Below, piece after piece: positions 1 through 64,000 of a DNA stretch of 64,000 bases. This DNA comes from an uncultured Candidatus Saccharibacteria bacterium. GTDB taxonomy: Bacteria > Patescibacteriota > UBA1384 > 2-12-FULL-50-11. The stretch lies in contig CAZRED010000001.1 in assembly GCA_964599405.1 (NCBI GenBank), forward strand, positions 75,528 to 139,527, in the 5' to 3' direction. The notes below the pieces were generated by a model. It ran no database searches. It saw only the letters and a program-made list of their open reading frames with translations, and was not told the origin of the DNA. Numbering within the stretch: position 1 is the first letter of the stretch; each line of letters opens with the position of its first letter. The position numbers and the translations under genes are program-made.

Positions 1-462
1 AACCAATTTGGCTGCCGAAACGCTGACCTCGGCAATCTCCGGCAAGCCCAGGGATTCAAAAAAAATTGTGGAGTGGCGCTTAGCACCAAAGCCAACCGCA
101 CCACCAACGGATTGAAAAGAAATTTGGTACTGCTGATTTGGTTCCCAATTTAGCTCGGGGGTGATAATCAGTGTCCGCGATAAGCGGCCAAACACTCCGC
201 CGCTCCAGCGCATTTCAAAGTCAACTGCCGGCTCAATCTCCACAACCACTTTCCGTCGGGCGACAGGCAAGGAGAACTTAACAACTAGCGGTTCAACGAC
301 GCTAATCTTTTCGGTCTGTCCAGCCAGCAGCCGCGCTTTAGGCGCCACGGTACTGGAGACCAACACCAGTAGTCCAATCAAGGCGGTCAGCGACAACGCC
401 GCAGCGACAACGATTTTTTTTGGCTCGGCCAGCCAAAGTTTTTTAATTTTTTGCCAATACAT
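1..462 (-). CDS. hypothetical exported/membrane-anchored protein, partial (3' end beyond window start)
   Basis: Manual minus-strand translation from ATG (plus 'cat' at 460-462) gives MYWQKIKKLWLAEPKKIVVAAALSLTALIGLLVLVSS... with no stop through position 1. The plus-strand ORF 161..559 looks like an antisense shadow. N-terminal hydrophobic segment. Confidence 0.4.
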   Translation of the reverse strand, partial: MYWQKIKKLWLAEPKKIVVAAALSLTALIGLLVLVSSTVAPKARLLAGQTEKISVVEPLVVKFSLPVARRKVVVEIEPAVDFEMRWSGGVFGRLSRTLIITPELNWEPNQQYQISFQSVGGAVGFGAKRHSTIFFESLGLPEIAEVSVSAAKLV

Positions 463-1105
463 CTTTAGCTGCGATATAAACCGGCCCCCAGAAGCCGCCG
501 TAGAGCAAAATAACAACAATTTTTTCTACCCCAATTCCCCACAGAACGCTGCCAGATAACTGATCACTAAACCAATACCGGCTGGTTTCGCCGGGCAAGT
601 CAAATAGTATCTGGGTGTAGATAAAGAGATAAAAGGCCCCCATCAGGAGAATCGAGAACAATACTTCGTTGAGTTGATCGCGGTAATAACGGATAGCTAA
701 GAGTAGATTGATAGCCATGCCAAAAATCAAACAAACTATTAACGGTTGATTAAGCACATCAAACATTAGCAAGCTTAAAGCCACTCCTACCAAGAAAAGT
801 AGATAGCGGTGCCGATGAGTGCCTTGGGCGTGGGCGATTTTTGGCCGGATGCCTTGCTCATAGAGGTACGACGCCAACACCGCCACCGCCAAAATTACCA
901 CTGCCTGCGTGGCCAGAAATAACAATCCTTGGCCAAGCATAAACAGACCAAAAAATGTTTGGGAAAGGATAGGTACCAGCAATAATAACGGTAGTATTGT
1001 AGCCATTGCCGCCATGAACTCCGGCCGTTTAGCCGGCTGGCTATAAAACAAAAAGGCGGCCGGGATAATTAACAGGTGCCAAATACTTAGGTAGGGGAGC
1101 TCCAT
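443..1105 (-). CDS. polytopic integral membrane protein, function unknown
   Basis: 220 aa ORF with multiple hydrophobic helices; no recognisable catalytic motif. Confidence 0.55.
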   Translation of the reverse strand: MELPYLSIWHLLIIPAAFLFYSQPAKRPEFMAAMATILPLLLLVPILSQTFFGLFMLGQGLLFLATQAVVILAVAVLASYLYEQGIRPKIAHAQGTHRHRYLLFLVGVALSLLMFDVLNQPLIVCLIFGMAINLLLAIRYYRDQLNEVLFSILLMGAFYLFIYTQILFDLPGETSRYWFSDQLSGSVLWGIGVEKIVVILLYGGFWGPVYIAAKDVLAKN

Positions 1106-2016
1106 CAGAAATATTGGTTAACTTTCGCGGTGTGTTCGGTTGAGGTTTTAGAGAAAAAGGTTTCGCCTTTGGCGTGAAAATAGTAGAAGTAGTCGTGGTC
1201 GGCTGGCTCCAGTGCGGCCTTAATACTGGTCAAGCCGGGGTTACAAATCGGGCCAGGGGGGAGGCCGGGGTTTAGATAAGTATTATATTTAGAAATTACA
1301 TCGCTGTAGTCCGCCACTGTCACCGCTTTCCAATCGCCTTTAGCATACTGAACGGTGGCATCGGCTTGCAGGTACATGTCAACCGCTAAACGGTTAGCAT
1401 AGACTCCAGCAATTGCCGCCCGTTCACCGTCACTTTTCGCTTCCCGCTCAATAATTGATGCCAAAATAATTACCTCCGGCGTTATTGTCAGATCTTTGGT
1501 GCGGTCTTTAAAATTTTCCCGCATCAGTTCGATTAGTTCGTCAGTAGTAATTTCAATTTTCACTTCGTAAGTATCGGGGAAAAGGTAGCCTTCATAAGCA
1601 GCAGCTTTGGCGGCAAAACCAACCGCGCCAGCTAATTTCTTTTCCTCAACCAAGTACGTTTCAATATCGGTGGCCCGCCAACCTTCAATAATGGTAATGT
1701 CAGCGGTTTTAAACTTGGCCCGAGCTAAATTGTCGGCAATAGTCGAAGCTGAATCGGTCGAGGCGATTTCGTAGGTCCCAGGCAATACGTTAGCTTGTAT
1801 CATTTTGAGGTATAAAAAAAATGCGAACTGACTTTTAATTAACTTTTCTTCCGAAAGTGTTTTGGCGATATCGGCGCGGGTCATACCAGAGACCACGACG
1901 ATTTCTTTGGTCACCGCCGCTTCACTGTCTTTAGCGCTAAGAAGCAATGTCATAATCACGCCTAAAGCTAAAATTACCCCAAACAAGGCAATGGCACTGA
2001 CTTTAAATAGCTTCAT
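1105..2016 (-). CDS. mltG: endolytic murein transglycosylase MltG (YceG family)
   Basis: N-terminal TM anchor, then a YceG-like domain (GVYANRLAVDMYLQADATVQYAKGD). Confidence 0.8.
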   Translation of the reverse strand: MKLFKVSAIALFGVILALGVIMTLLLSAKDSEAAVTKEIVVVSGMTRADIAKTLSEEKLIKSQFAFFLYLKMIQANVLPGTYEIASTDSASTIADNLARAKFKTADITIIEGWRATDIETYLVEEKKLAGAVGFAAKAAAYEGYLFPDTYEVKIEITTDELIELMRENFKDRTKDLTITPEVIILASIIEREAKSDGERAAIAGVYANRLAVDMYLQADATVQYAKGDWKAVTVADYSDVISKYNTYLNPGLPPGPICNPGLTSIKAALEPADHDYFYYFHAKGETFFSKTSTEHTAKVNQYF

Positions 2017-2431
2017 GCTCTTCTAGATATTGTTGAAGGATTAACTGGGCGGCCGCTTGATGAACCCGTTTTGCCACTTCCGGAGCCGGCAACTCTTGGG
2101 CAGTTAGTAGTTCTTCGGCCATAAAGCTAGTTAACGTTTCATCAACAAAGTGAACGGCACAACCAATCTCGGCTTCGAGCTTCTTGGAAAAGCCAGTAAT
2201 TTTTTTTGATTCTTCGGTTGGTTGACCGTCTTCGTCTACCGGTAGGCCCACCACGATGGCGTCCGCTTCTTCCAGCTCTTTCAGTCGGGCAATCTCCCCA
2301 ATGGCCAGCTCGGAGTTATCGTAAAAAGAGCTGTCTTTCGGCGATTCAATAGTGGTTAGTTCCGCCGCCAAGGTTTCCCCAACCGCTATGCCAATTCTGC
2401 GGGCACCAACATCAAGCCCCAAATAGCGCAT
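2003..2431 (-). CDS. ruvX: Holliday junction resolvase-like protein RuvX/YqgF
   Basis: MRYLGLDVGARRIGIAVGE... RNase H-fold YqgF signature; overlaps mltG by 14 nt. Confidence 0.85.
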   Translation of the reverse strand: MRYLGLDVGARRIGIAVGETLAAELTTIESPKDSSFYDNSELAIGEIARLKELEEADAIVVGLPVDEDGQPTEESKKITGFSKKLEAEIGCAVHFVDETLTSFMAEELLTAQELPAPEVAKRVHQAAAQLILQQYLEEHEAI

Positions 2432-4203
2432 TACGGCGCTACCCCCTCGGCTGGCGGAGCAGCTTCCTCAGCTTTTTGGACAAATCCGTATTCAACAGTA
2501 ATTGCTTGGCGCAGTAGTGGCAGCCGGTTGATCCACCAGCCAGGGGTAATGGTTACTTCAGCCGCTTCGGCACCGTAGGCCTCCTTTAGGATCTGACCCA
2601 CCGCATCCTTTGACTGATTTTTCACTTTTTTGGCCACCTCGGCTTTATCAATCTTCGGTACGACATAGGCAGTTCCGGCAATCTCAAAATCAAAGCTGTT
2701 TTTGTCGTCGCCAATTTTGACTGTTTTATAAGTTGGCGGGGTGTCTTCCGGAAAAACAATTTGTTGGCTAGCGGAGATTTTACTGTCAAATACGGCGGCA
2801 AAAAGGGAATTAGCGACTGTTTCGTCAAATACAATTGTTCCGTATTCAATAGTGATTGCGGCGGTTGCGCCATCAGTCTCCGTCCCCACCGCTTTGTCGG
2901 CGCCCTCTTTGCTAATCGTTTCCCAAATGCCGTCTTCCAACAGTTTCTGACCAACGGCTTTGGTTTTCAGCTCGGCTATCGCTTCCGCAATGGCTTCTTT
3001 TTTTAGCTCTAAAATTGCTGTGTCCACATCATCTTGGGCTAATATCGTCACAACTTTCGTCAAACCACCGCTAGTATTACCAGTCCCACTAATCCGTGAC
3101 GACAGTCCGTTAATTGTGAAAGTTGCTGCTGTCAGATTATGGGATTCACCGGCTTGGTCGGCGGTTAGTCCAATGTTGACAGACGTTGAATTACAGACGG
3201 TACCGCCGCCGCTAAAGTTGCCAGCTGGAATCGTCACCAAGCTATTAGTTAGAAACGTTTTGCCGCCAGCACTAACTTTACTGCCAGCCGCTACAGCATG
3301 CGACGCTGAATCCTCACAGTTACGGAACGGGATGGTGCCGCTAGCTTTGCTACCGACGTCTTTCTTGCCGGTGGCCGTAATCGCTTTGGTTTTTTCTTTA
3401 CTAACCAGTAGTTTGTTGCCAGTAACGGTATTGGCAATCTGGGTGTCGGCGGCGGTCACGGCACTAATGGCCACAGTTTCGCTTAAGGGTTCCGCCGGAA
3501 AAGTTACAACCACTTTGGCGCGGGGCACAAATACGTAGCCCAACAAACAAATTACTAGAAAAATACCAGCGCCAATCGCTACGGAACGCCAAGGAATTTT
3601 TACTTCTTTACGAACCGAAAAACCGCTGCGCGAAATGACTGGTGGCAAGTCTTCCTCGCTACCGCGAGGTTCATTCGGCACTACTTCCGGTTTTTTGGTT
3701 ATTTCTTCTGGGATAATCGTCACCGGCTCGAACGACTCACCCGGTTGGGTAATCCCATCTGCTGGGCTATCCGATTCTCCTGCCTCGAGTTCGGCATCCT
3801 CAAGTGTCGGCTGATCGCCGGCTACTTGTCCTTCGAGATTTTGTCGGTTCGGATCGTACTGCTGAACTTTAACGCCGCCGATTACTTCGTCCGGAACGCC
3901 CGGAGTGATTGGCGCGGCCGTCGCAGCCGCCACGGCCGGTAGGGAAGCGATGGTGGCGTAGGTGTTAATTCCCACCTGTTTAGCCAACCTTTGGCCGATT
4001 TTGTTGGTGGAGACAAAAGCGACGTTTTTGCCTAACCGTTTCGCTTCTTTGGAAAGCAGTTTTAAGTTAACTAGGCTTTGAAAAAGGGGGCTATTCTTCG
4101 CCAACACTAAAACGATGTCTTTGTCGGTCGATTGAGCAATCTTATCGATCACTGAGGTGATCTCTTCGCTTGGTTCTAGGTAGACCGGTTTGTAGGCCAT
4201 CAC
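2431..4203 (-). CDS. membrane-anchored protein with Ala/Pro-rich linker and large extracytoplasmic domain (possible lineage-specific divisome partner of FtsA)
   Basis: 590 aa. Conserved about 90 aa cytoplasmic N-domain, a low-complexity AAATAAPITPGVPDE linker, one TM, then a G/S/T-rich ectodomain. 4-nt overlap with the upstream ftsA-like gene. Confidence 0.55.
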   Translation of the reverse strand: MMAYKPVYLEPSEEITSVIDKIAQSTDKDIVLVLAKNSPLFQSLVNLKLLSKEAKRLGKNVAFVSTNKIGQRLAKQVGINTYATIASLPAVAAATAAPITPGVPDEVIGGVKVQQYDPNRQNLEGQVAGDQPTLEDAELEAGESDSPADGITQPGESFEPVTIIPEEITKKPEVVPNEPRGSEEDLPPVISRSGFSVRKEVKIPWRSVAIGAGIFLVICLLGYVFVPRAKVVVTFPAEPLSETVAISAVTAADTQIANTVTGNKLLVSKEKTKAITATGKKDVGSKASGTIPFRNCEDSASHAVAAGSKVSAGGKTFLTNSLVTIPAGNFSGGGTVCNSTSVNIGLTADQAGESHNLTAATFTINGLSSRISGTGNTSGGLTKVVTILAQDDVDTAILELKKEAIAEAIAELKTKAVGQKLLEDGIWETISKEGADKAVGTETDGATAAITIEYGTIVFDETVANSLFAAVFDSKISASQQIVFPEDTPPTYKTVKIGDDKNSFDFEIAGTAYVVPKIDKAEVAKKVKNQSKDAVGQILKEAYGAEAAEVTITPGWWINRLPLLRQAITVEYGFVQKAEEAAPPAEGVAP

Positions 4204-5447
4204 TGTTTCAACCCCGTTACGGCTTTGCGCATCATCGTCTCCAAGATACTTGATTCACCGATTAAATCTAACCCCACGTTGGCTAGCGCTAGCGGCGTTA
4301 CCTCGGAGATGTCTTCCAAATTACCGGTTTCGTCTTTCATGTTGGCGACGTCGCCGGGATGGATGAACTGAACGTCAGGCACCCTGGCAAACGGCAAGTC
4401 TTTCACCCAACCAACGCTTTCCAAGACTTGTTTAATTTCTGGCAGGTTGCTACCACCCCCGCAGAGTAAAATTTTTGATGGTAACAGGTCGGATTCACCG
4501 AATTCTTCTAAGGAAATTTGTAGCGCTGAAAGCCAAACGTGACTATCCGATTCCAAGCCTTTCTGGACCTTGGCACTACTCTCCGCGTCAAGTTGGCCGG
4601 CGGAGTACTGTAATTTTAATTCTTCGGCTTCTTGGAAATTTTTTCCCATCACCGTAGCCACTCGCTTGGTGAAGGCACGCCCGCCAATCGCAAACATCTT
4701 GGTACCTTCAACGCCACCGTTGCGTACCACTGCCACATCAGTAGTACCACCGCCGATATCAATAAAAATCGCCGCGAAATCGGTGGATTCTTCATCGAGA
4801 CAACGCGCCACTGCGTACGGCTCGGCCGCCACGGCCAGCAGCTCTAAGCCCAGCTCGCTGACCACTGTTTCCAGCGCCCCTAGCTGCACAATTGGCGCAA
4901 AGGAATTGTAGACCCCCACAGCCAGTTCTTTGCCCTGGTAGCTCATGGGATTGGAAACTTTATAACCGTCGATAATCACGTTAACGATAGCGGCATTAAC
5001 TAGCTGGACATCGATTTCGTCTTGGCCGGTTTCCAGTGCCAACTCGGCCCGGGCTTGGCGAAATGCTTCGGCTTGAACTTTATTAACAATATCTTGTAGC
5101 TCAGACAGTTGGATCTGCTCGGATGGGTTTTCCCGGCGGATTTTAATGGTGCTAGTTGTACCTTTTACTAATTCGCCGGCAATGCCGATAATCGCTTGGG
5201 TCGGTAGGTGTTGAGCTTGGTTAGCGGCCTCTTCGATCGCCATTTCGCAGTTTTTGGCTACGCCATGGATATCGGTCACGCCGCCACCTTGCATATCCGA
5301 GAGTCGTTGGCGGGTTCGCCCAACGCCCCGGACATAGCCCCGGCCGTCAATTACTTCAAAAACCAGGGCTTTAACAAACTCGGTGCCAATATCCAATGAA
5401 ATTGCCCAATTAGACTGTCGTTTTTTCTTCCCTCCGAAGATTCCCAT
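4200..5447 (-). CDS. ftsA: actin-like ATPase, cell division protein FtsA-like (PilM not excluded)
   Basis: AISLDIGTEFVKALVFE... phosphate-1 motif, DIGGGTTDV phosphate-2 motif; 415 aa. Confidence 0.6.
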   Translation of the reverse strand: MGIFGGKKKRQSNWAISLDIGTEFVKALVFEVIDGRGYVRGVGRTRQRLSDMQGGGVTDIHGVAKNCEMAIEEAANQAQHLPTQAIIGIAGELVKGTTSTIKIRRENPSEQIQLSELQDIVNKVQAEAFRQARAELALETGQDEIDVQLVNAAIVNVIIDGYKVSNPMSYQGKELAVGVYNSFAPIVQLGALETVVSELGLELLAVAAEPYAVARCLDEESTDFAAIFIDIGGGTTDVAVVRNGGVEGTKMFAIGGRAFTKRVATVMGKNFQEAEELKLQYSAGQLDAESSAKVQKGLESDSHVWLSALQISLEEFGESDLLPSKILLCGGGSNLPEIKQVLESVGWVKDLPFARVPDVQFIHPGDVANMKDETGNLEDISEVTPLALANVGLDLIGESSILETMMRKAVTGLKQ

Positions 5448-5488
5448 CTCTTATGAGCCTACCAGAGAACGACTGGTCGGAAAAGCAG

Positions 5489-7171
5489 TTACGACAGTTC
5501 AGCTTTGATTCTTCGGACACCTTGTGACGAAGCTTCTTCTTTAAGGATTTTGAATCTTCCTAGTTCGCCAGTACTTTTGACGTGAGGGCCGCCGCAGAGC
5601 TCTTTGGAAAAGTCCCCAATCGAATATACCGAAACGATATCACCATATTTTTGACCGAATTCCGCTAACGCTCCTGATTTCAAAGCTTCTTTTTGCGGCA
5701 TCTCAACGCGCGTTACCGGCAGGTTGGCTTTGATTTGTTGGTTGACAATTTTCTCGACTTTTTCCAGCTCGGCCTCCGTTACTTTGCTGCCGAACGAAAA
5801 ATCCATTCGCAGCCGTTCACTGGTAACATTGGAGCCGCGCTGATGGACTTCCGGTCCCAGCACCTCCCGCAAAGCGGCAAGCAACAAGTGGTGAGCGGTG
5901 TGATGTTTGATGGTTTGCACGTTGTGGTCGGCTAATCCGCCCTTAAACTGTCCAGCCGAACCGGCTCGGGAAACATCCTGATGCTGGGCAAAGAGTTGTT
6001 CGAAATGTTTCAAGTCCACCGAATGACCTAAGCTAACCAAGTGCTCCAGTACCAACTCCTTCGGGAAACCAAACGACTCGTACATGTAGAAAGCCAGTTC
6101 GGTCACGACTTTTTCGGATTTGTCAGTAGTTTTTTCCAGCCACCGCTCTAAGTAATTAGTCGCCCGAGCGAGGTTTTTCTGGAACGCTTCTCGCTCTTTT
6201 TCCACTAATCCAGTAATTTTTTCAGCGCTCTCTAGCGGGTAGTGGCCGGCGTAGTAGTTGTGGATATGGAAAATCGCTACCGTCCAATCGAAGCCGCGAG
6301 CAAGCTGACTGACCAAAAAGGCGGTTTTGCGAATCAACCGGCGCAAGACATAGCCTTGGCCTTTATTGCTCGGCTCAACGCTGGCGCTGGCAATGAAAAT
6401 CGTGGCTCGCAAATGATCAATAATAATCCGGCTTTCGTGCAATTTGGTTGGGTCGGTGTAGTTTACCCAACCTTTGAACGGCTCGATTTCCCAAACTGAA
6501 CTTTTTCCCTGCAAGGTAACGGCCAGACGCTCCAGGCCGCTGCCCGTGTCTAAGCCAAAAAATTCCAACGGCGTATATTTTTTGTCTTTGTCGCAGTAGA
6601 ACTGGTTGAAAACCAAATTCCAAACCTCGATACCATCAACGTAGATTTCAGTGTTTGGTCCGCACGGCCCTTCATCGCCGGTGGGCCCCCAAAAGTTTTC
6701 CTCGCGGTTAGCCTTAACAACTTTAACGCCGTGAATTTTCCAAATCTTCTCGGACTCTTCATCGGCCGGCGTTTGGGTGTCGCCTTCAAAAACAGTCACG
6801 TGGATTCGCCCTTTGGCTACCTTCAGCTCCTTGGTCACAAACTCCCAGGCCTCATCAATGGCTTTTTCCTTCATGGCGTAGGAATCGTGTTGACCAAAGC
6901 GGAAGTTGCCGAGCATTTCGAAATTAGTGAGGTGCGTGGCATCACCGACCTCGGCAATATCGGAGGTTCGAATCACCGGCTGAACGGTCGCCACGGCATG
7001 GTGTTTGGTTAGTTCGGGTTGGGTGTAGAACGGTTTGAATTGCTGCATCCCGGCGGTAGTAAACAGCACCGATGGATCATTCTCCGGAATTAACGACGCT
7101 GCCGGCAAACGAACATAGTGATGTCGTTGATAAAAATCTAAAAATTTCTGGCGCAACTGCTCAACATTCAT
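5489..7171 (-). CDS. alaS: alanine--tRNA ligase, compact form lacking C-Ala domain
   Basis: N-terminus MNVEQLRQKFLDFYQRHHYVRLPAASLIPENDPSVLFTTAGMQQFKP (class II AlaRS). Editing-domain HxxxH (HHTAHHLL) and CGGPHV motifs. Only 560 aa. Confidence 0.85.
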   Translation of the reverse strand: MNVEQLRQKFLDFYQRHHYVRLPAASLIPENDPSVLFTTAGMQQFKPFYTQPELTKHHAVATVQPVIRTSDIAEVGDATHLTNFEMLGNFRFGQHDSYAMKEKAIDEAWEFVTKELKVAKGRIHVTVFEGDTQTPADEESEKIWKIHGVKVVKANREENFWGPTGDEGPCGPNTEIYVDGIEVWNLVFNQFYCDKDKKYTPLEFFGLDTGSGLERLAVTLQGKSSVWEIEPFKGWVNYTDPTKLHESRIIIDHLRATIFIASASVEPSNKGQGYVLRRLIRKTAFLVSQLARGFDWTVAIFHIHNYYAGHYPLESAEKITGLVEKEREAFQKNLARATNYLERWLEKTTDKSEKVVTELAFYMYESFGFPKELVLEHLVSLGHSVDLKHFEQLFAQHQDVSRAGSAGQFKGGLADHNVQTIKHHTAHHLLLAALREVLGPEVHQRGSNVTSERLRMDFSFGSKVTEAELEKVEKIVNQQIKANLPVTRVEMPQKEALKSGALAEFGQKYGDIVSVYSIGDFSKELCGGPHVKSTGELGRFKILKEEASSQGVRRIKAELS

Positions 7172-7924
7172 CTAATTGCCCGGTAGGAAGAATTGCCAGA
7201 TGTTGCCAGCGCTGCCGGTTGTTGGCTCAGTTGTTTCGGCCGGCGCTTCAGCCACTGGGGCGGAGAGCAGACCCCGCCAGAAATCTAGAATTGGGATTGT
7301 CAGCAACAGCGAGATATCGCTCTTTGGCTTGATCTCAAAAGTCTCGCCGCTGCCAGCAGCATCAAGCTGCTTCCACCACTCGCCGTAGATGGTATTGTAG
7401 GCTTTTTCAATTGTTAAAATTTTCTCGGCGTAACCAACTGTCGAACGAATCGGTGTGCCGCGCTCGTACGCTAGCACCGCTCCGCCGCCGCCGTTGTAGG
7501 CAATTAAACCTTTGCGCACATTGCCGCCATAGTCCTGAATTCGGGTGCAGATGTAGTAAGCTCCGAAGCGGATAGACATGTCGGGATTAGTGGTTAAGTC
7601 GTTTGGCGTAAATGGGGAAACTCCCAGCCTTTTGGCTACCGAATTGGCGGTGGAGGGAATAAATTGGGTCATCCCAATCGCCCCGGCGTAGGAACGAGCG
7701 CCTTCTTTCCAGCCACTCTCAACCATAATAAGCGCCGACAAAAAGTTCGGTGTGGCAATATTCGTACAGTATTCGTTGGTCCACTTCGCTAACGATGCCC
7801 GATGTTTTTCTGGTAATGGGTAAGCAACGCTGGCAAAAAGCACTGGGCCCAAAACAATCACAATAGCGCCCAGTGAAAGTAGTGCTAAAACCACGTACAG
7901 CCCAATTTTTGTCCGCGCGGTCAT
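7172..7924 (-). CDS. lytic transglycosylase (SLT domain), membrane anchored
   Basis: ESGWKEGARSYAGAIGMTQFIPSTA SLT motif. Start moved to MTARTKIGLYVV... to avoid overlap with tRNA. Confidence 0.75.
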   Translation of the reverse strand: MTARTKIGLYVVLALLSLGAIVIVLGPVLFASVAYPLPEKHRASLAKWTNEYCTNIATPNFLSALIMVESGWKEGARSYAGAIGMTQFIPSTANSVAKRLGVSPFTPNDLTTNPDMSIRFGAYYICTRIQDYGGNVRKGLIAYNGGGGAVLAYERGTPIRSTVGYAEKILTIEKAYNTIYGEWWKQLDAAGSGETFEIKPKSDISLLLTIPILDFWRGLLSAPVAEAPAETTEPTTGSAGNIWQFFLPGN

Positions 7925-7969
7925 CCCGCCCAGTGTACCAGAGAAAATCCGACGCTGTCGACAAATTTG

Positions 7970-8053
7970 TGCGCGAGAGAGGACTTGAACCTCCACGGGG
8001 TTGCCCCCACAGCCACCTCAAGGCTGCGTGTATACCAATTTCACCACTCGCGC
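7970..8053 (-). tRNA. tRNA-Leu(GAG)
   Basis: Minus-strand cloverleaf with 7-bp acceptor gcgcgag/ctcgcgc, anticodon loop TTGAGGT, long variable arm, T-loop GGTTCAAGTCC. Confidence 0.75.
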
Positions 8054-8117
8054 TTATAAATGCCAGTAGTGAAAATGCCTCGAAGAGAAGTATTTCACCA
8101 CTCGCGCAAAAGAGCCG

Positions 8118-8200
8118 TGCGCGTGAGAGGAGTTGAACCTCCACGCCCTTGCGGACACTGGAACCTGAATCCAGCGCGTCTACCGTTCCGCCACACGCGC
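8118..8200 (-). tRNA. tRNA-Leu(CAG)
   Basis: Minus-strand cloverleaf; anticodon stem ctgga/tccag, loop TTCAGGT, long variable arm, T-loop GGTTCAACTCC. Confidence 0.75.
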
Positions 8201-8236
8201 GCTCCTGAATTTTACCAGAAACCTCGGGTCAGTTCA

Positions 8237-9532
8237 CTACTTTAGGTGCCACTGATCAATCGCTTGCCAACGGTCGCGCTCACCCAAAGGCAGCCACGGC
8301 TCGGCCGGAACAATATTTCTGATGATGTGAACAGTTTTTGTAACTTGTTCCAAAATTTTCGCCACCCCTAGCTCGGCTAATCGGGCATGAACTTGGTCAA
8401 TCTTCTGATAGCGCACCGCCAACGACGACTCGGCTTCAATCTCCGCAATTAAGCTATCAATCACATCGTCCTTAACGCCAGGTAGATTGTTGCCGGGCGG
8501 GCGCAGCTGGGTAGAGTGCCAAAGATAGTATGGGTCGAGCTCCGGCCAGTAGCTGACACCAGTCAGTAGCGCCTGAAAGTCGCGAGTTGGGGCGATGGTT
8601 GTGGAGATTTCTTCGGTTGGCCGGCGATCGACGGTCACTCGTAAGCCACTGCTAATCCAGCTATCCACTACCTGGTCGATATAGCTCTGATATTCGGCTT
8701 CGGCCGGGGCCGTTAAAACAACGTCCGTGGGCGTCACAGCCTCACCGTTCAAAACTTTCTGTCTATAACCCAGCTCCCGAAACGGAGATTTATTGATGTT
8801 GAGCATCACCGCGTAGTAGCGCGGCAACTGATAAGTGAATAAATTATAGCCATCAATTGGTTGTTTGTTGGTTAACGCTGCCCCATCAACTTTGCCTTTT
8901 TGTAGCGCTTCGCTCAAGGCGGCTTCGTCGGCAAAAGCGTGAATAACTATTTTATTTAGGTACGATGCTAGGGCGAATTCGCTGCTATTACGAGTGAAAA
9001 TCGCCGTGGTCGTGCTCATTTTGCTTAACTTATATGGGCCAAAATCAAACAGTGGCTGGGTAAGAAGCAGCGGCAAGTTAGGATTTGGTGTGGCGATAGC
9101 CAGTAAGATAACGCCATCGCCTTCATCGGTAACGGTTGATGGACCAATCAAGTCGCCGTTTTCTTCCAGAGCAGTAGTCACTTCGCTAGTATCAAGGCCG
9201 CGACGCAGATCAAAACGGTACTCGGTTTTTTCAGCATTAACCTGCCAGCCATCAATCAGGTGGTTCTCCACCATTCCTTCGGGGCTGATTTTAAATAACC
9301 CAGATTTAGTTAGCTTAGCGGCAGCCAGGGTTAAATCTTCACTGCCACCGACAATTCCTTCTACATAAGTACCGCCGGCCACTGGGCCGCTGTCCTGATT
9401 AAAGTACTGTCGGTACCAGAGGGAGCCGGAGACAGCAATCACCAAGGCCAAAATCGCCAGCAAGAGCTTTTCGTGGTGTTGGAGAAACCTTCCAAGCTGC
9501 CGCCACAGCGACGCCGGAGTTGGTAAGTTCAT
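8237..9532 (-). CDS. exported/membrane-anchored protein, possibly solute-binding-like
   Basis: 431 aa with N-terminal TM/signal segment; weak resemblance to family-5 substrate-binding proteins. Confidence 0.45.
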   Translation of the reverse strand: MNLPTPASLWRQLGRFLQHHEKLLLAILALVIAVSGSLWYRQYFNQDSGPVAGGTYVEGIVGGSEDLTLAAAKLTKSGLFKISPEGMVENHLIDGWQVNAEKTEYRFDLRRGLDTSEVTTALEENGDLIGPSTVTDEGDGVILLAIATPNPNLPLLLTQPLFDFGPYKLSKMSTTTAIFTRNSSEFALASYLNKIVIHAFADEAALSEALQKGKVDGAALTNKQPIDGYNLFTYQLPRYYAVMLNINKSPFRELGYRQKVLNGEAVTPTDVVLTAPAEAEYQSYIDQVVDSWISSGLRVTVDRRPTEEISTTIAPTRDFQALLTGVSYWPELDPYYLWHSTQLRPPGNNLPGVKDDVIDSLIAEIEAESSLAVRYQKIDQVHARLAELGVAKILEQVTKTVHIIRNIVPAEPWLPLGERDRWQAIDQWHLK

Positions 9533-9757
9533 CTAAAGGAAGAGTCGAGCAATCGCGGAAACCAGAAATATCGCAGCAAAAACAATCGACGCTCGAAACA
9601 GTACCCTTTCTACCCCTCGGCGGCTCCGGTAACTAACGTCATTACCGCCGAACGCCCCGCCCAAACCTGTCCCTCGGTGTTGCAGAAGGATTGAAATTAT
9701 CAAAAGTACGGCCGAGGCAAATTGGCTTATCTGTATGACTGTTGTCATGTACGGCAA
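9533..9757 (-). CDS. secG: preprotein translocase subunit SecG
   Basis: 74 aa. LLQHRGTGLGGAFGG matches the SecG consensus; two TM helices. Confidence 0.7.
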   Translation of the reverse strand: MPYMTTVIQISQFASAVLLIISILLQHRGTGLGGAFGGNDVSYRSRRGVERVLFRASIVFAAIFLVSAIARLFL

Positions 9758-9993
9758 ATGGTAACCCGGCTAGCTACCCCAGTCAAGGTAAAATCAAGTC
9801 TCGAAGGGCTAATCTTTGAGGCCAGGACCGGATTTGCACCGGCGTAAAACGGTTTTGCAGACCGTCACCTCACTACTCGGTCACCTGGCCAATATAGACA
9901 TTATACCTGTAAATCTTAAGGTAAACGAGTGATTTGATAGGTATTTTCATTTTGCTACACTACCGACATCAACTAAACGGAGGTTGACGCACA

Positions 9994-11181
9994 TTGGCAC
10001 TAAACTTTTTTCACGATCGGATTTACACACAGATTCCCTTCACTGACGACGACTTGCGACTCTATCAAACTCCCGAAATGACTCGCTTGCGACAGGTTTC
10101 ATTATCGGCAATACCACCTTGGATTCTGCCTTGTGGGCTTTGTGCCAGCAAGTTTGAACACTCGGTCGGGGTGAAATTCTTAGCCGAAATTGTCGGTAAT
10201 CAGTCCGGGTTTGCTTCTATGGCAAAGAACATCGTATTTGCTGGGCTTGCACACGACGTTGGCACGCCACCGTTCTCTCATATGAGCGAGTACTTTCTTA
10301 AGCTTCTTCACGGTAAAGACCACGAAGAGTTTGCGGAAGATCTATTGCTCAACTCTCAACTGGCCGAGGAATTTCATCGGCAAGGTGGGGACGTTGAAAC
10401 AATTCTCAAGATGATCACCGGTAAGCTGCCTGGGGTGAGCGATGTGGTGAACGGATCGATTGACATCGACAATCTCGACAACTCGCTAAGATACTGTCTT
10501 AGTATGGGGTTGGTCGACTATCGGACCTACCGTCCGGAAGTGTTGGCTAGATCCTATCGGATGTCAGATAGTGGCGATATTTACTTGGACGAAAGCGCCC
10601 TGTCAGAGTTACCGGGATGGGAAGAGTGCCGGGTTAGAACGTACGCGTTCGTATATTCTGAACACAACCTAGCGCCCGGAAGCATGCTCCACCGAGCTAT
10701 GGATTTGGCTACCCGTGAGGGGGTGGATGAGATACCGCCGGAGTACTTCCGCTTCACTGACACTCAAGCTTACCGATGGCTGCTTGATAAATGCAGCTTC
10801 GGGACGCAGGACTTGGCTCGTAAAGTCGAGGGATTCCGCTTCCATCAGCCGGTAATCGGGACGACCATCACGGAAGAAAATCCGAGCCTATCGAAGCTAA
10901 TTAGCGAGCCACGCTCTCGTGGCCTACTGGCCGATGAGATCGCGGAGCTGCTTTCACTCCCTAGGGAGGCAGTTGCTGTTATTCACGGGAAGAACAAAGG
11001 TAACAAGCAAATTCACCTGCCTATTCGTGATAAAAGCGGGGCGTTGTCACCCAGCCACCGTTCGATGCTACGAGAAAGTTGGTATATCCGGGTGTTCGTT
11101 GCTCCTGAAAACATCAAGAGCGACACACGGGAGACTATTCACCGGTTACTTCTGTCTCGTTTACCTGAACTTTCCTTTTGA
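9994..11181 (+). CDS. HD-domain phosphohydrolase, dGTP triphosphohydrolase-like
   Basis: HSVG...GLAHDVGTPPFSH HD motif typical of the Dgt/dNTPase family. TTG start with GGAGG 10 nt upstream. Confidence 0.7.
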   Translation: MALNFFHDRIYTQIPFTDDDLRLYQTPEMTRLRQVSLSAIPPWILPCGLCASKFEHSVGVKFLAEIVGNQSGFASMAKNIVFAGLAHDVGTPPFSHMSEYFLKLLHGKDHEEFAEDLLLNSQLAEEFHRQGGDVETILKMITGKLPGVSDVVNGSIDIDNLDNSLRYCLSMGLVDYRTYRPEVLARSYRMSDSGDIYLDESALSELPGWEECRVRTYAFVYSEHNLAPGSMLHRAMDLATREGVDEIPPEYFRFTDTQAYRWLLDKCSFGTQDLARKVEGFRFHQPVIGTTITEENPSLSKLISEPRSRGLLADEIAELLSLPREAVAVIHGKNKGNKQIHLPIRDKSGALSPSHRSMLRESWYIRVFVAPENIKSDTRETIHRLLLSRLPELSF

Positions 11182-11211
11182 TTATTCCGGCTTCCAGCCG
11201 GAATTTTTTTG

Positions 11212-11284
11212 AGCGGCAGACCGGATTTGAACCGGCGACCTCTTCCTTGGCAAGGAAGCGTTCTACCAACTGAACTACTGCCGC
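11212..11284 (-). tRNA. tRNA-Gly(GCC)
   Basis: RC reads GCGGCAGTAGTTCAGTTGGTAGAACGCTTCCTTGCCAAGGAAG...GGTTCAAATCCGGTCTGCCGCT; anticodon GCC. Confidence 0.8.
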
Positions 11285-11354
11285 GCGTAATGTGATTATA
11301 TCTTGCCCGCCACCCTTGTGTAAAGGAGATAACGGGGCTAATATTGCCTCTGAA

Positions 11355-11669
11355 ATGGCAAAAAAGCACGGCAAAAATCTGCAGAAATTATTAGCCAAAA
11401 AACAGCAGCTCCAACGCCTCCAGGAAAGTCCTAGTACCGTCGCCGAGGCTCTGCCCACGCCAGTTGTTGCCGACCGACCGGCGATCGCCGCCGCTCCGGA
11501 GCTGCCAGCCTTGCCCGTTGGCGACAACAAACCGGTCAAGCGCACGTTAATTAGCGTGGCGATTGTCGCCGTTATTTTAACGGTGCTGACTCTGACCGCC
11601 CAATCCAACCATTACCTCGGTAGTTTTGGTGACTGGCTCTACGAAACTCTGAAGCTCGGCGCTAATTAG
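11355..11669 (+). CDS. hypothetical membrane-anchored protein
   Basis: Start at MAKKHGKN...; Ala/Pro-rich region then a C-terminal TM helix. Confidence 0.4.
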   Translation: MAKKHGKNLQKLLAKKQQLQRLQESPSTVAEALPTPVVADRPAIAAAPELPALPVGDNKPVKRTLISVAIVAVILTVLTLTAQSNHYLGSFGDWLYETLKLGAN

Positions 11670-11836
11670 TGCTGACTGGTCGACTTTGGCGAGATACCTT
11701 CTGTCAGGTCTCGGTTGGAATTCAGAGTATTAATTACAATCACAAAACTACTGGCTAATGCCACAAACACCGCCAGAATCACGAAAAATTCGGTAACAAA
11801 CTCGGTTAGATAATTTTTCGGAGATTTTGCTGCCAT
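11666..11836 (-). CDS. small membrane protein (56 aa), unannotated in ORF track
   Basis: Manual translation: MAAKSPKNYLTEFVTEFFVILAVFVALASSFVIVINTLNSNRDLTEGISPKSTSQH*. Confidence 0.3.
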   Translation of the reverse strand: MAAKSPKNYLTEFVTEFFVILAVFVALASSFVIVINTLNSNRDLTEGISPKSTSQH

Positions 11837-11856
11837 AGTTTTACTTTAGCAATAAA

Positions 11857-13371
11857 TTAGCGTTGAAAACGGTACTGCAGGGCTTCGGCTAGATCACCAG
11901 CGCTGACTTTTTCGTGATCATTCAAGTCCGCTACCGTCTGCGCCACTCGCAGCAATTTGTGGAAACCCCGGCCGGTAATCACGTACTGCTTGCTGGCTTT
12001 TTCCAGCATTGCCTGGGCTTCTGGCTCTAGCGCAATTAACTTATTAACTTCTTTGGGCGATAAGCCAGCGTTCAGAACGCTGGCCCGCTCCTTAGAGCGC
12101 TGCCAAACCTTTTTCACCGCCGTTTGCTTAGCTGCCAGGTCGGCACTATCGTCGTCGGGGCTGGCTTGCAGTTGCTCTAGCGAGACCGGTAGCATTTGAA
12201 TCGACATATCAATCCGGTCCAATATCGGCCCGCTGATTTTTTTGCGATATTGTTCAATTTGATGTGCCGAGCAAATGCACTCCTTCAGACCACTCTCATG
12301 CCAGCCGCAGGGGCAGGGGTTCATAGTGGCAACCATCTGGAAATCGGCCGGGAAACTGGTGCGGGCATTAGCCCTAGCCACATGAACGATTTTGTCCTCC
12401 AGCGGCTGGCGGAGCGATTCAATAACTTGCCGGGGAAATTCTGGCAATTCATCTAAAAACAAAATGCCACGGTGAGCTAAAGATATTTCGCCCGGGCGAA
12501 TTGTGGAATTACCACCGCCAACAATTGCGATATGGCTGGCACTGTGATGAGGGCTGCGCAGTGGCCGGGTGCGAAAGGAAAATATTTCTTCTGGCGACAA
12601 AATCCCGAAAACGCTGTGGATTTGCAGGACTTCAATTTGTTCGTCTTGTTCTAGTGGCGGTAGCAAGACTTGCAGGGCTTTGGCCAACATTGTTTTTCCG
12701 GCGCCTGGTGGTCCGTGGAGCAGGATGCTGTGGCCGCCAGCGGCGGCCACCATGGCTGCCCGTTTGGCTTGTTCTTGGCCGCGAATTTGGCTCCAAACTT
12801 CATCGCTCAACGGCTTTTGCTCGGTAGTGTCGCGCCGGTACGGCTCAATTTCAATTACTCCAGCCAACCAATCCACTACCTCCCGCAGACTGTTAATCGG
12901 TAAGACACTGACCCCACTCACCAACGCTGCTTCGGCAGCATTTTCCTTGGGCACCAACACATTTTTCAGGCCTTTTTTCTTCGCCCACTGCGTCAGCACC
13001 AGCACTGCCCGAACCGGCTGGATACTGCCGTCCAGCGACAAACCGCCGATAATTAAACTATCTTTCAGCCGGAGCGAAGTGGGGATTTGTTTGTCGGCCA
13101 GCAGCACCGACAGGGCAATTGGCACATCAAAATGCGCCCCACTTTTTTTAATCTCCGACGGCGCTAAGTTAACGGTGATGCGATTCAGGGGAAACTTGTA
13201 GCCAGAGTTTTTAATGGCAGCCCGCACCCGCTCGCGACTCTCATCTACCAGTCGGTCAGTTAAGCCAATAATCGAAAAAGCCGGCAAACCGCTGGCCACA
13301 TCTACTTCAACTGTCGTTGGAGATGCCGAAATCCCATCAACGGTGGCGCTGGGGAATTTGGCAAGCGCCAT
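11857..13371 (-). CDS. comM: Mg-chelatase-like AAA+ ATPase YifB/ComM
   Basis: 504 aa. Lon-like N-domain, Walker A GPPGAGKT, C-terminal ChlI/MCM-like domain. Confidence 0.85.
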   Translation of the reverse strand: MALAKFPSATVDGISASPTTVEVDVASGLPAFSIIGLTDRLVDESRERVRAAIKNSGYKFPLNRITVNLAPSEIKKSGAHFDVPIALSVLLADKQIPTSLRLKDSLIIGGLSLDGSIQPVRAVLVLTQWAKKKGLKNVLVPKENAAEAALVSGVSVLPINSLREVVDWLAGVIEIEPYRRDTTEQKPLSDEVWSQIRGQEQAKRAAMVAAAGGHSILLHGPPGAGKTMLAKALQVLLPPLEQDEQIEVLQIHSVFGILSPEEIFSFRTRPLRSPHHSASHIAIVGGGNSTIRPGEISLAHRGILFLDELPEFPRQVIESLRQPLEDKIVHVARANARTSFPADFQMVATMNPCPCGWHESGLKECICSAHQIEQYRKKISGPILDRIDMSIQMLPVSLEQLQASPDDDSADLAAKQTAVKKVWQRSKERASVLNAGLSPKEVNKLIALEPEAQAMLEKASKQYVITGRGFHKLLRVAQTVADLNDHEKVSAGDLAEALQYRFQR

Positions 13372-14037
13372 TTATGGACCAAAGATTATCACCGAAAAGC
13401 CGAATAAACAGATGACAATGACGCCCCAGCCCATAAAAATAATCGGTAGGCGGCGGCCTAGCACCGCTAAAATTGTGCCGGCTAAGTAGGTTAACGCTAA
13501 CATCGCCAGTGTTAATAAGTTCGGTCCGGAATTCGGCAAAGTTTGGGCTTGGGCCGCTTGCAGATCAACGTTAGCCAGCGAGGCAAACACCGCTACTGTC
13601 AGCACAAATAGTGACAATACGCCGGTAATAGCTTGGGTGCGGGAAAATCCCCGCTCTTTGGCACCGACCGGCTGTTGGGCGGCGAGCCACTGGGTGTATA
13701 GCGCTAGTTGGCCGCGGGGGAAAAACATCCCATCGCAGTCGGGACAGCTCCAAAATTGGCCGGAGTGCGGCGACACGTCGTGGTCGGCCGGCGCCAGCAA
13801 CGTTCCATCAAGCGGGCAGATTAAATCGTAGGATTTCACCGAGTAGTTCGGGCTAGGGGAGTCGTATTGAGTAACAACGGCCGGATCCAGCTGGCTCTCC
13901 AACGGTTGGGGGAACCAAAAGCCGCCGCATTGTAGGCAGCGCTTGGCTTCGACTAGCGAACCCGAAACGGTCCGCAAATCTACTCGATCGTAATCGCCGT
14001 TACACAACGGGCACTTCACTGTTTGTCCCCTCCGCAC
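13372..14037 (-). CDS. zinc-ribbon (2x CxxC pairs) membrane protein
   Basis: CPLCNGD...CLQCGG and CPLDG...CPDCDG ribbons followed by 3 TM helices. Confidence 0.5.
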   Translation of the reverse strand: MRRGQTVKCPLCNGDYDRVDLRTVSGSLVEAKRCLQCGGFWFPQPLESQLDPAVVTQYDSPSPNYSVKSYDLICPLDGTLLAPADHDVSPHSGQFWSCPDCDGMFFPRGQLALYTQWLAAQQPVGAKERGFSRTQAITGVLSLFVLTVAVFASLANVDLQAAQAQTLPNSGPNLLTLAMLALTYLAGTILAVLGRRLPIIFMGWGVIVICLFGFSVIIFGP

Positions 14038-14055
14038 ATACCCCCACTCTACTGA

Positions 14056-14829
14056 CTATTCTTGGTTGCGCAAGAAGCGGCTGGTCAGATCGGCGGCTTC
14101 AGCACTACTGGAAACAGTCACCACCGGCCCGTGGTGGCGCCACCAGGTTAGCTGCCGGCGGATGTAGGCCCGACTGACCTTTTGTAGCTCCCGAATGGCT
14201 TCGTGATAACCCAATTGCCCGCCAAGGTGCAGGGCGGCGTAGCGGTAATCCAGGCCAATATTTGTCAACCACTCCGGACTAATTCCCTTCTCGATTAGCT
14301 CTTTCGTTTCGGCAAGTAATTTGTCGAATACTCTTACTTTCTTATAACGCTTATCGCTACGGCGATATAGTTCATCACGATCAACGCTGGGCATTAAAAT
14401 TAATGATTGAAAATCAACTGGAGCCTGTTTTCTGGAAAAACGTCCCCCGCCTGGCTGATAGCCTTCCAGCAGCGCTGTAACGTATAGGCCAGTACCGCCA
14501 ACGACAATTGGCAGTTTGTCAGAGCGCCAAATTTCTTCCAACTCTGCTTTGGCTAGAATAAGCCAATCTGCAAGAGTGAATCTTTCCCCAGGATCAACGA
14601 CATCGATTAACATCTGGTGAACATCGTCTATCATTCGCCGCGGCTTTCCCTGGAATTGATCAGGCGCTCCTTCTTTATTCGTGCCCACATCTAACCCCAT
14701 GTAAACCTGCCGGGAGTCGGCCGAAATTATTACTCCGTTGAATTTTTTAGCCAACTCAACGGCTAGCGCGGTTTTTCCCGAGCCGGTTGGTCCAACTACC
14801 GCAATTAATTTTCGCTTGCTATTTACCAT
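14056..14829 (-). CDS. miaA: tRNA dimethylallyltransferase
   Basis: LIAVVGPTGSGKTALAVELAKKF...ISADSRQVYMGLDVGTNK; compact at 257 aa. Confidence 0.8.
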   Translation of the reverse strand: MVNSKRKLIAVVGPTGSGKTALAVELAKKFNGVIISADSRQVYMGLDVGTNKEGAPDQFQGKPRRMIDDVHQMLIDVVDPGERFTLADWLILAKAELEEIWRSDKLPIVVGGTGLYVTALLEGYQPGGGRFSRKQAPVDFQSLILMPSVDRDELYRRSDKRYKKVRVFDKLLAETKELIEKGISPEWLTNIGLDYRYAALHLGGQLGYHEAIRELQKVSRAYIRRQLTWWRHHGPVVTVSSSAEAADLTSRFLRNQE

Positions 14830-14851
14830 TCCGCCTCATATTATCTCTTTG

Positions 14852-15568
14852 ATGCTTGAGATTAAAAACCTCTCAAAAAAATTTTGGCGCGGCAAGGGGG
14901 AATTTCTTGCCGTCAATAATCTTACTCTTACCGTCACGCCTGGTAGCGTTTTTGGGTTCTTGGGCTTAAACGGCGCCGGCAAAACTACCACTATCAAAAT
15001 GCTGACCGACTTAATTTTCGCCGATACCGGCCGCTCCAGCTGGAAAAAACAGCCAACTCAAAGCCCCGCTAGCAAAGCCAGAATCGGTTTTATGCCTGAG
15101 CAGCCGCAGTTTCACCGCCATCTTACTGCCAACGAGGTACTAAACTACGTCGGCGAGCTGTTCGAACTGGAACCAACAGTCATTGCCAAACGCCGTAAGT
15201 TACTACTGAAAGAAGTTGGTCTTTCTGCTAGCGCCGATACCGCCACCGAACAGTTCTCCAAAGGAATGAACCAACGTCTTGGTTTGGCCGTCGCCTTAAT
15301 TAACGAACCGGAGTTGTTAATTTTAGACGAGCCGCTCGACGGCCTCGACCCCATCGGCCGAGCCGAATTCAAAACAATTATCCGTGCCCAGCAAAAAAGA
15401 GGAAAAACGGTGTTTTTCAGCAGCCACATCTTGGCTGACGTGGAAGAGCTATGTGATCAAATTGGAGTTATCGACCAGGGAAAATTAATTTTCACTGGCC
15501 CGCCGAAGGAGTTGGCCAAACCTAACCAATCCCTGGAAGACGCGTTTGTCAGCTTGGTCCGACCATGA
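14852..15568 (+). CDS. ABC transporter ATP-binding protein
   Basis: Start at MLEIKNLSKKF. Walker A GLNGAGKTT, signature FSKGMNQRL, Walker B LLILDEP. Confidence 0.85.
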   Translation: MLEIKNLSKKFWRGKGEFLAVNNLTLTVTPGSVFGFLGLNGAGKTTTIKMLTDLIFADTGRSSWKKQPTQSPASKARIGFMPEQPQFHRHLTANEVLNYVGELFELEPTVIAKRRKLLLKEVGLSASADTATEQFSKGMNQRLGLAVALINEPELLILDEPLDGLDPIGRAEFKTIIRAQQKRGKTVFFSSHILADVEELCDQIGVIDQGKLIFTGPPKELAKPNQSLEDAFVSLVRP

Positions 15569-16332
15569 TCAATAAAAAAATCCTGACCATTGCCAAAAAT
15601 ACCCTCACCGAAACCATTCGGGAGCGGATTCTTTATGTGATTATCGGTTTTGCCGTTCTAACAATTGCCGCCACCCTGCTAGCCGGCTCGATTTCGTTGG
15701 GGCAGGATCTGCGAGTTATCCAGACGTTCGGCCTAACAGCCCTGCTGGTTTTTCTGGTAGTGATAGCGATTTTTACCGGCAGCCAGATGCTCAAGCGGGA
15801 AACCGACAGTCGAACGATATACCTAACGCTCTCCAAGCCCGTCTCCCGCGAAATGTTTTACCTGGGCAAATTTATCGGGGTTTGTTCGGTTTTATTGATT
15901 TGCGCGGTGGCAATGGCCGCCGTATTGGTGACGTTACTGTGGATAAAGTCCGGCGTTTTTCCGACAGTTACACTCTGGGCCGTGGCCTTTATAATCCTCG
16001 AGGTTTGGTTAGTAGCAGCGCTAGGGATGCTCTTTGGCAGCTTTGCCACACCGCTGATGAGTGTGGTTTACACTTTTGGGTTGGTGTTAATCGGCCATTC
16101 TGCCACCACAATTTATATTATCTCCCAAAAGTCCGCCCCTGCCGTAAAATATCTTCTCCAAACTGTTTACTACGGATTCCCTAACTTAGAGAAATTTAAC
16201 CTACGAAACGACGTAATTTACTCCTTGTCACCGGATTTCGCCCAAGTATTGGGAATAATTGGCTACTTTATTGGCTACACGCTCTTGCTGTTGGTGCTGG
16301 GCCTGATCGTCTTTCGCCGCCATGAAGCGTGA
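15565..16332 (+). CDS. ABC-2 type transporter permease
   Basis: 255 aa, six TM helices; 4-nt overlap with the ATPase gene. Confidence 0.75.
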   Translation: MINKKILTIAKNTLTETIRERILYVIIGFAVLTIAATLLAGSISLGQDLRVIQTFGLTALLVFLVVIAIFTGSQMLKRETDSRTIYLTLSKPVSREMFYLGKFIGVCSVLLICAVAMAAVLVTLLWIKSGVFPTVTLWAVAFIILEVWLVAALGMLFGSFATPLMSVVYTFGLVLIGHSATTIYIISQKSAPAVKYLLQTVYYGFPNLEKFNLRNDVIYSLSPDFAQVLGIIGYFIGYTLLLLVLGLIVFRRHEA

Positions 16333-17170
16333 ACTAGCCGACCGGCGCTTTGCCTGGTTGGTGGTAGTGTTTCTCTGGGGAGCTGCCTATCTCTCACAGC
16401 TCCATTACGACACCTGGCGGCTTTACAGTCCGGCGAAAATTACTGTTGATTACAACGAATTTATCGAGCCGCAGCCGCTCTCGGGGAACAGTGCCAGACT
16501 GGCCAGCTTTGGCGCAACGGAATTTCTGGCCGATATTTACTGGCTGCAGTTGATTCAGTACTACGGCGGTGGTACACCCAACGGCCAATACCGAAAATTA
16601 CCCGAACTATTCTCCACCATAACCGAGCTAGCTCCTCACTTCAAACAAGCATATGTCACCGGGTTACTAATCCTTCCCGGCGAGGGATTTGTTGATCAAG
16701 CGCTAGCTCTTGGCGAAAAAGGCCAACAATTCCTGCCTGACGCCTGGGAGCTGCCGTACTACACCGGTTTGGTTTACCACATCTACCAAAAAGATTTTAC
16801 TGCTGCCGCCAAAGAGTTCGAAAAAGCCGCGGCAATTGCCGACTCTCCGCCAATTGCAAAGCTCTTTGCCGGTATTTACTACAAAGAAGCTAATCAGCGC
16901 CAAACCGCCTACATTATTTTCCAGACGATTTTGGCCACCAGCGACAACGACTTTGTACGGGAACGGGCTGCCAAGTACCTGCAACATCTCGACGGCATGA
17001 TTGCCCTAGAGAAAGCCGTTGCCCAATTTCACAGCCAATTTGGCCGCTACCCGACATCCCTGGGCGAGCTGGTAGCCAAACAAATAATTAGCGAATTACC
17101 TAAAAGTCCACTGGTTATCGAATACACCTACGACTCCGTTACCGGTGCGGTCGGGGAAGCCGCCAATTAG
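16322..17170 (+). CDS. membrane-anchored helical-repeat (TPR-like) protein, in transporter operon
   Basis: 282 aa with N-terminal TM; overlaps permease stop. Confidence 0.5.
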   Translation: MKRELADRRFAWLVVVFLWGAAYLSQLHYDTWRLYSPAKITVDYNEFIEPQPLSGNSARLASFGATEFLADIYWLQLIQYYGGGTPNGQYRKLPELFSTITELAPHFKQAYVTGLLILPGEGFVDQALALGEKGQQFLPDAWELPYYTGLVYHIYQKDFTAAAKEFEKAAAIADSPPIAKLFAGIYYKEANQRQTAYIIFQTILATSDNDFVRERAAKYLQHLDGMIALEKAVAQFHSQFGRYPTSLGELVAKQIISELPKSPLVIEYTYDSVTGAVGEAAN

Positions 17171-18114
17171 CTGCCGGCGAACAGTCGCCAAACGGCGTCA
17201 GCCAACTTTTTGGAACTATGGAACAGCGGCTGGCTTTCATTAATTAAATCCGTCCGGACGATTGGCACACCCAGAATTTCCGTTTCTTCGGCGGTAATAT
17301 TGTGAATGCTGCCGGGCTTGTCCTCACTGCCTCTGGCCACAACCTTGTCGTTCACTAACGCCGCGTCAAACCGGGTGCCGTTAACGTAACGACGAAGTTG
17401 CTTAATATGGTCTTCCACCGTGAAACCTTCTGTTTCGCCGCGCTCGGTCGAAGCATTACAGATGTAAATTTTCATCGCCGTCGATTTTTCAAAGGCGTCG
17501 CGAAATTCTTTAATCAAAAAGTTTGGCAAAATACTGGTGAACAAGCTGCCTGGCCCCACTAAAATTAAATCGGCGTTATTAATAAAATGAATGGCGGTCG
17601 GGTTAGCTTTGGCGCCCACCGGCGAAAGTTCAATCTTGTCTATGCCGAAGCGATGGCCCTGGACCGGAATATCCACTTCGCCCAATGCCTGCTGGCCATT
17701 TTTCAGCCGGGCAATCAAACTAACGTGCTCCAACGTTGATGGAATCACCTCGCCTTTAATCGACAGAATCTTACTGCTGGCTTGGACGGCCGACTCAAAA
17801 TCGCCAGTGATATCGGCCAGGGCAATTAGTAGCAAGTTGCCCAGCGAATGTCCGCTCAACCCTCGCCCTTTACCGAACCGGTACTCAAAAAGTTTCGTTA
17901 GCAGCTGCTCGTCGTCGGAGAGCGCCGCTAAACACTTTCGAATATCCCCGGGCGGCAGTACGCCCATTTCCCGACTCAACCGGCCACTGGAAGCGCCGTT
18001 GTCGGTCATGGTAACGATTCCCGATAAACTAACCGGGTGATTTTTTAGGCCACGCAAAAGGGTAGATAGCCCAGAACCCCCGCCAATGGCGACGACTTTG
18101 GGTTTGGGGGTCAT
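17167..18114 (-). CDS. yvcK: gluconeogenesis factor / UPF0052 YvcK (CofD-like)
   Basis: KVVAIGGGSGLSTLLRGLK N-terminal signature. Confidence 0.8.
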   Translation of the reverse strand: MTPKPKVVAIGGGSGLSTLLRGLKNHPVSLSGIVTMTDNGASSGRLSREMGVLPPGDIRKCLAALSDDEQLLTKLFEYRFGKGRGLSGHSLGNLLLIALADITGDFESAVQASSKILSIKGEVIPSTLEHVSLIARLKNGQQALGEVDIPVQGHRFGIDKIELSPVGAKANPTAIHFINNADLILVGPGSLFTSILPNFLIKEFRDAFEKSTAMKIYICNASTERGETEGFTVEDHIKQLRRYVNGTRFDAALVNDKVVARGSEDKPGSIHNITAEETEILGVPIVRTDLINESQPLFHSSKKLADAVWRLFAGS

Positions 18115-18626
18115 GGAACTAATGGATAGCGGTAATTGGTGACTTCGTCCAGCGCAGCGGGGCTGGATTTCGTCCAGGTTTGCAGGACAAATTTTTCTGA
18201 AGCCGTCGCCGTGCGGTTATTAGTGTAGGCCACGGCCGTTACGTGGAAAACGCCAAGGAAGTGAAAATCGTCTAGTTTGTACTTTTGAACGTAGCTGCCG
18301 CTGCCGTCAACCGTCATCTTCAGGGTTTGGGAGTTGTTAACGCTACCGTTAGGATATTGGGTAACGATTTCCAGCTCCGCGCCGGGAACGGTGGTGAAAG
18401 TGACGGTTTGGCTCTGCCCCAGCCGCACCACTTCCCGCGAAAAAGTAATCGCCAGCGGAAACGGCTGCTCTTCGGTTTGGCTCGCTTCGTTTTGCGAAGC
18501 GAGTACCGCCTCACTAATTGTCACTGGGTCGCGTTGCACGGTTATCTCGCGATTCCAGTTTAGACCCAGCGTCGTCAGAATCAGCGCGACGATGGTGAAG
18601 AAGGTGTTACGCAGCGTTCGTGACAT
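18111..18626 (-). CDS. hypothetical secreted protein
   Basis: Start at MSRTLRNTFFTIVALILTTLGL (signal/TM); no motif. Confidence 0.5.
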   Translation of the reverse strand: MSRTLRNTFFTIVALILTTLGLNWNREITVQRDPVTISEAVLASQNEASQTEEQPFPLAITFSREVVRLGQSQTVTFTTVPGAELEIVTQYPNGSVNNSQTLKMTVDGSGSYVQKYKLDDFHFLGVFHVTAVAYTNNRTATASEKFVLQTWTKSSPAALDEVTNYRYPLVP

Positions 18627-18710
18627 AGCTTTTTTATATTGTAGCCGCTTCAAGAACAATGACAACGCTCGTTGCGACGGCGCCAAAAACACGTTACGCT
18701 CGGAAAAGCG

Positions 18711-19688
18711 ATGACAGCCGACACTAACTACGACGTGGCAATTATTGGTTCCGGCATTGCTGGGCTTTCGGCCGGACTATATTCCGGTCGCTACGAACTA
18801 CCGACCGCCGTTATCGGCGATATGTTGGGCGGCGCCACCTCCACTGCTTGGACGGTGGAAAACTACCCGGGCTACAAAGAAATTGACGGCTACGATTTGA
18901 TTATCAAGGTTAAAGAGCAAAACGAAGCGCTCGGCGTCAATATTATTAACGATCGCGTCACCGGTTTGGAAAAGACCGGGGATGGTTTTGAGCTGTCGCT
19001 GCGCGACGGCGGCGAGCACAAAGTTCAAGCGAAAACGGTGATTTTTGCCGTTGGTGCTGCGAGGCGCAAATTGGGCGTTGATAAAGAGGACGAATTTTCC
19101 CAGGGCAAAGGCGTCCACTACTGCGCTACCTGTGACGCCCCGCTCTACAAAGGTAAGGTTATTGGATTAATCGGCGGAGGAGACGCCTCCGTTAAGGGAA
19201 TGAACTTGGCTGTTCAGTACGCCGAAAAGGTTCACGCTTTTGTCCGAGGCGACAAGCTCAAAGCCGAACCGATCAACTACGAGCGCCTCGAGCCGCATAT
19301 TCAGTCCGGCAAAGTGGAGGTTCACTTCAAAACCGAAATTACCGAACTGTTGGGTACGGAGCGCCTAACCGGTGTTAAAACCAACGACGGCCGAGAGATT
19401 GAGTTGGACGGCGTATTTATTGAAATTGGGGCCATCCCAGAAGTGGAGCTGGCCGAAAAAGTTGGCGTCAAGCTCGACGAGCACGGCTATATCGGCGTCA
19501 ACAATATGATGGAAACTAATGTTCCGGGAATCTACGCCGCTGGCGACACCACTAGTTTCTTTGGCCATTTCAAACAAGATATTACTGCCGCCGCCATGGG
19601 CGCCGTCGCCGCAACGTCGGCCTTTAACTTTGTTCAAAGCCAAAACGCTAAAACCGTCAAAGAGCCTGCCAAAGCAGCCGCCAACTGA
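18711..19688 (+). CDS. trxB: thioredoxin-disulfide reductase
   Basis: YDVAIIGSGIAGLSAG FAD motif; redox-active CATCDA. Confidence 0.85.
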   Translation: MTADTNYDVAIIGSGIAGLSAGLYSGRYELPTAVIGDMLGGATSTAWTVENYPGYKEIDGYDLIIKVKEQNEALGVNIINDRVTGLEKTGDGFELSLRDGGEHKVQAKTVIFAVGAARRKLGVDKEDEFSQGKGVHYCATCDAPLYKGKVIGLIGGGDASVKGMNLAVQYAEKVHAFVRGDKLKAEPINYERLEPHIQSGKVEVHFKTEITELLGTERLTGVKTNDGREIELDGVFIEIGAIPEVELAEKVGVKLDEHGYIGVNNMMETNVPGIYAAGDTTSFFGHFKQDITAAAMGAVAATSAFNFVQSQNAKTVKEPAKAAAN

Positions 19689-19729
19689 TTGAGCGGTAAG
19701 CATTTTACTGGTACAATTTGTATTACTAC

Positions 19730-19802
19730 AGGCCTGTAGCTCAGCGGTAGAGCAGGTGCCTTTTAAGCACTGTGCGGCGGGTTCGACTCCCGCCAGGCCT
19801 AC
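19730..19802 (+). tRNA. tRNA-Lys(UUU)
   Basis: AGGCCTG acceptor, D-arm GCTCAGCGGTAGAGC, anticodon loop CTTTTAA, T-arm GCGGGTTCGACTCCCGC. Confidence 0.8.
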
Positions 19803-19805
19803 ATG

Positions 19806-19836
19806 AAAAAGTACCCACCTCTGTGGGTACTTTTTA
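19806..19836 (+). terminator. rho-independent terminator-like hairpin (bidirectional)
   Basis: AAAAAGTACCCAC-CTCT-GTGGGTACTTTTTAT. Confidence 0.6.
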
Positions 19837-19932
19837 TGTATGTCTTGGGAGCGAACCAGCCGGCTTTGCCGGCTCGGTTAGATAGCGAGCGTAACGAAGT
19901 GAAGCGAGCTATACCGCAGCGAAGCGGAGGGT

Positions 19933-19949
19933 ACTCCCGCCAGGCCTAC
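19933..19949 (+). repeat. direct repeat of tRNA-Lys 3' end (copy 2)
   Basis: ACTCCCGCCAGGCCTAC is identical to tRNA 19786-19802; followed by CACCCTCCGC. Confidence 0.7.
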
Positions 19950-20032
19950 CACCCTCCGCTAAAGCTTCGGCTGGCAAGCCGATAGCGATACAATAGCGGT
20001 GCAACCCGTAGCTTTATGCGAAGGGTTGAAAA

Positions 20033-20269
20033 ATGTATTACGTCTATTTGTTAAAGCTGAAAAACGATAGTTATTACACTGGTATAACCAAGGACTTAAA
20101 GAATAGAGTTAAGAAACACAATAAGGGCGATGTTTTTACTACTAAGAGTAAACGTCCAGTTGAATTGGTTTTTTACTGTGCTTTTCCTTCCAAAAGCCGC
20201 GCAGCTAATTTTGAAGCGTATTTAAAGACTGGCTCCGGCCAGGCGTTTCGCAACCGCCATTTTCTGTGA
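20033..20269 (+). CDS. GIY-YIG nuclease-superfamily protein (UPF0213/YhbQ-like)
   Basis: MYYVYLLKLKNDSYYTGITKDLKNRVKKHN GIY-YIG motif. Confidence 0.7.
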   Translation: MYYVYLLKLKNDSYYTGITKDLKNRVKKHNKGDVFTTKSKRPVELVFYCAFPSKSRAANFEAYLKTGSGQAFRNRHFL

Positions 20270-20281
20270 CGAAGCGCCGAC

Positions 20282-20298
20282 GACTCCCGCCAGGCCTA
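20282..20298 (+). repeat. direct repeat of tRNA-Lys 3' end (copy 3)
   Basis: ACTCCCGCCAGGCCTAC followed by GACCCTCCGCC. Confidence 0.7.
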
Positions 20299-20319
20299 CG
20301 ACCCTCCGCCTTTTCCACC

Positions 20320-20700
20320 TTACTTGACATATGTTTTTAAAAAGAGCGAAAATATTAGTGATGAGGGTTCCCAACGGACTTCTCAAGGAACATTTGGATG
20401 GCAGTAGATTATCGATACGGAAAGGTAATGCGCCGTAACAAGCGCACATCGCACGTCAATGGAGCCGGCGGGGGCAGGAAGCTCCCACCTCGACAGCATC
20501 GTCTAGACAGAAACCGAAAGCTGGCACCAACGAATCCGTAACGATCCACGACCAAACGCATCATGGCAAAGAGCACACGGGGAAACTTAAGGTAACCCAA
20601 TGACCCAAAACGGGTCGCAGCAAAAAGCCATGAAAGCGTTCAGGCCGGGGAAAGACACACGTCTTTACGTGACATTGTCGTCACCCCCGGTCTTTTTCTT
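20320..20700 (+). ncRNA. ORF-free structured region; candidate structured RNA (RNase P RNA-like motif), unresolved
   Basis: GAAAGGUAAUGCGCC-GUAACAA-GCGCAC hairpin resembles RNase P P10-12 GGUGCGGUAAGAGCGCACC. ACAGAAACCG resembles the P4 3' strand. GGUAACCC...GCAGCAA resembles the P15 region. A long nested terminal stem CCGGGG...CCCCGG is followed by TCTTTTTCT. No ORF of 60 aa or more with coding character. Confidence 0.3.
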
Positions 20701-20712
20701 AATACTCAATAT

Positions 20713-21246
20713 TTAATAATCCGAGCTACTGCGACCCTTGCCCAAACCACCGGTCGCAATTAACGCAATTAACGGGGCGATAAACCACCAAACTTCTTTG
20801 GTAATAATCATTTTGGCAATCCGCGAGGTTTCCGAAAATTTTGTCTGGGATTCGGCATCCATAAAGGAAAACACCGCCGCCAAAATTAATGCCGAATTCA
20901 AAAAGCTAAACAACGCCAGCTCAAAGGTTGAAAGTTTGCCGCCGCTACTGGAGTTCCGGCTACCCAAGCCAGAGCGAATCGTTACTAACACTACCGTCAA
21001 TAAAAAGACGCCGCTCTGAATTGAAAACGGCGAGGTGTTGGCGCTAATAAACAATGAGTTGGCAACGGTTTTGTCGCCGTTAAAGAATTGCTGGAGCGGC
21101 GCGCCAAGAATCCCGGCCATCACAATACCAACGTAGATTGCTAAAAGCGTCACCACTACCTTGTCGCGCTGCAACACAAAGGAGTAGCCGATGCTGACAA
21201 TGAAAAAAATCGTTAAAAACAAATCCCAGCTTGGAACGGTCTGCAC
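20713..21246 (-). CDS. integral membrane protein
   Basis: 177 aa, 5 TM helices. Confidence 0.55.
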   Translation of the reverse strand: MQTVPSWDLFLTIFFIVSIGYSFVLQRDKVVVTLLAIYVGIVMAGILGAPLQQFFNGDKTVANSLFISANTSPFSIQSGVFLLTVVLVTIRSGLGSRNSSSGGKLSTFELALFSFLNSALILAAVFSFMDAESQTKFSETSRIAKMIITKEVWWFIAPLIALIATGGLGKGRSSSDY

Positions 21247-21318
21247 CCCTCGTTACCTCCTGAATTCAGTATCTTAAGAAGTGGCCCTGGTGTCAAATTA
21301 AAAGATAAAAAATCCCGC

Positions 21319-21531
21319 TTAAACAGATTGCGTAAGCGGGGAGGAAAGTTCGTCCATTCGATCAGCAAAGTCGGCGCCACACTCGGAGCAGCCGGCGCGG
21401 ATGTGACGTTGCAGCTTGGCCATATTTGAGTCATGAGCGATTGGCTTATTTTTGGTCAGAGCTTCTGCCAGTTCGTAGATCTCTCGCTGCGTTATAGTGC
21501 AGCGTCGGTTTTCTCCAGAAGGTACGTTCAT
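21319..21531 (-). CDS. small Cys-containing hypothetical protein
   Basis: 70 aa, CTITQ...CSECG; fills the gap before the topoisomerase gene. Confidence 0.3.
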   Translation of the reverse strand: MNVPSGENRRCTITQREIYELAEALTKNKPIAHDSNMAKLQRHIRAGCSECGADFADRMDELSSPLTQSV

Positions 21532-21600
21532 ATGGGCAAATTATACCTTCCTAGCACTCTTGTGTCACTACCAAATTGACGGGCGTGATACACTAGCCGC

Positions 21601-22656
21601 ATGAGTGATGCCGTCGCCCTCGTCAAAGATCCAGTTGAGTCTGCTAAAGAAGCGGGTCTGCGTTATTTTTCCGACAATAAACTAACGATTAGCCGCGTCA
21701 AACACGGCGACGGGTTCCGCTACATTAGTAAAGACGAGGAACCGATCAGTGACGTCGACACCATTACTCGCATTAAATCCTTGGTCCTGCCGCCGGCTTG
21801 GGTAGAAGTGAAAATATCGCCAGTCGATAACAGCCACCTGCAAGCAGTGGGTATCGACGAAAAAGGCCGCAAGCAATACCGCTACCACCCGGAGTGGCTG
21901 AAGTTCCGCGACCAAACCAAGTACGACAAATTGATTGATTTCGGCAAAGCCCTGCCGAAAATCCGCACCCAAGTTTCCGTTGATATGTCTAAACAAGGCT
22001 TACCGCGCGAGAAAGTATTAGCAGCAATAGTCAAAATGCTGGAGAAAACGATGATTCGCATCGGTAATGAACAGTACGCCAAAGAAAACAAATCCTACGG
22101 CCTAACTACCCTCCAAAACCGCCATGTTGACGTTGGAACCGAGAAAGTCACCATCAATTTCAAGGGCAAAAGCGGCCAGTTTCACACTATTGAGTTGGAA
22201 GACCGCCGGCTGGCCCGGCTGATTGGCAAACTCCAGGATTTACCCGGTCAAGATTTGTTCCAGTTTATTGATGACAACGACAACCTCCATGGCATCGACT
22301 CGGCTGACGTTAACGAATACATCCAAGAAGCCGCTAACGATGAGTTTACCGCCAAAGATTTCCGGACTTGGCGTGGCACGGTCTTGGCCGCCTGGTTTCT
22401 GGCTGACTGCGAGCGCGCCAAAACCCAAAAGGAAAACAAAAAACTCGTCACCCAAATAGTTAAAGAAGTTGCCGCCGAACTAGGTAATACGCCAACAGTT
22501 TGCCGCAAGTGCTATATCCACCCGACTGTCATTGACAGCTTCCTGGCCGAATCCGGTATGACTATTAAAGCCATCAACACCATAGAAGTGGACACGGTTG
22601 ATTTACTGCCGGAAGAAAAAGTCGTTCTGGAATTCCTGAAACAAAACACCGCCTAA
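21601..22656 (+). CDS. DNA topoisomerase IB (poxvirus-like bacterial TopIB)
   Basis: RYFSDNK...GFRY...LPPAWVEVKISP...GRKQYRYHPEW; 351 aa. Confidence 0.75.
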   Translation: MSDAVALVKDPVESAKEAGLRYFSDNKLTISRVKHGDGFRYISKDEEPISDVDTITRIKSLVLPPAWVEVKISPVDNSHLQAVGIDEKGRKQYRYHPEWLKFRDQTKYDKLIDFGKALPKIRTQVSVDMSKQGLPREKVLAAIVKMLEKTMIRIGNEQYAKENKSYGLTTLQNRHVDVGTEKVTINFKGKSGQFHTIELEDRRLARLIGKLQDLPGQDLFQFIDDNDNLHGIDSADVNEYIQEAANDEFTAKDFRTWRGTVLAAWFLADCERAKTQKENKKLVTQIVKEVAAELGNTPTVCRKCYIHPTVIDSFLAESGMTIKAINTIEVDTVDLLPEEKVVLEFLKQNTA

Positions 22657-22736
22657 TTCCCGTAACTATTTATTTATTATACGAATATACGTGTATATAA
22701 GTGGCGCTTAGTAAAATTTCGTAAATTATTCTCTAA

Positions 22737-22768
22737 GAACAAATATACGTTTAAACATATATTTGTTC
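22737..22768. promoter_or_regulatory. 32-bp near-perfect palindrome with core ATATACGTTTAAACATATAT
   Basis: GAACAAATATACGTTTAAACATATATTTGTTC; the same core recurs at 45539-45558 and 32446-32465. Confidence 0.6.
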
Positions 22769-22792
22769 TTCAATAATTAACGTAAAAGAAAA

Positions 22793-22825
22793 CGCCGACC
22801 GCAATGCGGTCGGCGCTGGAAAGTG
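22793..22825 (-). terminator. rho-independent terminator for 22829..23416 gene
   Basis: Minus strand GCCGACCGCAttGCGGTCGGC then TTTTCTTTT. Confidence 0.7.
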
Positions 22826-22828
22826 GTG

Positions 22829-23416
22829 TCAGGCCGTTGGCTGGGGCGCTGGAACCGGCTTTGGGGCAAACACTCCCGCCACCTTCGCCCAACTGCTCTT
22901 GATCAGCCCCTTACAAGTAGTCTTGATACTGATATCGAAGTGACGCATTAGGTAGAGATGGAATCCTATCGGCACAGCTATCCAGACAAGCCACCTGAGT
23001 GAATAAGGATCAGAGGGTAACCTAGGCCAAAATAAAAACATGACTACACAGATAACTTGGAAGAGGAAAACCGCACCAAGTCGATAAACCCGACTCCATT
23101 CAATACCGGAGGGGTAAGTACGCTCTGTCCCCATCTGCTCAAGATCGCGAATCATTCGTTCGACTTCCCTAAGCTGTGACCTAATAAAGAAGAAATAGTG
23201 GAAAACGGATATGAATACCGCTGCTAGCAAGAGCTCAGTCACGTCGCCAGGATTGATTAACGCGCTAAAGGATATGTATCCAGGCAACATAAGGCCGGCG
23301 ATCACGACATAGCCACGAACCGCCACTGCCTGATCAATGCCGAAGAACTTCGCTGTTTTCATCAGTTGCTTCGCCCACCAGTCGAAGCCACTGTCTACTG
23401 GTAGGAAAATGTTCAT
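22829..23416 (-). CDS. integral membrane protein
   Basis: 195 aa, 4-5 TM helices. Confidence 0.55.
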   Translation of the reverse strand: MNIFLPVDSGFDWWAKQLMKTAKFFGIDQAVAVRGYVVIAGLMLPGYISFSALINPGDVTELLLAAVFISVFHYFFFIRSQLREVERMIRDLEQMGTERTYPSGIEWSRVYRLGAVFLFQVICVVMFLFWPRLPSDPYSLRWLVWIAVPIGFHLYLMRHFDISIKTTCKGLIKSSWAKVAGVFAPKPVPAPQPTA

Positions 23417-23486
23417 GTTCTACTCCAGAACGACAAAAGCCGTTTTGTAAGAGTATTTTACCAGGTCACGGGGGCAAATCAATAAA

Positions 23487-24092
23487 TTAGCGCAGGTTTT
23501 TGAGTTGTTCGTAGAGATCGCGTTCGGCACGGGAGAGGTGGTGGGGGATTTCAATAGCGATTACAACAGTTAAATCCCCTCGGCCGCGGCGGGTTTGCTG
23601 GCCTTTGCCGCGAAAACGGAAACCTTCGCCGGTTTGGACTCCGGCGGGGATTTTTAGCTCTATTTCGTCGCCAAATTGGGTTTTAAATTTTACCGTGTCC
23701 CCTAAAACGGCCTGGGGGATAGAGATCGAAATCTGCACTTGGACGTTGGCAAAGGCGCTTTCAAATAAATCTTCAAAAATTGAGCCAAATCCACCGCCGC
23801 CGGAACTGCGGAAACCGCCGAAACCGGAAAATCCGTCAAAGCCACCAGCCGCTCCCCCACTCTGCCCCCCACCAAAACCGCTACGGGTTCCGGCATGACC
23901 AAACTGGTCGTATGAGGCGCGTTTCTGGGCATTGCCTAAAACCTGGTAGGCCTCGTTAATTTCTTGGAATTTGGCCTTATCTCCCCCCTTGTCCGGGTGG
24001 AGTTTGTGAGCCATTTTTCGGTAGGCCTTTTTGATGTCAGCTTCGGTCGCTTTTTTATCGACGCCCAAAACCTCGTAGTAATCTCGTGCCAT
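23487..24092 (-). CDS. dnaJ: J-domain co-chaperone, DnaJ-like without zinc-finger domain
   Basis: DYYEVLGV...HPDK J-domain, G/F-rich region, C-terminal DnaJ-C fragment. No CxxCxGxG repeats; 201 aa. Confidence 0.8.
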
Positions 24093-24130
24093 TTCCCAGA
24101 AATTATACTGTAAAGGGAGCTTTACATCAA
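24090..24130 (-). promoter_or_regulatory. dnaJ promoter TTGATG-17-TATAAT-9 nt-ATG with embedded TGTAAAG-N4-CTTTACA palindrome
   Basis: Minus strand: TTGATG (plus 24125-24130), TATAAT (plus 24102-24107). The inverted repeat at 24109-24126 lies in the spacer. Confidence 0.55.
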
Positions 24131-24336
24131 AGTATATACTGCTATATTTTCTTTGCCGTCGGGTCGGGACGTTGGCCTGGAAGCGGGCAATCGTTATAGT
24201 CCTTCGGGACGGCGTAACAGCCTACCGGCCCACGGCACCAAAACACCCCGCAGGTGCGCACATGATAATAACAACCGAACTTTCCGGACGTGGGCACTAC
24301 TGCATTTGTAGCGTACTGCCCCGTTCAGGCGTTCCA

Positions 24337-25011
24337 ATGCTAATGGAGCGCGTAGATAGCCTCCGCCCGGAGATAAAAGAAAAATACGGAGCATGGACGA
24401 AACCGGACTTTGACACTGACCCATGGGGACGAACTGGTCTCGGCGAATCATTTGAATGCTTAGATCGAGACAATAACTCGGAAGAAATTCGACTTGGCTG
24501 GATACCTAGCAAAATCGAAAGAGCGCTTGTGTCGCTGGAGCTTTTAGGATTATGCAACGTCTTCGATCCTGAAAAGAAATCCCGAAAAGAGCGAATGCCT
24601 ACCGAGGCGATCTTGGAAGTCAGTGTCGGTCAAGGCACAAGAGGTTGGCACGTTAACGCTAATCTTGGCGACCCGGTCTGGGAAGTGATTAAAAGCAATT
24701 ACTTCTCGAGCGAGCTAATGCCGATTGTTAGGCAAAGGCTCCGGCGACTCTGGGAGGACTGGTACGGCAGTGACCACCAATACGGGATGTCAAACACTAT
24801 GGTTTTTGACGGTAACTCCGGAAAAGTCCTCCAGATCTACCACCCCGTTGGCAATGGGTTATGGATTGTGGGGAGCCAAGAAGCAACTAACGACTATCAG
24901 CTCATAGACCACAACACAGACAGCTATCGCGATGCCTTTGCCCACATTTACGGACTCTGCGTCGTTCTAGATGAGTGCCGCAAGCACATCGAGAGCTCCA
25001 AAACGACCTAA
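24337..25011 (+). CDS. hypothetical protein (island gene)
   Basis: Start MLMERVDSLRPE...; W/Y-rich, no motif. Terminator follows. Confidence 0.5.
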   Translation: MLMERVDSLRPEIKEKYGAWTKPDFDTDPWGRTGLGESFECLDRDNNSEEIRLGWIPSKIERALVSLELLGLCNVFDPEKKSRKERMPTEAILEVSVGQGTRGWHVNANLGDPVWEVIKSNYFSSELMPIVRQRLRRLWEDWYGSDHQYGMSNTMVFDGNSGKVLQIYHPVGNGLWIVGSQEATNDYQLIDHNTDSYRDAFAHIYGLCVVLDECRKHIESSKTT

Positions 25012-25038
25012 ACCCCGCATCTGCGGGGTTTCTTTTTA
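25011..25038 (+). terminator. rho-independent terminator
   Basis: AACCCCGCAtcTGCGGGGTT then TCTTTTT. Confidence 0.75.
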
Positions 25039-25053
25039 TGCTATTGTGTAGCC

Positions 25054-25281
25054 ATGGAAGAAATTAAAACAGTCAACGTCAACGTTCCGCGCAAAGCAAT
25101 CGTTATCAACAAGTACACCGAGCATTCCGGTGGCTGGACTTACTTTTTAGGATTTTTGGGCACGTTTATCTACTTTGTCCAAGGCGCCAGCACGTTCGGC
25201 GAAGGGTTTATTGGATTTCTGAAGGCCTTGGTTTGGCCGGCCTACGCCGTCTACCACATCTTCAAGTTCTTGGGGATTTAG
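25054..25281 (+). CDS. small membrane protein
   Basis: 75 aa, two hydrophobic helices. Confidence 0.4.
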   Translation: MEEIKTVNVNVPRKAIVINKYTEHSGGWTYFLGFLGTFIYFVQGASTFGEGFIGFLKALVWPAYAVYHIFKFLGI

Positions 25282-25934
25282 TCTTCTTTGTCTTTGAAGA
25301 CGCCGCTGCAGATATCCGGATAATCTTTCTTAAACTGGTCGTCAGAGCGCACGTTGGCCCAAATTTGTTCAATTCGGCGGCGTGATTCGGCGTCAAAGTA
25401 CTCCACCGGGCATAGTCGATCAATTAAGAATGAAGCCGACGAAAATTCCCAGTGGATTTGGCCGGAGCCATCTTCCGGTTTGGGCCGGCCTTCAATAATT
25501 CTATCCCGGCCGGCGTAACCCAATAGTTGGCCTTTCTTAATTTTGGCGAAGCGCTTAATCTCCGGTTCAATGGTGTTTAACTCTTTATAGGTAATTTTGT
25601 AAAAGCCGGAGTAGGTAGTGACATCAATCGAATTAGCGGCGGTTTTCCCGGCCGTGAATATCCAACCGTCAGCGGAAGCGATGATGGCGGTAACGCGCTG
25701 AAAACCAAAATCAATTCCCGGATGTCCGTCGGGATTGCCATTGGCTTCGTTGTGTTCAATTTTCTCACCCATCGGAATTAAGTTAACGGTGGCATCTTCA
25801 GACGCGGCAAAGGGTAGTGATATCTCAACGTGGTTATGCGGCAAGAACGCCCAGGGCTGGAACATAAAGACGGCGGCTAGTAACACGAGCCCCCCAATAA
25901 CCATCCCCGCCCAAACAAGTATCTTCTTAAGCAT
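25278..25934 (-). CDS. membrane-anchored M23-like (LytM) peptidase candidate
   Basis: N-terminal TM; GHPGIDF (HxxxD-like) and IHWEF (HxH-like). Confidence 0.45.
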   Translation of the reverse strand: MLKKILVWAGMVIGGLVLLAAVFMFQPWAFLPHNHVEISLPFAASEDATVNLIPMGEKIEHNEANGNPDGHPGIDFGFQRVTAIIASADGWIFTAGKTAANSIDVTTYSGFYKITYKELNTIEPEIKRFAKIKKGQLLGYAGRDRIIEGRPKPEDGSGQIHWEFSSASFLIDRLCPVEYFDAESRRRIEQIWANVRSDDQFKKDYPDICSGVFKDKED

Positions 25935-26042
25935 GTTTCAATTGTATAGCAATTGGGGCATTGCTTGGTGGTCGGCAAACCGACCGCCATAGAAAAAGTG
26001 CGAAGGGCGGCGGCGCCCTTCGCACTGTGGGGGGGTGGTGGG

Positions 26043-26696
26043 TCAGAAGGAATCAAAACCAAGCTTCTTGAGCTTTTCTTCCGAATCGCTGACACCCGCA
26101 GCCTTCAAGAATACGACCGCATTGTCGTAGGCCTGGAAGTAGAACTTGGGTGTGTTCGTAAACTCCCACTTGTTCTTCCTCCCAGCAATCTGCCGGTAGC
26201 CAATCAGGTGCCCGTAGGTCGCCGACGTTCCGGGTGGAGATAGCTCCACACATGCCTCGCGAAGCTTGGTGATCTCGATGAAAGAGAGACCCTCCTTGAG
26301 AACGATCCCTTTCTCTTCAAGCAATCCGTATATAGCTTTTCGTGAGGCCGGGCTTAGGCCGGGTAGCCTATCGATATCGTCCTTACGACACCTTGCCAGC
26401 TCTGACAGTTTATTCACGCCCAGTTCGACCAGCGGCTTCCATGCCCGTTCTGGCAGACCAGCGGCGCTCAGCACTTCGTCTTCGGCTATCGCCGTAGACT
26501 CTGGGATAGTCGTCTTTTCCGGCGGCGGCACTCCTTTGCACCGGCTAATGATAGATTGTAGCTCGTCCTGTCGGTCTTCCAGCCATTTGATGGTCTTGTC
26601 TAGGTCGCTACGCACCGTTTTGAAATCGAGGATCATCTGGCGATTCAGTTCCCAAGTGTCCGAAGCTATCATGCGTACTTCTTCATCTCTATCCAT
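26043..26696 (-). CDS. helix-hairpin-helix protein with RNAP alpha-CTD-like domain
   Basis: Start MDRDEEVRMIAS with GGAGG 9 nt upstream. VNKLSELARCRKDDIDRLPGLSPASRKAIYGLLEEKGIVL resembles the alpha-CTD HhH. Confidence 0.5.
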   Translation of the reverse strand: MDRDEEVRMIASDTWELNRQMILDFKTVRSDLDKTIKWLEDRQDELQSIISRCKGVPPPEKTTIPESTAIAEDEVLSAAGLPERAWKPLVELGVNKLSELARCRKDDIDRLPGLSPASRKAIYGLLEEKGIVLKEGLSFIEITKLREACVELSPPGTSATYGHLIGYRQIAGRKNKWEFTNTPKFYFQAYDNAVVFLKAAGVSDSEEKLKKLGFDSF

Positions 26697-26697
26697 G

Positions 26698-26760
26698 CTT
26701 AAAGAACCTCCATAAGGGTTGTACGAGCATCGTACTGGAAAATTTTTGCCAGGCAAGGAT
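26698..26760 (-). promoter_or_regulatory. palindrome GTACGAgcaTCGTAC upstream of 26043..26696
   Basis: Perfect 6-bp arms at about 26725-26739. Confidence 0.35.
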
Positions 26761-26853
26761 GGAGCTGGGATTTTTGCCTGTGTGAAACACAATTAGTAAT
26801 AAAAGGGCGCGGATTGGCCGAAGCCGCACCGCGCAATTGTTTGATATTGTCTG

Positions 26854-27498
26854 TTACTCCGGGACGCCCATGGCCAACCGCTGATCAGCGCAGCTCATGG
26901 TGCCGAAAGGAACACGCTTGAAGATCCAGCTCCCCAGCTTGCGAAGCGCCTCCCTGTCCAGATCGCTGATGAGGTCGCCCTTCTTGTCGCTTAAGGAGCG
27001 GGCTTGATGCCTGAGATCGCCTTTAGCGGCCCAGAGGCCAGGGAGATACCAGATCTCCCAGTATTGACCATTGTCGGCCCTTCTTGATCGAAGGCAGACG
27101 AATCCCCAGGATTCCAGCATTGAACAGGCCTCGGCGTATTTCCTCTCTGTCCAATAGTAACCGCAGAGGGACTGGATCATGATGGATGGAGAAGCGTGCT
27201 TGTTCTCCTTGTCAGGACAGACAAACCATGCCTCTTTTGGCTCGCCTGTCTCCTTCCAGTGCGGACCAACCAGCGGGTCGGCCTGGGGAGTGGGCATTGG
27301 CTCGGTTAGCTCGCGCCTGACAAGGCGTCCCTCAACGCAGTCGACACGACACTGTCCAGCGAGCATCGCTTCCAGCATGTCTAGCTCGTTACTGAGCAGA
27401 TTGCCTAGACCCAGCTCACCATCGTTGTCCACTGAAGGCTTCCTACGGGTTACGCGGATTTCTTTCATAAATACCTCAAAGATCGAAGATGGGAACAT
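26854..27498 (-). CDS. hypothetical protein (island gene)
   Basis: W/Y/C-rich; start uncertain (MFPSSIF or MKEIRV); no motif. Confidence 0.45.
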   Translation of the reverse strand: MFPSSIFEVFMKEIRVTRRKPSVDNDGELGLGNLLSNELDMLEAMLAGQCRVDCVEGRLVRRELTEPMPTPQADPLVGPHWKETGEPKEAWFVCPDKENKHASPSIMIQSLCGYYWTERKYAEACSMLESWGFVCLRSRRADNGQYWEIWYLPGLWAAKGDLRHQARSLSDKKGDLISDLDREALRKLGSWIFKRVPFGTMSCADQRLAMGVPE

Positions 27499-27569
27499 TC
27501 TATCAGATGTATCTAGAAAATCCAACGAGTAAATCCCGCTTTTACCTGTGGAAAAGTCAACGAACGGTA

Positions 27570-27600
27570 TAGAAAAAGCGGCGGGTTTCCCCGCCGCCAG
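27570..27600 (-). terminator. rho-independent terminator for 27625..28290
   Basis: Minus strand GGCGGCGGGgaaaCCCGCCGC then TTTTTCT. Confidence 0.75.
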
Positions 27601-27624
27601 TACATTGTTCGCTTAGGACTCGAA

Positions 27625-28290
27625 CTACTCCGCTTTGCGCATGACGACCATGTCGCAAGGGACTTTGATCCCAGTCCTCGATCCCTGCCAGCCGTCACCG
27701 CTCCAGATCGTTTCACCTTCCCAGTGGTGGTTGGGCACGTAGCAAGTGAAGCCTTCGCGGTGGTCATAGACAGCTACTCTCTGGTGAATGCTGCCCGACC
27801 ACTGGTCGGCCATCGCTTGGGGAACGCCGTCGTAGGTGACGACGATGCCCTTCTGGCAAAGTTGTCCGAGTGTGTTGAGCAGACGTTTCAGCCGCTCTGG
27901 CGAGAAGTAATACGTCACGCTGATCAGGACTGCCCAATCAACTCGACTTCCTTCCGCCAACATCGAAACACAGACATCGTCAGCTGGGCCATGATAGTAG
28001 CGGGCGTAAAATCCCCGTCCCATTGTCCAGCGCAGGTTGTTGGCCGAGATGTCGTTGGCGTAACGCTCGCCGTGGCGAGCATGTGCGCAGAGAATGTCGG
28101 CGACCACTCCTGTGGCTGAGCCAATATCTAAAACCGTATCTTGGGCACCGATGAACGGCACCGCCTTGTCTTCGAAGACTTGGTGGAGGTTCACCTTGGC
28201 CAGCTGCAAACGCTGGCAGTACTCCCTGGGGTCATTGTGAAGTGCGAGGACCGCTTGGTCCTCCATATTGAGGGGCCATCCGGTTACCAT
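27625..28290 (-). CDS. class I SAM-dependent methyltransferase (substrate unknown)
   Basis: VLDIGSATGVVADIL motif I; start moved to MVTGWPLNMEDQ directly after the promoter. Confidence 0.6.
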   Translation of the reverse strand: MVTGWPLNMEDQAVLALHNDPREYCQRLQLAKVNLHQVFEDKAVPFIGAQDTVLDIGSATGVVADILCAHARHGERYANDISANNLRWTMGRGFYARYYHGPADDVCVSMLAEGSRVDWAVLISVTYYFSPERLKRLLNTLGQLCQKGIVVTYDGVPQAMADQWSGSIHQRVAVYDHREGFTCYVPNHHWEGETIWSGDGWQGSRTGIKVPCDMVVMRKAE

Positions 28291-28326
28291 GTTGCGATTT
28301 ATACCACATTTCTCGAGAAAAGTCAA
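28288..28326 (-). promoter_or_regulatory. leaderless promoter cassette TTGACT-17-TATAAA-7 nt-ATG with XhoI-centred palindrome
   Basis: Minus strand: TTGACT (plus 28321-28326), TATAAA (plus 28298-28303), ATG at 28290. Palindrome TTTCTCGAGAAA. Confidence 0.6.
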
Positions 28327-28403
28327 GTATTAAAGCCGCAATTTCGCCAATGGAAAATCCAGCAAGAGTGACGGGGTAGCGGAAAATAATAATCACTGTT
28401 ACG

Positions 28404-28901
28404 TTGCGGTTAATGCCACAGAAGCTCGATCAATACCGCGACCCAATCCTGGCTACCAATGAAAAAGTGATCGGTTTTTACGAGCGCGAATTTTATGTTT
28501 TTTCTAATTTCTCTAGTTTCCAGGTGGAGTGGCGGGGACGGCTTTGGCCAACGTCTGAACACGCTTTCCAGGCCGCCCATTTTTTCGACACTGCGCCGGA
28601 GCTGGTTGAACAAATTTTTAATGCCCGTTCCGCCCACGATGCTTTTAAAATCGCTAAAGCCAACGGCGACAAAGCGCCGAAGAATTGGGAAGAAATCAAA
28701 GTTGGGATTATGGAAGATATCTGCCGCCACAAACTCCTGCAACACCCTTACGTCGAAAAGAAGCTCCGCCAAACCAAAGACTGGCCGCTCGTGGAAGACT
28801 CGCCGAGCGATCCTTGCTGGGGTTGGGGTAAAGACCGGAAAGGCCGTAACGAACTCGGCAAGGTTTGGATGCGTCTGCGCGACGAACTCAATAAAAAGTA
28901 A
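28404..28901 (+). CDS. NADAR-domain protein (YbiA/DUF1768-like)
   Basis: FYVFSNFS...WPTSEHAFQAAHFFD NADAR signature; 165 aa. Confidence 0.65.
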   Translation: MRLMPQKLDQYRDPILATNEKVIGFYEREFYVFSNFSSFQVEWRGRLWPTSEHAFQAAHFFDTAPELVEQIFNARSAHDAFKIAKANGDKAPKNWEEIKVGIMEDICRHKLLQHPYVEKKLRQTKDWPLVEDSPSDPCWGWGKDRKGRNELGKVWMRLRDELNKK

Positions 28902-28933
28902 TTTCCAGCGGGTGGATACAATAAGGTGGCGAA

Positions 28934-29341
28934 CTAGCTTTTAGAGTGATGTTCCAACCAGCTGGCAATTTCTGGTAGTGCTACTTGTTTGCTTGCTACT
29001 TTCATCACAAATTGTTCTGCTTCTTGATTGGAAGCTGTCAGCTTAAAACCGTTGATAAATAAAAACCGAGCAACGCTAGCCAAGCCGGTGCGTTTATTGC
29101 CGTCAACGAAGATTTGATACGCCGCAAAACTTTCCAGATAGGTCGCGGCTTTGAGAAAAACTGTCGGGAATTGTTCTTCACCAAATACCGCTGACTTTGG
29201 TCTTTCGGCAGTTGATAGAAATAAGTTCATATCACGGACACCATGAGATCCACCAACTTTTTCGATGATTTGGTGATGGATATACAATATCTCCTCGCCA
29301 GTCAGATAGCGCGCCTGGCGATTACTTTTTGGCAAGCTCAT
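28934..29341 (-). CDS. doc: Doc/Fic-family toxin
   Basis: FVDGNKRTG Fic/Doc motif; start moved to MSLPKSNRQARYL (ORF-track N-extension unlikely). Confidence 0.7.
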   Translation of the reverse strand: MSLPKSNRQARYLTGEEILYIHHQIIEKVGGSHGVRDMNLFLSTAERPKSAVFGEEQFPTVFLKAATYLESFAAYQIFVDGNKRTGLASVARFLFINGFKLTASNQEAEQFVMKVASKQVALPEIASWLEHHSKS

Positions 29342-29531
29342 CAAGTGCCGGTCGGTACTGGTCAATGAACTTATTTGTCCACTCGTGTAGCTCTGGGCTA
29401 ATGACAGTTTTGGCTGGTTTTTTGACGATAACCTCAACCTGGTCGCCCACGGTGACGTTCAGTTTTTTCAGCTCGCTTTTAGGAATAATTACTCCTGTTG
29501 AACTGCCGATCTTGATCAGTTTTTGAGTCAT
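29322..29531 (-). CDS. AbrB/MazE-fold antitoxin (Phd-like partner of Doc)
   Basis: MTQKLIKIGSSTGVIIPKSELKKLNVTVGD; 20-nt overlap with doc. Confidence 0.65.
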   Translation of the reverse strand: MTQKLIKIGSSTGVIIPKSELKKLNVTVGDQVEVIVKKPAKTVISPELHEWTNKFIDQYRPALDELAKK

Positions 29532-29565
29532 GTTTCGATTATAACTTTATAATAATAATCGTCAA
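29529..29565 (-). promoter_or_regulatory. leaderless promoter TTGACG-16-TATAAT-6 nt-ATG for the antitoxin gene
   Basis: Minus strand: TTGACG (plus 29560-29565), TATAAT (plus 29538-29543), ATG at 29531. Confidence 0.55.
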
Positions 29566-29666
29566 TGTGAAAAACTTCCGGCGGGTGGGGTTGAGGTGGA
29601 GGGGTTCATTTTTCGCTGTTTTTCGGTTATACTCTTCGCAACGCACTTTCAATTGGTAAAAAACAA

Positions 29667-30284
29667 ATGGACAGAAAATTCACTCAGACCGAGCTTGAAG
29701 AAGCTTTTCCGGTTTTATTCGGAGAAGTGACGAAGACATTTCACAACAACGCCCAGATCGACAACTGGCCACGCGCTCTGTGGCTGTTTTCATCTATAAT
29801 GATGTTCGCCGCATTTCTCATCTACTTGACTATAGTGCTTACGAAGCCGAATGCGGATATTTGGGATGTTGTCTTGGTTAATGGCACAGGCATTCTCACT
29901 GTATCCAGCTTCTTTTTGTTTCTGTTTGGTGACGAGGACACATCCAGTAAGCACTACCTGGAGCGGAAATACTTGCACCTGGTTGAAGACACCGAAGCAT
30001 ATGATCTTCTTCTGGAAGCGTTGAACAATCGGAAGAAAGGGGTTGTGAGGGGACTTGGTGGCAAGAAGAAAACGGAAGAATATCTGCGCAAGCTCTGGAT
30101 TACGGCGTTCGATGAGGCTAGGTTGCTGGTAGCGGAGCCAATCCTGGGTAAACCCGCAGAACAGCCGATTGCCGATCGCGTCAGGGAGCATCTCCAGCTA
30201 CACGACCAAGCACGCGAACAAGCGATAGACGAGGTTTACAACCGCTCACCGGAGGTTACCGATGACCTGCACCAACAGAACTAG
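29667..30284 (+). CDS. two-TM membrane protein with charged C-terminal domain
   Basis: 205 aa. Confidence 0.5.
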   Translation: MDRKFTQTELEEAFPVLFGEVTKTFHNNAQIDNWPRALWLFSSIMMFAAFLIYLTIVLTKPNADIWDVVLVNGTGILTVSSFFLFLFGDEDTSSKHYLERKYLHLVEDTEAYDLLLEALNNRKKGVVRGLGGKKKTEEYLRKLWITAFDEARLLVAEPILGKPAEQPIADRVREHLQLHDQAREQAIDEVYNRSPEVTDDLHQQN

Positions 30285-30401
30285 ACCTGGACCGCACGAC
30301 CTGAAAAGGTACGGCGGTTTTTTTCTTTTGCCTGTGGAAAAGCCCGCCCTGAGCTTGTCGAAGGGTCAACGGCCAGCGGGTGGGTTCATTATAAAATGTT
30401 T

Positions 30402-30432
30402 AGAGCCGCCCCATCGGGGCGGCTCTGTTTTG
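30402..30432 (+). terminator. rho-independent terminator
   Basis: AGAGCCGCCCCatcGGGGCGGCTCT then GTTTT. Confidence 0.8.
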
Positions 30433-30480
30433 CGCAGGATATTCACATAGGTTTGGATGTAAGCACGGGATCTATCGAGC

Positions 30481-31449
30481 TTAAACGGCTACCTCCTGGA
30501 AATCATGACAGGCAAAGACCTGTGTCTCGCCGTCACGGTTCAGGCAGGTGTCTTGAGCGCAATTTCGAGCGTCGCTCTCAATCGCCTCAATCATCTCGTC
30601 GGTGGCTCGCGGGTCGTGGTGCGTCAGTCCTAAGACTTTCGCTCCAATCTCGCAAGCTGTCCGAACACAGTAGTCTGGTGTGCCATGCCCATAGCCGGCT
30701 GTCTTGGTATTGTAGGTTTCGCGGTCGTACTGCGAATCCATCACCAAGAAATCGGCCTCCTTGAGGTGTGACTTCATTCGGGCAGGCATTTGGTCAAGAT
30801 TCTCGTGATCGGTTAGAAAAACGAAAACCTTACCTGTTGGTCGCTCTTCAAAACGATACGAAATCGTCCGTTCCGGGTGATTGGTGTAGTACATTCGCAC
30901 CACCAAACACTCGGAGATGTTGTAGTGGCCCCCTCTGATCTTGATTTGGCTCGGGGTCTTTCCCTGAACGCCATCAAGCTCCTCAATTGCCACTTTCTTC
31001 ATACCGCCCTCCGGGTGGAACACCAGGACAACAGCAGATGGAACTGTGATTCGGATCGGCCGAAATCGCTGCGCGATTTCGGTGAAGTTGACTGGGTGAA
31101 ACGGGGTGCGCATAACGTACTCGAAAGCCTTGCGAGGATCGTAACCCTCCTCGACCGGTCCGTAGACGTTAAAGCGCATCGATGGCGAGTAGATTGCTGG
31201 ACACAGCAGGAGCCCTTGAGTGTGATCGTGATGATAGTGAGTCATCAACAGATGTGTCTCGGTGATCTTTTCCTTAAGCAGCTGGTCTCCGAGTGGAAAC
31301 AAGCCGCTACCGGCATCAATCACGAGGGCGTTGTCCAGCGGTAGACATTGCGACTCAACCCGCAAGCAGGTGGTGTTACCACCGTACTTGAGAAAGTCTT
31401 GGCCGCTAACGGGGATTGAACCCCTGGTTCCGTAGAAGGTGATCTTCAT
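30481..31449 (-). CDS. MBL-fold metallo-hydrolase
   Basis: THYHHDH metal-binding motif; 322 aa; GGAG SD. Confidence 0.7.
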   Translation of the reverse strand: MKITFYGTRGSIPVSGQDFLKYGGNTTCLRVESQCLPLDNALVIDAGSGLFPLGDQLLKEKITETHLLMTHYHHDHTQGLLLCPAIYSPSMRFNVYGPVEEGYDPRKAFEYVMRTPFHPVNFTEIAQRFRPIRITVPSAVVLVFHPEGGMKKVAIEELDGVQGKTPSQIKIRGGHYNISECLVVRMYYTNHPERTISYRFEERPTGKVFVFLTDHENLDQMPARMKSHLKEADFLVMDSQYDRETYNTKTAGYGHGTPDYCVRTACEIGAKVLGLTHHDPRATDEMIEAIESDARNCAQDTCLNRDGETQVFACHDFQEVAV

Positions 31450-31582
31450 GGTTTTCTCCGTCGCGTCTTACAGCAACCAAAGAGCCATGTGAAGGTGCGC
31501 AATTCGCCGCAAGTATATACCTTAAAAACAGGAATAACTATGAAAACTTACAAAAATAACGACGGGTGGGGTTGAAGTATAG

Positions 31583-31610
31583 AAAAAGCGGCGGGGAAAA
31601 CCCGCCGCAA
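31583..31610 (-). terminator. rho-independent terminator for 31630..32016
   Basis: Minus strand GCGGCGGGttttCCCCGCCGC then TTTTTCT. Confidence 0.75.
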
Positions 31611-31629
31611 TTCGAATGCTGCCTGCAGT

Positions 31630-32016
31630 TCAGTCCAGAAGCCTGAACTCGACGTCAAAGTCGTGCCGAACACTCCCCACGAACCCGACCAGCTTGAGTT
31701 TCCCGTCTGCATCCAGCCGTATGCGCATGGATGTTAGCTTGTCGTCAAACTCCTTTCCCACTGACATGAGCGGTTCGGTAACAGGTGTGATGGTGACGAA
31801 GTGGGGCCTGTCCTCATCAGGAGGATTGGCGGAAACAGACGCGATCGTTCCATAGAGCTCACACGGCAGATGGGTTCTTGGCTTTCCGTATCTGTTGTAT
31901 ATCTCCATGTGGAACTTTTTGCCGATTAGATCCTCAGGCATCAGACCGTCAAACTTGTCAGAAACAAGCTTTCTAGTCAGAGCCACCGATCCTTTATCAG
32001 AAAGTACGCTGAGCAT
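31630..32016 (-). CDS. hypothetical protein (island gene)
   Basis: Start moved to MLSVLSDKGS; the ORF-track TTG start coincides with the -35 TTGACT. Confidence 0.5.
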   Translation of the reverse strand: MLSVLSDKGSVALTRKLVSDKFDGLMPEDLIGKKFHMEIYNRYGKPRTHLPCELYGTIASVSANPPDEDRPHFVTITPVTEPLMSVGKEFDDKLTSMRIRLDADGKLKLVGFVGSVRHDFDVEFRLLD

Positions 32017-32052
32017 ACTGCGAAATATATTACTTTTCTCGAGAAAAGTCAA
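32014..32052 (-). promoter_or_regulatory. second copy of leaderless promoter cassette TTGACT-17-TATATT-7 nt-ATG with XhoI-centred palindrome
   Basis: Minus strand: TTGACT (plus 32047-32052), TATATT (plus 32024-32029), ATG at 32016. Near-identical to 28288-28326. Confidence 0.6.
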
Positions 32053-32096
32053 GGGTTAGAACCGCAATTTTGCCTGTGGAAAAGTCGTTGTCTAAC

Positions 32097-32126
32097 CTTG
32101 ACTTTTTCTTGGTTTACAGGTATAAT
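32097..32126 (+). promoter_or_regulatory. sigma70-like promoter TTGACT-17-TATAAT for 32142..32375
   Basis: cTTGACTttttcttggtttacaggTATAAT. Confidence 0.65.
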
Positions 32127-32141
32127 TCTCTCGTCACTTAG

Positions 32142-32375
32142 GTGGCTGGAGGAAGTGTGAGAACCCTAACAATCATCGCGTCGCACGACGAACAAACCGA
32201 GTACTTGCACAACGTCTTAAAAGAAGGCGGCTGCAATACCTTTCCGGAATACGAGGGTGAATGTCCAAGCTGCAAAAACATCCTCAGATCCAACCTTACT
32301 GAAGTTAACTGCCCTGGTTTTGGTTGCGATGGTCTTGAGCCAGTCAGACTGGAACACAAACACAGATTCGGCTAG
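32142..32375 (+). CDS. small zinc-ribbon protein
   Basis: 77 aa, GTG start; CPSC...CPGFGC. Confidence 0.45.
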   Translation: MAGGSVRTLTIIASHDEQTEYLHNVLKEGGCNTFPEYEGECPSCKNILRSNLTEVNCPGFGCDGLEPVRLEHKHRFG

Positions 32376-32390
32376 AGCAACTTCTTGAAC

Positions 32391-32425
32391 GGGCGCGGCG
32401 AAAGCCGCGCCCTTCTCTTTTTCTG
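32391..32425 (+). terminator. rho-independent terminator
   Basis: GGGCGCGGCgaaaGCCGCGCCC then TTCTCTTTTTCT. Confidence 0.8.
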
Positions 32426-32445
32426 TAAAAAAGCCAATCTCACAG

Positions 32446-32465
32446 ATATACGTTAAAACATATAC
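32446..32465. promoter_or_regulatory. variant copy of ATATACGTTTAAACATATAT palindrome
   Basis: ATATACGTTAAAACATATAC. Confidence 0.45.
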
Positions 32466-32525
32466 GAGGGGTTAGAAGATAAAGTAAAAACCGTGAATGA
32501 CCCATACGCCCGGGTTGTTCGTCTT

Positions 32526-33305
32526 TTATGGTCGGAGAGTCCCGGCAAAGACCTGCCAGGCCAGTAAGCTCTTGGCGACAAGTGAAAGAATAATATACGC
32601 CCGTTCGCCGTAGAGATAATCCGCCCATTTACCGATCTTTTTGTACTGGAGGGTCATATTGATAGCAAAACAGTTGAAGAAAACGAAGATCGAAACGTAA
32701 ATCCAGTAAACAAACGTTGGGATATCGCCGGAGCCGTAGCGACTAGCCGCCCAAAACCAAATTGCCACCACCAACCACGGGATTACCCCGGCAAACGTCC
32801 CCAACTTAAAGGCCAACCAATTGGGTTTTTGGCCGCTCTCTAATGTGCCTTGGTTGTATATTTCCATTGCCAGGCCAGTGAGATTCATGATTGCCACTAA
32901 GGCAAAAATCATCAGCAAACTCGTCAGGTCATAGATCCCCACCAACATAGCAATGGCCACCATCATGACTGAAGCCGAGACGCTGTACTCCCACCACCGG
33001 GCCTTATTGACGCCCCTAAGCAGGTTGGCGTTGTAACTGCGATTGTAAACAGTGGCAATAATCAGGTGGGCCAGGGCGGAGATTGCCAGAAATCCCGCTA
33101 CCAGCCAGACCAGAGGCATATTAAACAGTGTCTCACTAGCTGGGATCAGCGATTGGCTAGCGATATCAAAGCGCAAGAAACCGACATTAACCGGCAAGGA
33201 AAAATCAGCGCTCAAATATACAATCGCCGCCGCCTGCAGTGCATGCAGCAGTGCCATAACCAAATTGAACTTACGTAGCTTTGCTAATCTAACGTCTTGC
33301 TCCAT
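32526..33305 (-). CDS. heliorhodopsin (7-TM retinal protein)
   Basis: Full-length collinearity with heliorhodopsin: FNLVMALLHALQ, RWWEYSVSASVMMV (E counterion), GVIPW, KWADYLYGERAYIILSLVAKSLLAWQ (Schiff-base Lys). Confidence 0.8.
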   Translation of the reverse strand: MEQDVRLAKLRKFNLVMALLHALQAAAIVYLSADFSLPVNVGFLRFDIASQSLIPASETLFNMPLVWLVAGFLAISALAHLIIATVYNRSYNANLLRGVNKARWWEYSVSASVMMVAIAMLVGIYDLTSLLMIFALVAIMNLTGLAMEIYNQGTLESGQKPNWLAFKLGTFAGVIPWLVVAIWFWAASRYGSGDIPTFVYWIYVSIFVFFNCFAINMTLQYKKIGKWADYLYGERAYIILSLVAKSLLAWQVFAGTLRP

Positions 33306-33484
33306 CGCCCCTCCTCCATTTATTTAACGATACCGCAATCCGCCAACGCAACAAGCAATATCAAACCAAACGCTAGGCAGGGAGTGGAATTTCTCTTTAG
33401 TTAGTTGGTTAGTTCGGGTTTTTCTTCTATGTGTTTGTCAGTAGTCATTATGGTGTTCTAGCAGTATTAGCGAAGCGTCAGAGT

Positions 33485-34000
33485 TAGAAAGTTAGTTATA
33501 TATTTATAAAGAACTCCCCTTTTTCCATTTCCATACCTTAAAGATAGTCATATTTTGGTGCAACTGCTGCACCAGTTCAAAGCCGGGGTTACAAAGCTTA
33601 GTTATATATTTATAGAGACTCCACTTTGGCGATTGTACTTACCTGTTAGAGCGATCTTTTTTGTCTCAGCTGCTGAGACGTTTTGTTAGATGAAACTAAT
33701 GAGTACTAAGTGGTGTAGATATGTATAGAAAGTGTAGTGATTTTTATTGATGAAGCTGTGAATGTCTTGGAAGTGGTATCAGGCCGGATGTTTCTTAGTA
33801 TATATATTAATAAAGACTCTACTTTTTCTTTCAGTTAACCAGGAAATTGAACGAATTTAGGAGCAACAGCTGCTCTTTTTGGGTAGCGAAGCCGAACATT
33901 AGCAGGGGGTCAGTAATATATATAAAGAGTAGTGAATTTTGTTTACTAAACCTGCAAAGATCGGCTTTTCGGTATCAGGCCTGATACCGGTGTCTCCAGG
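33485..34000 (+). repeat. tandem array of 5 degenerate ~105-bp units, each with AT-rich TATAAAG box and downstream hairpin
   Basis: TATA(A/G)AG boxes at 33505, 33611, 33723, 33809, 33921. Hairpins 50-52 nt downstream: GGTGCAactgcTGCACC (33557), GTCTCAGCtgcTGAGAC+GTTTTG (33663), GAGCAacagcTGCTC+TTTTTG (33859), GGTATCAGGccTGATACC (33972). Confidence 0.6.
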
Positions 34001-34153
34001 TAATTAATTGGCGTGCAGTGACGGTATACTTACGAAATAAATCGCTACTCCAACCGCCGCCAGAATTATCGCTACCCACCAAACTGGATTCATGGTTTTA
34101 GTTTAGCAAAAACGGTAGTACCCAACGAATAATCGCTTGTATAGTGGAAGAGT

Positions 34154-35884
34154 CTACGTAGTATCAGTAAAACATACGTTGTAGATCTCGTCGCCCAAAT
34201 CTTTCCAATGACTAGATTTATAATTGAAGGTTTCCGTGGAGAAATCTATTTTTCCAGAAAGTTTACTAAAGCCCTTATCATAGTAAGCGAAGCCATTCAC
34301 CTTATTATTCTCGATCAATATACGCATACAATGAATCAAGCCAGTAATCGTAGTCACGGTCAGCGCTCGGCTAACCTTCTGCTTAGTGGTCCACATATCG
34401 TTCGGTATTTGGTTCTTGAATGCTTTAAGAAACTCATTTATTTCTTTAGTGCAAAATTCTACGTATTCATTTAATAGGGCAGTATCTTTACCGTCTCTAA
34501 GCTCACTCTTTTTCCCTTCACTCCAAACATTAAAAAGCGTGTCCTTCCCTGAAAGCTTAACTACGTGCCTTACTCCGTAGGAAACTATAGATGTTGTTTT
34601 TAGCTTACCCTTGTCGAAAAAGTGTCTTTCGAGAACTTTATCCATTGGGTCAAGCTCAGCAAGTTTATTCATTACCTTCTTGGCTATAGATACCTCGTCG
34701 AACGGATTTACTATTGTATTAATTACTTGACGGAGAGACCCACTGGTTCTTGTCTGTCTATCATTAATTTCTAAAAATAGCTTCGCTTCAAACCTTCCTC
34801 GGTCTTCGAGAGATAGGTCGCTAGGGAAGACAATACCCGTAATCAAAAGGTGCTGCTTATCTCTTAAACTACTAATGTGCGTGTCATGTGCATCATCACC
34901 TTCATGGTATGAAAATACCCTATGTTGTCCGTCGATAATCCCAATGTTCCCGGCAACCTTTGGGATCCTAATTTTTATAGGATCCTTCATTACCCCTGTA
35001 CTTATTGGGAGATTTATCCGGTCGTTACTTTCATACTCAAGAAGTTGTAAGTCATTAGGTAAAGAGACGATGATATTATTTACGAATACCCGACCCTCAC
35101 TAGCAAGGTACTTACGCATATTACGTATTTTGTTACCGAGGATAATTCTTTGATAAACAAAGTCACTATCTTGCCAACCATCCCTTCTCAGTACATAAGC
35201 TTGCTTTAATAAGGTGTTTGGGTCAATTAGAAAAGATACCAGGTTATGCCCACTTGGAAAGCCACTCGGAGTTTCTGGAAGAATAAGGCCAACATAATCA
35301 TCCCCCGGAGAGCCGCTATTCTGTGGCCCTATCTCCTCAAATCCAACCCCGATAAATTTAAATAGTTCGAATCTTGCAGATCTTTTAATCGTTTTTGAGA
35401 GGCTTAAGAAATAACTACGTGACTTGTAATCCATAAAATGAAGGTGCTGATAACGATCTCTAAGTGACTGAGTTACCTCTTCGTGCGAAACATATAAGAA
35501 TGCTAACTTAATATCATGACTAGCGTAGCCCGCGGTAGAATTTTTCCCGTAATTTGGGATTTTGCTCTTAAAAAGCTCAATTAAGTCATTTTGGTTGTTC
35601 TTGCAGTTAGTAAAGAACTCAGCTTTCTTCCGAAGGTGATCAGTATCACTTGTTGTAGTATCCTCTACGATAAGAATAAGGTTCTCGAAAACAAAAACAT
35701 TATCTAGATCGCTTTCTTGTCCACATAGATTAATTTTAAAGTCTTCGGCGACTGCCATAAATCCCATATTGCTAAAGGTAGTGCGTACGTCCCTTCTAAT
35801 TTTTCTCTTAAGGCCTAATCTTTCACTGTCTGATAGGTTAGGCATATTATTTATTGTCTTGATGCATAATTCTCTTATACCCAA
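34154..35884 (-). CDS. DGQHR-domain (DndB-like, ParB/Srx fold) protein
   Basis: GIIDGQHRV at aa 318-322, codons verified at 34919-34933. 576 aa with about 220 aa N-terminal domain of unknown function. Overlaps upstream MTase stop. Confidence 0.7.
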   Translation of the reverse strand: MGIRELCIKTINNMPNLSDSERLGLKRKIRRDVRTTFSNMGFMAVAEDFKINLCGQESDLDNVFVFENLILIVEDTTTSDTDHLRKKAEFFTNCKNNQNDLIELFKSKIPNYGKNSTAGYASHDIKLAFLYVSHEEVTQSLRDRYQHLHFMDYKSRSYFLSLSKTIKRSARFELFKFIGVGFEEIGPQNSGSPGDDYVGLILPETPSGFPSGHNLVSFLIDPNTLLKQAYVLRRDGWQDSDFVYQRIILGNKIRNMRKYLASEGRVFVNNIIVSLPNDLQLLEYESNDRINLPISTGVMKDPIKIRIPKVAGNIGIIDGQHRVFSYHEGDDAHDTHISSLRDKQHLLITGIVFPSDLSLEDRGRFEAKLFLEINDRQTRTSGSLRQVINTIVNPFDEVSIAKKVMNKLAELDPMDKVLERHFFDKGKLKTTSIVSYGVRHVVKLSGKDTLFNVWSEGKKSELRDGKDTALLNEYVEFCTKEINEFLKAFKNQIPNDMWTTKQKVSRALTVTTITGLIHCMRILIENNKVNGFAYYDKGFSKLSGKIDFSTETFNYKSSHWKDLGDEIYNVCFTDTT

Positions 35885-36770
35885 ACTTCAAATATTTTTT
35901 ATTAAGCTCTGCCCCCACTGAGTTTCTGCCCTGCTTTTCGGCAGCGACAGAGGTAGTAAACGTACCAGCGAAGGGGTCGAAAATCGTATCTCCCTTATTG
36001 CTACTCACTTTTATAAAGAGCTCTAGCAAATTCAGTGGCAGTTGGCATGGATGGTCTTTCTCCTTCAGCTCGCCCGGCTCCATGGACCGAAACTTATTTC
36101 CAAGGTTCCGAACTCGATCCTTGGAATTATTCTTCATCATGTGCATATCTATAGTATCGATTAGGCCATCTTGTAGCTCTATCAGATCAAGGAACCTTAA
36201 TAAGTCGTATGAGGTTCTGCCCTTAGATCCTTCTGCGATACGTTTCCGTACTACTGGCGCGGTTGGATTTTTATAGTGCTGTACTAAATTTTCTCTATTG
36301 AAGACATAGCCCTTCGTTGACTTAGTAAAAAATAAAACAGACCTCTGGCTTCGCGTATAATTATTTTTTGAATGCCCAATATTTGTGGGGTAGTGCCATG
36401 TAATCCATCTCCGGTAATTAAGACCTAGCTCATCTTGAAGATAGGGCAGAAGGCGGGCATTAATCTCGGGGTAACTAATTAGGTAGAAGCTCCCCTTGTC
36501 ACTTAAGATTCTTGGGATATCGCGCAATTTGGCTTCTAGCCAGGCATAATACTCCTTCCAGGACTTGGAGTCGTCAAAGCTACCATAGTCGAGCCCCATA
36601 TTGTAGGGAGGATCCGTAATAATGAGGTCTATACTTTTACTAGGGATCTGACTGATTATCTGTTCGCAATCACCTAGCACGAGGATGTGTCCTGTTTTTT
36701 CTTTCTCAATAAAGTCAAAGGCAAAGCCTTGCTTGCTTATAGGTTTGAGGATAGATTTTATATTCCTCAT
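35847..36770 (-). CDS. DNA methyltransferase (beta class, DPPY; N4-C or N6-A)
   Basis: LIITDPPYNMG motif IV, N6_N4_Mtase-like; 307 aa. Confidence 0.75.
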   Translation of the reverse strand: MRNIKSILKPISKQGFAFDFIEKEKTGHILVLGDCEQIISQIPSKSIDLIITDPPYNMGLDYGSFDDSKSWKEYYAWLEAKLRDIPRILSDKGSFYLISYPEINARLLPYLQDELGLNYRRWITWHYPTNIGHSKNNYTRSQRSVLFFTKSTKGYVFNRENLVQHYKNPTAPVVRKRIAEGSKGRTSYDLLRFLDLIELQDGLIDTIDMHMMKNNSKDRVRNLGNKFRSMEPGELKEKDHPCQLPLNLLELFIKVSSNKGDTIFDPFAGTFTTSVAAEKQGRNSVGAELNKKYLKFGYKRIMHQDNK

Positions 36771-36807
36771 AAGCCTATTCTATACAAATATTCTCGAAAA
36801 GAAGTGA

Positions 36808-37899
36808 CTATTTTTTGCCTTTGCGGCGGTTATCGTCGCGGCAGAGCATTTGGCAGTTATCGGCATTAGTTTTTCCGCCCTCAACCCACGGCGTAATGTG
36901 GTCGGCTTCCATTTCTTCAATCTCAAAATGTTTACCACAATCCGGACAAACACCTTTCTGTCGTTCAAAGGCCTCGCGTTTCATGTTATCGGTAAACGCC
37001 CGAATATTTAGACACTTTTCTTCACGGGTTAGAACATATTCATAGATACCGGACTTTTTTGTTACGTCTTCGTCCATCATCAACTGTGTAACTTCCGCTT
37101 CCAGCTTGTCGGTATCGAACTTATCGTCCTTAAATTGATTGTAAAATCTGCCCCAATCCAAACCTTTCATTTCTTTTCGATACTTCGGAAAAGTCAGACG
37201 TGTCCAGCTTATAACATTTTGGAAGTACGACCAAAGCTCATTGGCATTTTGGTCGTGTTGGTGCTTGGCCATGTAGTCTTCTATTTTTCCGTCGTTAATC
37301 CAAGCTAGCGTAGTTTCCAGTATCTCTTGCCGAATTGGCGAACCGTTCACTAGCTGCCCGCCATCGCTAGCTAGCAAATAAGCTGCACAGTTAGATTTGC
37401 TGAATTTCAGTTTGGCGTCACTTAGCCATGGTCCAGTATAAATCGCATTGCGGAGCTCTTGGTCGGTTAATTTTTCGCCAGCGATGTTAATGATTCTGAA
37501 CCAATCCAGTCTTTCTTTGTCGGTGCCTTCGCACCAGTAAATCATCAGCTCATAGTCCTGAATTTGCTTCTGTTCCTCATCAGTTAGGTTGTGGAAAAAG
37601 CGATCTTTGAGCGAAAAATCACCGTTGACATATTGCCCAATACTTATTGTTCGTTGCTGGCCGTCCATAACTTCAAAGTTCCCTTGGTCGGTTTTGACCC
37701 AATACATTACGTTCAGCGGAAAACCATTTTTAATCGTTTCTATTACTGCGTCGCGCTGCTTGTCTTTATAAACAAATTCACGTTGGTATCTTGGGCGGAT
37801 GTCGAGTTTACCACCGTAAGCTATGACGCCTTCCTCGGCGCTGTCTTTGTAGCCGACGATCACTTCTCGAACAGGAATTCGTTGTAGTTCAATTTTCAT
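36808..37899 (-). CDS. DUF262 (DGQQR NTPase-like, ParB fold) + HNH endonuclease; SspE/GmrSD-like
   Basis: VMDGQQRTISIGQY (codons verified at 37651-37665). C-terminal CPDCGKHF...ADHITPW...NADNCQMLCRDDNRRKG HNH. Confidence 0.75.
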   Translation of the reverse strand: MKIELQRIPVREVIVGYKDSAEEGVIAYGGKLDIRPRYQREFVYKDKQRDAVIETIKNGFPLNVMYWVKTDQGNFEVMDGQQRTISIGQYVNGDFSLKDRFFHNLTDEEQKQIQDYELMIYWCEGTDKERLDWFRIINIAGEKLTDQELRNAIYTGPWLSDAKLKFSKSNCAAYLLASDGGQLVNGSPIRQEILETTLAWINDGKIEDYMAKHQHDQNANELWSYFQNVISWTRLTFPKYRKEMKGLDWGRFYNQFKDDKFDTDKLEAEVTQLMMDEDVTKKSGIYEYVLTREEKCLNIRAFTDNMKREAFERQKGVCPDCGKHFEIEEMEADHITPWVEGGKTNADNCQMLCRDDNRRKGKK

Positions 37900-38983
37900 T
37901 TTGTGTCCTTTTCCTTTGCTTAATTATTATTCTTGCGTATGTCGCTTTGCCGTTGATGATAGCGCCTACATATTTTTTATGCTGTTCATCAAGATATGTT
38001 GGATTCCCTTGTATTAACGAGTCTGACTTCTCTCTCTTGTCTGCAAATAAGCCAATAATTTCAAACTGTTGGGGGTTATATTTATCTAGAAAAGTAATCG
38101 GAACACCCATTGCACCATTCCAATCCATAGGTACGTCTGCAAACTTAGAAACCTCTATCGCATCATAATTGTCGTATTTTGGATATTCTTCAGGCGTGTA
38201 TTTTTTATACAAGTCTACCTCCTCGTGACGCTTGGTGGTGTCAAGGTTTGTGAACCATACTATGCTTCCCATACTGATGTATTTGATGCCATTCTCGATT
38301 TTCTTTCTTGATTCGGTCGGGATATCGTAATCATCAGGAACTTGGAACCACTTTGTGCCACCATTATCATATCCAAGCCACATTTTATTTTCTTTAATAA
38401 GTTTGAAGGTCTCTTTATACGTGATGGCATTCTGGTTACCAAGAATCAAAAACTTTTTATCATATTCCATAAGCTGCGCCACATACTCGCGAAACAATGA
38501 AAACGGCGGGTTTGTCACTACGATATCGGCTTCTTTGAGCAGCTCTATACACTCATGACTTCTAAAATCACCGTTGCCTTGTAAGGACGATGAAGTATTT
38601 TTAGTGTGCTTTATAAGATTCTGAACATCACCCAAATCTACAGCGCCATCACCATCACTGTCAGGCACTTCGTTTACTTCGACTTTAAATGGTTGCTTAC
38701 CATCTGGCTTTAGACCCTCCATCTCGAAGATTGGCAACTGCGTTCCAGCAATAGGCGATTTAGTGTAGCTGGTGGCGATAAGTTTTTTTAAGCCCAAATG
38801 GTTAAAGCTGCTCGCAAAATACTTGAAAAAATTACTCTCATACGGATCGTCACAATTACAAAAAACAACCTTGCTGCGGAATTGATCTTTGTATCGCGTT
38901 AACTCTTTTTCGATATCAGCACGTTGTGTGTAAAACTCGTCCTTTTTCTGCAACTTTGCTGTATGTAAATTATTCTGCGCCAT
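37889..38983 (-). CDS. N6-adenine DNA methyltransferase (NPPF motif)
   Basis: IVVTNPPFSLF motif IV; 364 aa; TAATG coupling with upstream small ORF. Confidence 0.7.
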   Translation of the reverse strand: MAQNNLHTAKLQKKDEFYTQRADIEKELTRYKDQFRSKVVFCNCDDPYESNFFKYFASSFNHLGLKKLIATSYTKSPIAGTQLPIFEMEGLKPDGKQPFKVEVNEVPDSDGDGAVDLGDVQNLIKHTKNTSSSLQGNGDFRSHECIELLKEADIVVTNPPFSLFREYVAQLMEYDKKFLILGNQNAITYKETFKLIKENKMWLGYDNGGTKWFQVPDDYDIPTESRKKIENGIKYISMGSIVWFTNLDTTKRHEEVDLYKKYTPEEYPKYDNYDAIEVSKFADVPMDWNGAMGVPITFLDKYNPQQFEIIGLFADKREKSDSLIQGNPTYLDEQHKKYVGAIINGKATYARIIIKQRKRTQNEN

Positions 38984-39252
38984 TAAATTAGCCGGGTGTT
39001 TTTGAGCTTTGCTAGGTAGCTAAAGTCATCTTCTGATATTTTGGGCACAACATTGAACGTTATTTTCGTTTTTGATGTGTCGCTTATTGCACCGCCTAAT
39101 ACTACAAAGTATTTTATCTCTCCCTTAGCTTCTTTTGTTGATTCAACTTCTACCTCAACTTTTATCGCACCCCAAACTACACCGTTCTTAAGATTATTGA
39201 TAAGTTCGTTGGTGAGATTCTCAATGTAAGATGAAAGCTCAACTTTCTCCAT
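38983..39252 (-). CDS. small operon-leading protein of unknown function
   Basis: 89 aa; its stop overlaps the MTase start (TAATG). Confidence 0.45.
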   Translation of the reverse strand: MEKVELSSYIENLTNELINNLKNGVVWGAIKVEVEVESTKEAKGEIKYFVVLGGAISDTSKTKITFNVVPKISEDDFSYLAKLKNTRLI

Positions 39253-39289
39253 TTGCCAAATTCTACTCTTTTTAACCTGAAAAAGCCAG

Positions 39290-39330
39290 GTTTGGGGAAC
39301 AACCCACCCCGGGTGGGTTGTTCAGGGGCT
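39290..39330 (-). terminator. tandem hairpins between HEPN-like gene and defense operon (attenuator/terminator)
   Basis: CAACCCACCccgGGTGGGTTG and AACCTGgctttttCAGGTT. Confidence 0.4.
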
Positions 39331-39408
39331 ATGGTCGCGCGGGACAGATTTGGTCACGGTAGATCGGGTAAATCAACTAATAACATTCTTGCATATGGAA
39401 GGGATTAA

Positions 39409-40131
39409 TTATCTTTTTTTGAATTTTTTACAATTGCAACCATCCGTTAAGCATTCTACAAAAAGAATATTTTTCCCCTTCATTACGAAATGAGCAGCTT
39501 TTGCATGACCGCAGTCACAGATAGCAAACAGACCCTTTTTCCTGCCGAATTCTACTACTTCCTCATTAGATACAACACCATAAGTTTTCGCGAAACTTCT
39601 TTCACTTCTAGAATTAATCTTCTTTGATGCGAGATATTCAACTTTTACCTCTATGCCGTTATCTATCCTGCTCTTTGTCATTCCGTAACCAGTAGCAACT
39701 TGTTTGTCTTCCAATGATTTATTTATCTTATTTAACTCTTGAAAAATCTTTTCGTACCGTGAACATGCCAAACCAAGATGGGAATACTCTATTTCGCTAG
39801 TAAAAAACCTGTGGATTGCCTTATTCCTGACATCATAGAGTTTATTCAGCTCGTCATATATTGATCGGGTGATAATTTTTTTCTCATATGCTAATTGATA
39901 AATTATCCTCTCTGACAAGTAATCGTTTCCTTCTTGAAAAATATATTTCTCAGTAATTCTGTTGGTTTTTTCTTCTAGCTGTTGCTCTAAAACTAGACAA
40001 ATCCGACACTGTGCTTCGACTAGAGAAGAATACAATACCAACCCCTCTATTAACGAGCCATTATCATAAGCCTTATTGAGCAGTAACCTTGTTGCAGCAA
40101 ATGCGGAAATAAAGTTTTCTAACTTTTTCAT
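39409..40131 (-). CDS. HEPN-like (Rx4H) protein with C-terminal Cys-rich zinc ribbon
   Basis: DVRNKAIHR Rx4H motif; C-terminal CDCGH...CLTDGCNC; 240 aa. Starts 23 nt after the dnaK stop. Confidence 0.45.
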   Translation of the reverse strand: MKKLENFISAFAATRLLLNKAYDNGSLIEGLVLYSSLVEAQCRICLVLEQQLEEKTNRITEKYIFQEGNDYLSERIIYQLAYEKKIITRSIYDELNKLYDVRNKAIHRFFTSEIEYSHLGLACSRYEKIFQELNKINKSLEDKQVATGYGMTKSRIDNGIEVKVEYLASKKINSRSERSFAKTYGVVSNEEVVEFGRKKGLFAICDCGHAKAAHFVMKGKNILFVECLTDGCNCKKFKKR

Positions 40132-40142
40132 TTACCCAAGAG

Positions 40143-40162
40143 AAAGAGAGCTGGTTAGCTCT
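40143..40162 (-). terminator. weak hairpin overlapping dnaK stop (partial terminator, read-through likely)
   Basis: AGAGAGCTggttAGCTCTCT followed on the minus strand by TTCTCTT then ATG of the HEPN-like gene. Confidence 0.35.
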
Positions 40163-42107
40163 CTTTCTTGTCTTCTCCTTTATTTTCTTCTTTTGGTTCG
40201 TCCTCTTTTGGAGGTTGCTCGGCCGATCCGCCAGCTGGCGGAGTATCAGGCGAGGCCGGAGGGGTTTCCCCACCCTTTGGCTCGTCCTTAGTTTCAGAAT
40301 AGGCGGCGGATCCGACTTTTTGGAGGGCGGTGGAGAGTTTTTCGGCTTCCGCGCTAATTTTCTCTTTATCGTCACCAGGGAGGACGCCGCGAACGGCGGT
40401 GATAGCGTCTTCGACCTCCCGCTTGTCGTCCGGTTTTACTTTATCGCCCAAATCTTTCAGGGATTTTTCGGCGGTGTGGATGAGCCCTTCGGCCAAGTTG
40501 CGGGTTTCGACCAGCTCTTTTTTCTTAGCGTCGTCGGCCGCGTGTTTTTCGGCTTCGGCTTTCATCTTCTCTACTTCCTCATCCGACAGGCCGCTGGAAG
40601 CGGTGATGGTGATTTTCTGCTCTTTACCGGTGGCTTTGTCTTTAGCCGAGACGTTCAAGATGCCATTTGCATCAATGTCGAACGTAACCTCAACTTGCGG
40701 AACGCCTCGGGGAGCGGGCGGAATGCCGTCGAGCATAAATTTGCCGAGCGTCCGGTTGTCGCTGGCCATGGGCCGTTCGCCTTGGAGAACGTGGACTTCC
40801 ACCGAAGTCTGGTTGTCAGCGGCGGTGGAGAAGGTTTCGGTTTTGCTGGTGGGGATAGTGGTGTTGCGGGTAATCAGCGCCGTCATGACACCGCCGAGAG
40901 TTTCCAAGCCAAGAGTGAGCGGAGTAACGTCGAGCAGCAGAATATCTTTGACTTCGCCGGATAATACGCCGCCCTGGAGAGCCGCGCCAAGCGCTACCGC
41001 TTCGTCCGGGTTAACGCCTTTGCCTGGCTCTTTGCCAAAAACATCCTTTACGATTTGCTGAATTAACGGCATGCGGGTCATCCCACCGACAAGGATTACT
41101 TCGTCGACGTCGCCTTTGGAGAGCTTGGCGTCTTTGAGAGCCGCTTCGGCAATCGGACCGGTTTTTTTAATCAGGTCGCCGACGAGCGCTTCCAGTTTGG
41201 CTCGGCTTAAGTTCATTACTAAGTTCTTTGGACCGTCGGCATCAGCGGAGATAAACGGCAGGTTAATCTCGGATTCCTGGGTAGTGGAGAGCTCGATCTT
41301 GGCTTTTTCGGCTCCTTCTTTGATGCGCTGCATCGCCATAGCGTCACCACGTAGATCCACGCCTTCTTTAGTTTTAAATTCTTCGACAATCCAATCCATC
41401 AAGCGCAGGTCAATATCGTCACCGCCCAAGTGGGTGTCGCCGTTAGTGGAGAGTACTTCGAAGCTGGACTCGCCGTCGGCTTCGCCGACTTCTATAATGG
41501 TGATATCAAAGGTACCGCCACCGAAGTCATAAACAGCGATTTTTTGGTCTTTTTTGTCTTCTTTACCCAAGCCATAAGCCAGAGCGGCGGCAGTTGGTTC
41601 GTTGATAATGCGTTTAACCTCTAAACCAGCGATCTTACCGGCATCTTTAGTGGCTTGGCGCTGGGAGTCGGTAAAGTAAGCCGGGACGGTAATCACCGCT
41701 CCGTCAACTTTTTCGCCCAAGTAACTTTCGGCGTCAGCTTTAATTTTCGAGAGGATCATCGCCGAGACTTCTTGCGGAGAGTATTCGGCATCGCCCATCT
41801 TGACTTTGACGCCTTCGCCGCCTTTAACGATTTTGTACGGCATTAGCTTGATGTCGCGTTGAACTTCTTCGTCTTCAAACTTGCGGCCAATAAGGCGCTT
41901 AACCGAGTAAACGGTATTTTCCGGATTAGTAACGGCTTGGCGCTTGGCGAGTTGGCCAACGAGGCGTTCACCCTTTTTGTTAAACGCGACAATGGATGGA
42001 ATGAGGTTACCCCCTTCGGCAGAAGGGATCATTTTGGCTTTGCCGCCTTCCATAACGGCGACGGCTGAGTTGGTAGTTCCTAAGTCAATTCCGATGATTT
42101 TAGGCAT
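40155..42107 (-). CDS. dnaK: molecular chaperone DnaK (Hsp70)
   Basis: [22 protein letters not shown], full-length 650 aa; SD AAGGGGT. Confidence 0.95.
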
Positions 42108-42202
42108 TTGTACCCCTTGTGCCTAAGATTACCGAAGCTTTGCTTTGTATGATTTTTCCCATTTTTTGTATGCCTCCTTGAGATTTTGATTACCTAAAAA
42201 GT

Positions 42203-42219
42203 GTAAAGTTTCCTTTACA
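42203..42219 (-). promoter_or_regulatory. TGTAAAG-N4-CTTTACA palindrome in dnaK promoter (candidate heat-shock operator)
   Basis: TGTAAAGtttcCTTTACA between TTGACA (-35, plus 42223-42228) and the -10 region; same palindrome at 24109-24126 upstream of dnaJ. Confidence 0.55.
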
Positions 42220-42274
42220 TATTGTCAAGAAATAATGCTCTAGATAGTTGATTACTGTTTAATCACTTGCTAGT

Positions 42275-42841
42275 ATGCCGTCATATTCGCACGTTGGAAC
42301 ATTACTCATGAGCACACTACTACAACTTTCGGACGTTCTACGGGATCTCGTGAAGGAGAACCCACAAGCGTTTCCTTATGGTTACCCGAAATTCAATATA
42401 GGGTTTTCCAAAGTCGACGAAAACGTGATTCAGGAAGTGGACATTCCTAACCTGCGGGCGCCATATGTCTTGGCGGTGGATGAGCGCGGCACACTAACAA
42501 TGATCTTCCAGCCTGCGGCTATTAGGAGACTCATTGCGTTACAAGGAGCTGACCGCCTACTTAGGAACACTTCTTGCGACCTCCTCTGCCAGGTCTTTTT
42601 CCAAGCCAGGAAAGAGACAGACAGATTCCTCCGATGGAAGTACTGTTCGCTTAACCTCGTCCTTACTCCACTGTCCCAGCTCAAAGGAAAAGTGGGGCAT
42701 AAGATGTGTCACGTGCAAAACGTCCTAATCTGGAGAATGCATGATAGATGTGGCGCAACCAAGTTCGGTCGGGATAACTACGAAAGGGTTTTGCCGATAC
42801 TTTCGGAGTTGGCTGGCACGTCGAATTTCTCCCCCGCGTAA
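42275..42841 (+). CDS. hypothetical protein encoded opposite to grpE-dnaK
   Basis: 188 aa; its own terminator follows immediately. Confidence 0.4.
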   Translation: MPSYSHVGTLLMSTLLQLSDVLRDLVKENPQAFPYGYPKFNIGFSKVDENVIQEVDIPNLRAPYVLAVDERGTLTMIFQPAAIRRLIALQGADRLLRNTSCDLLCQVFFQARKETDRFLRWKYCSLNLVLTPLSQLKGKVGHKMCHVQNVLIWRMHDRCGATKFGRDNYERVLPILSELAGTSNFSPA

Positions 42842-42857
42842 GCGGGGATTTTTCTAC
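42830..42857 (+). terminator. rho-independent terminator
   Basis: CCCCGCgtaaGCGGGG then ATTTTTCT. Confidence 0.7.
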
Positions 42858-43384
42858 CCCTTAGAAACCCGAACTTTTGCCGGACGGAGAACTTTACCGT
42901 TTAGGAGCCAGCCGGCTTCGACTTCGTCGATAACATGGTCGGCCGGAATATCGGATTCTTCATGGGAAATTGCTTCGTGCAGCTCTGGATCGAATTCGGC
43001 GCCTTTAGCCTGGATACGCTGCAAGCCCATTTCGGCCAAGGCGGATTCAAGTTGCTTTTCAATCTGCTGAAGGCCAGAAATATAGCTCAATAGTTTTTTG
43101 AAATCGTCTTCGGTGATTTTTTCAAAATCTTCAGCCGAAATTGCCGGGGCGTGGGTACTGGCGCGGTAGAAATTATCAAAAATTGGGAAGAGCTTGGCAA
43201 TAGCTTCCGTCTGTGACCGTTCGGAAATTGCCTGCCGCTCACTGTCAAAACGTTTCCGGGAATTATCCAACTCAGCCGCCAAACGCAGCTTGTCGGCAAT
43301 CGCCACTTCCAATTCGGTTTCTAATTTAGATTTTTTATCAGGTTTCTTGGCAGTCATTACGAACGTCATTGTACTAATACTCAT
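42854..43384 (-). CDS. grpE: nucleotide exchange factor GrpE
   Basis: LDNSRKRFDSERQ...; 176 aa. Confidence 0.8.
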   Translation of the reverse strand: MSISTMTFVMTAKKPDKKSKLETELEVAIADKLRLAAELDNSRKRFDSERQAISERSQTEAIAKLFPIFDNFYRASTHAPAISAEDFEKITEDDFKKLLSYISGLQQIEKQLESALAEMGLQRIQAKGAEFDPELHEAISHEESDIPADHVIDEVEAGWLLNGKVLRPAKVRVSKG

Positions 43385-43486
43385 AAAAACAATCCAGCCC
43401 TCGAGGGCATTGTATATGTTCTAACATATATTCTAATTTGAACGGATTTTGCGGTTTTAAGCACAGTATATTAAGGTAGTTCAGTA

Positions 43487-44665
43487 ATGAAGCTATGGAC
43501 GCCATCGCGGCAGTTTGTGTGGTTTTGGCTGGCTCTAATTGTTGGCGCCGTGATCGGCCGTTACTTCCAATTTCCGGCTGTCACCCTAGCCTGGATTGGC
43601 GGACTGTGGCTGTTGGTATTTATTAGCGGGCAGGTTTGGAAGATAGAATTTTTGGCATTATCGCTAACCGGGCTGATTGCCGGGGTACTGCTGTGGCAAG
43701 TGACCGGCGGGGAAAGCTGGTTGCGTTTGGAATTTCTGACAAAATTCCAAACCGTGCTGGTAGGCGTGCGCGACAGCATAGTTGAACGGATTTTCCTGGC
43801 TCTGCCCGAGCCACACGGCTCGCTGTTAGCCGGAATACTGCTGGGCAATCGAGTAAAACTGGATCGGGATTTGCTGGAAGTATTCCGACTAGTTGGCTTG
43901 AGCCATATTATCGCCGTTTCTGGCTACAATCTGACAATTTTGACCGCCAACATCCGCAGCATTCTGCGCCCAGCGTTGGGACGAAAGCTAACTCTGGCGG
44001 TGGCGGCAATTGCCGTAGTCAGTTTCGTGTTGCTGTCCGGCGCGCCGCCGTCAATTATCCGGGCAGCGGTGATGGCTGGAATATTATTGTGGGGCGAATA
44101 TTTGGGCCGCCCGCAACGCTCGCTCGGCGCATTAGCGCTAGCCGCCGGAGTAATTGTGCTGTTCCAGCCGAAAATTATCTTTGATGTTGGCTTTCAACTG
44201 TCGATTGCCGCTACCTACGGGCTAATTCGCTTAGCACCAGTAATTACCAGCGCCCTGGAGCGCTTCAAAATGCCGCAGTGGCTGAAATTAATTTTGGGCG
44301 AAACATTGGCGGCGACAATTATGACCGCGCCGCTGATTATGGCGGTGTTTGAACGCCTGGCCATCGTCTCGCCCCTTTCCAATATTTTGGTTGTGCCACT
44401 AATCCCCCTATTAATGGCGCTGGGAATTGGCTCGGTGGTATTGCTGTTTATTGTGCCGCCAATCGGCAAACTGGCCGTACTGCTGTGCTGGCCGATTTTG
44501 CACTGGATAATTTTAGTTGGACAAACCCTATCTGGCTGGCACTTCTCCAGCACCAACGTGACACTATCGGCTATTTTGAGCGGAGCGATCATGCTGGCGT
44601 TTTTCATTGGCGCGGAAGTGCTGCATAACCGCCTCCAAAAACAAGAAAAAGCCGTTGTGATATGA
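43487..44665 (+). CDS. comEC: competence protein ComEC/Rec2 membrane channel domain
   Basis: Polytopic membrane protein of the ComEC family; stop overlaps next start (ATATGA). Confidence 0.8.
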   Translation: MKLWTPSRQFVWFWLALIVGAVIGRYFQFPAVTLAWIGGLWLLVFISGQVWKIEFLALSLTGLIAGVLLWQVTGGESWLRLEFLTKFQTVLVGVRDSIVERIFLALPEPHGSLLAGILLGNRVKLDRDLLEVFRLVGLSHIIAVSGYNLTILTANIRSILRPALGRKLTLAVAAIAVVSFVLLSGAPPSIIRAAVMAGILLWGEYLGRPQRSLGALALAAGVIVLFQPKIIFDVGFQLSIAATYGLIRLAPVITSALERFKMPQWLKLILGETLAATIMTAPLIMAVFERLAIVSPLSNILVVPLIPLLMALGIGSVVLLFIVPPIGKLAVLLCWPILHWIILVGQTLSGWHFSSTNVTLSAILSGAIMLAFFIGAEVLHNRLQKQEKAVVI

Positions 44666-45525
44666 GGGGCACAGGAGGACGGTTTTTAGGATTGTTGGTG
44701 CTGCTGGGATTAATTGTATTCGGCGTTAATTCTTTCAACGCTGAAACCAACAGTACTAATTTACGACTGTACTTTTTCGACATCGGCCAGGGCGACACAA
44801 TTTTTATGGACACACCAAGTCATTTTCAGGTGCTAGTGGATGGCGGGCCGAACAATGAAGTAGTTAGCGAACTATCGAAAGTGATGCCAATTGGTGACAC
44901 AACGCTGGATTTAGTTGTAGTAACACACAACCACGCCGACCATATTGGCGGGCTGGTGGATGTGTTGCGTCACTACGATGTGGCGGAAATTTGGATTTCT
45001 GGAGCGATTCACACCACCGAAGGATTTCAGGAAATGCTGGAACTGATTCGCGACCGCGGCGTCAAAGTAACGGTGGTGACAGCCGGCCAAACCGTGGCGC
45101 AAGACGGCCTGGAGGGGATCGCGCTGTTTCCGCTAACTAACCAAACTGGTTTATCGCCAGAGAACCAGCATGATTCCAGCCTGGTAACCTACTGGCAGTA
45201 CGGGACTAACTCCTGGCTACTGACCGGGGATGCCGAAACCGAACATGAAACGCAGATGTTGGCGCGCGGGCTAATAAAGCCGGTAACAATTTTGAAAATT
45301 GGCCATCACGGCAGTAACACCAGCACCAGCGAAGAGCTACTGAAAGCCGCCCAACCAAAGTACGCGGTAATTTCGCTGGGGGAAAACAATCGCTACGGCC
45401 ACCCGCACCAGGTAACTTTAGACAAACTAGCGACGTTCGGTATCCCGGTGCTACGAACTGACCAGGCCGGAACAATCCGCTTTGATTTTTCGCTAACTGA
45501 CTATACCTACCGCAGCGCAAAGTGA
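44662..45525 (+). CDS. ComEC C-terminal metallo-beta-lactamase domain as separate ORF
   Basis: VVVTHNHADHIGG motif; signal/TM at N-terminus. Confidence 0.8.
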   Translation: MRGTGGRFLGLLVLLGLIVFGVNSFNAETNSTNLRLYFFDIGQGDTIFMDTPSHFQVLVDGGPNNEVVSELSKVMPIGDTTLDLVVVTHNHADHIGGLVDVLRHYDVAEIWISGAIHTTEGFQEMLELIRDRGVKVTVVTAGQTVAQDGLEGIALFPLTNQTGLSPENQHDSSLVTYWQYGTNSWLLTGDAETEHETQMLARGLIKPVTILKIGHHGSNTSTSEELLKAAQPKYAVISLGENNRYGHPHQVTLDKLATFGIPVLRTDQAGTIRFDFSLTDYTYRSAK

Positions 45526-45530
45526 CCCTG

Positions 45531-45568
45531 TTGCATCCGTATACGTTTAAACATATATTGTGCCCATG
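45531..45568 (+). promoter_or_regulatory. promoter TTGCAT-17-TATATT-6 nt-ATG overlapped by palindrome ATATACGTTTAAACATATAT
   Basis: TTGCAT 45531-45536, TATATT 45554-45559, ATG 45566; palindrome 45539-45558. Confidence 0.55.
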
Positions 45569-45922
45569 GCGCGGAGAAAATCTGTTCAGATAGGTGAGGG
45601 TGAGAAATTTGAAACTGTCCGGGTGGGCGGGCCTAAAAAATACTTCAACAAAATCGTCAAACGAGTGGGCTGGGGAAAAACCAAGTATTCTTATATTTCC
45701 ATCTCCGCACCGTGGTATAAAGCCGCCATCAACGAAGTAAGATCCGCCCGGCACAAAAAGCGCATATCGCAAAAACAATTGGCAACATTGTTGGGATCAA
45801 CCCAATCGGAAATATCGCGTTTTGAAAATGGCAAGAGCAACCCGACAGTAGAGTTTTTGGACCGGTTGATGGCAACGTTGGATTTGGAGCTGAAAATCTG
45901 GGCCAAAAAGCCCAAGAAGTGA
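45560..45922 (+). CDS. XRE-family HTH transcriptional regulator
   Basis: ISQKQLATLLGSTQSEISRFENGKSNPTVEFLDRL HTH_XRE. Confidence 0.65.
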   Translation: MPMARRKSVQIGEGEKFETVRVGGPKKYFNKIVKRVGWGKTKYSYISISAPWYKAAINEVRSARHKKRISQKQLATLLGSTQSEISRFENGKSNPTVEFLDRLMATLDLELKIWAKKPKK

Positions 45923-46005
45923 ATATATACTAGAACATATACGGTGACCTAGAAAAACTGGATATTGTTTTGTTTATTGGTATCAGAGAGTAAAATTGAG
46001 TAACT

Positions 46006-46734
46006 ATGTCAGGTCACAGTAAGTGGGCGTCGATAAAGCGGCAGAAAGGCGTGGCGGATCAGAAACGCGGGGCGCTGTTTGCGAAATTGGCTAGCGCGAT
46101 TACGATTGCTGCCCGAAGTGGGGTGGATCCGGAGATGAACTTTCAGCTACGCATTGTTATCGACAAGGCCAAGACGGCCAACATGCCGAAAGATAATATC
46201 GAACGAGCGGTTGAACGAGCCAGTGGAGCCGGTGGGGCGGCGATGGAAGAAGTGATGTTTGAGGCTTACGGCCCGGGGGGAACGGCCTTTTTGATTGAAA
46301 CGGCTACTGATAACCATAACCGGACAGTTGGGGAAATTAAGGCAGTATTAAATAGAAACAACGGTAAGTTGGCCGAAAACGGATCGGTGGCGTATTTATT
46401 CAAAAAGTTCGGGCAGATTATTTTTGAAAAGCTCAATCCGGACGAAGTAGAGTTAGCGGCGATTGATGCGGGAGCCGTGGAAGTTGAGCACGATAGCGGA
46501 CAAGTTTTTATCTATACCGACCCGAAAGAGTTGGAGGCGGTGCGGAAGAATTTGGAAAAACTCGGTTTTGTTTCGCACGATATTGGTTTTGAGTGGCAAC
46601 CGACCCTCTCCGTACCGATTGCCGACAAGAAAACCGCTCAAAAAGTGCTACATCTGGCTGAAGCGCTGGACGATTTGGAAGATATCACCCGCGTTTCGGG
46701 GAACTTCAGCATTGCCGAAAGTCTGCTAGAGTAG
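46006..46734 (+). CDS. yebC: YebC/PmpR family DNA-binding regulator
   Basis: MSGHSKWASIKRQKG...; 242 aa. Confidence 0.9.
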   Translation: MSGHSKWASIKRQKGVADQKRGALFAKLASAITIAARSGVDPEMNFQLRIVIDKAKTANMPKDNIERAVERASGAGGAAMEEVMFEAYGPGGTAFLIETATDNHNRTVGEIKAVLNRNNGKLAENGSVAYLFKKFGQIIFEKLNPDEVELAAIDAGAVEVEHDSGQVFIYTDPKELEAVRKNLEKLGFVSHDIGFEWQPTLSVPIADKKTAQKVLHLAEALDDLEDITRVSGNFSIAESLLE

Positions 46735-46741
46735 TCAGACG

Positions 46742-47215
46742 ATGGAGGGCAAACGAATACTAGGCATTGATCCGGGTTCGGGCCGAGTGGGGCACGGACT
46801 GATTGAAATTATTGATGGCCACGCCCAGCTGATTGGCCATGGCTGTATTGAAACCACCAAAAATGCTCCCGAGCCGCAGAAACTTTCCCAAATCTATGAA
46901 GAAGTCTCGAAATTGGTCAAAGAAATTAAGCCAGATTTGATGGCGATTGAGATGTTGTTTTTTGCCCGCAATGTCACCACCGCCTTTTCAGTCGGCCAAG
47001 CCCGCGGAGTGATATTGTTAGTCGCCCAACAGTCAAATGTTGAGGTGGTGGAAATCGCGCCACTGCGGCTGAAAAAAGTGCTGCTGGGCAACGGCAACTC
47101 TAAGAAAAAAGACGTTCAGCGTTTCGTTCGCAGCTACTTTGGCATTAGCGAAGATCGCAAGCTTGGCGACGACGCCGCCGACGCCATTGCCATTGCCTTA
47201 AGCCAAACGTTTTAA
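46742..47215 (+). CDS. ruvC: crossover junction endodeoxyribonuclease RuvC
   Basis: ILGIDPGSGRVGHGLIE...; 157 aa. Confidence 0.85.
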   Translation: MEGKRILGIDPGSGRVGHGLIEIIDGHAQLIGHGCIETTKNAPEPQKLSQIYEEVSKLVKEIKPDLMAIEMLFFARNVTTAFSVGQARGVILLVAQQSNVEVVEIAPLRLKKVLLGNGNSKKKDVQRFVRSYFGISEDRKLGDDAADAIAIALSQTF

Positions 47216-47299
47216 TTTTGCGTTTGGGATTGATAGTTCGCGCCAAAAACCGTACAATTAACCGGCATTTTAGACCGTAAAAAACGGAGTACGAAAACC

Positions 47300-48532
47300 A
47301 TGACGACAAAGCAGAAAAATACCTTAGCTACCAGGTTAGCGGCTTCCGAGCCGCGCGTTCGAGTTATCTACGTTTCTACTTACATCCCCCGAGAGTGCGG
47401 TATTGCCACCTACACTAAAGATCTAACCAGCGCGATTAATCTACTTAATCCCGAGCGTTTGGCGGATATTGTCGCCATTGACGACGAAAAATCTGGCGGT
47501 GAGTTTAAGAAATACCCCTGGGAGGTAAAGTACAAAATTGACCAAGAAGATATCCGCAGCTGGATGAATGCGGCTGACTACATTAACCAGTCGAGTGCTG
47601 AAGTGGTGAACATCCAGCACGAGTTCGGGATCTGCGGAGGCGTCGAAGGTGAGTACGTCTTACCGTTTATGGAAGCGGTTACAAAGCCAATCATTATCTG
47701 TCTGCACACTGTTTTACCTGACCCTTCACCGAAAATGTTAGAGATGGTAAAGCGGATGACCGAACGCGCTCAAGCAATTATTGTAATGGTCGGTTCAGCC
47801 GGTAAAATTCTGGAAGAAAAATACGGCGTTGATAGTAAAAAGATCGTCGTTATCCCACACGGCGTACCAGATGTGTCGTTTGGGCAAAACAAAGTATTAA
47901 AACGAAAGATGGGCTACGGCGGTTGGAAAATCGTCACCAGCTTTGGACTTTTTGGACGATCAAAAGGCTACGAGTACGCTATACGAGCCTTGCCCCAGGT
48001 CATAAAGAAACACCCAAAAACAAAGCTCTTGTTGTTAGGCGAGACTCATCCAGTAGTTAGACGTCAAGAAGGCGAGAAATATCGTAATTCGCTAAAGGCG
48101 TTAATAAAAAGGCTACGGGTTGAGAAAAACGTCGAGTTTGTGAACCGCTATCTAACCATAGAGGAGATCATTCAATACCTTCGTATAAGCGACGTCTATA
48201 TCACCCCTTACCCAAACCTAAACCAGGTTTCGTCAGGGACGCTCTCATACGCAGTCAGCGCGGGGCTACCGTGTATCTCAACATCGTATATTCACGCAAA
48301 AGATGTTTTGGCCGAGGGACGAGGGCTACTATTAGATTCGCTGGAACCGAGCGAAATTGCTGAAAAATTAACCGATTTGTTGAGCGACAGTAAAAAACGT
48401 CTAATGATGGCGAAAAAATCTTACCTTTACGGTCGTAGTATGACCTGGTTCCGAGTCGCTTTGCGCCACTTGGATTTATTTGAGATTGTGACCGAAGAAC
48501 ATGGAAAGCCCCACCCAGCCCCGGTTTCTTAA
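47300..48532 (+). CDS. glycosyltransferase family 4
   Basis: GT-B fold, C-terminal EX7E-like region; 410 aa. Confidence 0.7.
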   Translation: MTTKQKNTLATRLAASEPRVRVIYVSTYIPRECGIATYTKDLTSAINLLNPERLADIVAIDDEKSGGEFKKYPWEVKYKIDQEDIRSWMNAADYINQSSAEVVNIQHEFGICGGVEGEYVLPFMEAVTKPIIICLHTVLPDPSPKMLEMVKRMTERAQAIIVMVGSAGKILEEKYGVDSKKIVVIPHGVPDVSFGQNKVLKRKMGYGGWKIVTSFGLFGRSKGYEYAIRALPQVIKKHPKTKLLLLGETHPVVRRQEGEKYRNSLKALIKRLRVEKNVEFVNRYLTIEEIIQYLRISDVYITPYPNLNQVSSGTLSYAVSAGLPCISTSYIHAKDVLAEGRGLLLDSLEPSEIAEKLTDLLSDSKKRLMMAKKSYLYGRSMTWFRVALRHLDLFEIVTEEHGKPHPAPVS

Positions 48533-49538
48533 ACAACCACCGTTGAGACACCTCAAACGTCTCACCACCGCACGGGGGATTATTCAGCACGCCGATCACG
48601 ACGTCCCCGATCCAAGCTTTGGTTATTCAATCGACGACAACGCTCGAGCATTAATTGCCTGTCTATGGCATTACCGATTATTTGATAACGCTGCCGTTCT
48701 TCAATTGGCCGAAATTTACTTTCGTTACATTGAGCGAGTCGAAAAAGATGGCGGAAGTTTTCATAACTTTTTAAACTTTGCGGAAACAGTTCTTGATGCC
48801 GAGGGTTCGGAGGATTCAATCGGCCGGGCAATCTGGGCATTAGGCGAAGTCGTTGCCAACCAACCGGAAAGTGAGATGGCCAAAAAGTCAGCAACGATGC
48901 TAAAACGTACAGCCATCGAAAAACACCTTATCCATCCTCATCTGCGAACAAAAGCATATATCTTTCTAGGTTTGTTAGCTGCGGAAAACCCAGACGAGGC
49001 CAAGCCATGGGTAGATAAGTTAGCGGAGAGCTACGACGCCAACGCCCAAGCAGATTGGTCGTGGTTCGAAAACGGTCTGTACTACGCTAATGGAATCCTG
49101 CCGTATGCAGTCGCTAAAGCAGCGATTGCTTTTAAGGATCAGCGTTTGGAGAAAATTGCCGTCCAGTCGTTTGATTGGCTCGACCAAGTTTCGCGCGATA
49201 ACGGTGTACCAGCCCCGATTGGCCAAAACGGTTGGTATATTAAGGACCAAACCAAAGCTCTCTACGACCAGCAGCCACTGGAAGCCGCCGATATGGTTTT
49301 AGCTGCCTGCGAACTCTTTAAACTGACCAGAGATCAGCGTTACCGGGAAAAGGCGTTAGAATGGTACGGTTGGTATGAGGGTAATAATTTGCAAACACTA
49401 GCCTTAACTAATAAATCAACGGGCGGTATCTACGACGGGCTAACCCCGGAGGGAGTTAATGAAAACCAGGGTGCCGAATCGATTGTCACCTATCTAATGG
49501 CCTACTTAGCTCTAACCGAAATAACAAAGCATGCTTAA
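48501..49538 (+). CDS. hypothetical protein in glycan cluster (possible alpha/alpha-toroid hydrolase-like)
   Basis: 345 aa; start probably downstream of the 32-nt overlap. Confidence 0.45.
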   Translation: MESPTQPRFLKQPPLRHLKRLTTARGIIQHADHDVPDPSFGYSIDDNARALIACLWHYRLFDNAAVLQLAEIYFRYIERVEKDGGSFHNFLNFAETVLDAEGSEDSIGRAIWALGEVVANQPESEMAKKSATMLKRTAIEKHLIHPHLRTKAYIFLGLLAAENPDEAKPWVDKLAESYDANAQADWSWFENGLYYANGILPYAVAKAAIAFKDQRLEKIAVQSFDWLDQVSRDNGVPAPIGQNGWYIKDQTKALYDQQPLEAADMVLAACELFKLTRDQRYREKALEWYGWYEGNNLQTLALTNKSTGGIYDGLTPEGVNENQGAESIVTYLMAYLALTEITKHA

Positions 49539-50580
49539 ATACATACAGTTCGATAATCTCGACGAAAAAGTTTCCAAGCTCCTGAGCAAGCTAGGCCTTC
49601 AACCAGAACACATTTATTGTGACGAAGACGGCGATTTCAAGTTCCGGTTTGATAACAAATCTGGCGTGGAAGAAGGTCACCACTACTACTTAGCTAAATC
49701 GCCGATTGAGGAGTCGAAAAAAGTTGTGATTAAAATTCAGCTCGACTACCCCAATCAACCTGACCATATTTTTATCAGCCACAAAAGCTTCGCCAAAGAA
49801 CAGGAATTTTATCGGAGCACCTCCGGAAACCTCGACTTCATCCCTAACTATATTTCCAGTGGCCGGTTTGAAGACTTGAACTGGTTAACTTATGAATTTG
49901 TACCCGGAGAAACACTGGGGTTGGCTCACACCACCTCTCTCAACATTAGCCAAAGCCAGATCACCCGATTAATCCAGGTGCTCGTCGAGTTATTGAACAC
50001 CAACGCGCCCCCAGGAATGGAATTGGCAGTCAAAGATGGGGCGTACTTTACTGAGCATCTGAAAAAGTTCTTTGATGTTCACGCTGCTACCCTCAATCGC
50101 TTGGTCAGCCCGGAGCAACGTCAGAAGCTTTTCTCTCTGAACGAGACGTTTGCAACCATTATCGATAACGAGCGGCGCTACTTAGTTCATGGGGATTTCC
50201 ATCCCGGCAATATCATCCTGGGAGCAGACGAAACGTCAGTTACGATCATCGATTGGGAGCAAGTTCACTTAGGAACGCCGGTGTTGGATGTGGCGAAGCT
50301 CTGGAACCGCGCTTGGCAGAGCCCTTGGAGAGATAGGTTAGTAACTTCCGCCCGTGAGCATATGCCGGTTCAAAACTTTGACGACCAATTTCGATACCTA
50401 GCCCTGCACCTTCTTCTCGACGAGCTAGTCTTTTGGTCTCGGCTAGCCGAACGAAAAGACAACAACCCGCTTGAAGAACTAGCCGACCAGGCGTTAGCGA
50501 TCCATACAAAAGCTTTCGAATATTTGATTGAAGGTCTCCCCATCAAGAATTTAGAATCAGAAAAGCAGCTAACGTCTTAA
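49531..50580 (+). CDS. aminoglycoside-phosphotransferase-fold kinase (APH/CotS-like)
   Basis: LVHGDFHPGNIILG and IIDWEQV motifs. Confidence 0.6.
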   Translation: MLKYIQFDNLDEKVSKLLSKLGLQPEHIYCDEDGDFKFRFDNKSGVEEGHHYYLAKSPIEESKKVVIKIQLDYPNQPDHIFISHKSFAKEQEFYRSTSGNLDFIPNYISSGRFEDLNWLTYEFVPGETLGLAHTTSLNISQSQITRLIQVLVELLNTNAPPGMELAVKDGAYFTEHLKKFFDVHAATLNRLVSPEQRQKLFSLNETFATIIDNERRYLVHGDFHPGNIILGADETSVTIIDWEQVHLGTPVLDVAKLWNRAWQSPWRDRLVTSAREHMPVQNFDDQFRYLALHLLLDELVFWSRLAERKDNNPLEELADQALAIHTKAFEYLIEGLPIKNLESEKQLTS

Positions 50581-50597
50581 AGCTGTCGTAAATTAAG

Positions 50598-51644
50598 ATG
50601 TTGCCCAAAGACACTCGAATTGGCCTACTTGCTCCAATCACCTGGGAAATCCCGCCACAAAAATACGGACCGTGGGAACTAGCCGTTACCAATCTGGCAA
50701 ATGGTCTTGTTAAGTACGGTTATACAAACGTCACACTATATGCCACTAAAGAAGCTCGCATACCGGGAGTTAATAACCAATCGATTATCAGTCACCCTTT
50801 TGGCGGGACTGACGCCTTGGATAAACATGCTCAAGAGCTGCTTCATATAGCCCATAGTATGAGACATGCCGAGAAGCACTGTGACCTAATCCATAACCAC
50901 CTCGACTATTATCCTGTAGCTTTTTCCCCTTTTATTTCCGCCCCTTTTATTACAACACTGCATGGGCTAGGCCAGAACCCAAATGCAAACACAGTTTTTC
51001 TGGCCCACAAAGACCTGCCTTACGTTTCTATATCTAATGCCGAGCGCCGACAGTTACCGACGCTTAACTACGTTTCGACGATTTATCACGGTATCGATTT
51101 TTCCGAATTTAAACTTAGCCCTAATCCTCAAGACTATTTGGTTTATACCGGTCGGATTCATCCCGAGAAAGGTGTTCATCTAGCTATTAAATTGGCGAAG
51201 AGATTGGGTAAAAGTATTTTTATTGCCGGAATTGTCCAACCCGAAATGCAAAACTATTTTCAAACAGTAATTGTGCCAGAGCTCAACGAAAGTACCGTGT
51301 ACTTAGGTAACTTAGGGAGAAGGGAGATAGCCGAGCTAGTTGGTAGCGCCGAAGCATACATCGGATTAATTGACGTAGATGAAGCGTTTGGTTTTTCGAT
51401 AGCTGAAGCTATTGCCTGTGGTACACCGGCAGTTGCCACCCCTCGTGGCTCACATGTTGAGCTAATTCGTCCAGGAGAAACTGGTATCTTAGTGAATTCC
51501 CTTGACGAAGCAGTTGCTCGTTACGGTGAAGTACTGAAAATTGATCGCACTCAATGCAGGGAAGTTGGCAAAACGATGTTTAGCATCGAGACAATGGTAG
51601 AAGGTTACTTAGCAGTTTACGAGAAAGTTTTACGAAGAGTTTAG
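50598..51644 (+). CDS. glycosyltransferase family 4
   Basis: GT-B fold; 348 aa. Confidence 0.7.
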   Translation: MLPKDTRIGLLAPITWEIPPQKYGPWELAVTNLANGLVKYGYTNVTLYATKEARIPGVNNQSIISHPFGGTDALDKHAQELLHIAHSMRHAEKHCDLIHNHLDYYPVAFSPFISAPFITTLHGLGQNPNANTVFLAHKDLPYVSISNAERRQLPTLNYVSTIYHGIDFSEFKLSPNPQDYLVYTGRIHPEKGVHLAIKLAKRLGKSIFIAGIVQPEMQNYFQTVIVPELNESTVYLGNLGRREIAELVGSAEAYIGLIDVDEAFGFSIAEAIACGTPAVATPRGSHVELIRPGETGILVNSLDEAVARYGEVLKIDRTQCREVGKTMFSIETMVEGYLAVYEKVLRRV

Positions 51645-52592
51645 CGGGCTCATTTCCTGACAAATCCGTTCCGAAGTGGGGAGGAATGACTTCCAACCGA
51701 TTACTGACCAGACGAGTAGCAAAAAGTACTTAAAGCGCTTATCTATCTTGAATGCTAAAAGAAGGTGTTGCAAAACTTTTTTACGATCTCCCGCATGAAA
51801 AAAGAAGTTGGCGACGACCAGGTGCCGCCAAGCCCATATTTTCGGGTAGCGCCGGTAAAGAAAGAGATACTTATTGAGAATATACTCCCTGGACAAGGCT
51901 CTCCTACTTGGTCGGGCAGCAGTTTCTGTTGTGACACTATTCTCTAGAACATAGTAGTTAACTAATACTTCTGGGGTAGCAGCAAAAGTGAATTTTTCCG
52001 CAATTCTAATCCAGAGCTCATACTCCTGTGCACCACCAAAACGGAGTCTTTCGTCCTCATCAAAATAACCGATAGCTTCAAAGACCCTTCGATGAATTAG
52101 ACCACTACTCGCCCCACCCAATATTACACAATCAGCTAATAGCTGGGGCAAGAGCTCTGGTGGATTGCTAGGGGTAAAAGTGCTGGTTTTACTGGGGAAT
52201 ATGAACTTTATCCCCGAATAAACCATTCCAAGCTTCGGATCGGTAGAACCTCGGAAAAGGTCAATTTCTTTTGCCAACTTCCCCGGCAACCATTCGTCGT
52301 CAGAATCTAAAAACGCTATGTACTGGCCTCGGGCCTTTTTAAGGCCGATATTTCGAGTGATATTACCTCCAGAGTTGCTCTCCTGGGGTAGGTAGATCAA
52401 ATTTGAATATTTATCTTGTAACTCTTTTACTACTTGGGACGTATTATCCTTGGAGCCATCGTCAACAACGATAACCTCTAAGTTTTTGTAATCCTGTTTA
52501 ACAACACTAGTTACCGCGCGCTCAATTAAATCAGCTCGATTATATGTGGGGATAACGACTGAAATAAGCGGCTGGATGGGGGGTCTTTCCAT
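51630..52592 (-). CDS. glycosyltransferase family 2
   Basis: ISVVIPTYNRADLIERAVTSV...DDGSKD...LDSDDEW. Confidence 0.75.
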   Translation of the reverse strand: MERPPIQPLISVVIPTYNRADLIERAVTSVVKQDYKNLEVIVVDDGSKDNTSQVVKELQDKYSNLIYLPQESNSGGNITRNIGLKKARGQYIAFLDSDDEWLPGKLAKEIDLFRGSTDPKLGMVYSGIKFIFPSKTSTFTPSNPPELLPQLLADCVILGGASSGLIHRRVFEAIGYFDEDERLRFGGAQEYELWIRIAEKFTFAATPEVLVNYYVLENSVTTETAARPSRRALSREYILNKYLFLYRRYPKIWAWRHLVVANFFFHAGDRKKVLQHLLLAFKIDKRFKYFLLLVWSVIGWKSFLPTSERICQEMSPLNSS

Positions 52593-52723
52593 ATCTTTAT
52601 TATCTCAAGACAAGATTCACTTTGACAGCTCTTAACGCTTAATTGCTTGCAGGAATTGAGGGGAGCAAGAAGGATTGTTTTTGGTAAGCACTAGAATGCG
52701 TTAGATAAATTGCTAGTCTGTGA

Positions 52724-53686
52724 GTGATGGAAATAAAATTGAAGCGTTATAGGAACAACCCCATCCTCATGCCGTCCCACCACAAATGGGAAAATAAAGC
52801 AGTGTTTAACTGCGGTGCCACTATATATAACGGACGGGTTGCTATCCTATATCGAGCACAGGGTGATGATATGATTTCTCGATTTGGTTTGGCTTTTTCC
52901 GATGATGGGTATCACATTGCCGAACGGCTTCCCGACCCAGTTTTTGACGCTGACCGAGACACTGAGTACGAGACGCACGGTGTTGAGGATCCAAGAATCA
53001 GCGTCATCGATAGCAGCTACTATATTGTTTACACGTCCGCCTCCCTTTACCCATCAGTCGCCGGAAAAGGTGTCGAGCAAAGAAAGGAAGGCGAGCTTCC
53101 GTGGCGAGTTCGCGTAAGTATCGCCCACACCACCGACTTTCGAACATTTACTAGACATGGGGTAGTTATTAGCCACATCGATAGCAAGGATGGGGTGTTG
53201 TTCCCAGGGAAATTCCGTGACCAAATGCTTTTGCTCCACCGAGTTATTCCAGAGATCCGCCTAGCTGTTGGGGAACATGTCACCAGCTTTGCAGAACGTG
53301 GCCCACTATTAGGACCAAGCGGCAAGGGATGGGACTCTAGAAAGGTCGGCGCCGGTGCACCGCCGATTAAAACCGAGTACGGCTGGGTGCTTATTTACCA
53401 TGGTGTTGACGACAGCAACCACTATAACCTCGGGTTAGCGCTAATCGACCGACATGACCCACTTCGAGTTATCGCTAGAAGCAAGCAACCAATCCTTTCA
53501 CCCGAGAAAGACTACGAAAAAAAAGGACAGGTTAACAACGTGGTCTTTTCCTGCGGTGCGGTGAGAGTGAAAGACGAACTGCTCGTTTACTACGGTGCAG
53601 CAGACTCAACCGTTGCCGTAGCTAGTATTGAATACAGTAAAATAGAGCAGTGGGCCGAGCACCACTACCGACTCGCCCACAAATAG
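52724..53686 (+). CDS. GH130-like glycoside phosphorylase (DUF377)
   Basis: VFNCGA...GVEDPRI...YHGVDD beta-propeller family pattern. Confidence 0.6.
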   Translation: MMEIKLKRYRNNPILMPSHHKWENKAVFNCGATIYNGRVAILYRAQGDDMISRFGLAFSDDGYHIAERLPDPVFDADRDTEYETHGVEDPRISVIDSSYYIVYTSASLYPSVAGKGVEQRKEGELPWRVRVSIAHTTDFRTFTRHGVVISHIDSKDGVLFPGKFRDQMLLLHRVIPEIRLAVGEHVTSFAERGPLLGPSGKGWDSRKVGAGAPPIKTEYGWVLIYHGVDDSNHYNLGLALIDRHDPLRVIARSKQPILSPEKDYEKKGQVNNVVFSCGAVRVKDELLVYYGAADSTVAVASIEYSKIEQWAEHHYRLAHK

Positions 53687-54706
53687 TTAGCCGCGCAAGT
53701 ACTTCGCCGCTTCTTCCGGACTGATAACATCAATAATCACTCCCGAACCAAGTTCGTAACCACCGTACGAAGAGAGCCGCGGGGTAATTTCAATATGCCA
53801 ACGGAAAAAATCACTTTGCTCAATAGTGGGCGGTAAACGCCCACTTAGCAGTTTATCAGCTGCTATTGATTTCGGTAGATCGTGAAGAAAGAAATTAAGA
53901 TGGGGCTGGCTAAGCACCCGGTCGTACATCGTCATGACTTTTTTCATTATGCCACCCAAGGCGTGTAGTGTTGTCTCCGGCTCTTGCTCAAAATGACCGC
54001 CATCTTCTTTAACCATCACCCAACTCTCAAAGGGAAAACGGGCAGCATAAAAAGTGAAGGCGATAAATTCGTCGTTTTCGGCGATAATCCGATGTTTTTC
54101 CTTTTTTTCGTGATCAATTAAATCCTGGAAGACGTTGCGGCCATTATCGATAAAATACTTTTCCGAACCCTGAATTTCCCGATAAATCTGGTTGGGAACG
54201 ATATTGCTGGCAAATATTTGGGCATGGGGATGAACAATCGAGGCGCCGGCGCGGGTACCGTGGTTGTAAATTAGCATGGTTTGCTCGGCGTTACAGTCGT
54301 TGCGCCAATATTGGTAGCGTTTTTTGGCGATCGAAAAAAGGTCTTGCCAAATTTCGCTGGAGAACGTGTAGATATCGGTATCGGCTTCTTTAATGATTAC
54401 AACATCGTGTCCGCCGGTGGACGGCCGCGCCCGGTAAAAATCCTCCAATTCATAGGTACGATGGCTGCATTTTTCTTTGTCTTCAACGAAGGCCGGAAAG
54501 GAGTTGGGGATAACGTAGACGTGATCGGTTTCGAACTTACCCGGCAGACGTTGCTCCTTATAAACTTTGCCGCCCACCTCAAAAACATCGGTTTTTTTGG
54601 AAGTGTCTTTCACGCCTTCGGAAACGATAAAGTCGCTCGGGCGTTTGGCTCGCTCCGGAGCAATCACCACCCATTCGCCGGTAATAATATTTTGGCGTAG
54701 CTGCGG
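53687..54706 (-). CDS. galactose-1-phosphate uridylyltransferase-like (GalT/HIT family)
   Basis: Start moved to MPQLRQNIITGEWVVIAPERAKRP; HPHAQIFAS (HxHxQ). Confidence 0.6.
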   Translation of the reverse strand, partial: PQLRQNIITGEWVVIAPERAKRPSDFIVSEGVKDTSKKTDVFEVGGKVYKEQRLPGKFETDHVYVIPNSFPAFVEDKEKCSHRTYELEDFYRARPSTGGHDVVIIKEADTDIYTFSSEIWQDLFSIAKKRYQYWRNDCNAEQTMLIYNHGTRAGASIVHPHAQIFASNIVPNQIYREIQGSEKYFIDNGRNVFQDLIDHEKKEKHRIIAENDEFIAFTFYAARFPFESWVMVKEDGGHFEQEPETTLHALGGIMKKVMTMYDRVLSQPHLNFFLHDLPKSIAADKLLSGRLPPTIEQSDFFRWHIEITPRLSSYGGYELGSGVIIDVISPEEAAKYLRG

Positions 54707-54836
54707 CATAGCTCCAGCGTAACCGTTGGGGCAGTTTTCAACAAACTGACGGAGCGAATGTTTTACGGTAGGATTTAGATAGGAGGGAACAATTTCGGAA
54801 AAGTACGGCGATTTTTCGGCAACAGGTAAAGAGTTT

Positions 54837-57044
54837 GTGATTAATCGGCCGGACACGCCGCGACCTTGGCGTAACTTGCTCTCCAACGGCCAGTACACCG
54901 CCACCATTAGTCAGACCGGGTCGGGAACGGCCACCGATCAACGGGGAAGTTTTGCCACGCTACTGCGCGGCGACAGCACCAAAGCCGCTGACGCACTACC
55001 CGGACGAATTATCTACATATTTGACAACGACTCCGGCGAGTTTTGGAGCGTCGGTCACTTTCCCGGCGAAAAAACCTACCAGTCTTTCCAGGCCGTCCAT
55101 GGCCTGGGTTACACAACAATCTCTTCCGGCGCCCAAGACATTGACACGGCTGTGACATTTTTCGTTCCGCCGGATGATGCCTGTGAAATTTGGCAGCTAA
55201 AAATTAACAACACCAAAAAGAAAAAGCGCCGGTTAAGTATTTTTCTAGTGGCCAACGTCGAAGCCCAACAAAACTGCGACATTCAACTAAAAAATAATAT
55301 TCTTTATGCCAACTCCAAAAGTGTCACTGGTAGTTGCCTCTGCTATTTCGGCCTTAACCACAGCGTTGACAGTTTCGACACCGACCGCGAAGCGTTCTTT
55401 GGCCCGTATGGCAGTTTCGCTGCGCCGCGAGCAGTCACTGACGGCAAATGCTCACGGAGTGTGGCCTTAAGCGACCCGATTATGGTGCTGCAGCGCAATA
55501 TTACCCTTGGGGCCCAGGCAAAAACGGAGTTAACGGCGGTTTTTGGCGGGCTAGAAATAGAAAGTACGGACGGAACTTTTGCTCAAGAGCGCGCCAACGC
55601 CTTGCGAAAAACCCAAACAGTGGTGGAAAAATATACCCGCTCCAACCAAGCCGAACAGTCTTTAGCGGCTGTTAGAACATTTTGGAGTAAACATATAGAA
55701 ACGTCCCAATTCAACTCCCCCGATGAAGCACTGAATGTGTCGCAGAGCATTTGGGCGAAGTATCAGGCGTTTTCGAACTTCCTAACAATTAGTTCGGTGG
55801 AGTACAGCACTGCTTTGGCGAAAAAAATTATTCCCGTTGTTGCCCTTTCACCGACGCTCGCCGCCGAAAAAACCGAGGCGCTATTAGCCCGGCAAGCCAA
55901 AGACGGACGAGTGGTGGAGTGGCTGGATTACCGAAACGGCAACGCACGCCTTAGCGACAACATTACGGCTCCAGCGTGGCTAGGGCTAACAGCCTTAGCG
56001 CTAGTCAATGAAACAGGCGATACCGGTTGGCTACGCCAACAAGTAAGTTTCTTTGACGGCGGCAGCGCTAGTGTGTTGGAGCACGTAATCCGCGCCGCCG
56101 AACATTGCCTGGCTCAAACCGACAGCAATCACCTGGTGGGGGATGACGAGTTAATATCCACCGAAAAAACCAGTTTAGTTGCTCTGTTTCTGAAGGAGCT
56201 GCTGCCAATCCTCGAGCACGAACACGACCATCATGCTGTCCGAAAGTACCAGTTGGCCTACGAAAAAATCAAAGAATCCGCCAGTCGGCGGCTGTGGGAT
56301 GGCGGGTATTACCTGGCTGGACGCAACGGCAAGAAAATTGGTTCAGCCAAAAACCCTCACCGAAAAATTGATTTAGCGGCGCAGGTTTGGCCGGTGCTGG
56401 CCGGGTTAGCACACACCGACCGGGCCGAAAAAGCCCTGAATGCCGCTTGGCGAACACTTCGTAGTGGCAACGGCTTGGCTAATTTCAGTGCCGCCTACAC
56501 CGGCCTGATTGCCGAGGCGCCAGAAAGTTTGTTTGCCCCCGGTGAAAAAACCAACGGCGGCATCAGCTTGGAGTTAGCAGCATTGGCGGCAACGGCCGAA
56601 GCGAAGCTGGGCCGCGGCGAACTGGTTTATCAAATCTTCCAAGATCATCACTTTGCTTACCGCTCTGCCAATCAAGCAAAATATAAAATTGAGCCGTTTG
56701 TTTACCCCGAGTACATTTTCGGACCGGATAGCCCACACTTTGGTGAGGGCGACTTTGGTTGGGGAACAGCTGGCGGCTGGCAGTGGCGAGCGGTTAACGA
56801 GGCAATGCTTGGCATTAAACCCATGCTCAATGGATTACGAATTGACCCATGCCTACCCCGCGATTGGCGCCAAGCAGAAATCAGCCGACAATTCCGCGGT
56901 GCCGATTACCACATCCGCATTTTGAACCCAACTAGGCAAAGTAAAGGAGTCGACCGAGTTGTGGTAGACGGTATCCGCCAAACCGGCAACGTTGTCCCCG
57001 CCTTCAAAACCGGCGTTCACTATATAGAAGTGTTTTTGGGCTAA
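54837..57044 (+). CDS. GH94/GH65-like glycoside phosphorylase (alpha/alpha barrel)
   Basis: 735 aa. N-terminal beta-sandwich plus (a/a)6 architecture inferred from length and sequence character; true start may be downstream. Confidence 0.5.
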   Translation: MINRPDTPRPWRNLLSNGQYTATISQTGSGTATDQRGSFATLLRGDSTKAADALPGRIIYIFDNDSGEFWSVGHFPGEKTYQSFQAVHGLGYTTISSGAQDIDTAVTFFVPPDDACEIWQLKINNTKKKKRRLSIFLVANVEAQQNCDIQLKNNILYANSKSVTGSCLCYFGLNHSVDSFDTDREAFFGPYGSFAAPRAVTDGKCSRSVALSDPIMVLQRNITLGAQAKTELTAVFGGLEIESTDGTFAQERANALRKTQTVVEKYTRSNQAEQSLAAVRTFWSKHIETSQFNSPDEALNVSQSIWAKYQAFSNFLTISSVEYSTALAKKIIPVVALSPTLAAEKTEALLARQAKDGRVVEWLDYRNGNARLSDNITAPAWLGLTALALVNETGDTGWLRQQVSFFDGGSASVLEHVIRAAEHCLAQTDSNHLVGDDELISTEKTSLVALFLKELLPILEHEHDHHAVRKYQLAYEKIKESASRRLWDGGYYLAGRNGKKIGSAKNPHRKIDLAAQVWPVLAGLAHTDRAEKALNAAWRTLRSGNGLANFSAAYTGLIAEAPESLFAPGEKTNGGISLELAALAATAEAKLGRGELVYQIFQDHHFAYRSANQAKYKIEPFVYPEYIFGPDSPHFGEGDFGWGTAGGWQWRAVNEAMLGIKPMLNGLRIDPCLPRDWRQAEISRQFRGADYHIRILNPTRQSKGVDRVVVDGIRQTGNVVPAFKTGVHYIEVFLG

Positions 57045-57106
57045 TTACCGTTGATTTTTGAATCAGTCTGCAGTATAATTTGCCCAACGAACCTTGGAGA
57101 ACGAAT

Positions 57107-57304
57107 ATGGCAGGAAGTGCATCCCCACACACAATGCTGGAGATTAAGATGTCTTGGCTTAACCGCTGTACGTCCCTTGAGGAGCAACAGGAGAAAGCAA
57201 AAGAAATCCTCAATTGGATGGACGGCTGGAGTCCGGGACATTTCGCCGACGGCACTGGCCGTGAACCCCATCGCGAGCAACTAACTCAGTTACTCAACGC
57301 TTAG
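57107..57304 (+). CDS. small hypothetical protein
   Basis: MAGSASPHTMLEIKMSWLNRC...; terminator follows. Confidence 0.3.
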   Translation: MAGSASPHTMLEIKMSWLNRCTSLEEQQEKAKEILNWMDGWSPGHFADGTGREPHREQLTQLLNA

Positions 57305-57329
57305 CTTTTACCTCCTCCTCCCACACACG

Positions 57330-57368
57330 AAGGCCCCCACCGCGCAAGCGGATCGGGGGCCCTTTTAT
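57330..57368 (+). terminator. rho-independent terminator
   Basis: GGCCCCC...GGGGGCC then CTTTTATT. Confidence 0.75.
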
Positions 57369-57375
57369 TACTTAA

Positions 57376-57537
57376 AATAATTCCGAGAGATCAATCTGTA
57401 CTTCGGCGGTTGACGGTTCGCTGATTGGAGCCGTCCCCTCAAGCTGGAAAAGATGCCAATAAGACAGCCCGGCAACTAGGCTAAAGAAAATGATGGTGTA
57501 GACTAGGGCGGTGCGATGCTGGCGTTCTTCACTCATC
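57376..57537 (-). CDS. small membrane protein (54 aa), unannotated in ORF track
   Basis: Manual translation MSEERQHRTALVYTIIFFSLVAGLSYWHLFQLEG... Confidence 0.3.
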
Positions 57538-57611
57538 ACTTATATAGTAAGCGCTAAACCGCTTACTTAACAACCTGTTCATACAGCTTGCTATTGTAGC
57601 AGGCCAACCTC

Positions 57612-59597
57612 ATGAAATTGACTGATTCGATTACGACATTGTCTGGCGTGGGGGAACAAACAGCGCAGAGCTTGCGTCGTTTGGGTGTGGAAACGGTTCA
57701 AGACCTGCTGTTTTACCTGCCTTTTCGCTTTGAAGACCGAAGCCAGGTGGTAAGTATCGCTGGCTTGCGGGTAGGCGAAGAAGCGGTAATTGCCGGGGAA
57801 ATCGGTAAAGTCCACGGCCGTCGGACTAAACGCGGCGGTTTTTTGGTTGACGCCAGGATTACCGACAAGACTGGCACCATTCCCGCAATTTGGTTTAATC
57901 AGCGGTTTCTACTATCGCAGCTGAAAACTGGGGAACAAATTATGTTGTTTGGCACCAAAAAACTAGCACCAACTATTGGCAATCCTTTTGTGGTTAAACA
58001 AATTATTACCGAAGCCGAAATTGCCCCAATCTACCCAACTACCAAAGGCTTGCGACAAGGAGTACTCCGAAAGTTAATTCGCCAAGTACTGCCGCTCTGC
58101 CCAACCTTGCCCGACTTACTGCCAAAACCACTGCAAAAGACTTTTGACGTTTCGACGCGCCGAGAGGCGCTTGCCAATATCCATGCCCCGTCCGAACTAG
58201 CGGCGTTGGAGGGTGCTCGAAAACTACTGGCGGTGGAGGAATTACTAGGTCTGGCCCTGTCGGTGCTAGAAAGTAAGCGTTTGCGTCAAAACGAACGAGC
58301 CGAAAAAATGATTGCCGATACCGACTTTTTGAAACGCTTCGTCGCCGGCTTACCGTTTGCTTTAACGACCGGGCAACGGAAAACTGCTTGGGAAATTATT
58401 CAGGGGATGACGCAAGGTTATCCGGCCAACCGTCTGCTCTACGGCGAAGTGGGGGCCGGGAAAACCATCGTTGCCCTGTTGGCGGCGGTGGCAGCGGTCC
58501 GATCCGGCAAGCGAGCAATCTTTTTGGTGCCGACAGTGACTTTGGCCGAACAGCAAGCCGAGCGAATTCGCCAATTTGTGGGTAGTCAATTTTCTGTCAG
58601 CTTAATTACCGGTACGGAAAAAGACCGTAGCGACAACGATATTATTATCGGCACCCATGCCCTACTCAATCGCGCCGACTCGTTTACTAACGTTGGCCTC
58701 ATTGTGATTGACGAGCAGCAACGTTTTGGGGTGCGCCAACGCCAAAAACTGCTGACCCACCACCCGGAAGCCCATTTGCTAATGACCACAGCCACGCCGA
58801 TTCCCCGTTCGCTCGCCCAAACACTCTTTGGTCATCTGGAAATCAGTTATTTACTGGACAAACCGGCTCATCAACAAAAAATTACCACCAAACGTTTTCA
58901 AGTGGATGAGCGAGCCAGTGTGATAACTGATGTTCGGCAACGGATTGCCGCCGGCGAGCCAGGCTATGTAATCTGTCCCGCCATTATTGAACAAGAGGCG
59001 GCCGTAACGTTGTTTGGTGATGAAAAAAAATCCGTTTCTCAAGAGGTCAAGCGGCTGCAAAAAGAGCTACCGAATGCGCGGATTGCTGCTATGCACGGCC
59101 AGCTAAAAGACGACCAGAAACAGCGGGTGATGGCGGACTTTGCCAATGGAGAATTGGACGTGTTAGTCGCCACGACCGTGGTGGAAGTGGGAATTGATAA
59201 CCAACAGGCTAGTTGGATTATCATCGAAAACGCCGAGATGTTTGGCTTAAGCAGCTTGCATCAGTTGCGCGGCCGGGTGGGCCGCGGCGAGCGGGCATCA
59301 GTTTGTTTCTTGGCCGAGCCATCGAATAACGATTTGGCGGCGAAACGTCTGAAAGCGCTAGAGCATTCCGACGATGGCTTGGCCTTGTCGGAGTTGGATT
59401 TAACGCTGCGCGGACCGGGCGAAGTGCTAGGGAGCGAGCAGAGCGGCTTGCCGGATTTGCACTACGCCGACCTGTCCGATAAAGAGCTAATTGCCAAAGT
59501 GTTTAAAGAAGCGCAAAAAATAGTTAACGATGGAATTGAAAAATACCCGTCATTAAAAAGCTTAATCAAAAACGTTGATGGACTGGCAGCGAGCTGA
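57612..59597 (+). CDS. recG: ATP-dependent DNA helicase RecG
   Basis: Wedge domain; helicase motifs GEVGAGKT, DEQQRFG, QLRGRVGRG; 661 aa. Confidence 0.9.
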   Translation: MKLTDSITTLSGVGEQTAQSLRRLGVETVQDLLFYLPFRFEDRSQVVSIAGLRVGEEAVIAGEIGKVHGRRTKRGGFLVDARITDKTGTIPAIWFNQRFLLSQLKTGEQIMLFGTKKLAPTIGNPFVVKQIITEAEIAPIYPTTKGLRQGVLRKLIRQVLPLCPTLPDLLPKPLQKTFDVSTRREALANIHAPSELAALEGARKLLAVEELLGLALSVLESKRLRQNERAEKMIADTDFLKRFVAGLPFALTTGQRKTAWEIIQGMTQGYPANRLLYGEVGAGKTIVALLAAVAAVRSGKRAIFLVPTVTLAEQQAERIRQFVGSQFSVSLITGTEKDRSDNDIIIGTHALLNRADSFTNVGLIVIDEQQRFGVRQRQKLLTHHPEAHLLMTTATPIPRSLAQTLFGHLEISYLLDKPAHQQKITTKRFQVDERASVITDVRQRIAAGEPGYVICPAIIEQEAAVTLFGDEKKSVSQEVKRLQKELPNARIAAMHGQLKDDQKQRVMADFANGELDVLVATTVVEVGIDNQQASWIIIENAEMFGLSSLHQLRGRVGRGERASVCFLAEPSNNDLAAKRLKALEHSDDGLALSELDLTLRGPGEVLGSEQSGLPDLHYADLSDKELIAKVFKEAQKIVNDGIEKYPSLKSLIKNVDGLAAS

Positions 59598-60018
59598 TCA
59601 GATTATCACGACCCACCTAGGATCGGTGCTGGTAGTGGTGTTGGTAGCGGTCAGCGGCTTTGTGCTGGGTAGCCAGTATAAAACTTCCGCCACTGAGGTG
59701 GCGGAAGAAAGTACAGAAATATCTGCCAGTGCCGAATCATCAACCATACAGGAACTACAGCAGCTGATTGCTGACCCTACAAGCCAGACCACTGTCTCCA
59801 GCGAAACGACCAGCCCGGTGATTGCTGGACTGGTCAACATTAACTCCGCGAGCCTTGCTCAATTAGAAACTTTACCAGGCATCGGTCCGAGCAAAGCCCA
59901 GGCAATTATTGAATACCGCCTGAAGAACGGGCCGTTTATTCGAGTGGAGGATCTCGACAAAGTTAGCGGCATCGGGCCAAAGACCTTGGAAGATTTACGA
60001 CCGTTAATTACGCTGTAA
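59575..60018 (+). CDS. comEA: competence protein ComEA (HhH DNA-binding)
   Basis: VNINSASLAQLETLPGIGPSKAQAIIEYR. Confidence 0.75.
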   Translation: MMDWQRADQIITTHLGSVLVVVLVAVSGFVLGSQYKTSATEVAEESTEISASAESSTIQELQQLIADPTSQTTVSSETTSPVIAGLVNINSASLAQLETLPGIGPSKAQAIIEYRLKNGPFIRVEDLDKVSGIGPKTLEDLRPLITL

Positions 60019-60060
60019 CCCTGTAAAATTCGCTATTTTTTTGATAAAATTACATCTATC

Positions 60061-60110
60061 GCCGGGGTGGAGAAATCTTCCGCAAGGTCGATTCTTCCCC
60101 CAGCAGTCCC
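60061..60110 (+). other. deletion-type pseudo-tRNA fragment related to adjacent tRNA-Leu(UAG)
   Basis: GCCGGGGTGGAGAAAT (15/16 match to the tRNA 5' end) ...TCCGCAAGG... ...TTCTTCCCCCAGCA resemble the variable-arm and 3' acceptor portions; D and anticodon arms missing. Confidence 0.4.
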
Positions 60111-60111
60111 T

Positions 60112-60194
60112 GCCGGGGTGGCGAAATGGTAGACGCGCTAGGTTTAGGACCTAGTGTCCGTAAGGATGTGGAGGTTCGAGTCCTCTTCCCGGCA
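60112..60194 (+). tRNA. tRNA-Leu(UAG)
   Basis: Acceptor GCCGGGG/TCCCGGC, anticodon loop TTTAGGA, long variable arm, GGTTCGAGTCC. Confidence 0.8.
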
Positions 60195-60273
60195 CAACTG
60201 AAAATATACTCGTAAACCCTTGAAAAATGTGCCAATATATGGTAGTATTCGCAGACTCTTCGGAGGTTAACAT

Positions 60274-60660
60274 ATGGGTGCATTCATCGACGGTGGCCAA
60301 GTAGGCACACAGCGCGTCAGCGCTGAAAACGTCAGAAGGTTCTCTGAACTGACTGGCGACCACAACCCAATCCACGAGGGTGATCATGCAATCGTTCACG
60401 GCGTTTTGATCCTTGGAGTAATCTCCGCCGCAGTCTGGCGAATGCTAGGCGACGGAGTAATTGCTAAGGGGATTGAGAGCCTTTCTCTTGAACGACCGGT
60501 TCACCCAGACGAGGATTTCAACGTCTTCGTTGGTAACCCCGAGCCAATTCCTGGCTCGAAATACGGCGAACAGCGGGCAAAAATACGCGTCTATAAGATG
60601 TGTAATGGCCGAGAGAAAGTTATTGCCCACGGAACAATCATCGTCATCGTGCCAAACTAG
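60274..60660 (+). CDS. MaoC-like hotdog-fold dehydratase
   Basis: LTGDHNPIHEG...; 128 aa. Confidence 0.55.
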   Translation: MGAFIDGGQVGTQRVSAENVRRFSELTGDHNPIHEGDHAIVHGVLILGVISAAVWRMLGDGVIAKGIESLSLERPVHPDEDFNVFVGNPEPIPGSKYGEQRAKIRVYKMCNGREKVIAHGTIIVIVPN

Positions 60661-60737
60661 ACTCTTCGAGCGCCACAAGGTTTTCAACCCTATGGCGCTT
60701 TTTCTTACTCAAAAAATCAGGTAAAATACTCGAGTAA

Positions 60738-60809
60738 GCCGAAGTAGCTCAGTGGTAGAGCACGCCCCTGAAGAGGGTGGTGTCGTCAGTTCGATTCTGA
60801 CCTTCGGCA
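60738..60809 (+). tRNA. tRNA-Phe(GAA)
   Basis: GCCGAAGTAGCTCAGTGGTAGAGC...CTGAAGA...GTTCGATTC...CTTCGGCA. Confidence 0.8.
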
Positions 60810-60822
60810 CACAAACACAACC

Positions 60823-61320
60823 ATGAAAGATTTCTTCACTTCCCGCTTTCAAACCATTTCAAATTATTTGGCAACGCAGAGTTTTTCGCTGCGGGACTTC
60901 GGCAACGTTTTTTCGTGGGATTTTTGGACGGAATCGAGCATTGAACCAATCAGTGATTACACCGCGGCTCTGTTAATTTTGGTAATTATGCTAATTGTCG
61001 GATTGGTAATCTGGCGAAAAATTCTGAAAAAACGCCAAGCCGAAACACCAATTTACGACTGGCCGATTAACCAGCTGGCCAATATTGTCGCGTTTCTAGT
61101 AATAATGACACCCAGTTACTGGTTTTTCCGCAGCCAACAACTGGCTTACCTATCGAGTCGGTTAGTCGTCCTGATTACCCTTATTGTCACGATTGGTTGG
61201 TTGGGTTGGGTGGTGTTCCATATGGTTCGCCAGTTACCAGCCAAACGAGTTGCCTATCTTGAAAAAGAACGGTTTTTCAGGTATCTTCCAAAGAGTAAGA
61301 AAGCGAGAAATAACCCCTAA
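60823..61320 (+). CDS. integral membrane protein
   Basis: 165 aa, 4 TM helices. Confidence 0.5.
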   Translation: MKDFFTSRFQTISNYLATQSFSLRDFGNVFSWDFWTESSIEPISDYTAALLILVIMLIVGLVIWRKILKKRQAETPIYDWPINQLANIVAFLVIMTPSYWFFRSQQLAYLSSRLVVLITLIVTIGWLGWVVFHMVRQLPAKRVAYLEKERFFRYLPKSKKARNNP

Positions 61321-62435
61321 TGCCAAAAGCAGCCACCCTAAAATCCCCGACCACTATACCCGACGTCAAGCCTCGGGGTAGTGGCAGTAACCCTACCACT
61401 ATGGAAGAGCTCGTCGAATTGATGGGCGATAAACTCGTCCCGTTCATTCAGGGCGATGTTCTGGATGTGACTGTCATTAGCTCATCGAAAGAAAACATTG
61501 TTGCTGATGTCGCTGGTGTGGCCACCGGCATTATTCCGGAGAAAGAGTTCTCCGCCACTGCTACTCGCTTGAAAGCCGGCGACGTAATTCGCGCCTACGT
61601 AATTTCCGCTGAAAACCAAAACGGCTATGTGATTTTGTCGCTAAAGCGCGCCGAAAAAGAGCGGCTTTGGAACATGTTAGAACAGCGCAACACCGCCGGC
61701 GAAACTATCGCAGTCAAAGTGATTCAAGCCAACCGTGGCGGACTAGTGGCCGAGTACGGCAACATGCAAGGCTTTATCCCCGTTTCCCAACTGTCGTTCC
61801 GCCACTACCCACGCGTTGACGGCGACCGCTCGAAAATTCAACAGAAACTCTCTGAGTTAATCGGCGAATCGCTGCAAGTGAAAATTATTAATTACGACAA
61901 AAACAACAATAAAATTGTCTTCTCCGAAAAGGCTGCCGGCGACGAGATGCTGGAAGAGAAAGCTAAAACTTACGAAATTGGCCAAAAAGTGACCGGCCGC
62001 ATCACCGGTATCGTTGATTTTGGTTTATTTGTAAATCTCGGCGATATTGAGGGGCTGATTCACATCTCCCAAGTTTCTTGGCAGCGAATCAACAATTTGA
62101 AAGACCATTTCAAAGTCGGCCAGGAAGTGGAAGCGGAAGTCGTTAACGTTGATGGCGGCCGCATTTCCCTTTCCATTAAGAAACTCCAGCCAGATCCATG
62201 GCAAATTGAAGTGAAAACTTTGGAAGTTGGCGGCAAAGTGAAGGGCGAAGTAACGAAAGTTACTCCCTACGGCGCCTTTGTTCGAATCTCCGACAACCTC
62301 GAGGGCTTGTTCCACGTCAGCCAAATGGGCGAGAACGCCAAGCCAGAAGAAGTGGTTGAGGAAAACAAGAAGTACAGCTTCGAAATTATCTCGATCGAGC
62401 CAGAACTGCGCAAAATCTCTTTGAAACTCGCCTAA
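61320..62435 (+). CDS. rpsA: 30S ribosomal protein S1 (four S1 domains, compact)
   Basis: Repeated GxV...G(A/L)FV...G(L/I)xH(I/V)S S1 motifs. Confidence 0.75.
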   Translation: MPKAATLKSPTTIPDVKPRGSGSNPTTMEELVELMGDKLVPFIQGDVLDVTVISSSKENIVADVAGVATGIIPEKEFSATATRLKAGDVIRAYVISAENQNGYVILSLKRAEKERLWNMLEQRNTAGETIAVKVIQANRGGLVAEYGNMQGFIPVSQLSFRHYPRVDGDRSKIQQKLSELIGESLQVKIINYDKNNNKIVFSEKAAGDEMLEEKAKTYEIGQKVTGRITGIVDFGLFVNLGDIEGLIHISQVSWQRINNLKDHFKVGQEVEAEVVNVDGGRISLSIKKLQPDPWQIEVKTLEVGGKVKGEVTKVTPYGAFVRISDNLEGLFHVSQMGENAKPEEVVEENKKYSFEIISIEPELRKISLKLA

Positions 62436-62436
62436 T

Positions 62437-62904
62437 ATGCTACAGCTAAAGCGTTCCAAGTCCGGCGCTTACGAGCTATCGGATAAAAAGCAGGCCATTG
62501 AATTAGCTGGCCCAGAGATTAAACTTGCCGCCACGACCGTTAACACGCCGGGTGAATACGAACAGGGCGGTCTGGAAATTGTCTACGCTACCAACGCCGC
62601 GCTGCTGGTTTGGGATCATTTGCAGATCTGCTACCTTTTTTCGCTGACTAGCCCGGACAGTTTTGAAAAAAACCAGCTGTCATCAGCTGATATTATTTTA
62701 CTAAGCGACCAGATTGCCAAATGCAGCAAAGAACAGTTAACCGAGCTAATTGGTACCTACGATCCCCGTTCGGTAATCATTAGTAGCAAAACCGAATTGG
62801 ATGCGGGCTATCGCGAAAATATCAAACCAATCGAACAAACACCGATTAAGTTGGCAGAAAACACATTACCAATGGAGGGGCGGGATTTCTTTATCCTGCC
62901 ATGA
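62437..62904 (+). CDS. hypothetical protein
   Basis: 155 aa, coupled to rpsA and nrnA. Confidence 0.45.
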   Translation: MLQLKRSKSGAYELSDKKQAIELAGPEIKLAATTVNTPGEYEQGGLEIVYATNAALLVWDHLQICYLFSLTSPDSFEKNQLSSADIILLSDQIAKCSKEQLTELIGTYDPRSVIISSKTELDAGYRENIKPIEQTPIKLAENTLPMEGRDFFILP

Positions 62905-63830
62905 CGCCGCTAGCGAAGATTGCTTCGCTACTTGAAAACGCCGGTTCAATTACTTTTGTGCTCCACCAAAAACCGGACGGTGATGCCATTGGTAGCGCCG
63001 CGGCACTATGTAGCGCTCTGTCAGAAAAAACGGTTTCCGTAGTTTCGGTAGATACCGTACCGGAAGTTTTTTTGCGCTCCGCCCGGCTTCCAAACACCAC
63101 GACACGCATCGATAAAGAACCGGATTTGGTAGTGGTGTTGGACTGTAGCGAGCTCCATCGCACCGGCATTAAAGAGCAGCTGAAAAAAATTAACCGCCAT
63201 AAAATTGTTGTGCTGGATCATCACGACGGAGGCGACTTGCCACATCTAGCTGGTCATTGCCACATTGACAATCGTTATAGCGCCACCGGGGAGATTGTGG
63301 AGCTACTGCTCAAAGAAATGCGCCGGCCCATCACCGGTCCGATTGCTGACGCACTAGTGCTAGCGCTGTACTGCGACACTGGCGGCTTCACCCACCCCAA
63401 TACTTCCAAAGAGGTGTTAACCACCGTTAGCCGGTTGATTCGCTACGGCGCCAGCATTGAAAAAATTCACCGACTGTTTTTTCAGGAATTTTCACTAGCC
63501 AAACGTAAACTTTGGGGAAAGACTTTGACGGGGTTGGAGATTAATCGTTGGGGAATCGTGCTGGCAACAATTAAAGAAGAGGACCTAGGAAAGGCCGGCG
63601 CTACCGTCCAAGATATTTTAGGGCTGGCTAACGTGATTGCCCTAACTCATGAGGCCCGAGCAGCTTTGGTACTGGTAGAGCAAGCTGATAGCTGGCGGGG
63701 AATACTGCGCACCCGCCATAGTAACGTTGATTTGGGCCGTCTGGCCAGGCTTTTTGGTGGTACCGGTTTTAAAAAAGCCGCTGGTTTTACCGCGACAAAA
63801 CAGTTATTTTCCGGTAAAATTTACAGTTGA
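62901..63830 (+). CDS. nrnA: DHH-family phosphoesterase NrnA-like (oligoribonuclease/pAp phosphatase)
   Basis: VLHQKPDGDAIGSA and VVLDHHDGG DHH motifs. Confidence 0.75.
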   Translation: MTPLAKIASLLENAGSITFVLHQKPDGDAIGSAAALCSALSEKTVSVVSVDTVPEVFLRSARLPNTTTRIDKEPDLVVVLDCSELHRTGIKEQLKKINRHKIVVLDHHDGGDLPHLAGHCHIDNRYSATGEIVELLLKEMRRPITGPIADALVLALYCDTGGFTHPNTSKEVLTTVSRLIRYGASIEKIHRLFFQEFSLAKRKLWGKTLTGLEINRWGIVLATIKEEDLGKAGATVQDILGLANVIALTHEARAALVLVEQADSWRGILRTRHSNVDLGRLARLFGGTGFKKAAGFTATKQLFSGKIYS

Positions 63831-63833
63831 TAC

Positions 63834-63914
63834 GGGCGTGTGGCGGAACGGTATACGCGGCGGACTTAAAATCCGCTGCCGCAAGGCTTGTGGGTTCGAA
63901 TCCCACCTCGCCCA
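63834..63914 (+). tRNA. tRNA-Leu(UAA)
   Basis: Anticodon stem gcgga/tccgc, loop CTTAAAA, long variable arm, GGTTCGAATCC; one acceptor mismatch. Confidence 0.7.
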
Positions 63915-63917
63915 CAA

Positions 63918-63989
63918 GGTCACTTAGCTCAGCGGTAGAGCGTCTCATTTACACTGAGAGGGCCGTAGGTTCGAATCCTACAGTGACCA
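63918..63989 (+). tRNA. tRNA-Val(UAC)
   Basis: GGTCACTTAGCTCAGCGGTAGAGC...TTTACAC...GGTTCGAATCC...AGTGACCA. Confidence 0.8.
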
Positions 63990-64000
63990 CAAAAGATGCC

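What the first reader, a model, noticed from the sequence alone, without database searches (positions are those of the whole stretch)
26771..32086. Island-specific recurring box TTTT(G/A)CCTGTGGAAAAG(T/C)C (5 copies)
Copies are found at 26771-26788 (variant), 27545-27558, 28336-28360 (diverged), 30326-30343 and 32068-32086. All lie in intergenic DNA of the left half of the island, in both orientations, usually 30-80 bp from promoters or terminators. None were noticed outside the island in this window. The pattern is consistent with an operator for an island-encoded or island-targeting regulator. Alternatively it could be a small mobile-element-derived repeat.
Basis: seen in the sequence. Interest (0 to 1): 0.55.

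Follow-up and report, generated by a model that had tools for sequence, protein, structure and literature searches.

The report
Conserved DnaA-box-like promoter-upstream element
A 17-19 bp DNA box that recurs five times between genes of a variable region in an uncultured Patescibacteria genome is a real, evolutionarily conserved protein-binding-type site. It sits about 60 bp upstream of four predicted promoters, contains a perfect DnaA box, and also occurs in a related genome and in small phage-like contigs, so it is not a private operator of this island.

Summary
The box is real. There are three near-identical copies (27540, 30326, 32068; at most 1 mismatch to TTTTGCCTGTGGAAAAGTC) and two diverged ones (26772, 28342). 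All are intergenic, and none occurs elsewhere in the 64 kb window.

Read on the minus strand (GACTTTTCCACAGGCAAAA), the box sits 14-15 nt upstream of the -35 hexamer of four predicted sigma70-type promoters (genes A, B, C, I). Its centre is at about -59/-60. The fifth copy abuts a terminator.

The core TTTTCCACA is a perfect DnaA box (TTWTNCACA). The box is not island-private:
- A distant relative (L197) carries it at 18/19 identity, flanking the orthologous NADAR gene between dnaK and dnaJ.
- The exact 17-mer occurs as doublets in the single non-coding, origin-like region of small phage-like contigs.
- Relatives of those contigs have arrays of DnaA-type boxes at the same place.

Best reading: an upstream regulatory binding site for a factor that is not island cargo, with DnaA the leading candidate.

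Rivals are an operator for the neighbouring RNA-polymerase-alphaCTD-like protein A, an att-like cassette boundary, and a DnaA-titration locus. A mobile-element or MITE origin is not supported.

Interest is moderate: a new member of a known kind.

The parts
26772..26790 (-). Variant box (minus strand GTGTTTCACACAGGCAAAA). It lies 15 nt upstream of the -35 of the gene A promoter, centred at about -59.
   Evidence: It has 4 mismatches but shares the 11-mer TTTTGCCTGTG. Its downstream flank CAGCTCC resembles the flanks of the L197 boxes.
27540..27558 (-). Strict box (GACTTTTCCACAGGTAAAA). It follows the gene C terminator and lies 14 nt upstream of the -35 of the gene B promoter, centred at about -59.
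   Evidence: The terminator-plus-box module is homologous to L197 3037-3082.
28342..28360 (-). Diverged box (GGATTTTCCATTGGCGAAA). It lies 15 nt upstream of the -35 of the gene C promoter (about -60), in the divergent intergenic region between C and NADAR.
   Evidence: Its position is orthologous to L197 box 2, upstream of NADAR.
30326..30344 (-). Strict box (GGCTTTTCCACAGGCAAAA). This is the orphan copy: it directly abuts the T-run of the gene G terminator and no promoter follows it.
32068..32086 (-). Strict box (GACTTTTCCACAGGCAAAA) between divergent promoters. It lies 15 nt from the -35 of promoter I (about -60) and 11 nt from the -35 of promoter J (about -56).
26729..26756 (-). Predicted promoter of gene A (TTGCCT-16-TACGAT).
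   Evidence: Read from the sequence; geometry. There is no transcription-start data.
27497..27525 (-). Predicted promoter of gene B (TTGGAT-17-TAGAAT).
28298..28326 (-). Predicted promoter of gene C (TTGACT-17-TATAAA). The palindrome TTTCTCGAGAAA lies in its spacer, and the ATG follows 7 nt after the -10 (leaderless).
32024..32052 (-). Predicted promoter of gene I (TTGACT-17-TATATT). The perfect palindrome CTTTTCTCGAGAAAAG lies in its spacer, and the start is leaderless.
32098..32126 (+). Predicted promoter of gene J (TTGACT-17-TATAAT), divergent from promoter I.
29566..29574 (-). A further perfect DnaA-type 9-mer (TTTTTCACA), abutting the -35 (29560-29565) of the AbrB/Doc operon promoter.
26043..26696 (-). 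Gene A: a coiled coil, an RNA-polymerase-alphaCTD-like domain and an unknown C-terminal domain. It is a possible box-binding or box-modulating protein and is conserved next to dnaJ in the clade.
27577..27598 (-). Terminator hairpin of gene C (GGCGGCGGGGAAACCCGCCGC followed by TTTTTCTATAC), the first part of the terminator-box module.
   Evidence: It is 97% identical to L196 1917-1950 and also matches L197.

Best explanation
The box is a conserved protein-binding site of about 17-19 bp. Its invariant core, read on the minus strand, is CTTTTCCACAGGYAAAA.

In this genome it sits at a fixed upstream position, centred at about -59/-60 and 14-15 nt before the -35 hexamer. This holds for four predicted sigma70-type promoters on the minus strand: gene A, gene B, the methyltransferase C and gene I. 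Two of the copies also lie between divergent promoters (NADAR gene D, and gene J).

I infer that a trans-acting factor binds the box. From this class-I-type position it would modulate RNA polymerase recruitment, so that these otherwise unrelated genes in the dnaK-dnaJ variable region are co-regulated.

The factor is probably not island cargo. The leading candidate is the replication initiator DnaA. The 5' half of the box is a perfect DnaA box (TTTTCCACA), and the 3' half (GGYAAAA) places an A-tract at about -55 to -49, where an RNA polymerase alpha-CTD could dock.

Shown: the copies, their significance, their orientation, their geometry relative to consensus promoters, their conservation in L197 and in phage-like contigs, and the DnaA-box match.

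Inferred: that the promoters are real, that a protein binds, that it is DnaA, and the direction of regulation.
For: 1. There are three copies with an identical 17-mer and unrelated flanks. This never occurred in 100 shuffles or 200 simulations.

2. The geometry is constant. The gap from box to -35 is 15, 14, 15 and 15 nt, and the box centre is at -59 or -60. This holds for promoters that are partly non-homologous (promoters I, J and F-E were also found by the mechanical scan).

3. The box is conserved across deep divergence. L197 is a relative whose A protein is only 33-36% identical and whose dnaK is about 75% identical at nucleotide level. It has GACTTTTCCACAGGCAAAT (18/19) and GACTTCCCCACAGGCAAAT flanking the orthologous NADAR gene.

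4. In phage-like contigs whose shared protein is only 38% identical, the box is 100% conserved. It occurs as a doublet in the only large non-coding region (L162/L190 and L176).

5. TTTTCCACA fits the DnaA-box consensus TTWTNCACA.
- It is the species DnaA box used for cyanobacteria in Ori-Finder studies (PMC4674748, PMC2275245).
- TTTTCCACAGG sits at the DnaA-box insert position in a primer for a synthetic E. coli promoter from a library built by inserting DnaA boxes (PMC12626423).

6. The close relative L189 has, at the same place, the arrays ATTTCCACAGG and ATATTCACAGG, plus inverted ATTTGCACAG and ATTTCCACAGG. The variation falls mainly at the degenerate DnaA-box positions 3 and 5 (the first base is A rather than T), while CACA is invariant.

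7. L190 shows box-box, then an AT-rich stretch, then inverted boxes, which is an origin-like layout. The relative L193, which encodes a protein-primed DNA polymerase, has no boxes.

8. Of 7 perfect TTWTNCACA 9-mers in the 64 kb window, 4 lie in intergenic DNA of the island's left half, all on the minus strand. One of them abuts the -35 of the AbrB/Doc promoter.

9. The box does not fold better than shuffled sequence, so a DNA-level protein site is more likely than a structural element.
Against: - There are no transcription-start data and no binding data. The promoters are consensus predictions only.
- One strict copy (30326) and L197 box 1 have no promoter downstream. Both lie next to terminators in convergent intergenic regions.
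- In L197 the box upstream of the A homolog is about 58 nt from the -35 rather than 15 nt, so the -60 geometry is not conserved.
- Invariance over 17 bp is longer than the 9-bp DnaA box explains.
- The diverged copy 28342 has lost the critical CACA (it reads CATT).
- No dnaA gene and no DnaA-box cluster lie in the window, so this organism's own DnaA-box preference is unknown.
- The genome-wide frequency in the host could not be measured. The genome scan was saturated by chance hits, and only about 4 kb beyond the window was retrieved and checked only for perfect DnaA-type 9-mers (none).
- In the phage-like contigs the boxes are not at -60 of a recognisable promoter.
Confidence: 0.5

Rival explanations
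1. The box is the operator for the neighbouring alphaCTD-like protein A (26043-26696). A dimerises through its N-terminal coiled coil and binds the two A/T tracts of the quasi-dyad CTTTTnC-N4-GnAAAAG. It thereby regulates its own promoter and the promoters of its neighbours.
For: - The structural model of A (pLDDT 82) has a long N-terminal helix, a domain with the RNA polymerase alpha-CTD fold (Foldseek 1z3e_B TMt 0.84, 1doq 0.80), and sequence matches to alpha-CTD.
- A's own promoter carries a variant box.
- In L197 a box lies in the divergent intergenic region between NADAR and the A homolog.
- In L196 the A homolog is preceded by four iterons, TTATCTnnnCGAAA(A)C, of similar layout. This could be a co-evolved operator.
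- The box has partial dyad symmetry, with 6 of 9 symmetric pairs (read from the sequence).
Against: - The A family is fast-evolving (33-46% identity), yet the box is 18/19 identical between this genome and L197. L196, whose A is the most similar, has no box.
- L199 has an A homolog but no box.
- The phage-like contigs with exact boxes encode no A homolog.
- The residues equivalent to the alpha-CTD DNA-binding determinants (R265, K298) are not conserved across the family (read from the alignment).
Confidence: 0.17
2. The box is the core of a site-specific recombination (att-like) site. Single-gene or few-gene cassettes were inserted at it into the dnaK-dnaJ hot spot, and each insertion duplicated the core. 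The phage-like elements carry the same core as their attachment site.
For: - The boxes are direct repeats in one orientation that bound small gene units: B, C, D-G and H-I.
- In L197 two boxes exactly flank the NADAR gene.
- The dnaK-dnaJ gap varies in content among relatives. It is about 16 kb here and about 4 kb in L197, with different genes in L187 and L188.
- Homology between the strict copies stops at the box edges.
- The same core occurs in phage-like contigs.
Against: - No integrase or recombinase was recognised among the roughly 46 window ORFs scanned (19-48 kb) or in the phage-like contigs. The only candidate enzyme is a type IB topoisomerase at 21601-22656.
- The constant 14-15 nt distance to four -35 hexamers is not predicted by this model.
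- The phage-like contigs carry two copies 60-80 nt apart next to further DnaA-type boxes, unlike a typical attP.
- The cargo genes have their own promoters and mixed orientations, unlike integron cassettes.
Confidence: 0.1
3. The boxes are DnaA-binding sites that serve replication control rather than transcription. They would form a dispersed DnaA-titration or DnaA-inactivation locus, like E. coli datA or the B. subtilis DnaA-box clusters, or they would be part of an origin-proximal region.
For: - There are perfect DnaA boxes in intergenic DNA.
- The cumulative GC-skew minimum and the switch of gene orientation (minus strand below about 15 kb, plus strand above about 43 kb) fall at the island, even when the island is removed. 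This is the signature of an origin neighbourhood.
- The phage contexts look like DnaA-dependent origins.
Against: - The boxes are 0.8-2.8 kb apart, not clustered, and no AT-rich unwinding element adjoins them.
- The region is variable among relatives, and L187 and L188 have no boxes. That is unexpected for a core replication-control locus.
- The fixed promoter geometry would be a coincidence.
Confidence: 0.1
4. The box is a non-functional relic: left-over sequence of duplicated promoter modules, or the remnant of a small mobile element (MITE).
For: - Copies 28342 and 32068 lie in a 77-nt duplicated promoter segment.
- Several copies share about 12 nt of extra downstream similarity with the L197 boxes.
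Against: - The 17-mer is invariant in copies whose flanks are unrelated.
- It is 18/19 identical in L197 and 100% identical in phage-like contigs whose proteins are 38% identical.
- There are no inverted terminal repeats, target-site duplications or transposase.
- In the 77-nt repeat the box is no better conserved than its flanks, but that holds only in that one copy.
Confidence: 0.03

Closest known systems
DnaA boxes at DnaA-regulated promoters and non-origin DnaA-box clusters (E. coli dnaA/nrdAB promoters and datA; B. subtilis sda and the six DnaA-box clusters). Named from established knowledge, not tested here.
   Same: - The 9-mer TTTTCCACA fits TTWTNCACA.
- The boxes are intergenic and next to promoters.
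- They occur as several copies outside an origin.
- The same box type is found in origin-like regions of phage-like elements.
   Different: - The invariant stretch is 17 bp, not 9.
- The copies are single and 0.8-2.8 kb apart rather than clustered.
- The position is a constant -60.
- The host is a Patescibacteria genome whose DnaA-box preference is unknown.
Class I activator sites (for example CRP at -61.5 of lac), which work through the RNA polymerase alpha C-terminal domain.
   Same: - The box centre is at -59/-60, on a fixed helical face, upstream of sigma70-type -35/-10 promoters.
- The site is partly dyad-symmetric and of operator length.
   Different: - The sequence is unrelated to the CRP/FNR consensus.
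- No cognate activator has been identified.
- No transcription data exist.
Shared activator sites between phages and their satellites or host islands (P2 Ogr / P4 Delta sites at about -55 of late promoters).
   Same: The same short upstream element is found both in phage genomes and at several chromosomal-island promoters, at about -55 to -60.
   Different: - The sequence does not fit TGT-N12-ACA.
- The island has no satellite hallmarks (no integrase, primase or capsid-redirecting genes).
- In the phage-like contigs the box is not at -55 of a recognisable promoter.
Iterons and DnaA boxes of plasmid and phage replication origins.
   Same: In the phage-like contigs, directly repeated boxes flank an AT-rich stretch in the only large non-coding region.
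   Different: In the island the copies are dispersed among genes, with no Rep gene and no AT-rich element adjacent.

Membership tests
DnaA box | The 9-mer matches TTWTNCACA. | tested here: met
   Three copies are perfect (TTTTCCACA). Copy 26772 has one mismatch (TGTTTCACA or TTTCACACA). Copy 28342 has two (TTTTCCATT).
DnaA box | The site is bound by DnaA domain IV. | not testable with these tools
   This needs EMSA or footprinting.
DnaA box | The same box type is used at the organism's own oriC, next to dnaA/dnaN. | not testable with these tools
   No dnaA gene and no DnaA-box cluster lie in the window. The rest of the genome could not be fetched.
DnaA box | Related sites tolerate variation mainly at positions 3 and 5, while CACA is fixed. 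| tested here: inconclusive
   This is met in the phage-like arrays (L189, L182, L176). In the island, however, 17 bp are invariant, and the diverged copy 28342 has lost CACA.
Upstream (class I type) transcription-factor site / operator | A fixed position relative to the core promoter. | tested here: met
   The gap to the -35 is 14-15 nt in 4 of 5 copies, with the centre at -59/-60. The promoters are predicted, not mapped.
Upstream (class I type) transcription-factor site / operator | A cognate regulator is identified, or co-varies with the site. | tested here: inconclusive
   Gene A (alphaCTD-like) is adjacent, but the family and the box do not co-occur consistently. The XRE gene has a different operator-like palindrome.
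UP element | An A/T-rich tract between -38 and -59, contacted by alpha-CTD. | tested here: not met
   The box spans about -69 to -51 and has a G+C-rich centre (CCACAGG). Only its 3' A-tract falls in the UP zone.
MITE / IS-derived repeat | Terminal inverted repeats, target-site duplication, and a repeated unit longer than the box. | tested here: not met
   Homology is confined to 17-19 nt in the strict copies. All copies share one orientation, and no inverted partners exist.
Integron attC / cassette array | An integrase nearby, 57-141 bp imperfect palindromic sites, and promoterless co-oriented cassettes. | tested here: not met
   No integrase was found by Pfam. The site is 19 bp and does not fold. 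The genes have their own promoters and mixed orientation.
Origin iterons | Tandem repeats within a few hundred bp, next to a Rep gene and an AT-rich element. | tested here: not met
   Island spacing is 768-2786 bp. This is partly met in the phage-like contigs only.
Intrinsic terminator / structured element | A stable hairpin, better than shuffled sequence. | tested here: not met
   Free energy is -1.2 to -2.9 kcal/mol, with z-scores of -1.2 to +0.6.

The most novel reading that the evidence does not exclude
The island promoters carry the same high-affinity box that small phages of this host use in their DnaA-dependent origins.

A replicating phage would multiply those boxes and titrate the shared factor (DnaA) away from the island promoters. 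This would switch the expression of the toxin-antitoxin, NADAR, methyltransferase and other genes in the dnaK-dnaJ defence hot spot. The effect is an infection sensor based on competition for binding sites.

The clade-specific free-standing alpha-CTD paralog (protein A) would act as the adaptor or decoy between the bound factor and RNA polymerase.
Probability: 0.08. Interest if true: 0.8.

Novelty: new member of a known kind. Interest (0 to 1): 0.45.

Why it matters
Almost nothing is known about transcription control in Patescibacteria (CPR), which cannot be grown alone.

- **A testable cis element.** This is a sharply defined 17-bp element with fixed promoter geometry. It is conserved between distant clade members and shared with phage-like elements. 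A 40-bp probe and purified DnaA or protein A would be enough to test it.
- **If DnaA binds.** That would link expression of a variable, defence-rich region to the replication initiator. It would also give the first hint of this lineage's DnaA-box preference.
- **If protein A binds.** That would define a new type of regulator built on a free-standing RNA polymerase alpha-CTD domain.
- **Even in the ordinary reading.** The work corrects the finding: the box is neither island-private nor in both orientations.

Tried and rejected
- **Viral-collection scans.** These used the 17-mer, a box doublet, and proteins I, B, the phage holin-like protein and the A family. Only distant B homologs turned up, in 66-470 kb viral contigs, and none had a box.
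- **BLAST of the island and of the phage non-coding region and capsid-size protein against cultured phages.** No match.
- **Hairpin or terminator reading of the box.** Rejected.
- **MITE and integron readings.** Rejected (see the membership tests).
- **UP-element reading.** Rejected on position and composition.
- **Comparison by eye with remembered consensus sequences of other binding sites.** No convincing match to parS, CRP/FNR, sigma54, ECF -35, IHF, Rex or dif. These are memory-based and not formal tests.
- **Rfam.** Only tRNAs were found in the window.
- **oriC in the window.** GC skew and gene orientation suggest an origin neighbourhood, but no DnaA-box cluster or dnaA gene was found.
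- **Extending the host sequence through edge genes.** Only about 4 kb was gained.
- **A weak tblastn match between protein A and an L182 phage protein (E = 0.007).** I judged it to be coiled-coil noise.
- **PHROGs, NCBIfam and PDB sequence searches of genes B, G, I and J.** Nothing usable.

Full report
**1. Observation**

The pattern TTTTRCCTGTGGAAAAGY has three exact matches, at 27540, 30326 and 32068. Shuffled sequence gives a mean of 0.38 matches, and none of 100 shuffles reaches three. A Hamming scan with the 19-mer TTTTGCCTGTGGAAAAGTC adds 26772 (4 mismatches) and 28342 (5 mismatches). Nothing else in the 64 kb window scores at <=4 mismatches.

In 200 first-order Markov simulations the counts compare as follows:

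| Mismatches allowed | Observed | Simulated mean |
|---|---|---|
| <=1 | 3 | 0 |
| <=4 | 4 | 0.3 |
| <=5 | 7 | 2.7 |

So copy 28342 is not significant on sequence alone. It is supported by context, because it lies in a 77-nt repeat (28281-28357 vs 32007-32083, 78% identity) in register with copy 32068.

All five copies are intergenic. The strict copies share only the box, and their flanks are unrelated.

**2. Setting**

The organism is a Patescibacteria (CPR) bacterium. Its DnaK falls in a 90%-identity cluster with a protein that NCBI names as Patescibacteria. The source is a 326-kb NCBI contig plus Logan contigs of run SRR6868922.

The 'island' fills the gap between dnaJ (23487-24092) and dnaK (40155-42107). 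Its contents are:
- an M23 peptidase;
- gene A;
- gene B;
- a SAM-dependent methyltransferase (C);
- a NADAR gene (D);
- a Doc/AbrB toxin-antitoxin pair (E and F);
- a membrane protein (G);
- a metallo-beta-lactamase-fold protein (H);
- small genes I and J;
- a heliorhodopsin;
- a low-G+C block of restriction-modification, DndB-like and GmrSD-like genes.

Relatives show that this gap is variable.
- L187 and L188 have dnaK 81-82% identical at nucleotide level. They carry other genes downstream of dnaK and no box.
- In L197 the gap is only about 4 kb. It contains NADAR (85% amino-acid identity), an A homolog and the 75-aa gene next to dnaJ.

NADAR, gene A and the 75-aa gene are therefore clade genes. 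B, C, E-J and the restriction block are insertions.

**3. Anatomy relative to transcription signals**

Read on the minus strand, the box is GACTTTTCCACAGGCAAAA. Four copies are followed by a -35-like hexamer and then a -10 hexamer:

| Gene | -35 | Spacer (nt) | -10 | Gap from box to -35 (nt) | Box centre |
|---|---|---|---|---|---|
| A | TTGCCT | 16 | TACGAT | 15 | -59 |
| B | TTGGAT | 17 | TAGAAT | 14 | -59 |
| C | TTGACT | 17 | TATAAA | 15 | -60 |
| I | TTGACT | 17 | TATATT | 15 | -60 |

The box centre assumes a transcription start 7 nt after the -10. The mechanical scan independently finds promoters I, J and F-E. C and I appear leaderless, with the ATG 7 nt after the -10.

Copies 28342 and 32068 lie between divergent promoters (C/D and I/J). 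Copies 26772 and 27540 follow the terminators of the upstream genes. Copy 30326 abuts the T-run of the gene G terminator and has no promoter behind it. These promoters are predictions, and no transcription-start data exist.

The box does not fold better than shuffled sequence.

**4. What the sequence resembles**

TTTTCCACA is a perfect match to the DnaA-box consensus TTWTNCACA. Two lines of literature support this reading:
- It is the species-specific DnaA box used for cyanobacteria in Ori-Finder work (PMC4674748, PMC2275245).
- TTTTCCACAGG sits at the DnaA-box insert position in a primer for a synthetic E. coli promoter, from a library built by inserting DnaA boxes (PMC12626423).

The window holds 7 perfect TTWTNCACA 9-mers. 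Four lie in intergenic DNA of the left half of the island, all on the minus strand. These are the three strict boxes plus TTTTTCACA, which abuts the -35 of the AbrB/Doc promoter.

The box is also a partial dyad, CTTTTnC-N4-GnAAAAG, with 6 of 9 symmetric pairs (read from the sequence).

**5. The box outside this genome**

A metagenome scan with GRCTTTTCCACAGGYAAAAK returned 33 loci. Most are single hits inside long open frames, which is the chance background. A few are not, and these fall into four groups.

*Phage-like contigs with doublets.* L176 and L162 carry the box twice, 60-80 nt apart, in non-coding DNA. L162 is part of the 9.1-kb contig L190. Fetching relatives through a shared holin-like protein showed a group of 9-11 kb phage-like genomes. 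They encode a packaging ATPase, a lytic transglycosylase and an M15 peptidase, and L190 has an Arc-like repressor.

L162 and L176 share only 38% identity in the holin-like protein, yet the boxes are 100% conserved.

*Layout in L190.* The only large non-coding region (2600-3251) reads as follows:
- promoter TTGACA-17-TATATA;
- box;
- box;
- about 100 nt of AT-rich DNA;
- two inverted TCCACAG boxes;
- a poly-C tract;
- the first gene.

*Variation in related phage-like contigs.*
- L189, the close relative of L176, has at that place ATTTCCACAGG and ATATTCACAGGTAAAAA, plus inverted ATTTGCACAG and ATTTCCACAGG. The variation falls mainly at the degenerate DnaA-box positions (the first base is A rather than T), while CACA stays fixed.
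- L193 encodes a protein-primed DNA polymerase and has no such boxes.
- L182 and L173, another small phage-like pair, have three tandem boxes. The last is GACTTTTCCACAGGTAAAAT, 5-6 nt upstream of a TTGACA.
- L168 has another doublet.

I infer that in these elements the boxes are DnaA boxes of an origin or early-control region. None of them encodes a homolog of any island protein.

*The box in the clade.* Gene A has only three relatives among 1.8 billion representative proteins (confirmed). All lie next to dnaJ.
- L197 (A 33-36% identical by method) has two boxes in one orientation flanking NADAR. GACTTTTCCACAGGCAAAT sits directly after a terminator and TTTTTCTATAT, a module homologous to window 27541-27585. 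GACTTCCCCACAGGCAAAT lies in the NADAR/A divergent intergenic region, orthologous in position to copy 28342.
- L196 (A 46% identical) has the same terminator (97% to window 27566-27599). It is followed not by a box but by four iterons, TTATCTnnnCGAAA(A)C.
- L199 has neither.

Conservation at 18/19 positions, at a divergence where protein A is about 35% identical, implies purifying selection on the box.

**6. Protein A**

Sequence search of solved structures hits RNA polymerase alpha C-terminal domains (1iw7_A, E = 0.007).

An AlphaFold model built from the four-member alignment has a mean pLDDT of 82. It shows a long N-terminal helix (residues 3-53), a linker, a compact domain (about 75-130) and a C-terminal domain. 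Foldseek matches the middle domain to alpha-CTD structures, including 1z3e_B (TMt 0.84, rmsd 1.2), 1doq (0.80) and 1lb2.

This is a free-standing alpha-CTD paralog. It keeps A in play as a DNA-binding or adaptor protein. Against A as the sole binder:
- the inconsistent co-occurrence of A and the box;
- the phage copies of the box;
- the fast evolution of the A family.

**7. The XRE regulator**

The XRE gene lies outside the island, at 45566-45922 on the plus strand, and is conserved in L187 and L188.

A different palindrome, TATACGTTTAAACATATA, overlaps the spacer and -10 of its own predicted promoter. It recurs at 22744, 32447, 43413 (the grpE/comEC intergenic region) and 45923. That palindrome, not the box, is the likely XRE operator.

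**8. Mechanism**

Shown so far: a 17-bp invariant element, with fixed geometry at four predicted promoters, conserved in a distant relative and in phage-like elements, containing a perfect DnaA box.

Inferred:
- A trans-acting protein that is not island cargo binds the box. From about -60 it modulates RNA polymerase, as a class-I-type site does.
- DnaA is the best candidate, at roughly 0.3 overall.
- The 3' half, GGYAAAA, would place an A-tract at about -55 to -49, where an alpha-CTD (or protein A) could dock next to the bound factor. This would explain why more than 9 bp are conserved.

The direction of regulation is unknown. The promoter-less copies (30326 and L197 box 1) sit beside terminators in convergent intergenic regions. 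They may be relics or roadblock/insulator sites. DnaA-box complexes are reported to block transcribing polymerase in E. coli; this is from memory and was not tested here.

**9. Rivals**

| Rival | Probability |
|---|---|
| Operator for protein A | 0.17 |
| att-like cassette boundary | 0.10 |
| DnaA-titration or origin-proximal locus | 0.10 |
| Relic or MITE | 0.03 |

- The att-like reading is supported by direct repeats bounding gene units, by NADAR being exactly flanked in L197, and by the variable hot spot. It is weakened by the absence of any recombinase and by the constant distance to the -35.
- The titration reading is supported by the GC-skew minimum and the gene-strand switch at the island. 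It is weakened by the dispersion of the boxes and by the variability of the region.

**10. Limits**

- The host's genome-wide frequency of the box remains untested beyond the 64 kb window. The extra ~4 kb retrieved was checked only for perfect DnaA-type 9-mers.
- No binding or expression data exist.
- The hosts of the phage-like contigs are unknown.

**11. Verdict**

This is a real, conserved cis element of the transcription-factor or DnaA-box kind. It is a new member of a known kind and of moderate interest. The 'island-specific operator' interpretation is only partly right, and the mobile-element alternative is wrong.

Noticed in passing
window 28905-28915, 29578-29588, 30373-30383, 31560-31569 (+ strand); L197 about 2470 and about 3690: A second recurring intergenic motif, CCAGCGGGTGG(G). 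It occurs four times in the same part of the island, always on the + strand. CCAGCGG also recurs in L197 intergenic regions between a box and a promoter. It may be half of the clade's usual CCCACCC-GGGTGGG terminator hairpin, or a separate site.
   Followed up: partly
window 32032-32049 and 28306-28323; L197 2390-2551: The perfect 18-bp palindrome ACTTTTCTCGAGAAAAGT lies in the -35/-10 spacer of promoter I. A one-pair variant lies in promoter C, inside the 77-nt duplicated promoter. An L197 promoter has ATCCTCGAGGA at the same place. This looks like a repressor operator distinct from the box, and the small zinc-ribbon-like gene J (32142-32375) is divergent from it.
   Followed up: partly
window 22744-22763, 32447-32466, 43413-43432, 45540-45559, 45923-45954: There are five copies of the AT-rich palindrome TATACGTTTAAACATATA(T). 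One overlaps the spacer and -10 of the conserved XRE-family gene (45566-45922, +). Another lies in the grpE/comEC divergent intergenic region. It is the likely XRE operator and possibly controls the chaperone operon.
   Followed up: partly
window 26043-26696 (-); L196 2148-2816; L197 3758-4384; L199 1723-2514: Protein A is a free-standing paralog of the RNA polymerase alpha C-terminal domain, with an N-terminal coiled coil and an unknown C-terminal domain. Only four family members were found among 1.8 billion representative proteins, and all lie next to dnaJ.
   Followed up: yes
window 1-64000, minimum at about 24-40 kb: The cumulative GC skew reaches its minimum at the island, even when the island is removed. 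Genes switch from mostly minus strand (below 15 kb) to mostly plus strand (above 43 kb). This is the signature of a replication-origin neighbourhood, yet no dnaA gene and no DnaA-box cluster lie in the window.
   Followed up: partly
window 19730-19802, 19920-19959, 20270-20309, 20033-20269; L196 5137-5585: tRNA-Lys is followed by two extra copies of its 3' end (ACTCCCGCCAGGCCTAC) bracketing a GIY-YIG ORF. L196 has three similar fragments next to its tRNA. These are remnants of repeated integration, or a homing-endonuclease-associated duplication.
   Followed up: no
window 33306-34153: An 850-bp AT-rich stretch with no ORF lies between the heliorhodopsin and DndB-like genes. It has four dispersed copies of TCTTTATAAATATATAACTAA (minus strand) and no Rfam match.
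   Followed up: no
window 39250-39325; L187 8208-8251 and 9244-9306; L188 6420-6460: A terminator hairpin (GAACAACCCACCC/GGGTGGGTTGTTC) plus a leaderless promoter module is conserved among relatives and repeated between their variable genes. Its spacer dyad CTTTTTCAGGTTAAAAAG resembles the box in layout (14 of 20 ungapped).
   Followed up: partly
window genes C (28290), I (32016), F (29531), 38983-39252, XRE (45566): Several genes start 6-7 nt after a good -10 hexamer and have no Shine-Dalgarno sequence, so they are probably leaderless mRNAs. Genes A and B have leaders with GGAGG or GAGG.
   Followed up: no
L196 1952-2045: Four tandem iterons, TTATCTnnnCGAAA(A)C, with a period of about 20-30 nt. 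They lie between a terminator that is 97% identical to window 27566-27599 and the A homolog, which is where this genome has a box.
   Followed up: partly
L189 (8738 nt), L190 (9087 nt), L193 (10943 nt), L176, L162, L182, L173: A group of 9-11 kb phage-like contigs with a packaging ATPase, a lytic transglycosylase and an M15 peptidase. They have no match among cultured phages or in IMG/VR. The polymerase-less members carry poly-C tracts and DnaA-box arrays in their single non-coding region. The member with a protein-primed polymerase lacks them.
   Followed up: partly
window 26854-27468 (gene B); L150-L153: Gene B has 31-37% identical homologs in 66-470 kb contigs of the viral collection, and no box lies near them.
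   Followed up: partly

What the first reader, a model, noticed from the sequence alone, without database searches (positions are those of the whole stretch)
28288..28326. Duplicated leaderless promoter cassette with XhoI-centred palindrome drives two island genes
Two near-identical 40-bp cassettes read TTGACT-TTTCTCGAGAAA(T/A)GT(GG/AA)-TATA(AA/TT)-TCGCA(AC/GT)-ATG, at 28288-28326 and 32014-32052.
- Each places the start codon 7 nt after the -10, implying leaderless mRNAs for the SAM-MTase and the 31630 gene.
- The ORF-track TTG start of both genes coincides with the -35 hexamer, so those starts are artefacts.
- A third leaderless promoter (TTGACG-16-TATAAT-6-ATG) serves the Phd-like antitoxin.
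- dnaK has a normal SD, so leaderless initiation appears to be specific to island genes.
- The palindrome CTTGACTTTTCTCGAGAAAAGTCAAG also creates a back-to-back -35 for a divergent transcript.
Basis: seen in the sequence. Interest (0 to 1): 0.6.

Follow-up and report, generated by a model that had tools for sequence, protein, structure and literature searches.

The report
Reused strong promoter module, probably leaderless
Two unrelated genes in a variable region of an uncultivated Patescibacteria genome share a copied ~75-base near-consensus promoter that probably makes mRNAs starting at the ATG, and its 19-base core recurs at promoters of other Patescibacteria, so it is a real but fairly ordinary regulatory module.

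Summary
Both 40-nt cassettes lie on the minus strand at the stated coordinates and are 33/40 identical, with a 19-nt exact core.

- **Extent:** the repeat is longer than reported. It is 84% identical over 50 nt and 80% over 70 nt, and reaches a box (TTTTCCACAGGCAAAA) about 15 nt upstream of the -35. That box occurs five times in the island. The similarity stops at the ATG, and the two downstream proteins are unrelated.
- **Source:** a Patescibacteria (CPR) genome.
- **Wider occurrence:** the core CTTGACTTTTCTCGAGAAA, followed by a -10 at 16-17 nt, occurs at eight other independent promoter contexts in Patescibacteria MAGs and metagenome contigs. One is a near-identical leaderless copy.
- **Architecture:** C-rich/-35/T-tract/GC/A-tract/TG/-10/YRY-on-ATG matches published rules for strong sigma-70 promoters, so the "XhoI palindrome" may be intrinsic spacer. 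An operator role is not excluded.
- **Leaderless geometry is window-wide:** 17/63 ORFs against 9/228 controls. It is not island-specific.
- **Corrections:** the claimed 26-bp palindrome and back-to-back -35 do not exist. The dyad is 12 bp at site 1 and 18 bp at site 2.
- **Weak points at site 1:** the -10 is TATAAA, and the methyltransferase-like N-terminus is unresolved.

Verdict: a reused strong promoter module, of modest interest.

The parts
28281..28357 (-). Promoter module copy 1: box A, UP-like stretch, -35, spacer, -10, discriminator and ATG
   Evidence: Direct repeat D1; identity profile; alignments A1 and A4.
32007..32083 (-). Promoter module copy 2
   Evidence: 78% identical over 77 nt, 84% over 50 nt.
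28321..28326 (-). Site 1 -35 hexamer, TTGACT. Its TTG is the artefactual longest-ORF start.
28309..28320 (.). Site 1 12-bp dyad TTTCTCGAGAAA, occupying spacer positions 1-12
28298..28303 (-). Site 1 -10, TATAAA. It lacks the final T and is preceded by TGG (a TGn extended -10).
28288..28290 (-). Site 1 ATG, 7 nt after the -10; the proposed leaderless start
   Evidence: The start is uncertain.
27625..28290 (-). Methyltransferase-like gene: 221 aa from the ATG, called as 213 aa by Logan
   Evidence: Pfam Methyltransf_25 at E=0.0012, below the cut-off; homologues.
32047..32052 (-). Site 2 -35 hexamer, TTGACT
32032..32049 (.). Site 2 18-bp perfect dyad ACTTTTCTCGAGAAAAGT, overlapping the -35 and the spacer
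32024..32029 (-). Site 2 -10, TATATT
32014..32016 (-). Site 2 ATG, 7 nt after the -10; the same start that the gene callers chose
31630..32016 (-). 128-aa ORFan gene driven by copy 2
   Evidence: The database holds only the identical sequence. No Pfam or PADLOC hit. AF2 pLDDT 55, predicted all-beta.
28342..28357 (-). Box A copy (TTTTCCATTGGCGAAA), 15 nt upstream of the site 1 -35
32068..32083 (-). Box A copy (TTTTCCACAGGCAAAA), 15 nt upstream of the site 2 -35 and between the two divergent promoters
27497..27555 (-). Diverged third module: box A (27540-27555), TTGGAT (27520-27525), spacer TTTCTAGATACATCTGA, TAGAAT (27497-27502). A leader with GAGG follows, then the ATG at 27468 of a 204-aa ORFan.
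26729..26787 (-). Fourth box A (26772-26787) with TTGCCT-16-TACGAT. A leader with GGAGG follows, then the ATG at 26696 of a 217-aa ORFan.
30326..30341 (-). Orphan box A between convergent genes, with no promoter after it
29529..29565 (-). Antitoxin promoter TTGACG-16-TATAAT-6-ATG, with leaderless geometry
   Evidence: The 69-aa gene call uses this ATG.
32098..32144 (+). Separate divergent promoter TTGACT-17-TATAAT, with a GGAGG SD and a GTG start for a 77-aa Cys-rich ORF
27568..27598 (-). Terminator hairpin plus a TTTTTCTATA tail after the methyltransferase-like gene. 19 nt are identical to the terminator at 31578-31608.
31578..31608 (-). Matching terminator after the 128-aa gene

Best explanation
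The two cassettes are copies of one reused promoter module of about 70-77 nt, in a Patescibacteria (CPR) genome.

**What each copy is.** Each is a near-consensus housekeeping (sigma-70/sigma-A type) promoter with these elements in order:
1. a C-rich end of the upstream region;
2. a -35 TTGACT;
3. a 17-nt spacer built as T-tract, GC core (CTCGAG), A-tract, then a G-rich/TG stretch;
4. a -10;
5. a 6-nt discriminator;
6. a pyrimidine-A-T start triplet whose A is the A of the ATG.

**What follows from that (inferred).** RNA polymerase would start at or within 1-3 nt of the ATG, and the mRNA would be translated without a Shine-Dalgarno leader. This mode appears common throughout the genome.

**The palindrome.** The XhoI-centred dyad is most simply the symmetric consequence of a T-tract and an A-tract flanking a GC core in an optimised spacer. 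It need not be a dedicated operator.

**Origin.** The module was propagated by duplication or promoter capture in front of unrelated ORFan genes of a variable, defence-gene-rich region. Its 19-nt core belongs to a promoter class shared by other Patescibacteria.

**Shown versus inferred.**
- Shown: the sequence architecture, the duplication, and the recurrence at promoter-like sites elsewhere.
- Inferred: promoter activity, the transcription start site, leaderless translation, and the absence of a repressor.
For: - **The duplication is real.** The 18-mer search finds only these two sites at up to 3 mismatches (0.14 expected); their 19-nt core is identical. Identity is 84% over 50 nt and 80% over 70 nt, and ends at the ATG. 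The downstream proteins are unrelated.
- **The core marks promoters elsewhere.** Four of 5 GTDB-genome hits and 6 of 6 metagenome hits carry TAnnnT 16-17 nt downstream, preceded by CC and followed by an ORF. Three of the genome hits are labelled Patescibacteria or Berkelbacteria.
- **The source is Patescibacteria.** The window's DnaK clusters at 90% or more with a protein named 'Patescibacteria group bacterium'.
- **A near-identical copy exists in another genome.** The L002 copy is 85% identical to site 1 over 54 nt, includes TCGCAAC-ATG, and opens a 126-aa ORF.
- **The architecture matches published rules.** These are C-enrichment at the 3' end of the UP element, a four-region spacer (T-tract, GC, AT-tract, G-rich with TG), the TSS about 7 nt after the -10, and a YRY start element (PMC12641261).
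- **Non-palindromic relatives keep the same four-region layout.** Examples are L002b TTTCAGGGTAAATGTGC, L006 TTTGGCTGTTTTTATGG and window 32098 TTTTCTTGGTTTACAGG.
- **Leaderless geometry is enriched window-wide.** 17/63 against 9/228, p=5e-7.
- **Gene calls** use the ATG at 32016 and the antitoxin ATG.
- **Leadered members of the class carry a stable 5' stem-loop plus an SD** (z -2.1 to -2.6). This fits highly expressed genes.
Against: - There are no transcript or protein data.
- The site 1 -10 (TATAAA) lacks the normally essential final T.
- The methyltransferase-like homologue starts 44 codons into the long ORF, and the gene caller prefers M21. Translation of that gene may therefore begin downstream.
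- L002b keeps TCGCAGTAC without an ATG and uses a leader with GGAGG. Conservation up to the 'ATG' therefore need not reflect a start codon.
- The published spacer rules call for only slight GC enrichment. They do not explain exact conservation of CTCGAG across genomes of 38-55% GC.
- All labelled hits but one are Patescibacteria. This hints at a lineage-specific reader of the sequence.
- The search pattern itself forced the dyad, so its conservation was not independently tested.
Confidence: 0.55

Rival explanations
1. The dyad TTTCTCGAGAAA (18 bp at site 2) is the operator of a dimeric repressor conserved across Patescibacteria. Bound between the -35 and the -10, it would occlude RNA polymerase. 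The two island genes, and the secreted or ORFan genes behind the same core in other genomes, would form one regulon.
For: - The dyad is a perfect 12-bp palindrome in every instance, and 18 bp at site 2.
- The 20-nt stretch is identical in L003 and L007, which share the same tRNA-downstream context, while their -10 and flanks differ.
- The exact CTCGAG core is kept across genomes of 38-55% GC.
- The labelled genome hits are nearly all Patescibacteria.
- This genome does use palindromic operators. A different one, TATAYGTTTAAACRTATA, recurs at an XRE-family gene here and in relatives.
Against: - The search pattern imposed the dyad, so its conservation is ascertained rather than tested.
- The outer arms are not conserved beyond 12 bp: about 11/27 extra pairs by my count from the sequences, against 25% by chance.
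- No palindrome uncoupled from a -35 was found at an evident regulatory site in the window or the fetched loci; the one uncoupled match (L005 ~3964-3988) was not examined.
- No DNA-binding gene lies next to either copy.
- The 128-aa product is predicted all-beta, at low confidence.
- The downstream genes are heterogeneous.
Confidence: 0.3
2. The promoters are real, but one or both mRNAs are not leaderless. Translation would begin at a downstream start (28266 or 28194 for the methyltransferase-like gene, GTG 31986 for the 128-aa gene), and the conserved ATG would be only part of the initial transcribed sequence.
For: - Logan calls the methyltransferase-like gene from M21.
- Its only homologue, P0002, begins at the equivalent of V45.
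- L002b has TCGCAGTAC in place of TCGCAGTAT, then a leader and a GGAGG SD.
- GTG 31986 is preceded by AAGGA.
- Residues 1-18 of the 128-aa model are disordered.
Against: - None of the downstream candidates for the methyltransferase-like gene has an SD.
- AAGGA lies only 3 nt from GTG 31986.
- Gene callers chose ATG 32016.
- An ATG sits at the same offset in three module copies.
- The same -10-to-ATG geometry is strongly enriched across the window.
Confidence: 0.3
3. The repeats are boundaries of a mobile or recombinational cassette system, integron-like or MITE-like. Box A and the shared terminators would be recombination sites and would only incidentally carry promoters.
For: - There are five box A copies in one orientation within 6 kb.
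- Terminator tails and box B are shared between junctions.
- A relative has the methyltransferase-like gene next to the 75-aa and DnaJ genes, without the three intervening genes.
- A GTTAGAC...GTTCTAAC inverted pair flanks box A at site 2.
Against: - No integrase or transposase appears among the called genes.
- Box A lies 5' of the genes at a fixed 14-15 nt from a -35, not at the cassette 3' ends.
- There are no terminal inverted repeats or target duplications.
- Box A is absent from all other loci.
- The inverted pair is not present at site 1.
Confidence: 0.07

Closest known systems
Canonical sigma-70/sigma-A core promoters with an optimised spacer (four-region spacer, C-rich UP end, YRY start element; Kuo et al., NAR 2025, PMC12641261)
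   Same: The cassette has the -35 TTGACT, a 17-nt spacer, a TGn extended -10 (site 1) and a -10 hexamer. It has a C-run before the -35. Its spacer is ordered T-tract, GC, A-tract, G-rich. A YRY triplet falls where the TSS is expected.
   Different: The exact 12-bp palindromic realisation (TTTCTCGAGAAA) recurs verbatim in several Patescibacteria, which the general rules do not predict. The site 1 -10 ends in A.
Leaderless mRNA promoters of Actinobacteria and Deinococcus (-10 a few nt upstream of the start codon; PMC4633059, PMC4007540, PMC3160421, listed)
   Same: The -10 ends 6-7 nt before an ATG, there is no SD, and a toxin-antitoxin gene is among the cases. The geometry is enriched genome-wide.
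   Different: The phylum differs (Patescibacteria), and no TSS or ribosome data exist here. The literature search found no description of leaderless usage in this group.
Putative mobile promoters / promoter reuse (Nijveen, Matus-Garcia and van Passel 2012, PMC3575422)
   Same: Highly similar upstream sequence (at least 80% over at least 50 nt) lies before non-paralogous genes within one genome. A similar copy exists in another genome: L002, 85% over 54 nt.
   Different: The similarity lies at -75 to +3 relative to the start, not in the -150 to -50 window used to define PMPs. No mobilising element was identified.
Operators inside promoter spacers (classical repressor operators overlapping the -35 and spacer; MerR-type spacer operators), recalled from general knowledge
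   Same: Dyad symmetry lies between the -35 and the -10.
   Different: No cognate regulator was found. The spacer is 17 nt, not the 19-20 nt typical of MerR-type promoters. The dyad is always in one register with the -35.
Controller (C-protein) promoters of restriction-modification systems, which give leaderless transcripts (recalled from general knowledge)
   Same: A palindrome-bearing, probably leaderless promoter sits in a region with methyltransferase and restriction genes.
   Different: No small HTH C-protein gene follows either promoter. The palindrome is in the spacer rather than a pair of C-boxes upstream of or over the -35.

Membership tests
Sigma-70/sigma-A type promoter | -35 hexamer close to TTGACA | tested here: met
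   TTGACT (5/6) in both copies.
Sigma-70/sigma-A type promoter | Spacer of 17 +/- 1 nt | tested here: met
   17 nt in both copies. 16-17 nt in the eight other contexts.
Sigma-70/sigma-A type promoter | -10 hexamer TAnnnT close to TATAAT | tested here: inconclusive
   Site 2 is TATATT (5/6) and meets the feature. Site 1 is TATAAA, which lacks the final T; a TGn extended -10 may compensate.
Sigma-70/sigma-A type promoter | Transcription initiates there | not testable with these tools
   No RNA data are available.
Leaderless mRNA | -10 ends about 6-8 nt upstream of an AUG, with no SD | tested here: met
   7 nt at both sites and 6 nt at the antitoxin. Window-wide enrichment is 17/63 against 9/228.
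Leaderless mRNA | The TSS coincides with the start codon | not testable with these tools
   This needs dRNA-seq or 5' RACE. The only supporting point is that a YRY (CAT/TAT) triplet is centred on the A.
Leaderless mRNA | The protein N-terminus begins at that AUG | tested here: inconclusive
   Site 2: gene calls use ATG 32016, but no homologues exist. Site 1: the gene call starts at M21 and the homologue at V45.
Putative mobile promoter (PMP) | At least 80% identity over at least 50 nt of upstream sequence | tested here: met
   84% over 50 nt and 80% over 70 nt. L002 against site 1 is 85% over 54 nt.
Putative mobile promoter (PMP) | Adjacent coding sequences are not paralogous | tested here: met
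   BLASTP E=19. L002 ORF against the 128-aa protein gives E=0.11.
Putative mobile promoter (PMP) | The similarity lies in the -150 to -50 window relative to the translation start | tested here: not met
   The similarity spans about -75 to +3, because the genes have no leader.
Repressor operator in a promoter | Dyad-symmetric site overlapping core promoter elements | tested here: met
   12-bp dyad at site 1 and 18-bp dyad at site 2.
Repressor operator in a promoter | A cognate DNA-binding protein is encoded nearby or is identifiable | tested here: not met
   Pfam and PADLOC on the neighbouring genes show no HTH. AF2 of the 128-aa protein is low-confidence and all-beta.
Repressor operator in a promoter | The site is conserved independently of the promoter hexamers | tested here: inconclusive
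   The dyad was part of the search pattern. One -35-less match to the dyad (L005 ~3964-3988, ATTCTCGAGAAAAT) was not examined; no other turned up in the window or the fetched loci.
MerR-type spacer operator | Over-long 19-20 nt spacer carrying the dyad | tested here: not met
   The spacer is 17 nt.
R-M controller (C-protein) promoter | A small HTH controller gene is transcribed from the promoter | tested here: not met
   The downstream genes are a 221-aa methyltransferase-like protein and a 128-aa ORFan without an HTH hit.
Integron gene-cassette array | An integrase, and attC sites (R''-L''...L'-R', GTTRRRY) at the cassette 3' ends | tested here: not met
   No integrase appears among the called genes. 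The repeats lie 5' of the genes at a fixed distance from a -35.

The most novel reading that the evidence does not exclude
The 19-21-nt core ccCTTGACT-TTTCTCGAGAAA is a lineage-specific regulatory element of Patescibacteria. It would be either the operator of a phylum-wide repressor or a spacer motif read directly by the Patescibacteria RNA polymerase or sigma factor. It would mark a conserved set of strongly expressed, mostly secreted or ORFan genes, some of them leaderless.
Probability: 0.25. Interest if true: 0.6.

Novelty: new member of a known kind. Interest (0 to 1): 0.35.

Why it matters
- **Start-codon annotation.** Patescibacteria are uncultivated and ultra-small, and their transcription signals are almost uncharacterised. 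A recognisable strong-promoter class would improve start-codon annotation: longest-ORF starts here fall inside the -35.
- **Leaderless initiation.** The data suggest that leaderless initiation is common in at least this lineage.
- **Genetic tools.** The module offers a candidate portable promoter for the few Patescibacteria now in co-culture.
- **Gene regulation in a minimal genome.** Reuse of one module before unrelated ORFan genes in a defence-rich variable region illustrates promoter capture as a way to express newly acquired genes. If the dyad proves to be an operator, it would define one of the first regulons of this group.

Tried and rejected
- **Viral contig scan:** 0 hits for the 19-mer.
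- **Rfam at gathering thresholds:** only tRNAs.
- **Homologue searches:**
  - The methyltransferase-like gene has one non-identical homologue, P0002, whose contig DNA could not be fetched.
  - The 128-aa protein and the L003 secreted protein have only themselves. Phylogenetic footprinting was therefore not possible.
- **Relatives' dnaK contigs (L014, L015):** no cassette and no box A.
- **Extension beyond the window ends (L016, L017):** 2-3 kb gained, no further copy.
- **nhmmer profile of the core:** no extra copies in the window or the loci.
- **Discriminator TCGCA as a genome-wide motif:** not enriched, 6 against 3.7 expected.
- **Box A in other loci:** absent.
- **RNA folding of the first 50 nt of the putative leaderless mRNAs:** unremarkable.
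- **AlphaFold of the 128-aa protein without an alignment:** pLDDT 55. This is too poor for fold search, which I did not run.
- **PADLOC and PDB sequence searches of the two driven genes:** nothing useful.
- **Literature searches:**
  - The search for the sequence itself was swamped by shRNA hairpin oligos.
  - No paper was found on Patescibacteria promoter palindromes or leaderless use.
- **Taxonomy of the metagenome contigs via cluster names:** no names returned.
- **Rejected readings:** integron-like, MerR-type and C-protein (see the membership tests).
Full report
**1. The observation**

On the minus strand, 28327..28288 reads CTTGACTTTTCTCGAGAAATGTGGTATAAATCGCAACATG. On the same strand, 32053..32014 reads CTTGACTTTTCTCGAGAAAAGTAATATATTTCGCAGTATG.
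- An 18-mer search allowing 3 mismatches finds only these two sites, against 0.14 expected from shuffles.
- An independent Logan assembly of run SRR6868922 is 100% identical over 20,387 nt, so this is not an assembly artefact.
- The longest-ORF TTG starts at 28326 and 32052 are the first bases of the two TTGACT hexamers.

Three details need correcting.
- *The repeat is longer than 40 nt.* It is 78% identical over 77 nt, 80% over 70 nt and 84% over 50 nt. The identity stops at the ATG.
- *The 26-bp palindrome CTTGAC...GTCAAG does not exist.* The far arm overlaps the -10 and reads TATTAC (site 2) or CCACAT (site 1). The true dyads are 18 bp at site 2 (ACTTTTCTCGAGAAAAGT, 32032-32049) and 12 bp at site 1 (TTTCTCGAGAAA, 28309-28320). 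No back-to-back -35 arises. The divergent gene at site 2 has its own TTGACT-17-TATAAT promoter at 32098-32126, with a GGAGG SD and a GTG start.
- *The site 1 -10 is TATAAA.* It lacks the final T, although TGG (a TGn extended -10) precedes it.

**2. Surroundings**

The upstream part of the repeat contains a box, TTTTCCACAGGCAAAA.
- The box occurs five times on the minus strand between 26.7 and 32.1 kb (1.4 matches expected in the whole window).
- In four copies it lies 14-15 nt upstream of a -35-like hexamer: TTGACT twice, TTGGAT at 27525, and TTGCCT at 26756.
- The 27525 promoter (TTGGAT-TTTCTAGATACATCTGA-TAGAAT) looks like a diverged copy of the cassette, but it has a leader and an SD.
- The fifth box, at 30326, sits between convergent genes with no promoter after it.

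The junctions also share other short sequences.
- A terminator tail, CCCGCCGCTTTTTCTATAC, is identical over 19 nt at two junctions.
- A second box, CAACCCCACCCG, is also shared.

The genes in this stretch are mostly ORFans or defence-type genes:
- a sub-threshold methyltransferase-like protein;
- NADAR;
- Fic/Doc with its antitoxin;
- a metallo-beta-lactamase-fold protein;
- a heliorhodopsin;
- a low-GC block with EcoRI-type and N6/N4 methylases, GmrSD and a DndB-like protein.

The block lies between tRNA-Lys (19730-19802) and dnaK. The only homologue of the methyltransferase-like gene sits in a relative directly beside the 75-aa and DnaJ genes, without the three genes that intervene here. The region is therefore variable. 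No integrase was seen.

**3. Source organism, and the same core elsewhere**

The window's DnaK falls in a 90%-identity cluster with a protein that NCBI names 'Patescibacteria group bacterium'.

I scanned one genome per GTDB species for CTTGACTTTTCTCGAGAAA. This gave five hits.
- One lies inside a Phycisphaerae coding region and looks like chance.
- The other four have a TAnnnT hexamer 16-17 nt downstream.
- Of those four, two are in one Patescibacteria MAG, one is in a Berkelbacteria MAG, and one is on a 6-kb contig binned as Pseudomonadales that encodes a sortase.

The metagenome scan gave six more hits, all with the same promoter geometry and a preceding CC. After collapsing identical contigs, about eight independent contexts remain. 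Their genomes range from 38 to 55% GC. The downstream genes are heterogeneous: several signal-peptide proteins, a sortase, a DUF218 protein and ORFans.

One copy, L002, is 85% identical to site 1 over 54 nt. It includes the discriminator and ATG (TATAGT-TCGCAAC-ATG) and opens a 126-aa ORF unrelated to the window's proteins. It sits next to groES/groEL and a class I tRNA synthetase, so it is in core genome.

Other members of the class are leadered. These members have a stable 5' stem-loop (z -2.1 to -2.6) followed by an SD. L009 and L011 share 52 nt of promoter plus leader before different genes.

The cassette is therefore not an island peculiarity. It is a member of a promoter class found in several Patescibacteria.

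**4. How it most likely works**

The element order is:
1. CCC;
2. TTGACT;
3. TTTT;
4. CTCGAG;
5. AAA(A);
6. TGTGG (site 1);
7. the -10;
8. a 6-nt discriminator;
9. CAT or TAT, with the A of the ATG at its centre.

A 2025 cross-phylum study of mapped transcription start sites, which included one CPR species, together with spacer mutagenesis in E. coli, reported matching rules (PMC12641261):
- cytosine enrichment at the 3' end of the UP region;
- a spacer made of a T-tract, a GC-enriched core, a second AT-tract and a G-rich stretch including TG;
- start sites centred about 7 nt after the -10;
- a YRY 'start' triplet centred on the start site.

Spacer composition alone changed promoter strength up to 600-fold in that study.

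Non-palindromic relatives keep the same layout after TTGACT:
- L002b: TTTCAGGGTAAATGTGC;
- L006: TTTGGCTGTTTTTATGG;
- window 32098: TTTTCTTGGTTTACAGG.

On this reading the cassette is a near-optimal housekeeping promoter, and the dyad follows from a T-tract and an A-tract flanking a GC core. Most other putative promoters in the window have much weaker -35 hexamers, so the two cassettes should be among the strongest.

**5. Leaderless initiation**

The geometry is right: the -10, then 7 nt, then ATG, with no room for an SD.

It is not special to the island. Among 63 non-overlapping ORFs, 17 have TAnnnT ending 6-9 nt before the first ATG. Among internal in-frame ATGs the figure is 9 of 228 (odds ratio 9, p=5e-7). 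Of the 16 cases I sorted by position, ten lie outside the island; examples are the starts at 7924, 14829, 14852, 45566, 46006, 46742 and 52727. Other genes, such as dnaK, the metallo-beta-lactamase gene and the heliorhodopsin, have clear SDs. The genome appears to use both modes.

*Site 2.* Public gene calls use ATG 32016.

*Site 1.* The start is uncertain.
- The gene caller chose M21.
- The 76%-identical homologue begins at the equivalent of V45.
- Neither alternative has an SD.

*A caveat for both sites.* L002b conserves TCGCAGTAC without an ATG and continues into a leader. Conservation up to the ATG is therefore not proof that it is a start codon.

**6. Rivals**

*Operator.* A repressor operator remains a serious alternative.
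- For it: verbatim CTCGAG across divergent genomes; identity of the 20-nt stretch between L003 and L007, which share the same tRNA-downstream context, while their flanks differ; and near-restriction to Patescibacteria.
- Against it: the dyad was part of my search pattern; the outer arms are not conserved; no -35-less copy at an evident regulatory site and no candidate regulator were found.

*Recombination cassette.* An integron-like reading fails on the absence of an integrase and on the position of the repeats 5' of the genes.

**7. Comparison with known systems, and novelty**

The thing works like a sigma-70 promoter that gives leaderless mRNA, propagated like the 'putative mobile promoters' of Nijveen et al.
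- It meets their similarity and non-paralogy criteria.
- It does not meet their positional window.
- It is not a MerR-type promoter (the spacer is 17 nt).
- It is not a C-protein promoter (no controller gene).

I found no published description of this core, or of leaderless use in Patescibacteria. I rate it a new member of a known kind, with modest interest. The interest would rise if the dyad proves to be a lineage-specific operator or polymerase-recognition element.

Noticed in passing
window 22744-22761, 32447-32464, 43413-43430, 45540-45557; L014 462-479; L015 1071-1088, 1455-1472, 3565-3582: A second, unrelated palindrome, TATAYGTTTAAACRTATA, occurs four times in the window (0.02 expected). 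One copy overlaps the -10 of the leaderless-geometry HTH_3/XRE gene (ATG 45566). In two relatives it flanks the orthologous HTH gene and lies in the comEC/grpE divergent region. It is a likely operator of that XRE regulator, with sites reaching into the island.
   Followed up: partly
window-wide, e.g. ATG starts at 7924(-), 14829(-), 14852(+), 21601(+), 24092(-), 25934(-), 36770(-), 45566(+), 46006(+), 46742(+), 52727(+): A -10-like hexamer ends 6-9 nt before the first ATG in 17 of 63 ORFs, against 9 of 228 internal ATGs (p=5e-7). Leaderless initiation therefore looks common in this Patescibacteria genome, alongside SD-led genes.
   Followed up: partly
window 29582-29593 and 31563-31574 (minus); weaker near 30385 and 28910: Box B, CAACCCCACCCG(Y)CG, recurs upstream of the antitoxin and metallo-beta-lactamase promoters and after two terminators. 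Its function is unknown.
   Followed up: no
window 27568-27598, 31578-31608, 25997-26026 (minus): Three intrinsic terminators in the island share the tail GC(N)TTTTTCTAT. Two are identical over 19 nt (CCCGCCGCTTTTTCTATAC), which suggests that terminators were copied along with the promoters.
   Followed up: partly
window 33306-34153: An 850-nt AT-rich stretch without a long ORF lies upstream of the heliorhodopsin gene. It carries three copies of TTAGTTATATATTTATAAAGA (33492, 33598, 33796).
   Followed up: no
window 32526-33305 (-): A full-length heliorhodopsin (Pfam E=1e-93) is encoded in a Patescibacteria genome, inside the variable region.
   Followed up: no
window 21601-22656 (+), next to tRNA-Lys 19730-19802: A bacterial type IB topoisomerase gene and a GIY-YIG gene lie at the tRNA-Lys-proximal end of the variable region, which has no integrase.
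   Followed up: no
L003 5420-5475; L007 2818-2885 (minus); L009 165-228; L011 490-550 (minus): Leadered members of the same promoter class begin with a stable 5' stem-loop, (A)CUUUC...GAAA, whose stem sequence differs between loci (z -2.1 to -2.6). L009 and L011 share 52 nt of promoter plus leader before different genes.
   Followed up: partly
window 36770 region (minus), about 36776-36810: The promoter of the N6/N4 methylase gene reads CACTTCTTTTCGAGAATATTTGTATAGAAT-AGGCTT-ATG. It is a looser look-alike of the cassette spacer, with leaderless geometry.
   Followed up: no

What the first reader, a model, noticed from the sequence alone, without database searches (positions are those of the whole stretch)
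32526..33305. Heliorhodopsin encoded inside the accessory island
The protein aligns end-to-end with heliorhodopsin, including the TM3 Glu counterion (WWEYSVS) and TM7 Schiff-base Lys (SLVAKSLLAWQ). No retinal-biosynthesis genes are present in the window. Its position at the junction between the host-like and AT-rich island segments suggests it was brought in as cargo.
Basis: partly seen in the sequence, partly recalled or inferred. Interest (0 to 1): 0.6.

Follow-up and report, generated by a model that had tools for sequence, protein, structure and literature searches.

The report
Heliorhodopsin in a CPR variable gap
The gene is an intact, canonical heliorhodopsin (a retinal-binding light-sensor membrane protein) in a tiny-genome Patescibacteria bacterium, sitting in a variable stretch between two chaperone genes; this is already known for the group, so it is ordinary.

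Summary
Observation confirmed. The ORF at 32526-33305 (-), 259 aa, is a full-length heliorhodopsin. Pfam PF18761 scores 313 bits over 1-242/242, and the NCBIfam HeR equivalog scores 325 bits against a cut-off of 100. The AF2 model (pLDDT 90.5) superposes on TaHeR at TM 0.92-0.95. The counterion Glu106 and Schiff-base Lys245 (SLVAK) are in place, and 30 of 35 published key residues are identical. The charge distribution predicts an N-terminus-in topology. No carotenoid or retinal genes were found in the ORFs scanned.

The host is a Patescibacteria (CPR) bacterium. HeRs with this same motif, and without retinal synthesis, are already catalogued for this group.

The "accessory island" is real. 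Four relatives with a collinear backbone have only 0.4-5 kb between dnaK and the dnaJ-like gene, and no HeR there. The window has about 16 kb (24.1-40.15 kb) in that position.

Arrival with the AT-rich block is not supported:
- The GC break lies about 100 bp upstream of the HeR start codon.
- HeR composition matches the backbone.
- The AT-rich block consists of two Type II R-M modules.
- Relative L007 has HeR at the same site, next to a different R-M system.
- No mobility genes or att repeats were found.

HeR is an accessory resident of a hot spot and probably arrived before the R-M layer. It is a new member of a known kind, and interest is low.

The parts
32526..33305 (-). Heliorhodopsin gene (259 aa). 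Counterion Glu106, Schiff-base Lys245 (S241-L-V-A-K245), His21 and His80; seven TM helices plus an AB-loop beta-hairpin.
33306..33325 (-). Translation-initiation region of HeR: Shine-Dalgarno GGAGGAGG about 6 nt upstream of the ATG.
   Evidence: Read directly from the sequence.
32493..32522 (-). Hairpin followed by a T-run (GGTTTTTACTTT on the minus strand) immediately after the HeR stop codon. It is a putative intrinsic terminator, which would make HeR a single-gene transcription unit.
   Evidence: The scan listed this hairpin only on the + strand; the minus-strand terminator reading is my own inspection of the sequence, so this is an inference.
24100..40154 (.). About 16 kb of variable 'gap' between the dnaJ-like gene (23487-24092) and dnaK (40155-42107). 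The same interval is 0.37-5.2 kb in four collinear relatives. This is the accessory island that contains HeR.
   Evidence: Its dinucleotide signature deviates from the backbone.
33400..40154 (-). AT-rich block (GC about 0.40). It holds two Type II restriction-modification modules: DndB/DpdB-like 34154-35884 with N6_N4 MTase 35847-36770, and DUF262-HNH REase 36808-37899 with EcoRI-type MTase 37889-38983. An unknown ORF lies at 39409-40131. This is a separate acquisition layer next to HeR.
23487..24092 (-). dnaJ-like gene (201 aa), the conserved left anchor of the gap.
40155..42107 (-). dnaK, the conserved right anchor of the gap.

Best explanation
The ORF encodes a canonical heliorhodopsin that is probably functional. 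It is a seven-helix retinal protein with its N-terminus in the cytoplasm. All-trans retinal would bind to Lys245 as a protonated Schiff base, with Glu106 as counterion, supported by Ser76, Ser110, Ser241, His21 and His80. By analogy with characterised HeRs it most likely does not pump ions. Instead it would act as a slow-cycling light sensor that modulates a partner protein. The partner cannot be identified from this locus.

The gene is a stand-alone cistron in a Patescibacteria (CPR; the syntenic relative L007 is titled Candidatus Saccharibacteria) chromosome. The window has no retinal pathway, and published work reports the same for Saccharibacteria genomes that encode rhodopsins, so the chromophore would have to be scavenged from host or neighbouring cells.

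The gene lies in a hypervariable gap that splits the grpE-dnaK-dnaJ-like gene run. It is an accessory gene that probably entered this gap before the window and L007 lineages diverged, most likely from another CPR bacterium. The adjacent AT-rich restriction-modification block is an independent insertion and probably a later one.

Shown here: family, fold, residues, topology signal, gap polymorphism, compositional classes. Inferred: retinal binding, sensory role, retinal scavenging, order of acquisitions.
For: Family membership:
- Pfam PF18761, 313 bits, profile positions 1-242 of 242.
- NCBIfam HeR equivalog, 325 bits against a cut-off of 100.
- Best PDB sequence hits are TaHeR (4.8e-75) and 48C12 (1.7e-51).
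- The AF2 model has pLDDT 90.5. Foldseek gives TaHeR TM 0.92/0.95 and rmsd 1.4 A, against about 0.6 for type-1 rhodopsins.

Residues and topology:
- 30 of 35 published key residues are identical, including 16 of the 17 most conserved polar or charged ones. The exception, Q213 to Met, is described as a frequent variant (PMC7049168).
- K+R counts are 10 on the N-terminal side and 3 on the other side, predicting N-in.
- The gene has its own Shine-Dalgarno sequence and a putative terminator.

Host:
- The closest named DnaK relatives are Patescibacteria and Berkelbacteria.
- The 80 best HeR loci in the GTDB scan are almost all titled as CPR lineages.
- L007, a MAG whose NCBI record title says 'Candidatus Saccharibacteria', shares the order HeR, dnaJ-like, w20713, TrxR in the same orientation at 65-77% identity.

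Gap polymorphism:
- The dnaK to dnaJ-like distance is 0.37 kb in L089, 1.3 kb in L090, 4.1 kb in L171 and 5.2 kb in L173, with no HeR. It is about 16 kb in the window.

Composition:
- HeR has GC 0.494 and GC3 0.608. Genes outside the 20-40 kb region average 0.497±0.028 and 0.538±0.048. The R-M genes have GC 0.35-0.44.
- HeR codon-usage z is -0.58.

Other points:
- No retinal genes were found in the window ORFs scanned.
- Published context: 98 HeRs in CPR genomes with SLVAK among the commonest motifs (PMC9166423); Saccharibacteria encoding rhodopsins lack blh and are proposed to use external retinal (PMC9296517); HeRs regulate glutamine synthetase, photolyase and an ABC transporter.
Against: - Nothing was tested biochemically. 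Retinal binding, absorbance and photocycle are inferred.
- No conserved partner gene exists: no neighbour family recurs in more than 13 of 88 CPR HeR loci. None of the ten published neighbour groups (PMC11109279) was detected by Pfam among the genes flanking HeR in the window.
- Only 64 kb of the genome was seen, so retinal genes elsewhere cannot be excluded from these data.
- The early-entry scenario rests on one syntenic genome (L007).
- In the closest HeR relatives (84% nt, 90% aa in L085; 87% aa in L086 and L087), similarity stops at the gene borders and the flanks differ. This fits gene-sized transfer as well as local turnover.
- Relatives without HeR in the gap may carry it elsewhere in their genomes.
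Confidence: 0.8

Rival explanations
1. HeR arrived together with the AT-rich segment as cargo of a single, recently acquired mobile island.
For: HeR abuts the AT-rich block. The whole 24.1-40.15 kb interval is absent from four collinear relatives. R-M genes also lie near HeR in L007 and L041.
Against: - The GC break is upstream of the HeR start codon, and HeR composition and codon usage match the backbone, whereas the R-M genes have GC 0.35-0.44.
- L007 has a different R-M system (AlwI REase with an N6_N4 MTase) beside its HeR.
- L041 shares the R-M pair at 59-74% identity, but its HeR belongs to a distant clade.
- No integrase, transposase, att repeat or flanking direct repeat was found.
- In the tblastn comparison only 4 of the 80 related HeR loci held a homologue of a window MTase within their flanks.
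Confidence: 0.07
2. HeR is an ancestral, vertically inherited gene of this lineage. The 'island' is simply accessory DNA that accumulated around it, and relatives without HeR in the gap lost it.
For: - HeR identity to L007 (65-66%) matches that of the flanking backbone genes (65-77%), with the same order and orientation.
- Composition is native.
- JGI sample 3300032144 yields both an 87%-identical HeR contig (L086) and a 91%-identical DnaK contig (L088). This is compatible with co-divergence if both come from one organism.
Against: - Four of the six relatives whose gap could be read lack HeR there.
- HeR is patchy in CPR: rhodopsins were found in 86 of 1326 genomes (PMC9166423).
- HeR sits in unrelated contexts in most of the 88 loci.
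- Flanks differ even in the relative with 90% HeR identity.
Confidence: 0.3
3. HeR moves among CPR genomes as a single-gene unit and was inserted independently into the same hot spot in the window lineage and in L007.
For: Nucleotide similarity to the closest relative (L085) runs from the start codon to 26 nt past the stop codon and then ends. HeR contexts across CPR are highly diverse. heR occurs on a mobilizable Lactococcus plasmid and on two viral contigs, though these are only 46-47% identical.
Against: No recombination sites or mobility genes flank the gene. The identical orientation and order relative to dnaJ-like in the window and L007 is more simply explained by shared ancestry. No close homologue was found in the phage, plasmid or viral collections.
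Confidence: 0.15
4. The ORF is a type-1 (ion-pumping) rhodopsin or a decayed, non-functional rhodopsin relic.
For: None beyond the shared seven-helix fold.
Against: No Bac_rhodopsin hit appeared at E<=1. Type-1 structures reach only TM about 0.6 with 10-15% identity. The TM7 motif is SxxxK, not DxxxK. The ORF is intact, has a Shine-Dalgarno sequence, and keeps 30 of 35 key residues.
Confidence: 0.01

Closest known systems
TaHeR (Thermoplasmatales archaeon SG8-52-1 heliorhodopsin; PDB 6is6, 7u55)
   Same: The sequence match covers residues 3-259 at E=4.8e-75, with 52-53% identity in the structural alignment. The model superposes at TM 0.92-0.95 and rmsd 1.4 A. The counterion Glu and Schiff-base Lys are in the same positions. 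The C-terminal half of helix G is almost identical (YIILSLVAKS.LAWQVFAGTLRP).
   Different: The host is bacterial (CPR), not archaeal. There are two short insertions, of 4 and 5 residues, in the stretch from the end of helix D to the start of helix F. No spectroscopy exists for this protein.
HeR 48C12 (the founding heliorhodopsin; PDB 6su3, 6uh3, 9ljj)
   Same: 43% identity. 30 of 35 structurally important residues are identical, including the Schiff-base cavity set N16, H23, H80, Y92, N101, R104, E107, Y108, E230 and S237.
   Different: Q213 is Met, S112 is Ala, N138 is Val, I142 is Asn and Y179 is Trp. These are pocket, helix-packing and dimer-interface positions, so colour tuning or dimer contacts may differ.
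Catalogued CPR / Saccharimonadia heliorhodopsins (Chiriac et al. 2022, PMC9166423; Bulzu et al. 2021, PMC8612252)
   Same: Same host group and the same SLVAK helix-7 motif. The window shows no retinal pathway; the comparable published report for CPR concerns type-1 rhodopsin-bearing Saccharibacteria (Jaffe et al. 2022). The closest genome-resolved relatives (64-69% identity) are titled Berkelbacteria, Saccharibacteria and Dojkabacteria.
   Different: This particular sequence has only one identical database entry, which is unnamed (P0001), and its next relative is 90% identical. In the papers I read, I did not see its location inside the dnaK to dnaJ-like gap described.
Partner-regulating HeRs (AbHeR with glutamine synthetase, TfHeR with photolyase, OcHeR with the OmrDE ABC transporter)
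   Same: Same family, and this is the assumed mode of action: a light-dependent regulator of a partner protein.
   Different: Pfam detected none of the published partner gene families next to HeR in the window. The gene is monocistronic and convergent with a small Zn-ribbon-like ORF.

Membership tests
Heliorhodopsin (Pfam PF18761 / NCBIfam NF038020) | Full-length match to the family profile above the curated threshold | tested here: met
   PF18761 scores 313.4 bits (cut-off 26.7) over profile positions 1-242 of 242. NF038020 equivalog scores 325 bits (cut-off 100).
Heliorhodopsin (Pfam PF18761 / NCBIfam NF038020) | Retinal-binding Lys in helix 7 within an SxxxK motif (type-1 rhodopsins have DxxxK) | tested here: met
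   S241-L-V-A-K245. K245 aligns with 48C12 K241 and, by my count from the alignment, with the TaHeR Schiff-base Lys. The motif definition is from PMC9166423.
Heliorhodopsin (Pfam PF18761 / NCBIfam NF038020) | Single Glu counterion in helix 3, with the His/His/Ser Schiff-base cavity set | tested here: met
   E106, H21, H80, S76, S110, N100, R103, Y107 and E234 are all identical to their 48C12 equivalents (roles from PMC7049168).
Heliorhodopsin (Pfam PF18761 / NCBIfam NF038020) | Seven-TM fold with a long AB-loop beta-hairpin, closest to solved HeR structures | tested here: met
   AF2 model with pLDDT 90.5 and strands at 36-47 and 52-64. The top 10 Foldseek hits are all HeRs (E<=2e-14); type-1 rhodopsins appear only at E around 1e-3.
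Heliorhodopsin (Pfam PF18761 / NCBIfam NF038020) | Inverted membrane topology (N-terminus cytoplasmic) | tested here: inconclusive
   The positive-inside count is 10 K+R on the N-terminal side and 3 on the other side, which predicts N-in. This is a prediction only; it needs an experimental topology assay.
Heliorhodopsin (Pfam PF18761 / NCBIfam NF038020) | Binds all-trans retinal, has a slow photocycle and shows no ion transport | not testable with these tools
   Requires expression and spectroscopy.
Type-1 microbial rhodopsin (PF01036) | Profile match and the DxxxK helix-7 motif | tested here: not met
   No PF01036 hit at E<=1. The motif is SLVAK. Structural TM is about 0.6 with 10-15% identity.
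Integrative mobile genomic island (tRNA-anchored island, ICE or prophage) | Integrase or recombinase gene and flanking att direct repeats | tested here: not met
   No integrase or transposase family appeared in any gap ORF scanned. There is no second copy of the tRNA-Lys 3' end. No convincing flanking direct repeats were found.
Flexible genomic region / insertion hot spot | Conserved flanking genes with variable content between them in related genomes | tested here: met
   The dnaK and dnaJ-like anchors are conserved in L089, L090, L171 and L173. Gap sizes are 0.37, 1.3, 4.1 and 5.2 kb against about 16 kb in the window, and the contents differ.

The most novel reading that the evidence does not exclude
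The dnaK to dnaJ-like spacer of this Saccharibacteria-like clade may be a recombinase-independent insertion hot spot. In it, a heliorhodopsin would persist as a long-lived single-gene cassette while defence genes (different R-M systems, Fic, Bro-N) turn over around it. HeR itself may be exchanged among CPR lineages as a gene-sized unit, since similarity to the closest relative ends at the gene borders. A more speculative extension is that placement inside the chaperone gene run reflects a light-stress link between HeR and DnaK/DnaJ.
Probability: 0.15. Interest if true: 0.4.

Novelty: new member of a known kind. Interest (0 to 1): 0.15.

Why it matters
The practical value is modest. The gene adds one more intact heliorhodopsin from an ultra-small, host-dependent bacterium that shows no retinal pathway in the sequence available. 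This fits the published idea that CPR bacteria borrow retinal from their hosts. The physiological role of heliorhodopsins is still open. Because this gene has no operon partner, it does not make that question easier to test. The one mildly useful point is genomic. The dnaK to dnaJ-like gap is a clear insertion hot spot that can be compared across genomes, and it could be used to follow gene flow of defence systems and photoreceptors in Patescibacteria.

Tried and rejected
- **Exact-sequence contig look-ups** for the window protein and for its identical database entry P0001 returned nothing. The cluster look-up gave no names or accessions.
- **tRNA-Lys (19730-19802) as an island attachment site:** no second copy of its 3' end exists. 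The genes just downstream of it (w20713, dnaJ-like) are conserved backbone. Rejected.
- **Flanking repeats of the AT-rich block:** only short imperfect matches of the kind expected by chance.
- **My initial conclusion** that HeR was simply native and that no island existed, based on composition and L007 synteny, had to be revised. Relatives found through DnaK showed the empty or short gap.
- **Metagenome scan with the dnaJ-like protein as anchor** was swamped by generic J-domain hits. It gave one true orthologue, on a 2-kb contig. This scan was wasted.
- **Search for a conserved HeR partner across 88 CPR loci:** none found. The most frequent neighbours were ABC ATPase (13 loci), NUDIX (12) and Cupin_2 (11).
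- **Phage, plasmid and viral-contig searches** for a vector of this HeR clade found no phage hit and only 46-47% relatives elsewhere.
- **Sigma-70 promoter scan** upstream of HeR found no match, and the total number of matches in the region was below the shuffle expectation.

Full report
**1. Observation**

The ORF at 32526..33305 on the minus strand (259 aa, ATG start) is present exactly as reported. It is preceded by a strong Shine-Dalgarno sequence, GGAGGAGG, about 6 nt before the ATG. Directly after the TAA stop there is a hairpin with a T-run. The scan listed that hairpin on the + strand only; reading it as a minus-strand terminator is my own inspection.

About 115 nt further on lies a perfect 9-bp GC hairpin. 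The scan called it a + strand terminator, and it follows a small convergent Zn-ribbon-like ORF (32142-32375, +). HeR therefore looks like a single-gene transcription unit.

**2. Identity**

Sequence evidence:
- Pfam gives only PF18761 (Heliorhodopsin), E=1.2e-93, 313 bits, covering profile positions 1-242 of 242. No type-1 rhodopsin family appears at E<=1.
- The NCBIfam equivalog 'heliorhodopsin HeR' scores 325 bits against a cut-off of 100.
- The best solved relatives are TaHeR (6is6, E=4.8e-75) and 48C12 (6su3, 1.7e-51).

Structural evidence:
- An AlphaFold2 model built on 31 homologues has pLDDT 90.5 and pTM 0.87. It shows seven TM helices and the long AB-loop beta-hairpin at residues 36-47 and 52-64.
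- The model superposes on TaHeR with TM 0.92/0.95 and rmsd 1.4 A.
- All ten top Foldseek hits are heliorhodopsins. Type-1 rhodopsins follow at TM about 0.6 with 10-15% identity.

Residue evidence:
- Glu106 occupies the counterion column. The TaHeR E108D mutant 7clj shows D at that position.
- Lys245 occupies the Schiff-base column, within S241-LVA-K245.
- I mapped the 35 residues that Kovalev et al. (PMC7049168) describe as structurally important in 48C12. Thirty are identical in the window protein.
- Sixteen of the 17 most conserved polar or charged residues are identical. The exception is Q213 to Met217, which that paper calls a frequent variant.

Topology: K+R residues number 10 on the N-terminal side of the membrane and 3 on the other side, which predicts the inverted N-in topology. 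This is a prediction only.

**3. Host and what is already known**

DnaK (40155-42107) has its nearest named relatives in 'Patescibacteria group bacterium' (82%) and Berkelbacteria (74%). The 80 closest HeR loci among GTDB species representatives are almost all titled as CPR lineages: Saccharibacteria, Berkelbacteria, Dojkabacteria, Woykebacteria and others, at 59-69% identity.

The literature already covers this situation:
- Chiriac et al. 2022 found 115 rhodopsins in 86 of 1326 CPR genomes. Ninety-eight were HeRs, 80 of them in Saccharimonadia, and SLVAK was among the commonest helix-7 motifs (PMC9166423).
- Jaffe et al. 2022 found no blh in Saccharibacteria that encode rhodopsins and proposed that retinal comes from host Actinobacteria (PMC9296517).
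- Bulzu et al. 2021 analysed HeR neighbourhoods in monoderms, including Patescibacteria (PMC8612252).

In the window, Pfam scans of 60 ORFs found no phytoene synthase, phytoene desaturase, lycopene cyclase or carotenoid oxygenase family.

**4. Is there an island, and is HeR cargo?**

*Composition.* The HeR gene has GC 0.494 and GC3 0.608. Genes outside the 20-40 kb region average 0.497±0.028 and 0.538±0.048. HeR codon usage under the backbone model (genes outside the 24.1-40.15 kb gap) has z = -0.58.

GC drops sharply to 0.36-0.39 at about 33400, roughly 100 bp upstream of the HeR ATG. It returns to 0.59 at 40200, next to the dnaK stop codon.

*The AT-rich block.* The block at 33.4-40.15 kb encodes two Type II restriction-modification modules:
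- an EcoRI-type MTase with a DUF262-HNH REase (PADLOC REase_II, 478 bits);
- an N6_N4 MTase with a DndB/DpdB-like protein.

It also holds one unknown ORF (39409-40131). There is no integrase or transposase, no second copy of the tRNA-Lys 3' end and no convincing flanking repeat.

*Comparative synteny.* This was the decisive evidence. Relatives found through DnaK (83-91% identity) share a backbone that is collinear with the window over more than 40 kb. The order is: Zn-ribbon, MiaA, ABC, ABC-2, CofD, TrxR, w20713, dnaJ-like, dnaK, GrpE, ComEC, MBL, YebC, RuvC, then glycosyltransferases.

| Genome | dnaK to dnaJ-like distance | HeR in the gap |
|---|---|---|
| L089 | 0.37 kb | no |
| L090 | 1.3 kb | no |
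| L171 | 4.1 kb (includes an M23 peptidase 78% identical to window 25278-25934) | no |
| L173 | 5.2 kb (includes an IS200-type transposase) | no |
| Window | about 16 kb (24.1-40.15 kb) | yes |

The 'accessory island' is therefore real. Its GC-normal part (24.1-33.4 kb) also has a dinucleotide signature outside the backbone range: delta* is 76, against a maximum of 67 for backbone chunks.

*Evidence that HeR did not arrive with the AT-rich block:*
- L007, a MAG titled Candidatus Saccharibacteria, has HeR, then 4.6 kb, then dnaJ-like, w20713 and TrxR. The order and orientation match the window, at 65-77% identity for all four genes. HeR divergence equals that of its backbone neighbours.
- On the dnaK side of HeR, L007 carries different cargo: an AlwI REase with an N6_N4 MTase, plus Bro-N, Fic and PD-(D/E)XK genes. 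That stretch is also AT-rich.
- L041 carries the window's EcoRI-MTase/DUF262-HNH pair (59% and 74% identity) directly after an HeR from a distant clade of the HeR tree.

The R-M modules and HeR therefore have independent histories. HeR is the only gap gene shared by the window and L007.

*Caveats:*
- In the closest HeR relatives (L085, 84% nt and 90% aa; L086 and L087, 87% aa), similarity ends at the gene borders and the flanks differ.
- Across 88 CPR loci no neighbour family recurs in more than 13 loci.
- Both points are also compatible with gene-sized transfer.
- No close homologue is carried by known phages, plasmids or viral contigs. The best matches are 46-47% identical, including a mobilizable Lactococcus plasmid.

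**5. Mechanism**

Shown here: the protein has every sequence and structural determinant of a retinal-binding heliorhodopsin.

Inferred from characterised family members:
- It binds all-trans retinal at Lys245, with Glu106 as counterion.
- It takes up exogenous retinal readily, as reported for TaHeR.
- It does not transport ions.
- It acts as a slow light sensor that modulates a partner protein, as shown for glutamine synthetase, photolyase and an ABC transporter.

Pfam detected none of the published partner families next to the gene, so the partner remains unknown. I consider the sensor/regulator model likely (about 0.7). The identity of the target is open.

**6. Verdict**

HeR is correctly identified, and the island is real. 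The cargo inference is wrong in its specifics, because HeR is separate from the AT-rich R-M layer and probably older than it.

This is an uncharacterised member of a well-known family, in a host group where it has already been catalogued. Novelty: new member of a known kind. Interest: 0.15.

Noticed in passing
window 33306-34153: An 850-bp AT-rich stretch with no ORF longer than 45 aa lies between HeR and the R-M block. It carries 21-nt direct repeats TTAGTTATATATTTATA(A/G)AGA at 33492 and 33598 (95% identical), with a 76% copy at 33796. These could be promoter or operator elements, or decayed sequence.
   Followed up: no
window 36808-38983; L041 8170-10366: The EcoRI-type adenine MTase and DUF262(GmrSD_N)-HNH Type II REase pair recurs at 59% and 74% aa identity in another MAG titled Candidatus Saccharibacteria. 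There it lies directly downstream of a distantly related HeR, and it is AT-rich there too. The R-M module appears to move among CPR genomes independently of HeR.
   Followed up: partly
window 34154-36770: A 576-aa DndB/DpdB-like protein has a start that overlaps the end of an N6_N4 DNA methyltransferase gene. This is an unusual MTase partner and may be a non-canonical restriction or modification-sensing component.
   Followed up: no
window 39409-40131: A 240-aa ORF with the lowest GC in the window (0.349) has no Pfam hit and only a weak PADLOC match (Cas7c, E=3e-4). It sits upstream of the EcoRI-type MTase, where a cognate endonuclease might be expected.
   Followed up: no
window 28404-29437: A NADAR-domain gene (28404-28901, +) is convergent with a Fic/DOC gene (28934-29437, -) inside the variable gap. 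L007 also has a Fic gene in its gap, but the two Fic proteins show no detectable similarity.
   Followed up: no
window 21601-22656; L171 16637-17692; L173 17692-18753: A bacterial type IB topoisomerase lies beside the dnaJ-like gene. It is conserved at 86% identity in L171 and 68% in L173, and no homologue was detected in L089, L090 or L007. This is a second, smaller presence/absence polymorphism in the same region.
   Followed up: partly
window 32142-32412: A small (77 aa) Cys-rich, Zn-ribbon-like ORF on the + strand is convergent with HeR. It is followed by a perfect 9-bp GC hairpin with a T-run (32391-32412). No homologue was found in the seven related loci compared.
   Followed up: no
window 31630-32052: The 140-aa ORF just downstream of HeR has no family hit. 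Its codon usage is the joint most atypical in the gap (z = -3.3 against the backbone), so it is likely a separate foreign gene.
   Followed up: no
L173 14053-14697; L088 6518-7348: In L173 the dnaK to dnaJ-like gap contains an IS200-type Y1 transposase. In L088, the closest relative (DnaK 91%), dnaK is followed by an unrelated ORF whose sequence resembles BRO/antirepressor proteins by eye; this was not profile-tested. Both observations fit a hot spot.
   Followed up: partly
plasmid NZ_CP141705.1 4149-4913 (hit H1): An annotated heR gene, 47% identical to the window protein, lies on a 10.5-kb mobilizable Lactococcus petauri plasmid. This shows that heliorhodopsin genes can be plasmid-borne.
   Followed up: no
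window 5489-7171: The alanyl-tRNA synthetase ORF is only 560 aa. It has the catalytic and tRNA_SAD domains. From memory, this is much shorter than typical bacterial AlaRS, and it may be a genome-reduction feature of CPR bacteria.
   Followed up: no
88 CPR HeR loci (L001-L087 plus the window): The most recurrent neighbours of CPR HeRs are an ABC-transporter ATPase (13 loci), NUDIX (12), Cupin_2 (11, of which 8 are within 2 kb), HxlR (8), FMN reductase (8), FtsX/MacB permease (7) and a response regulator (7). The ABC and redox themes echo the published HeR-ABC transporter and oxidative-stress proposals.
   Followed up: partly
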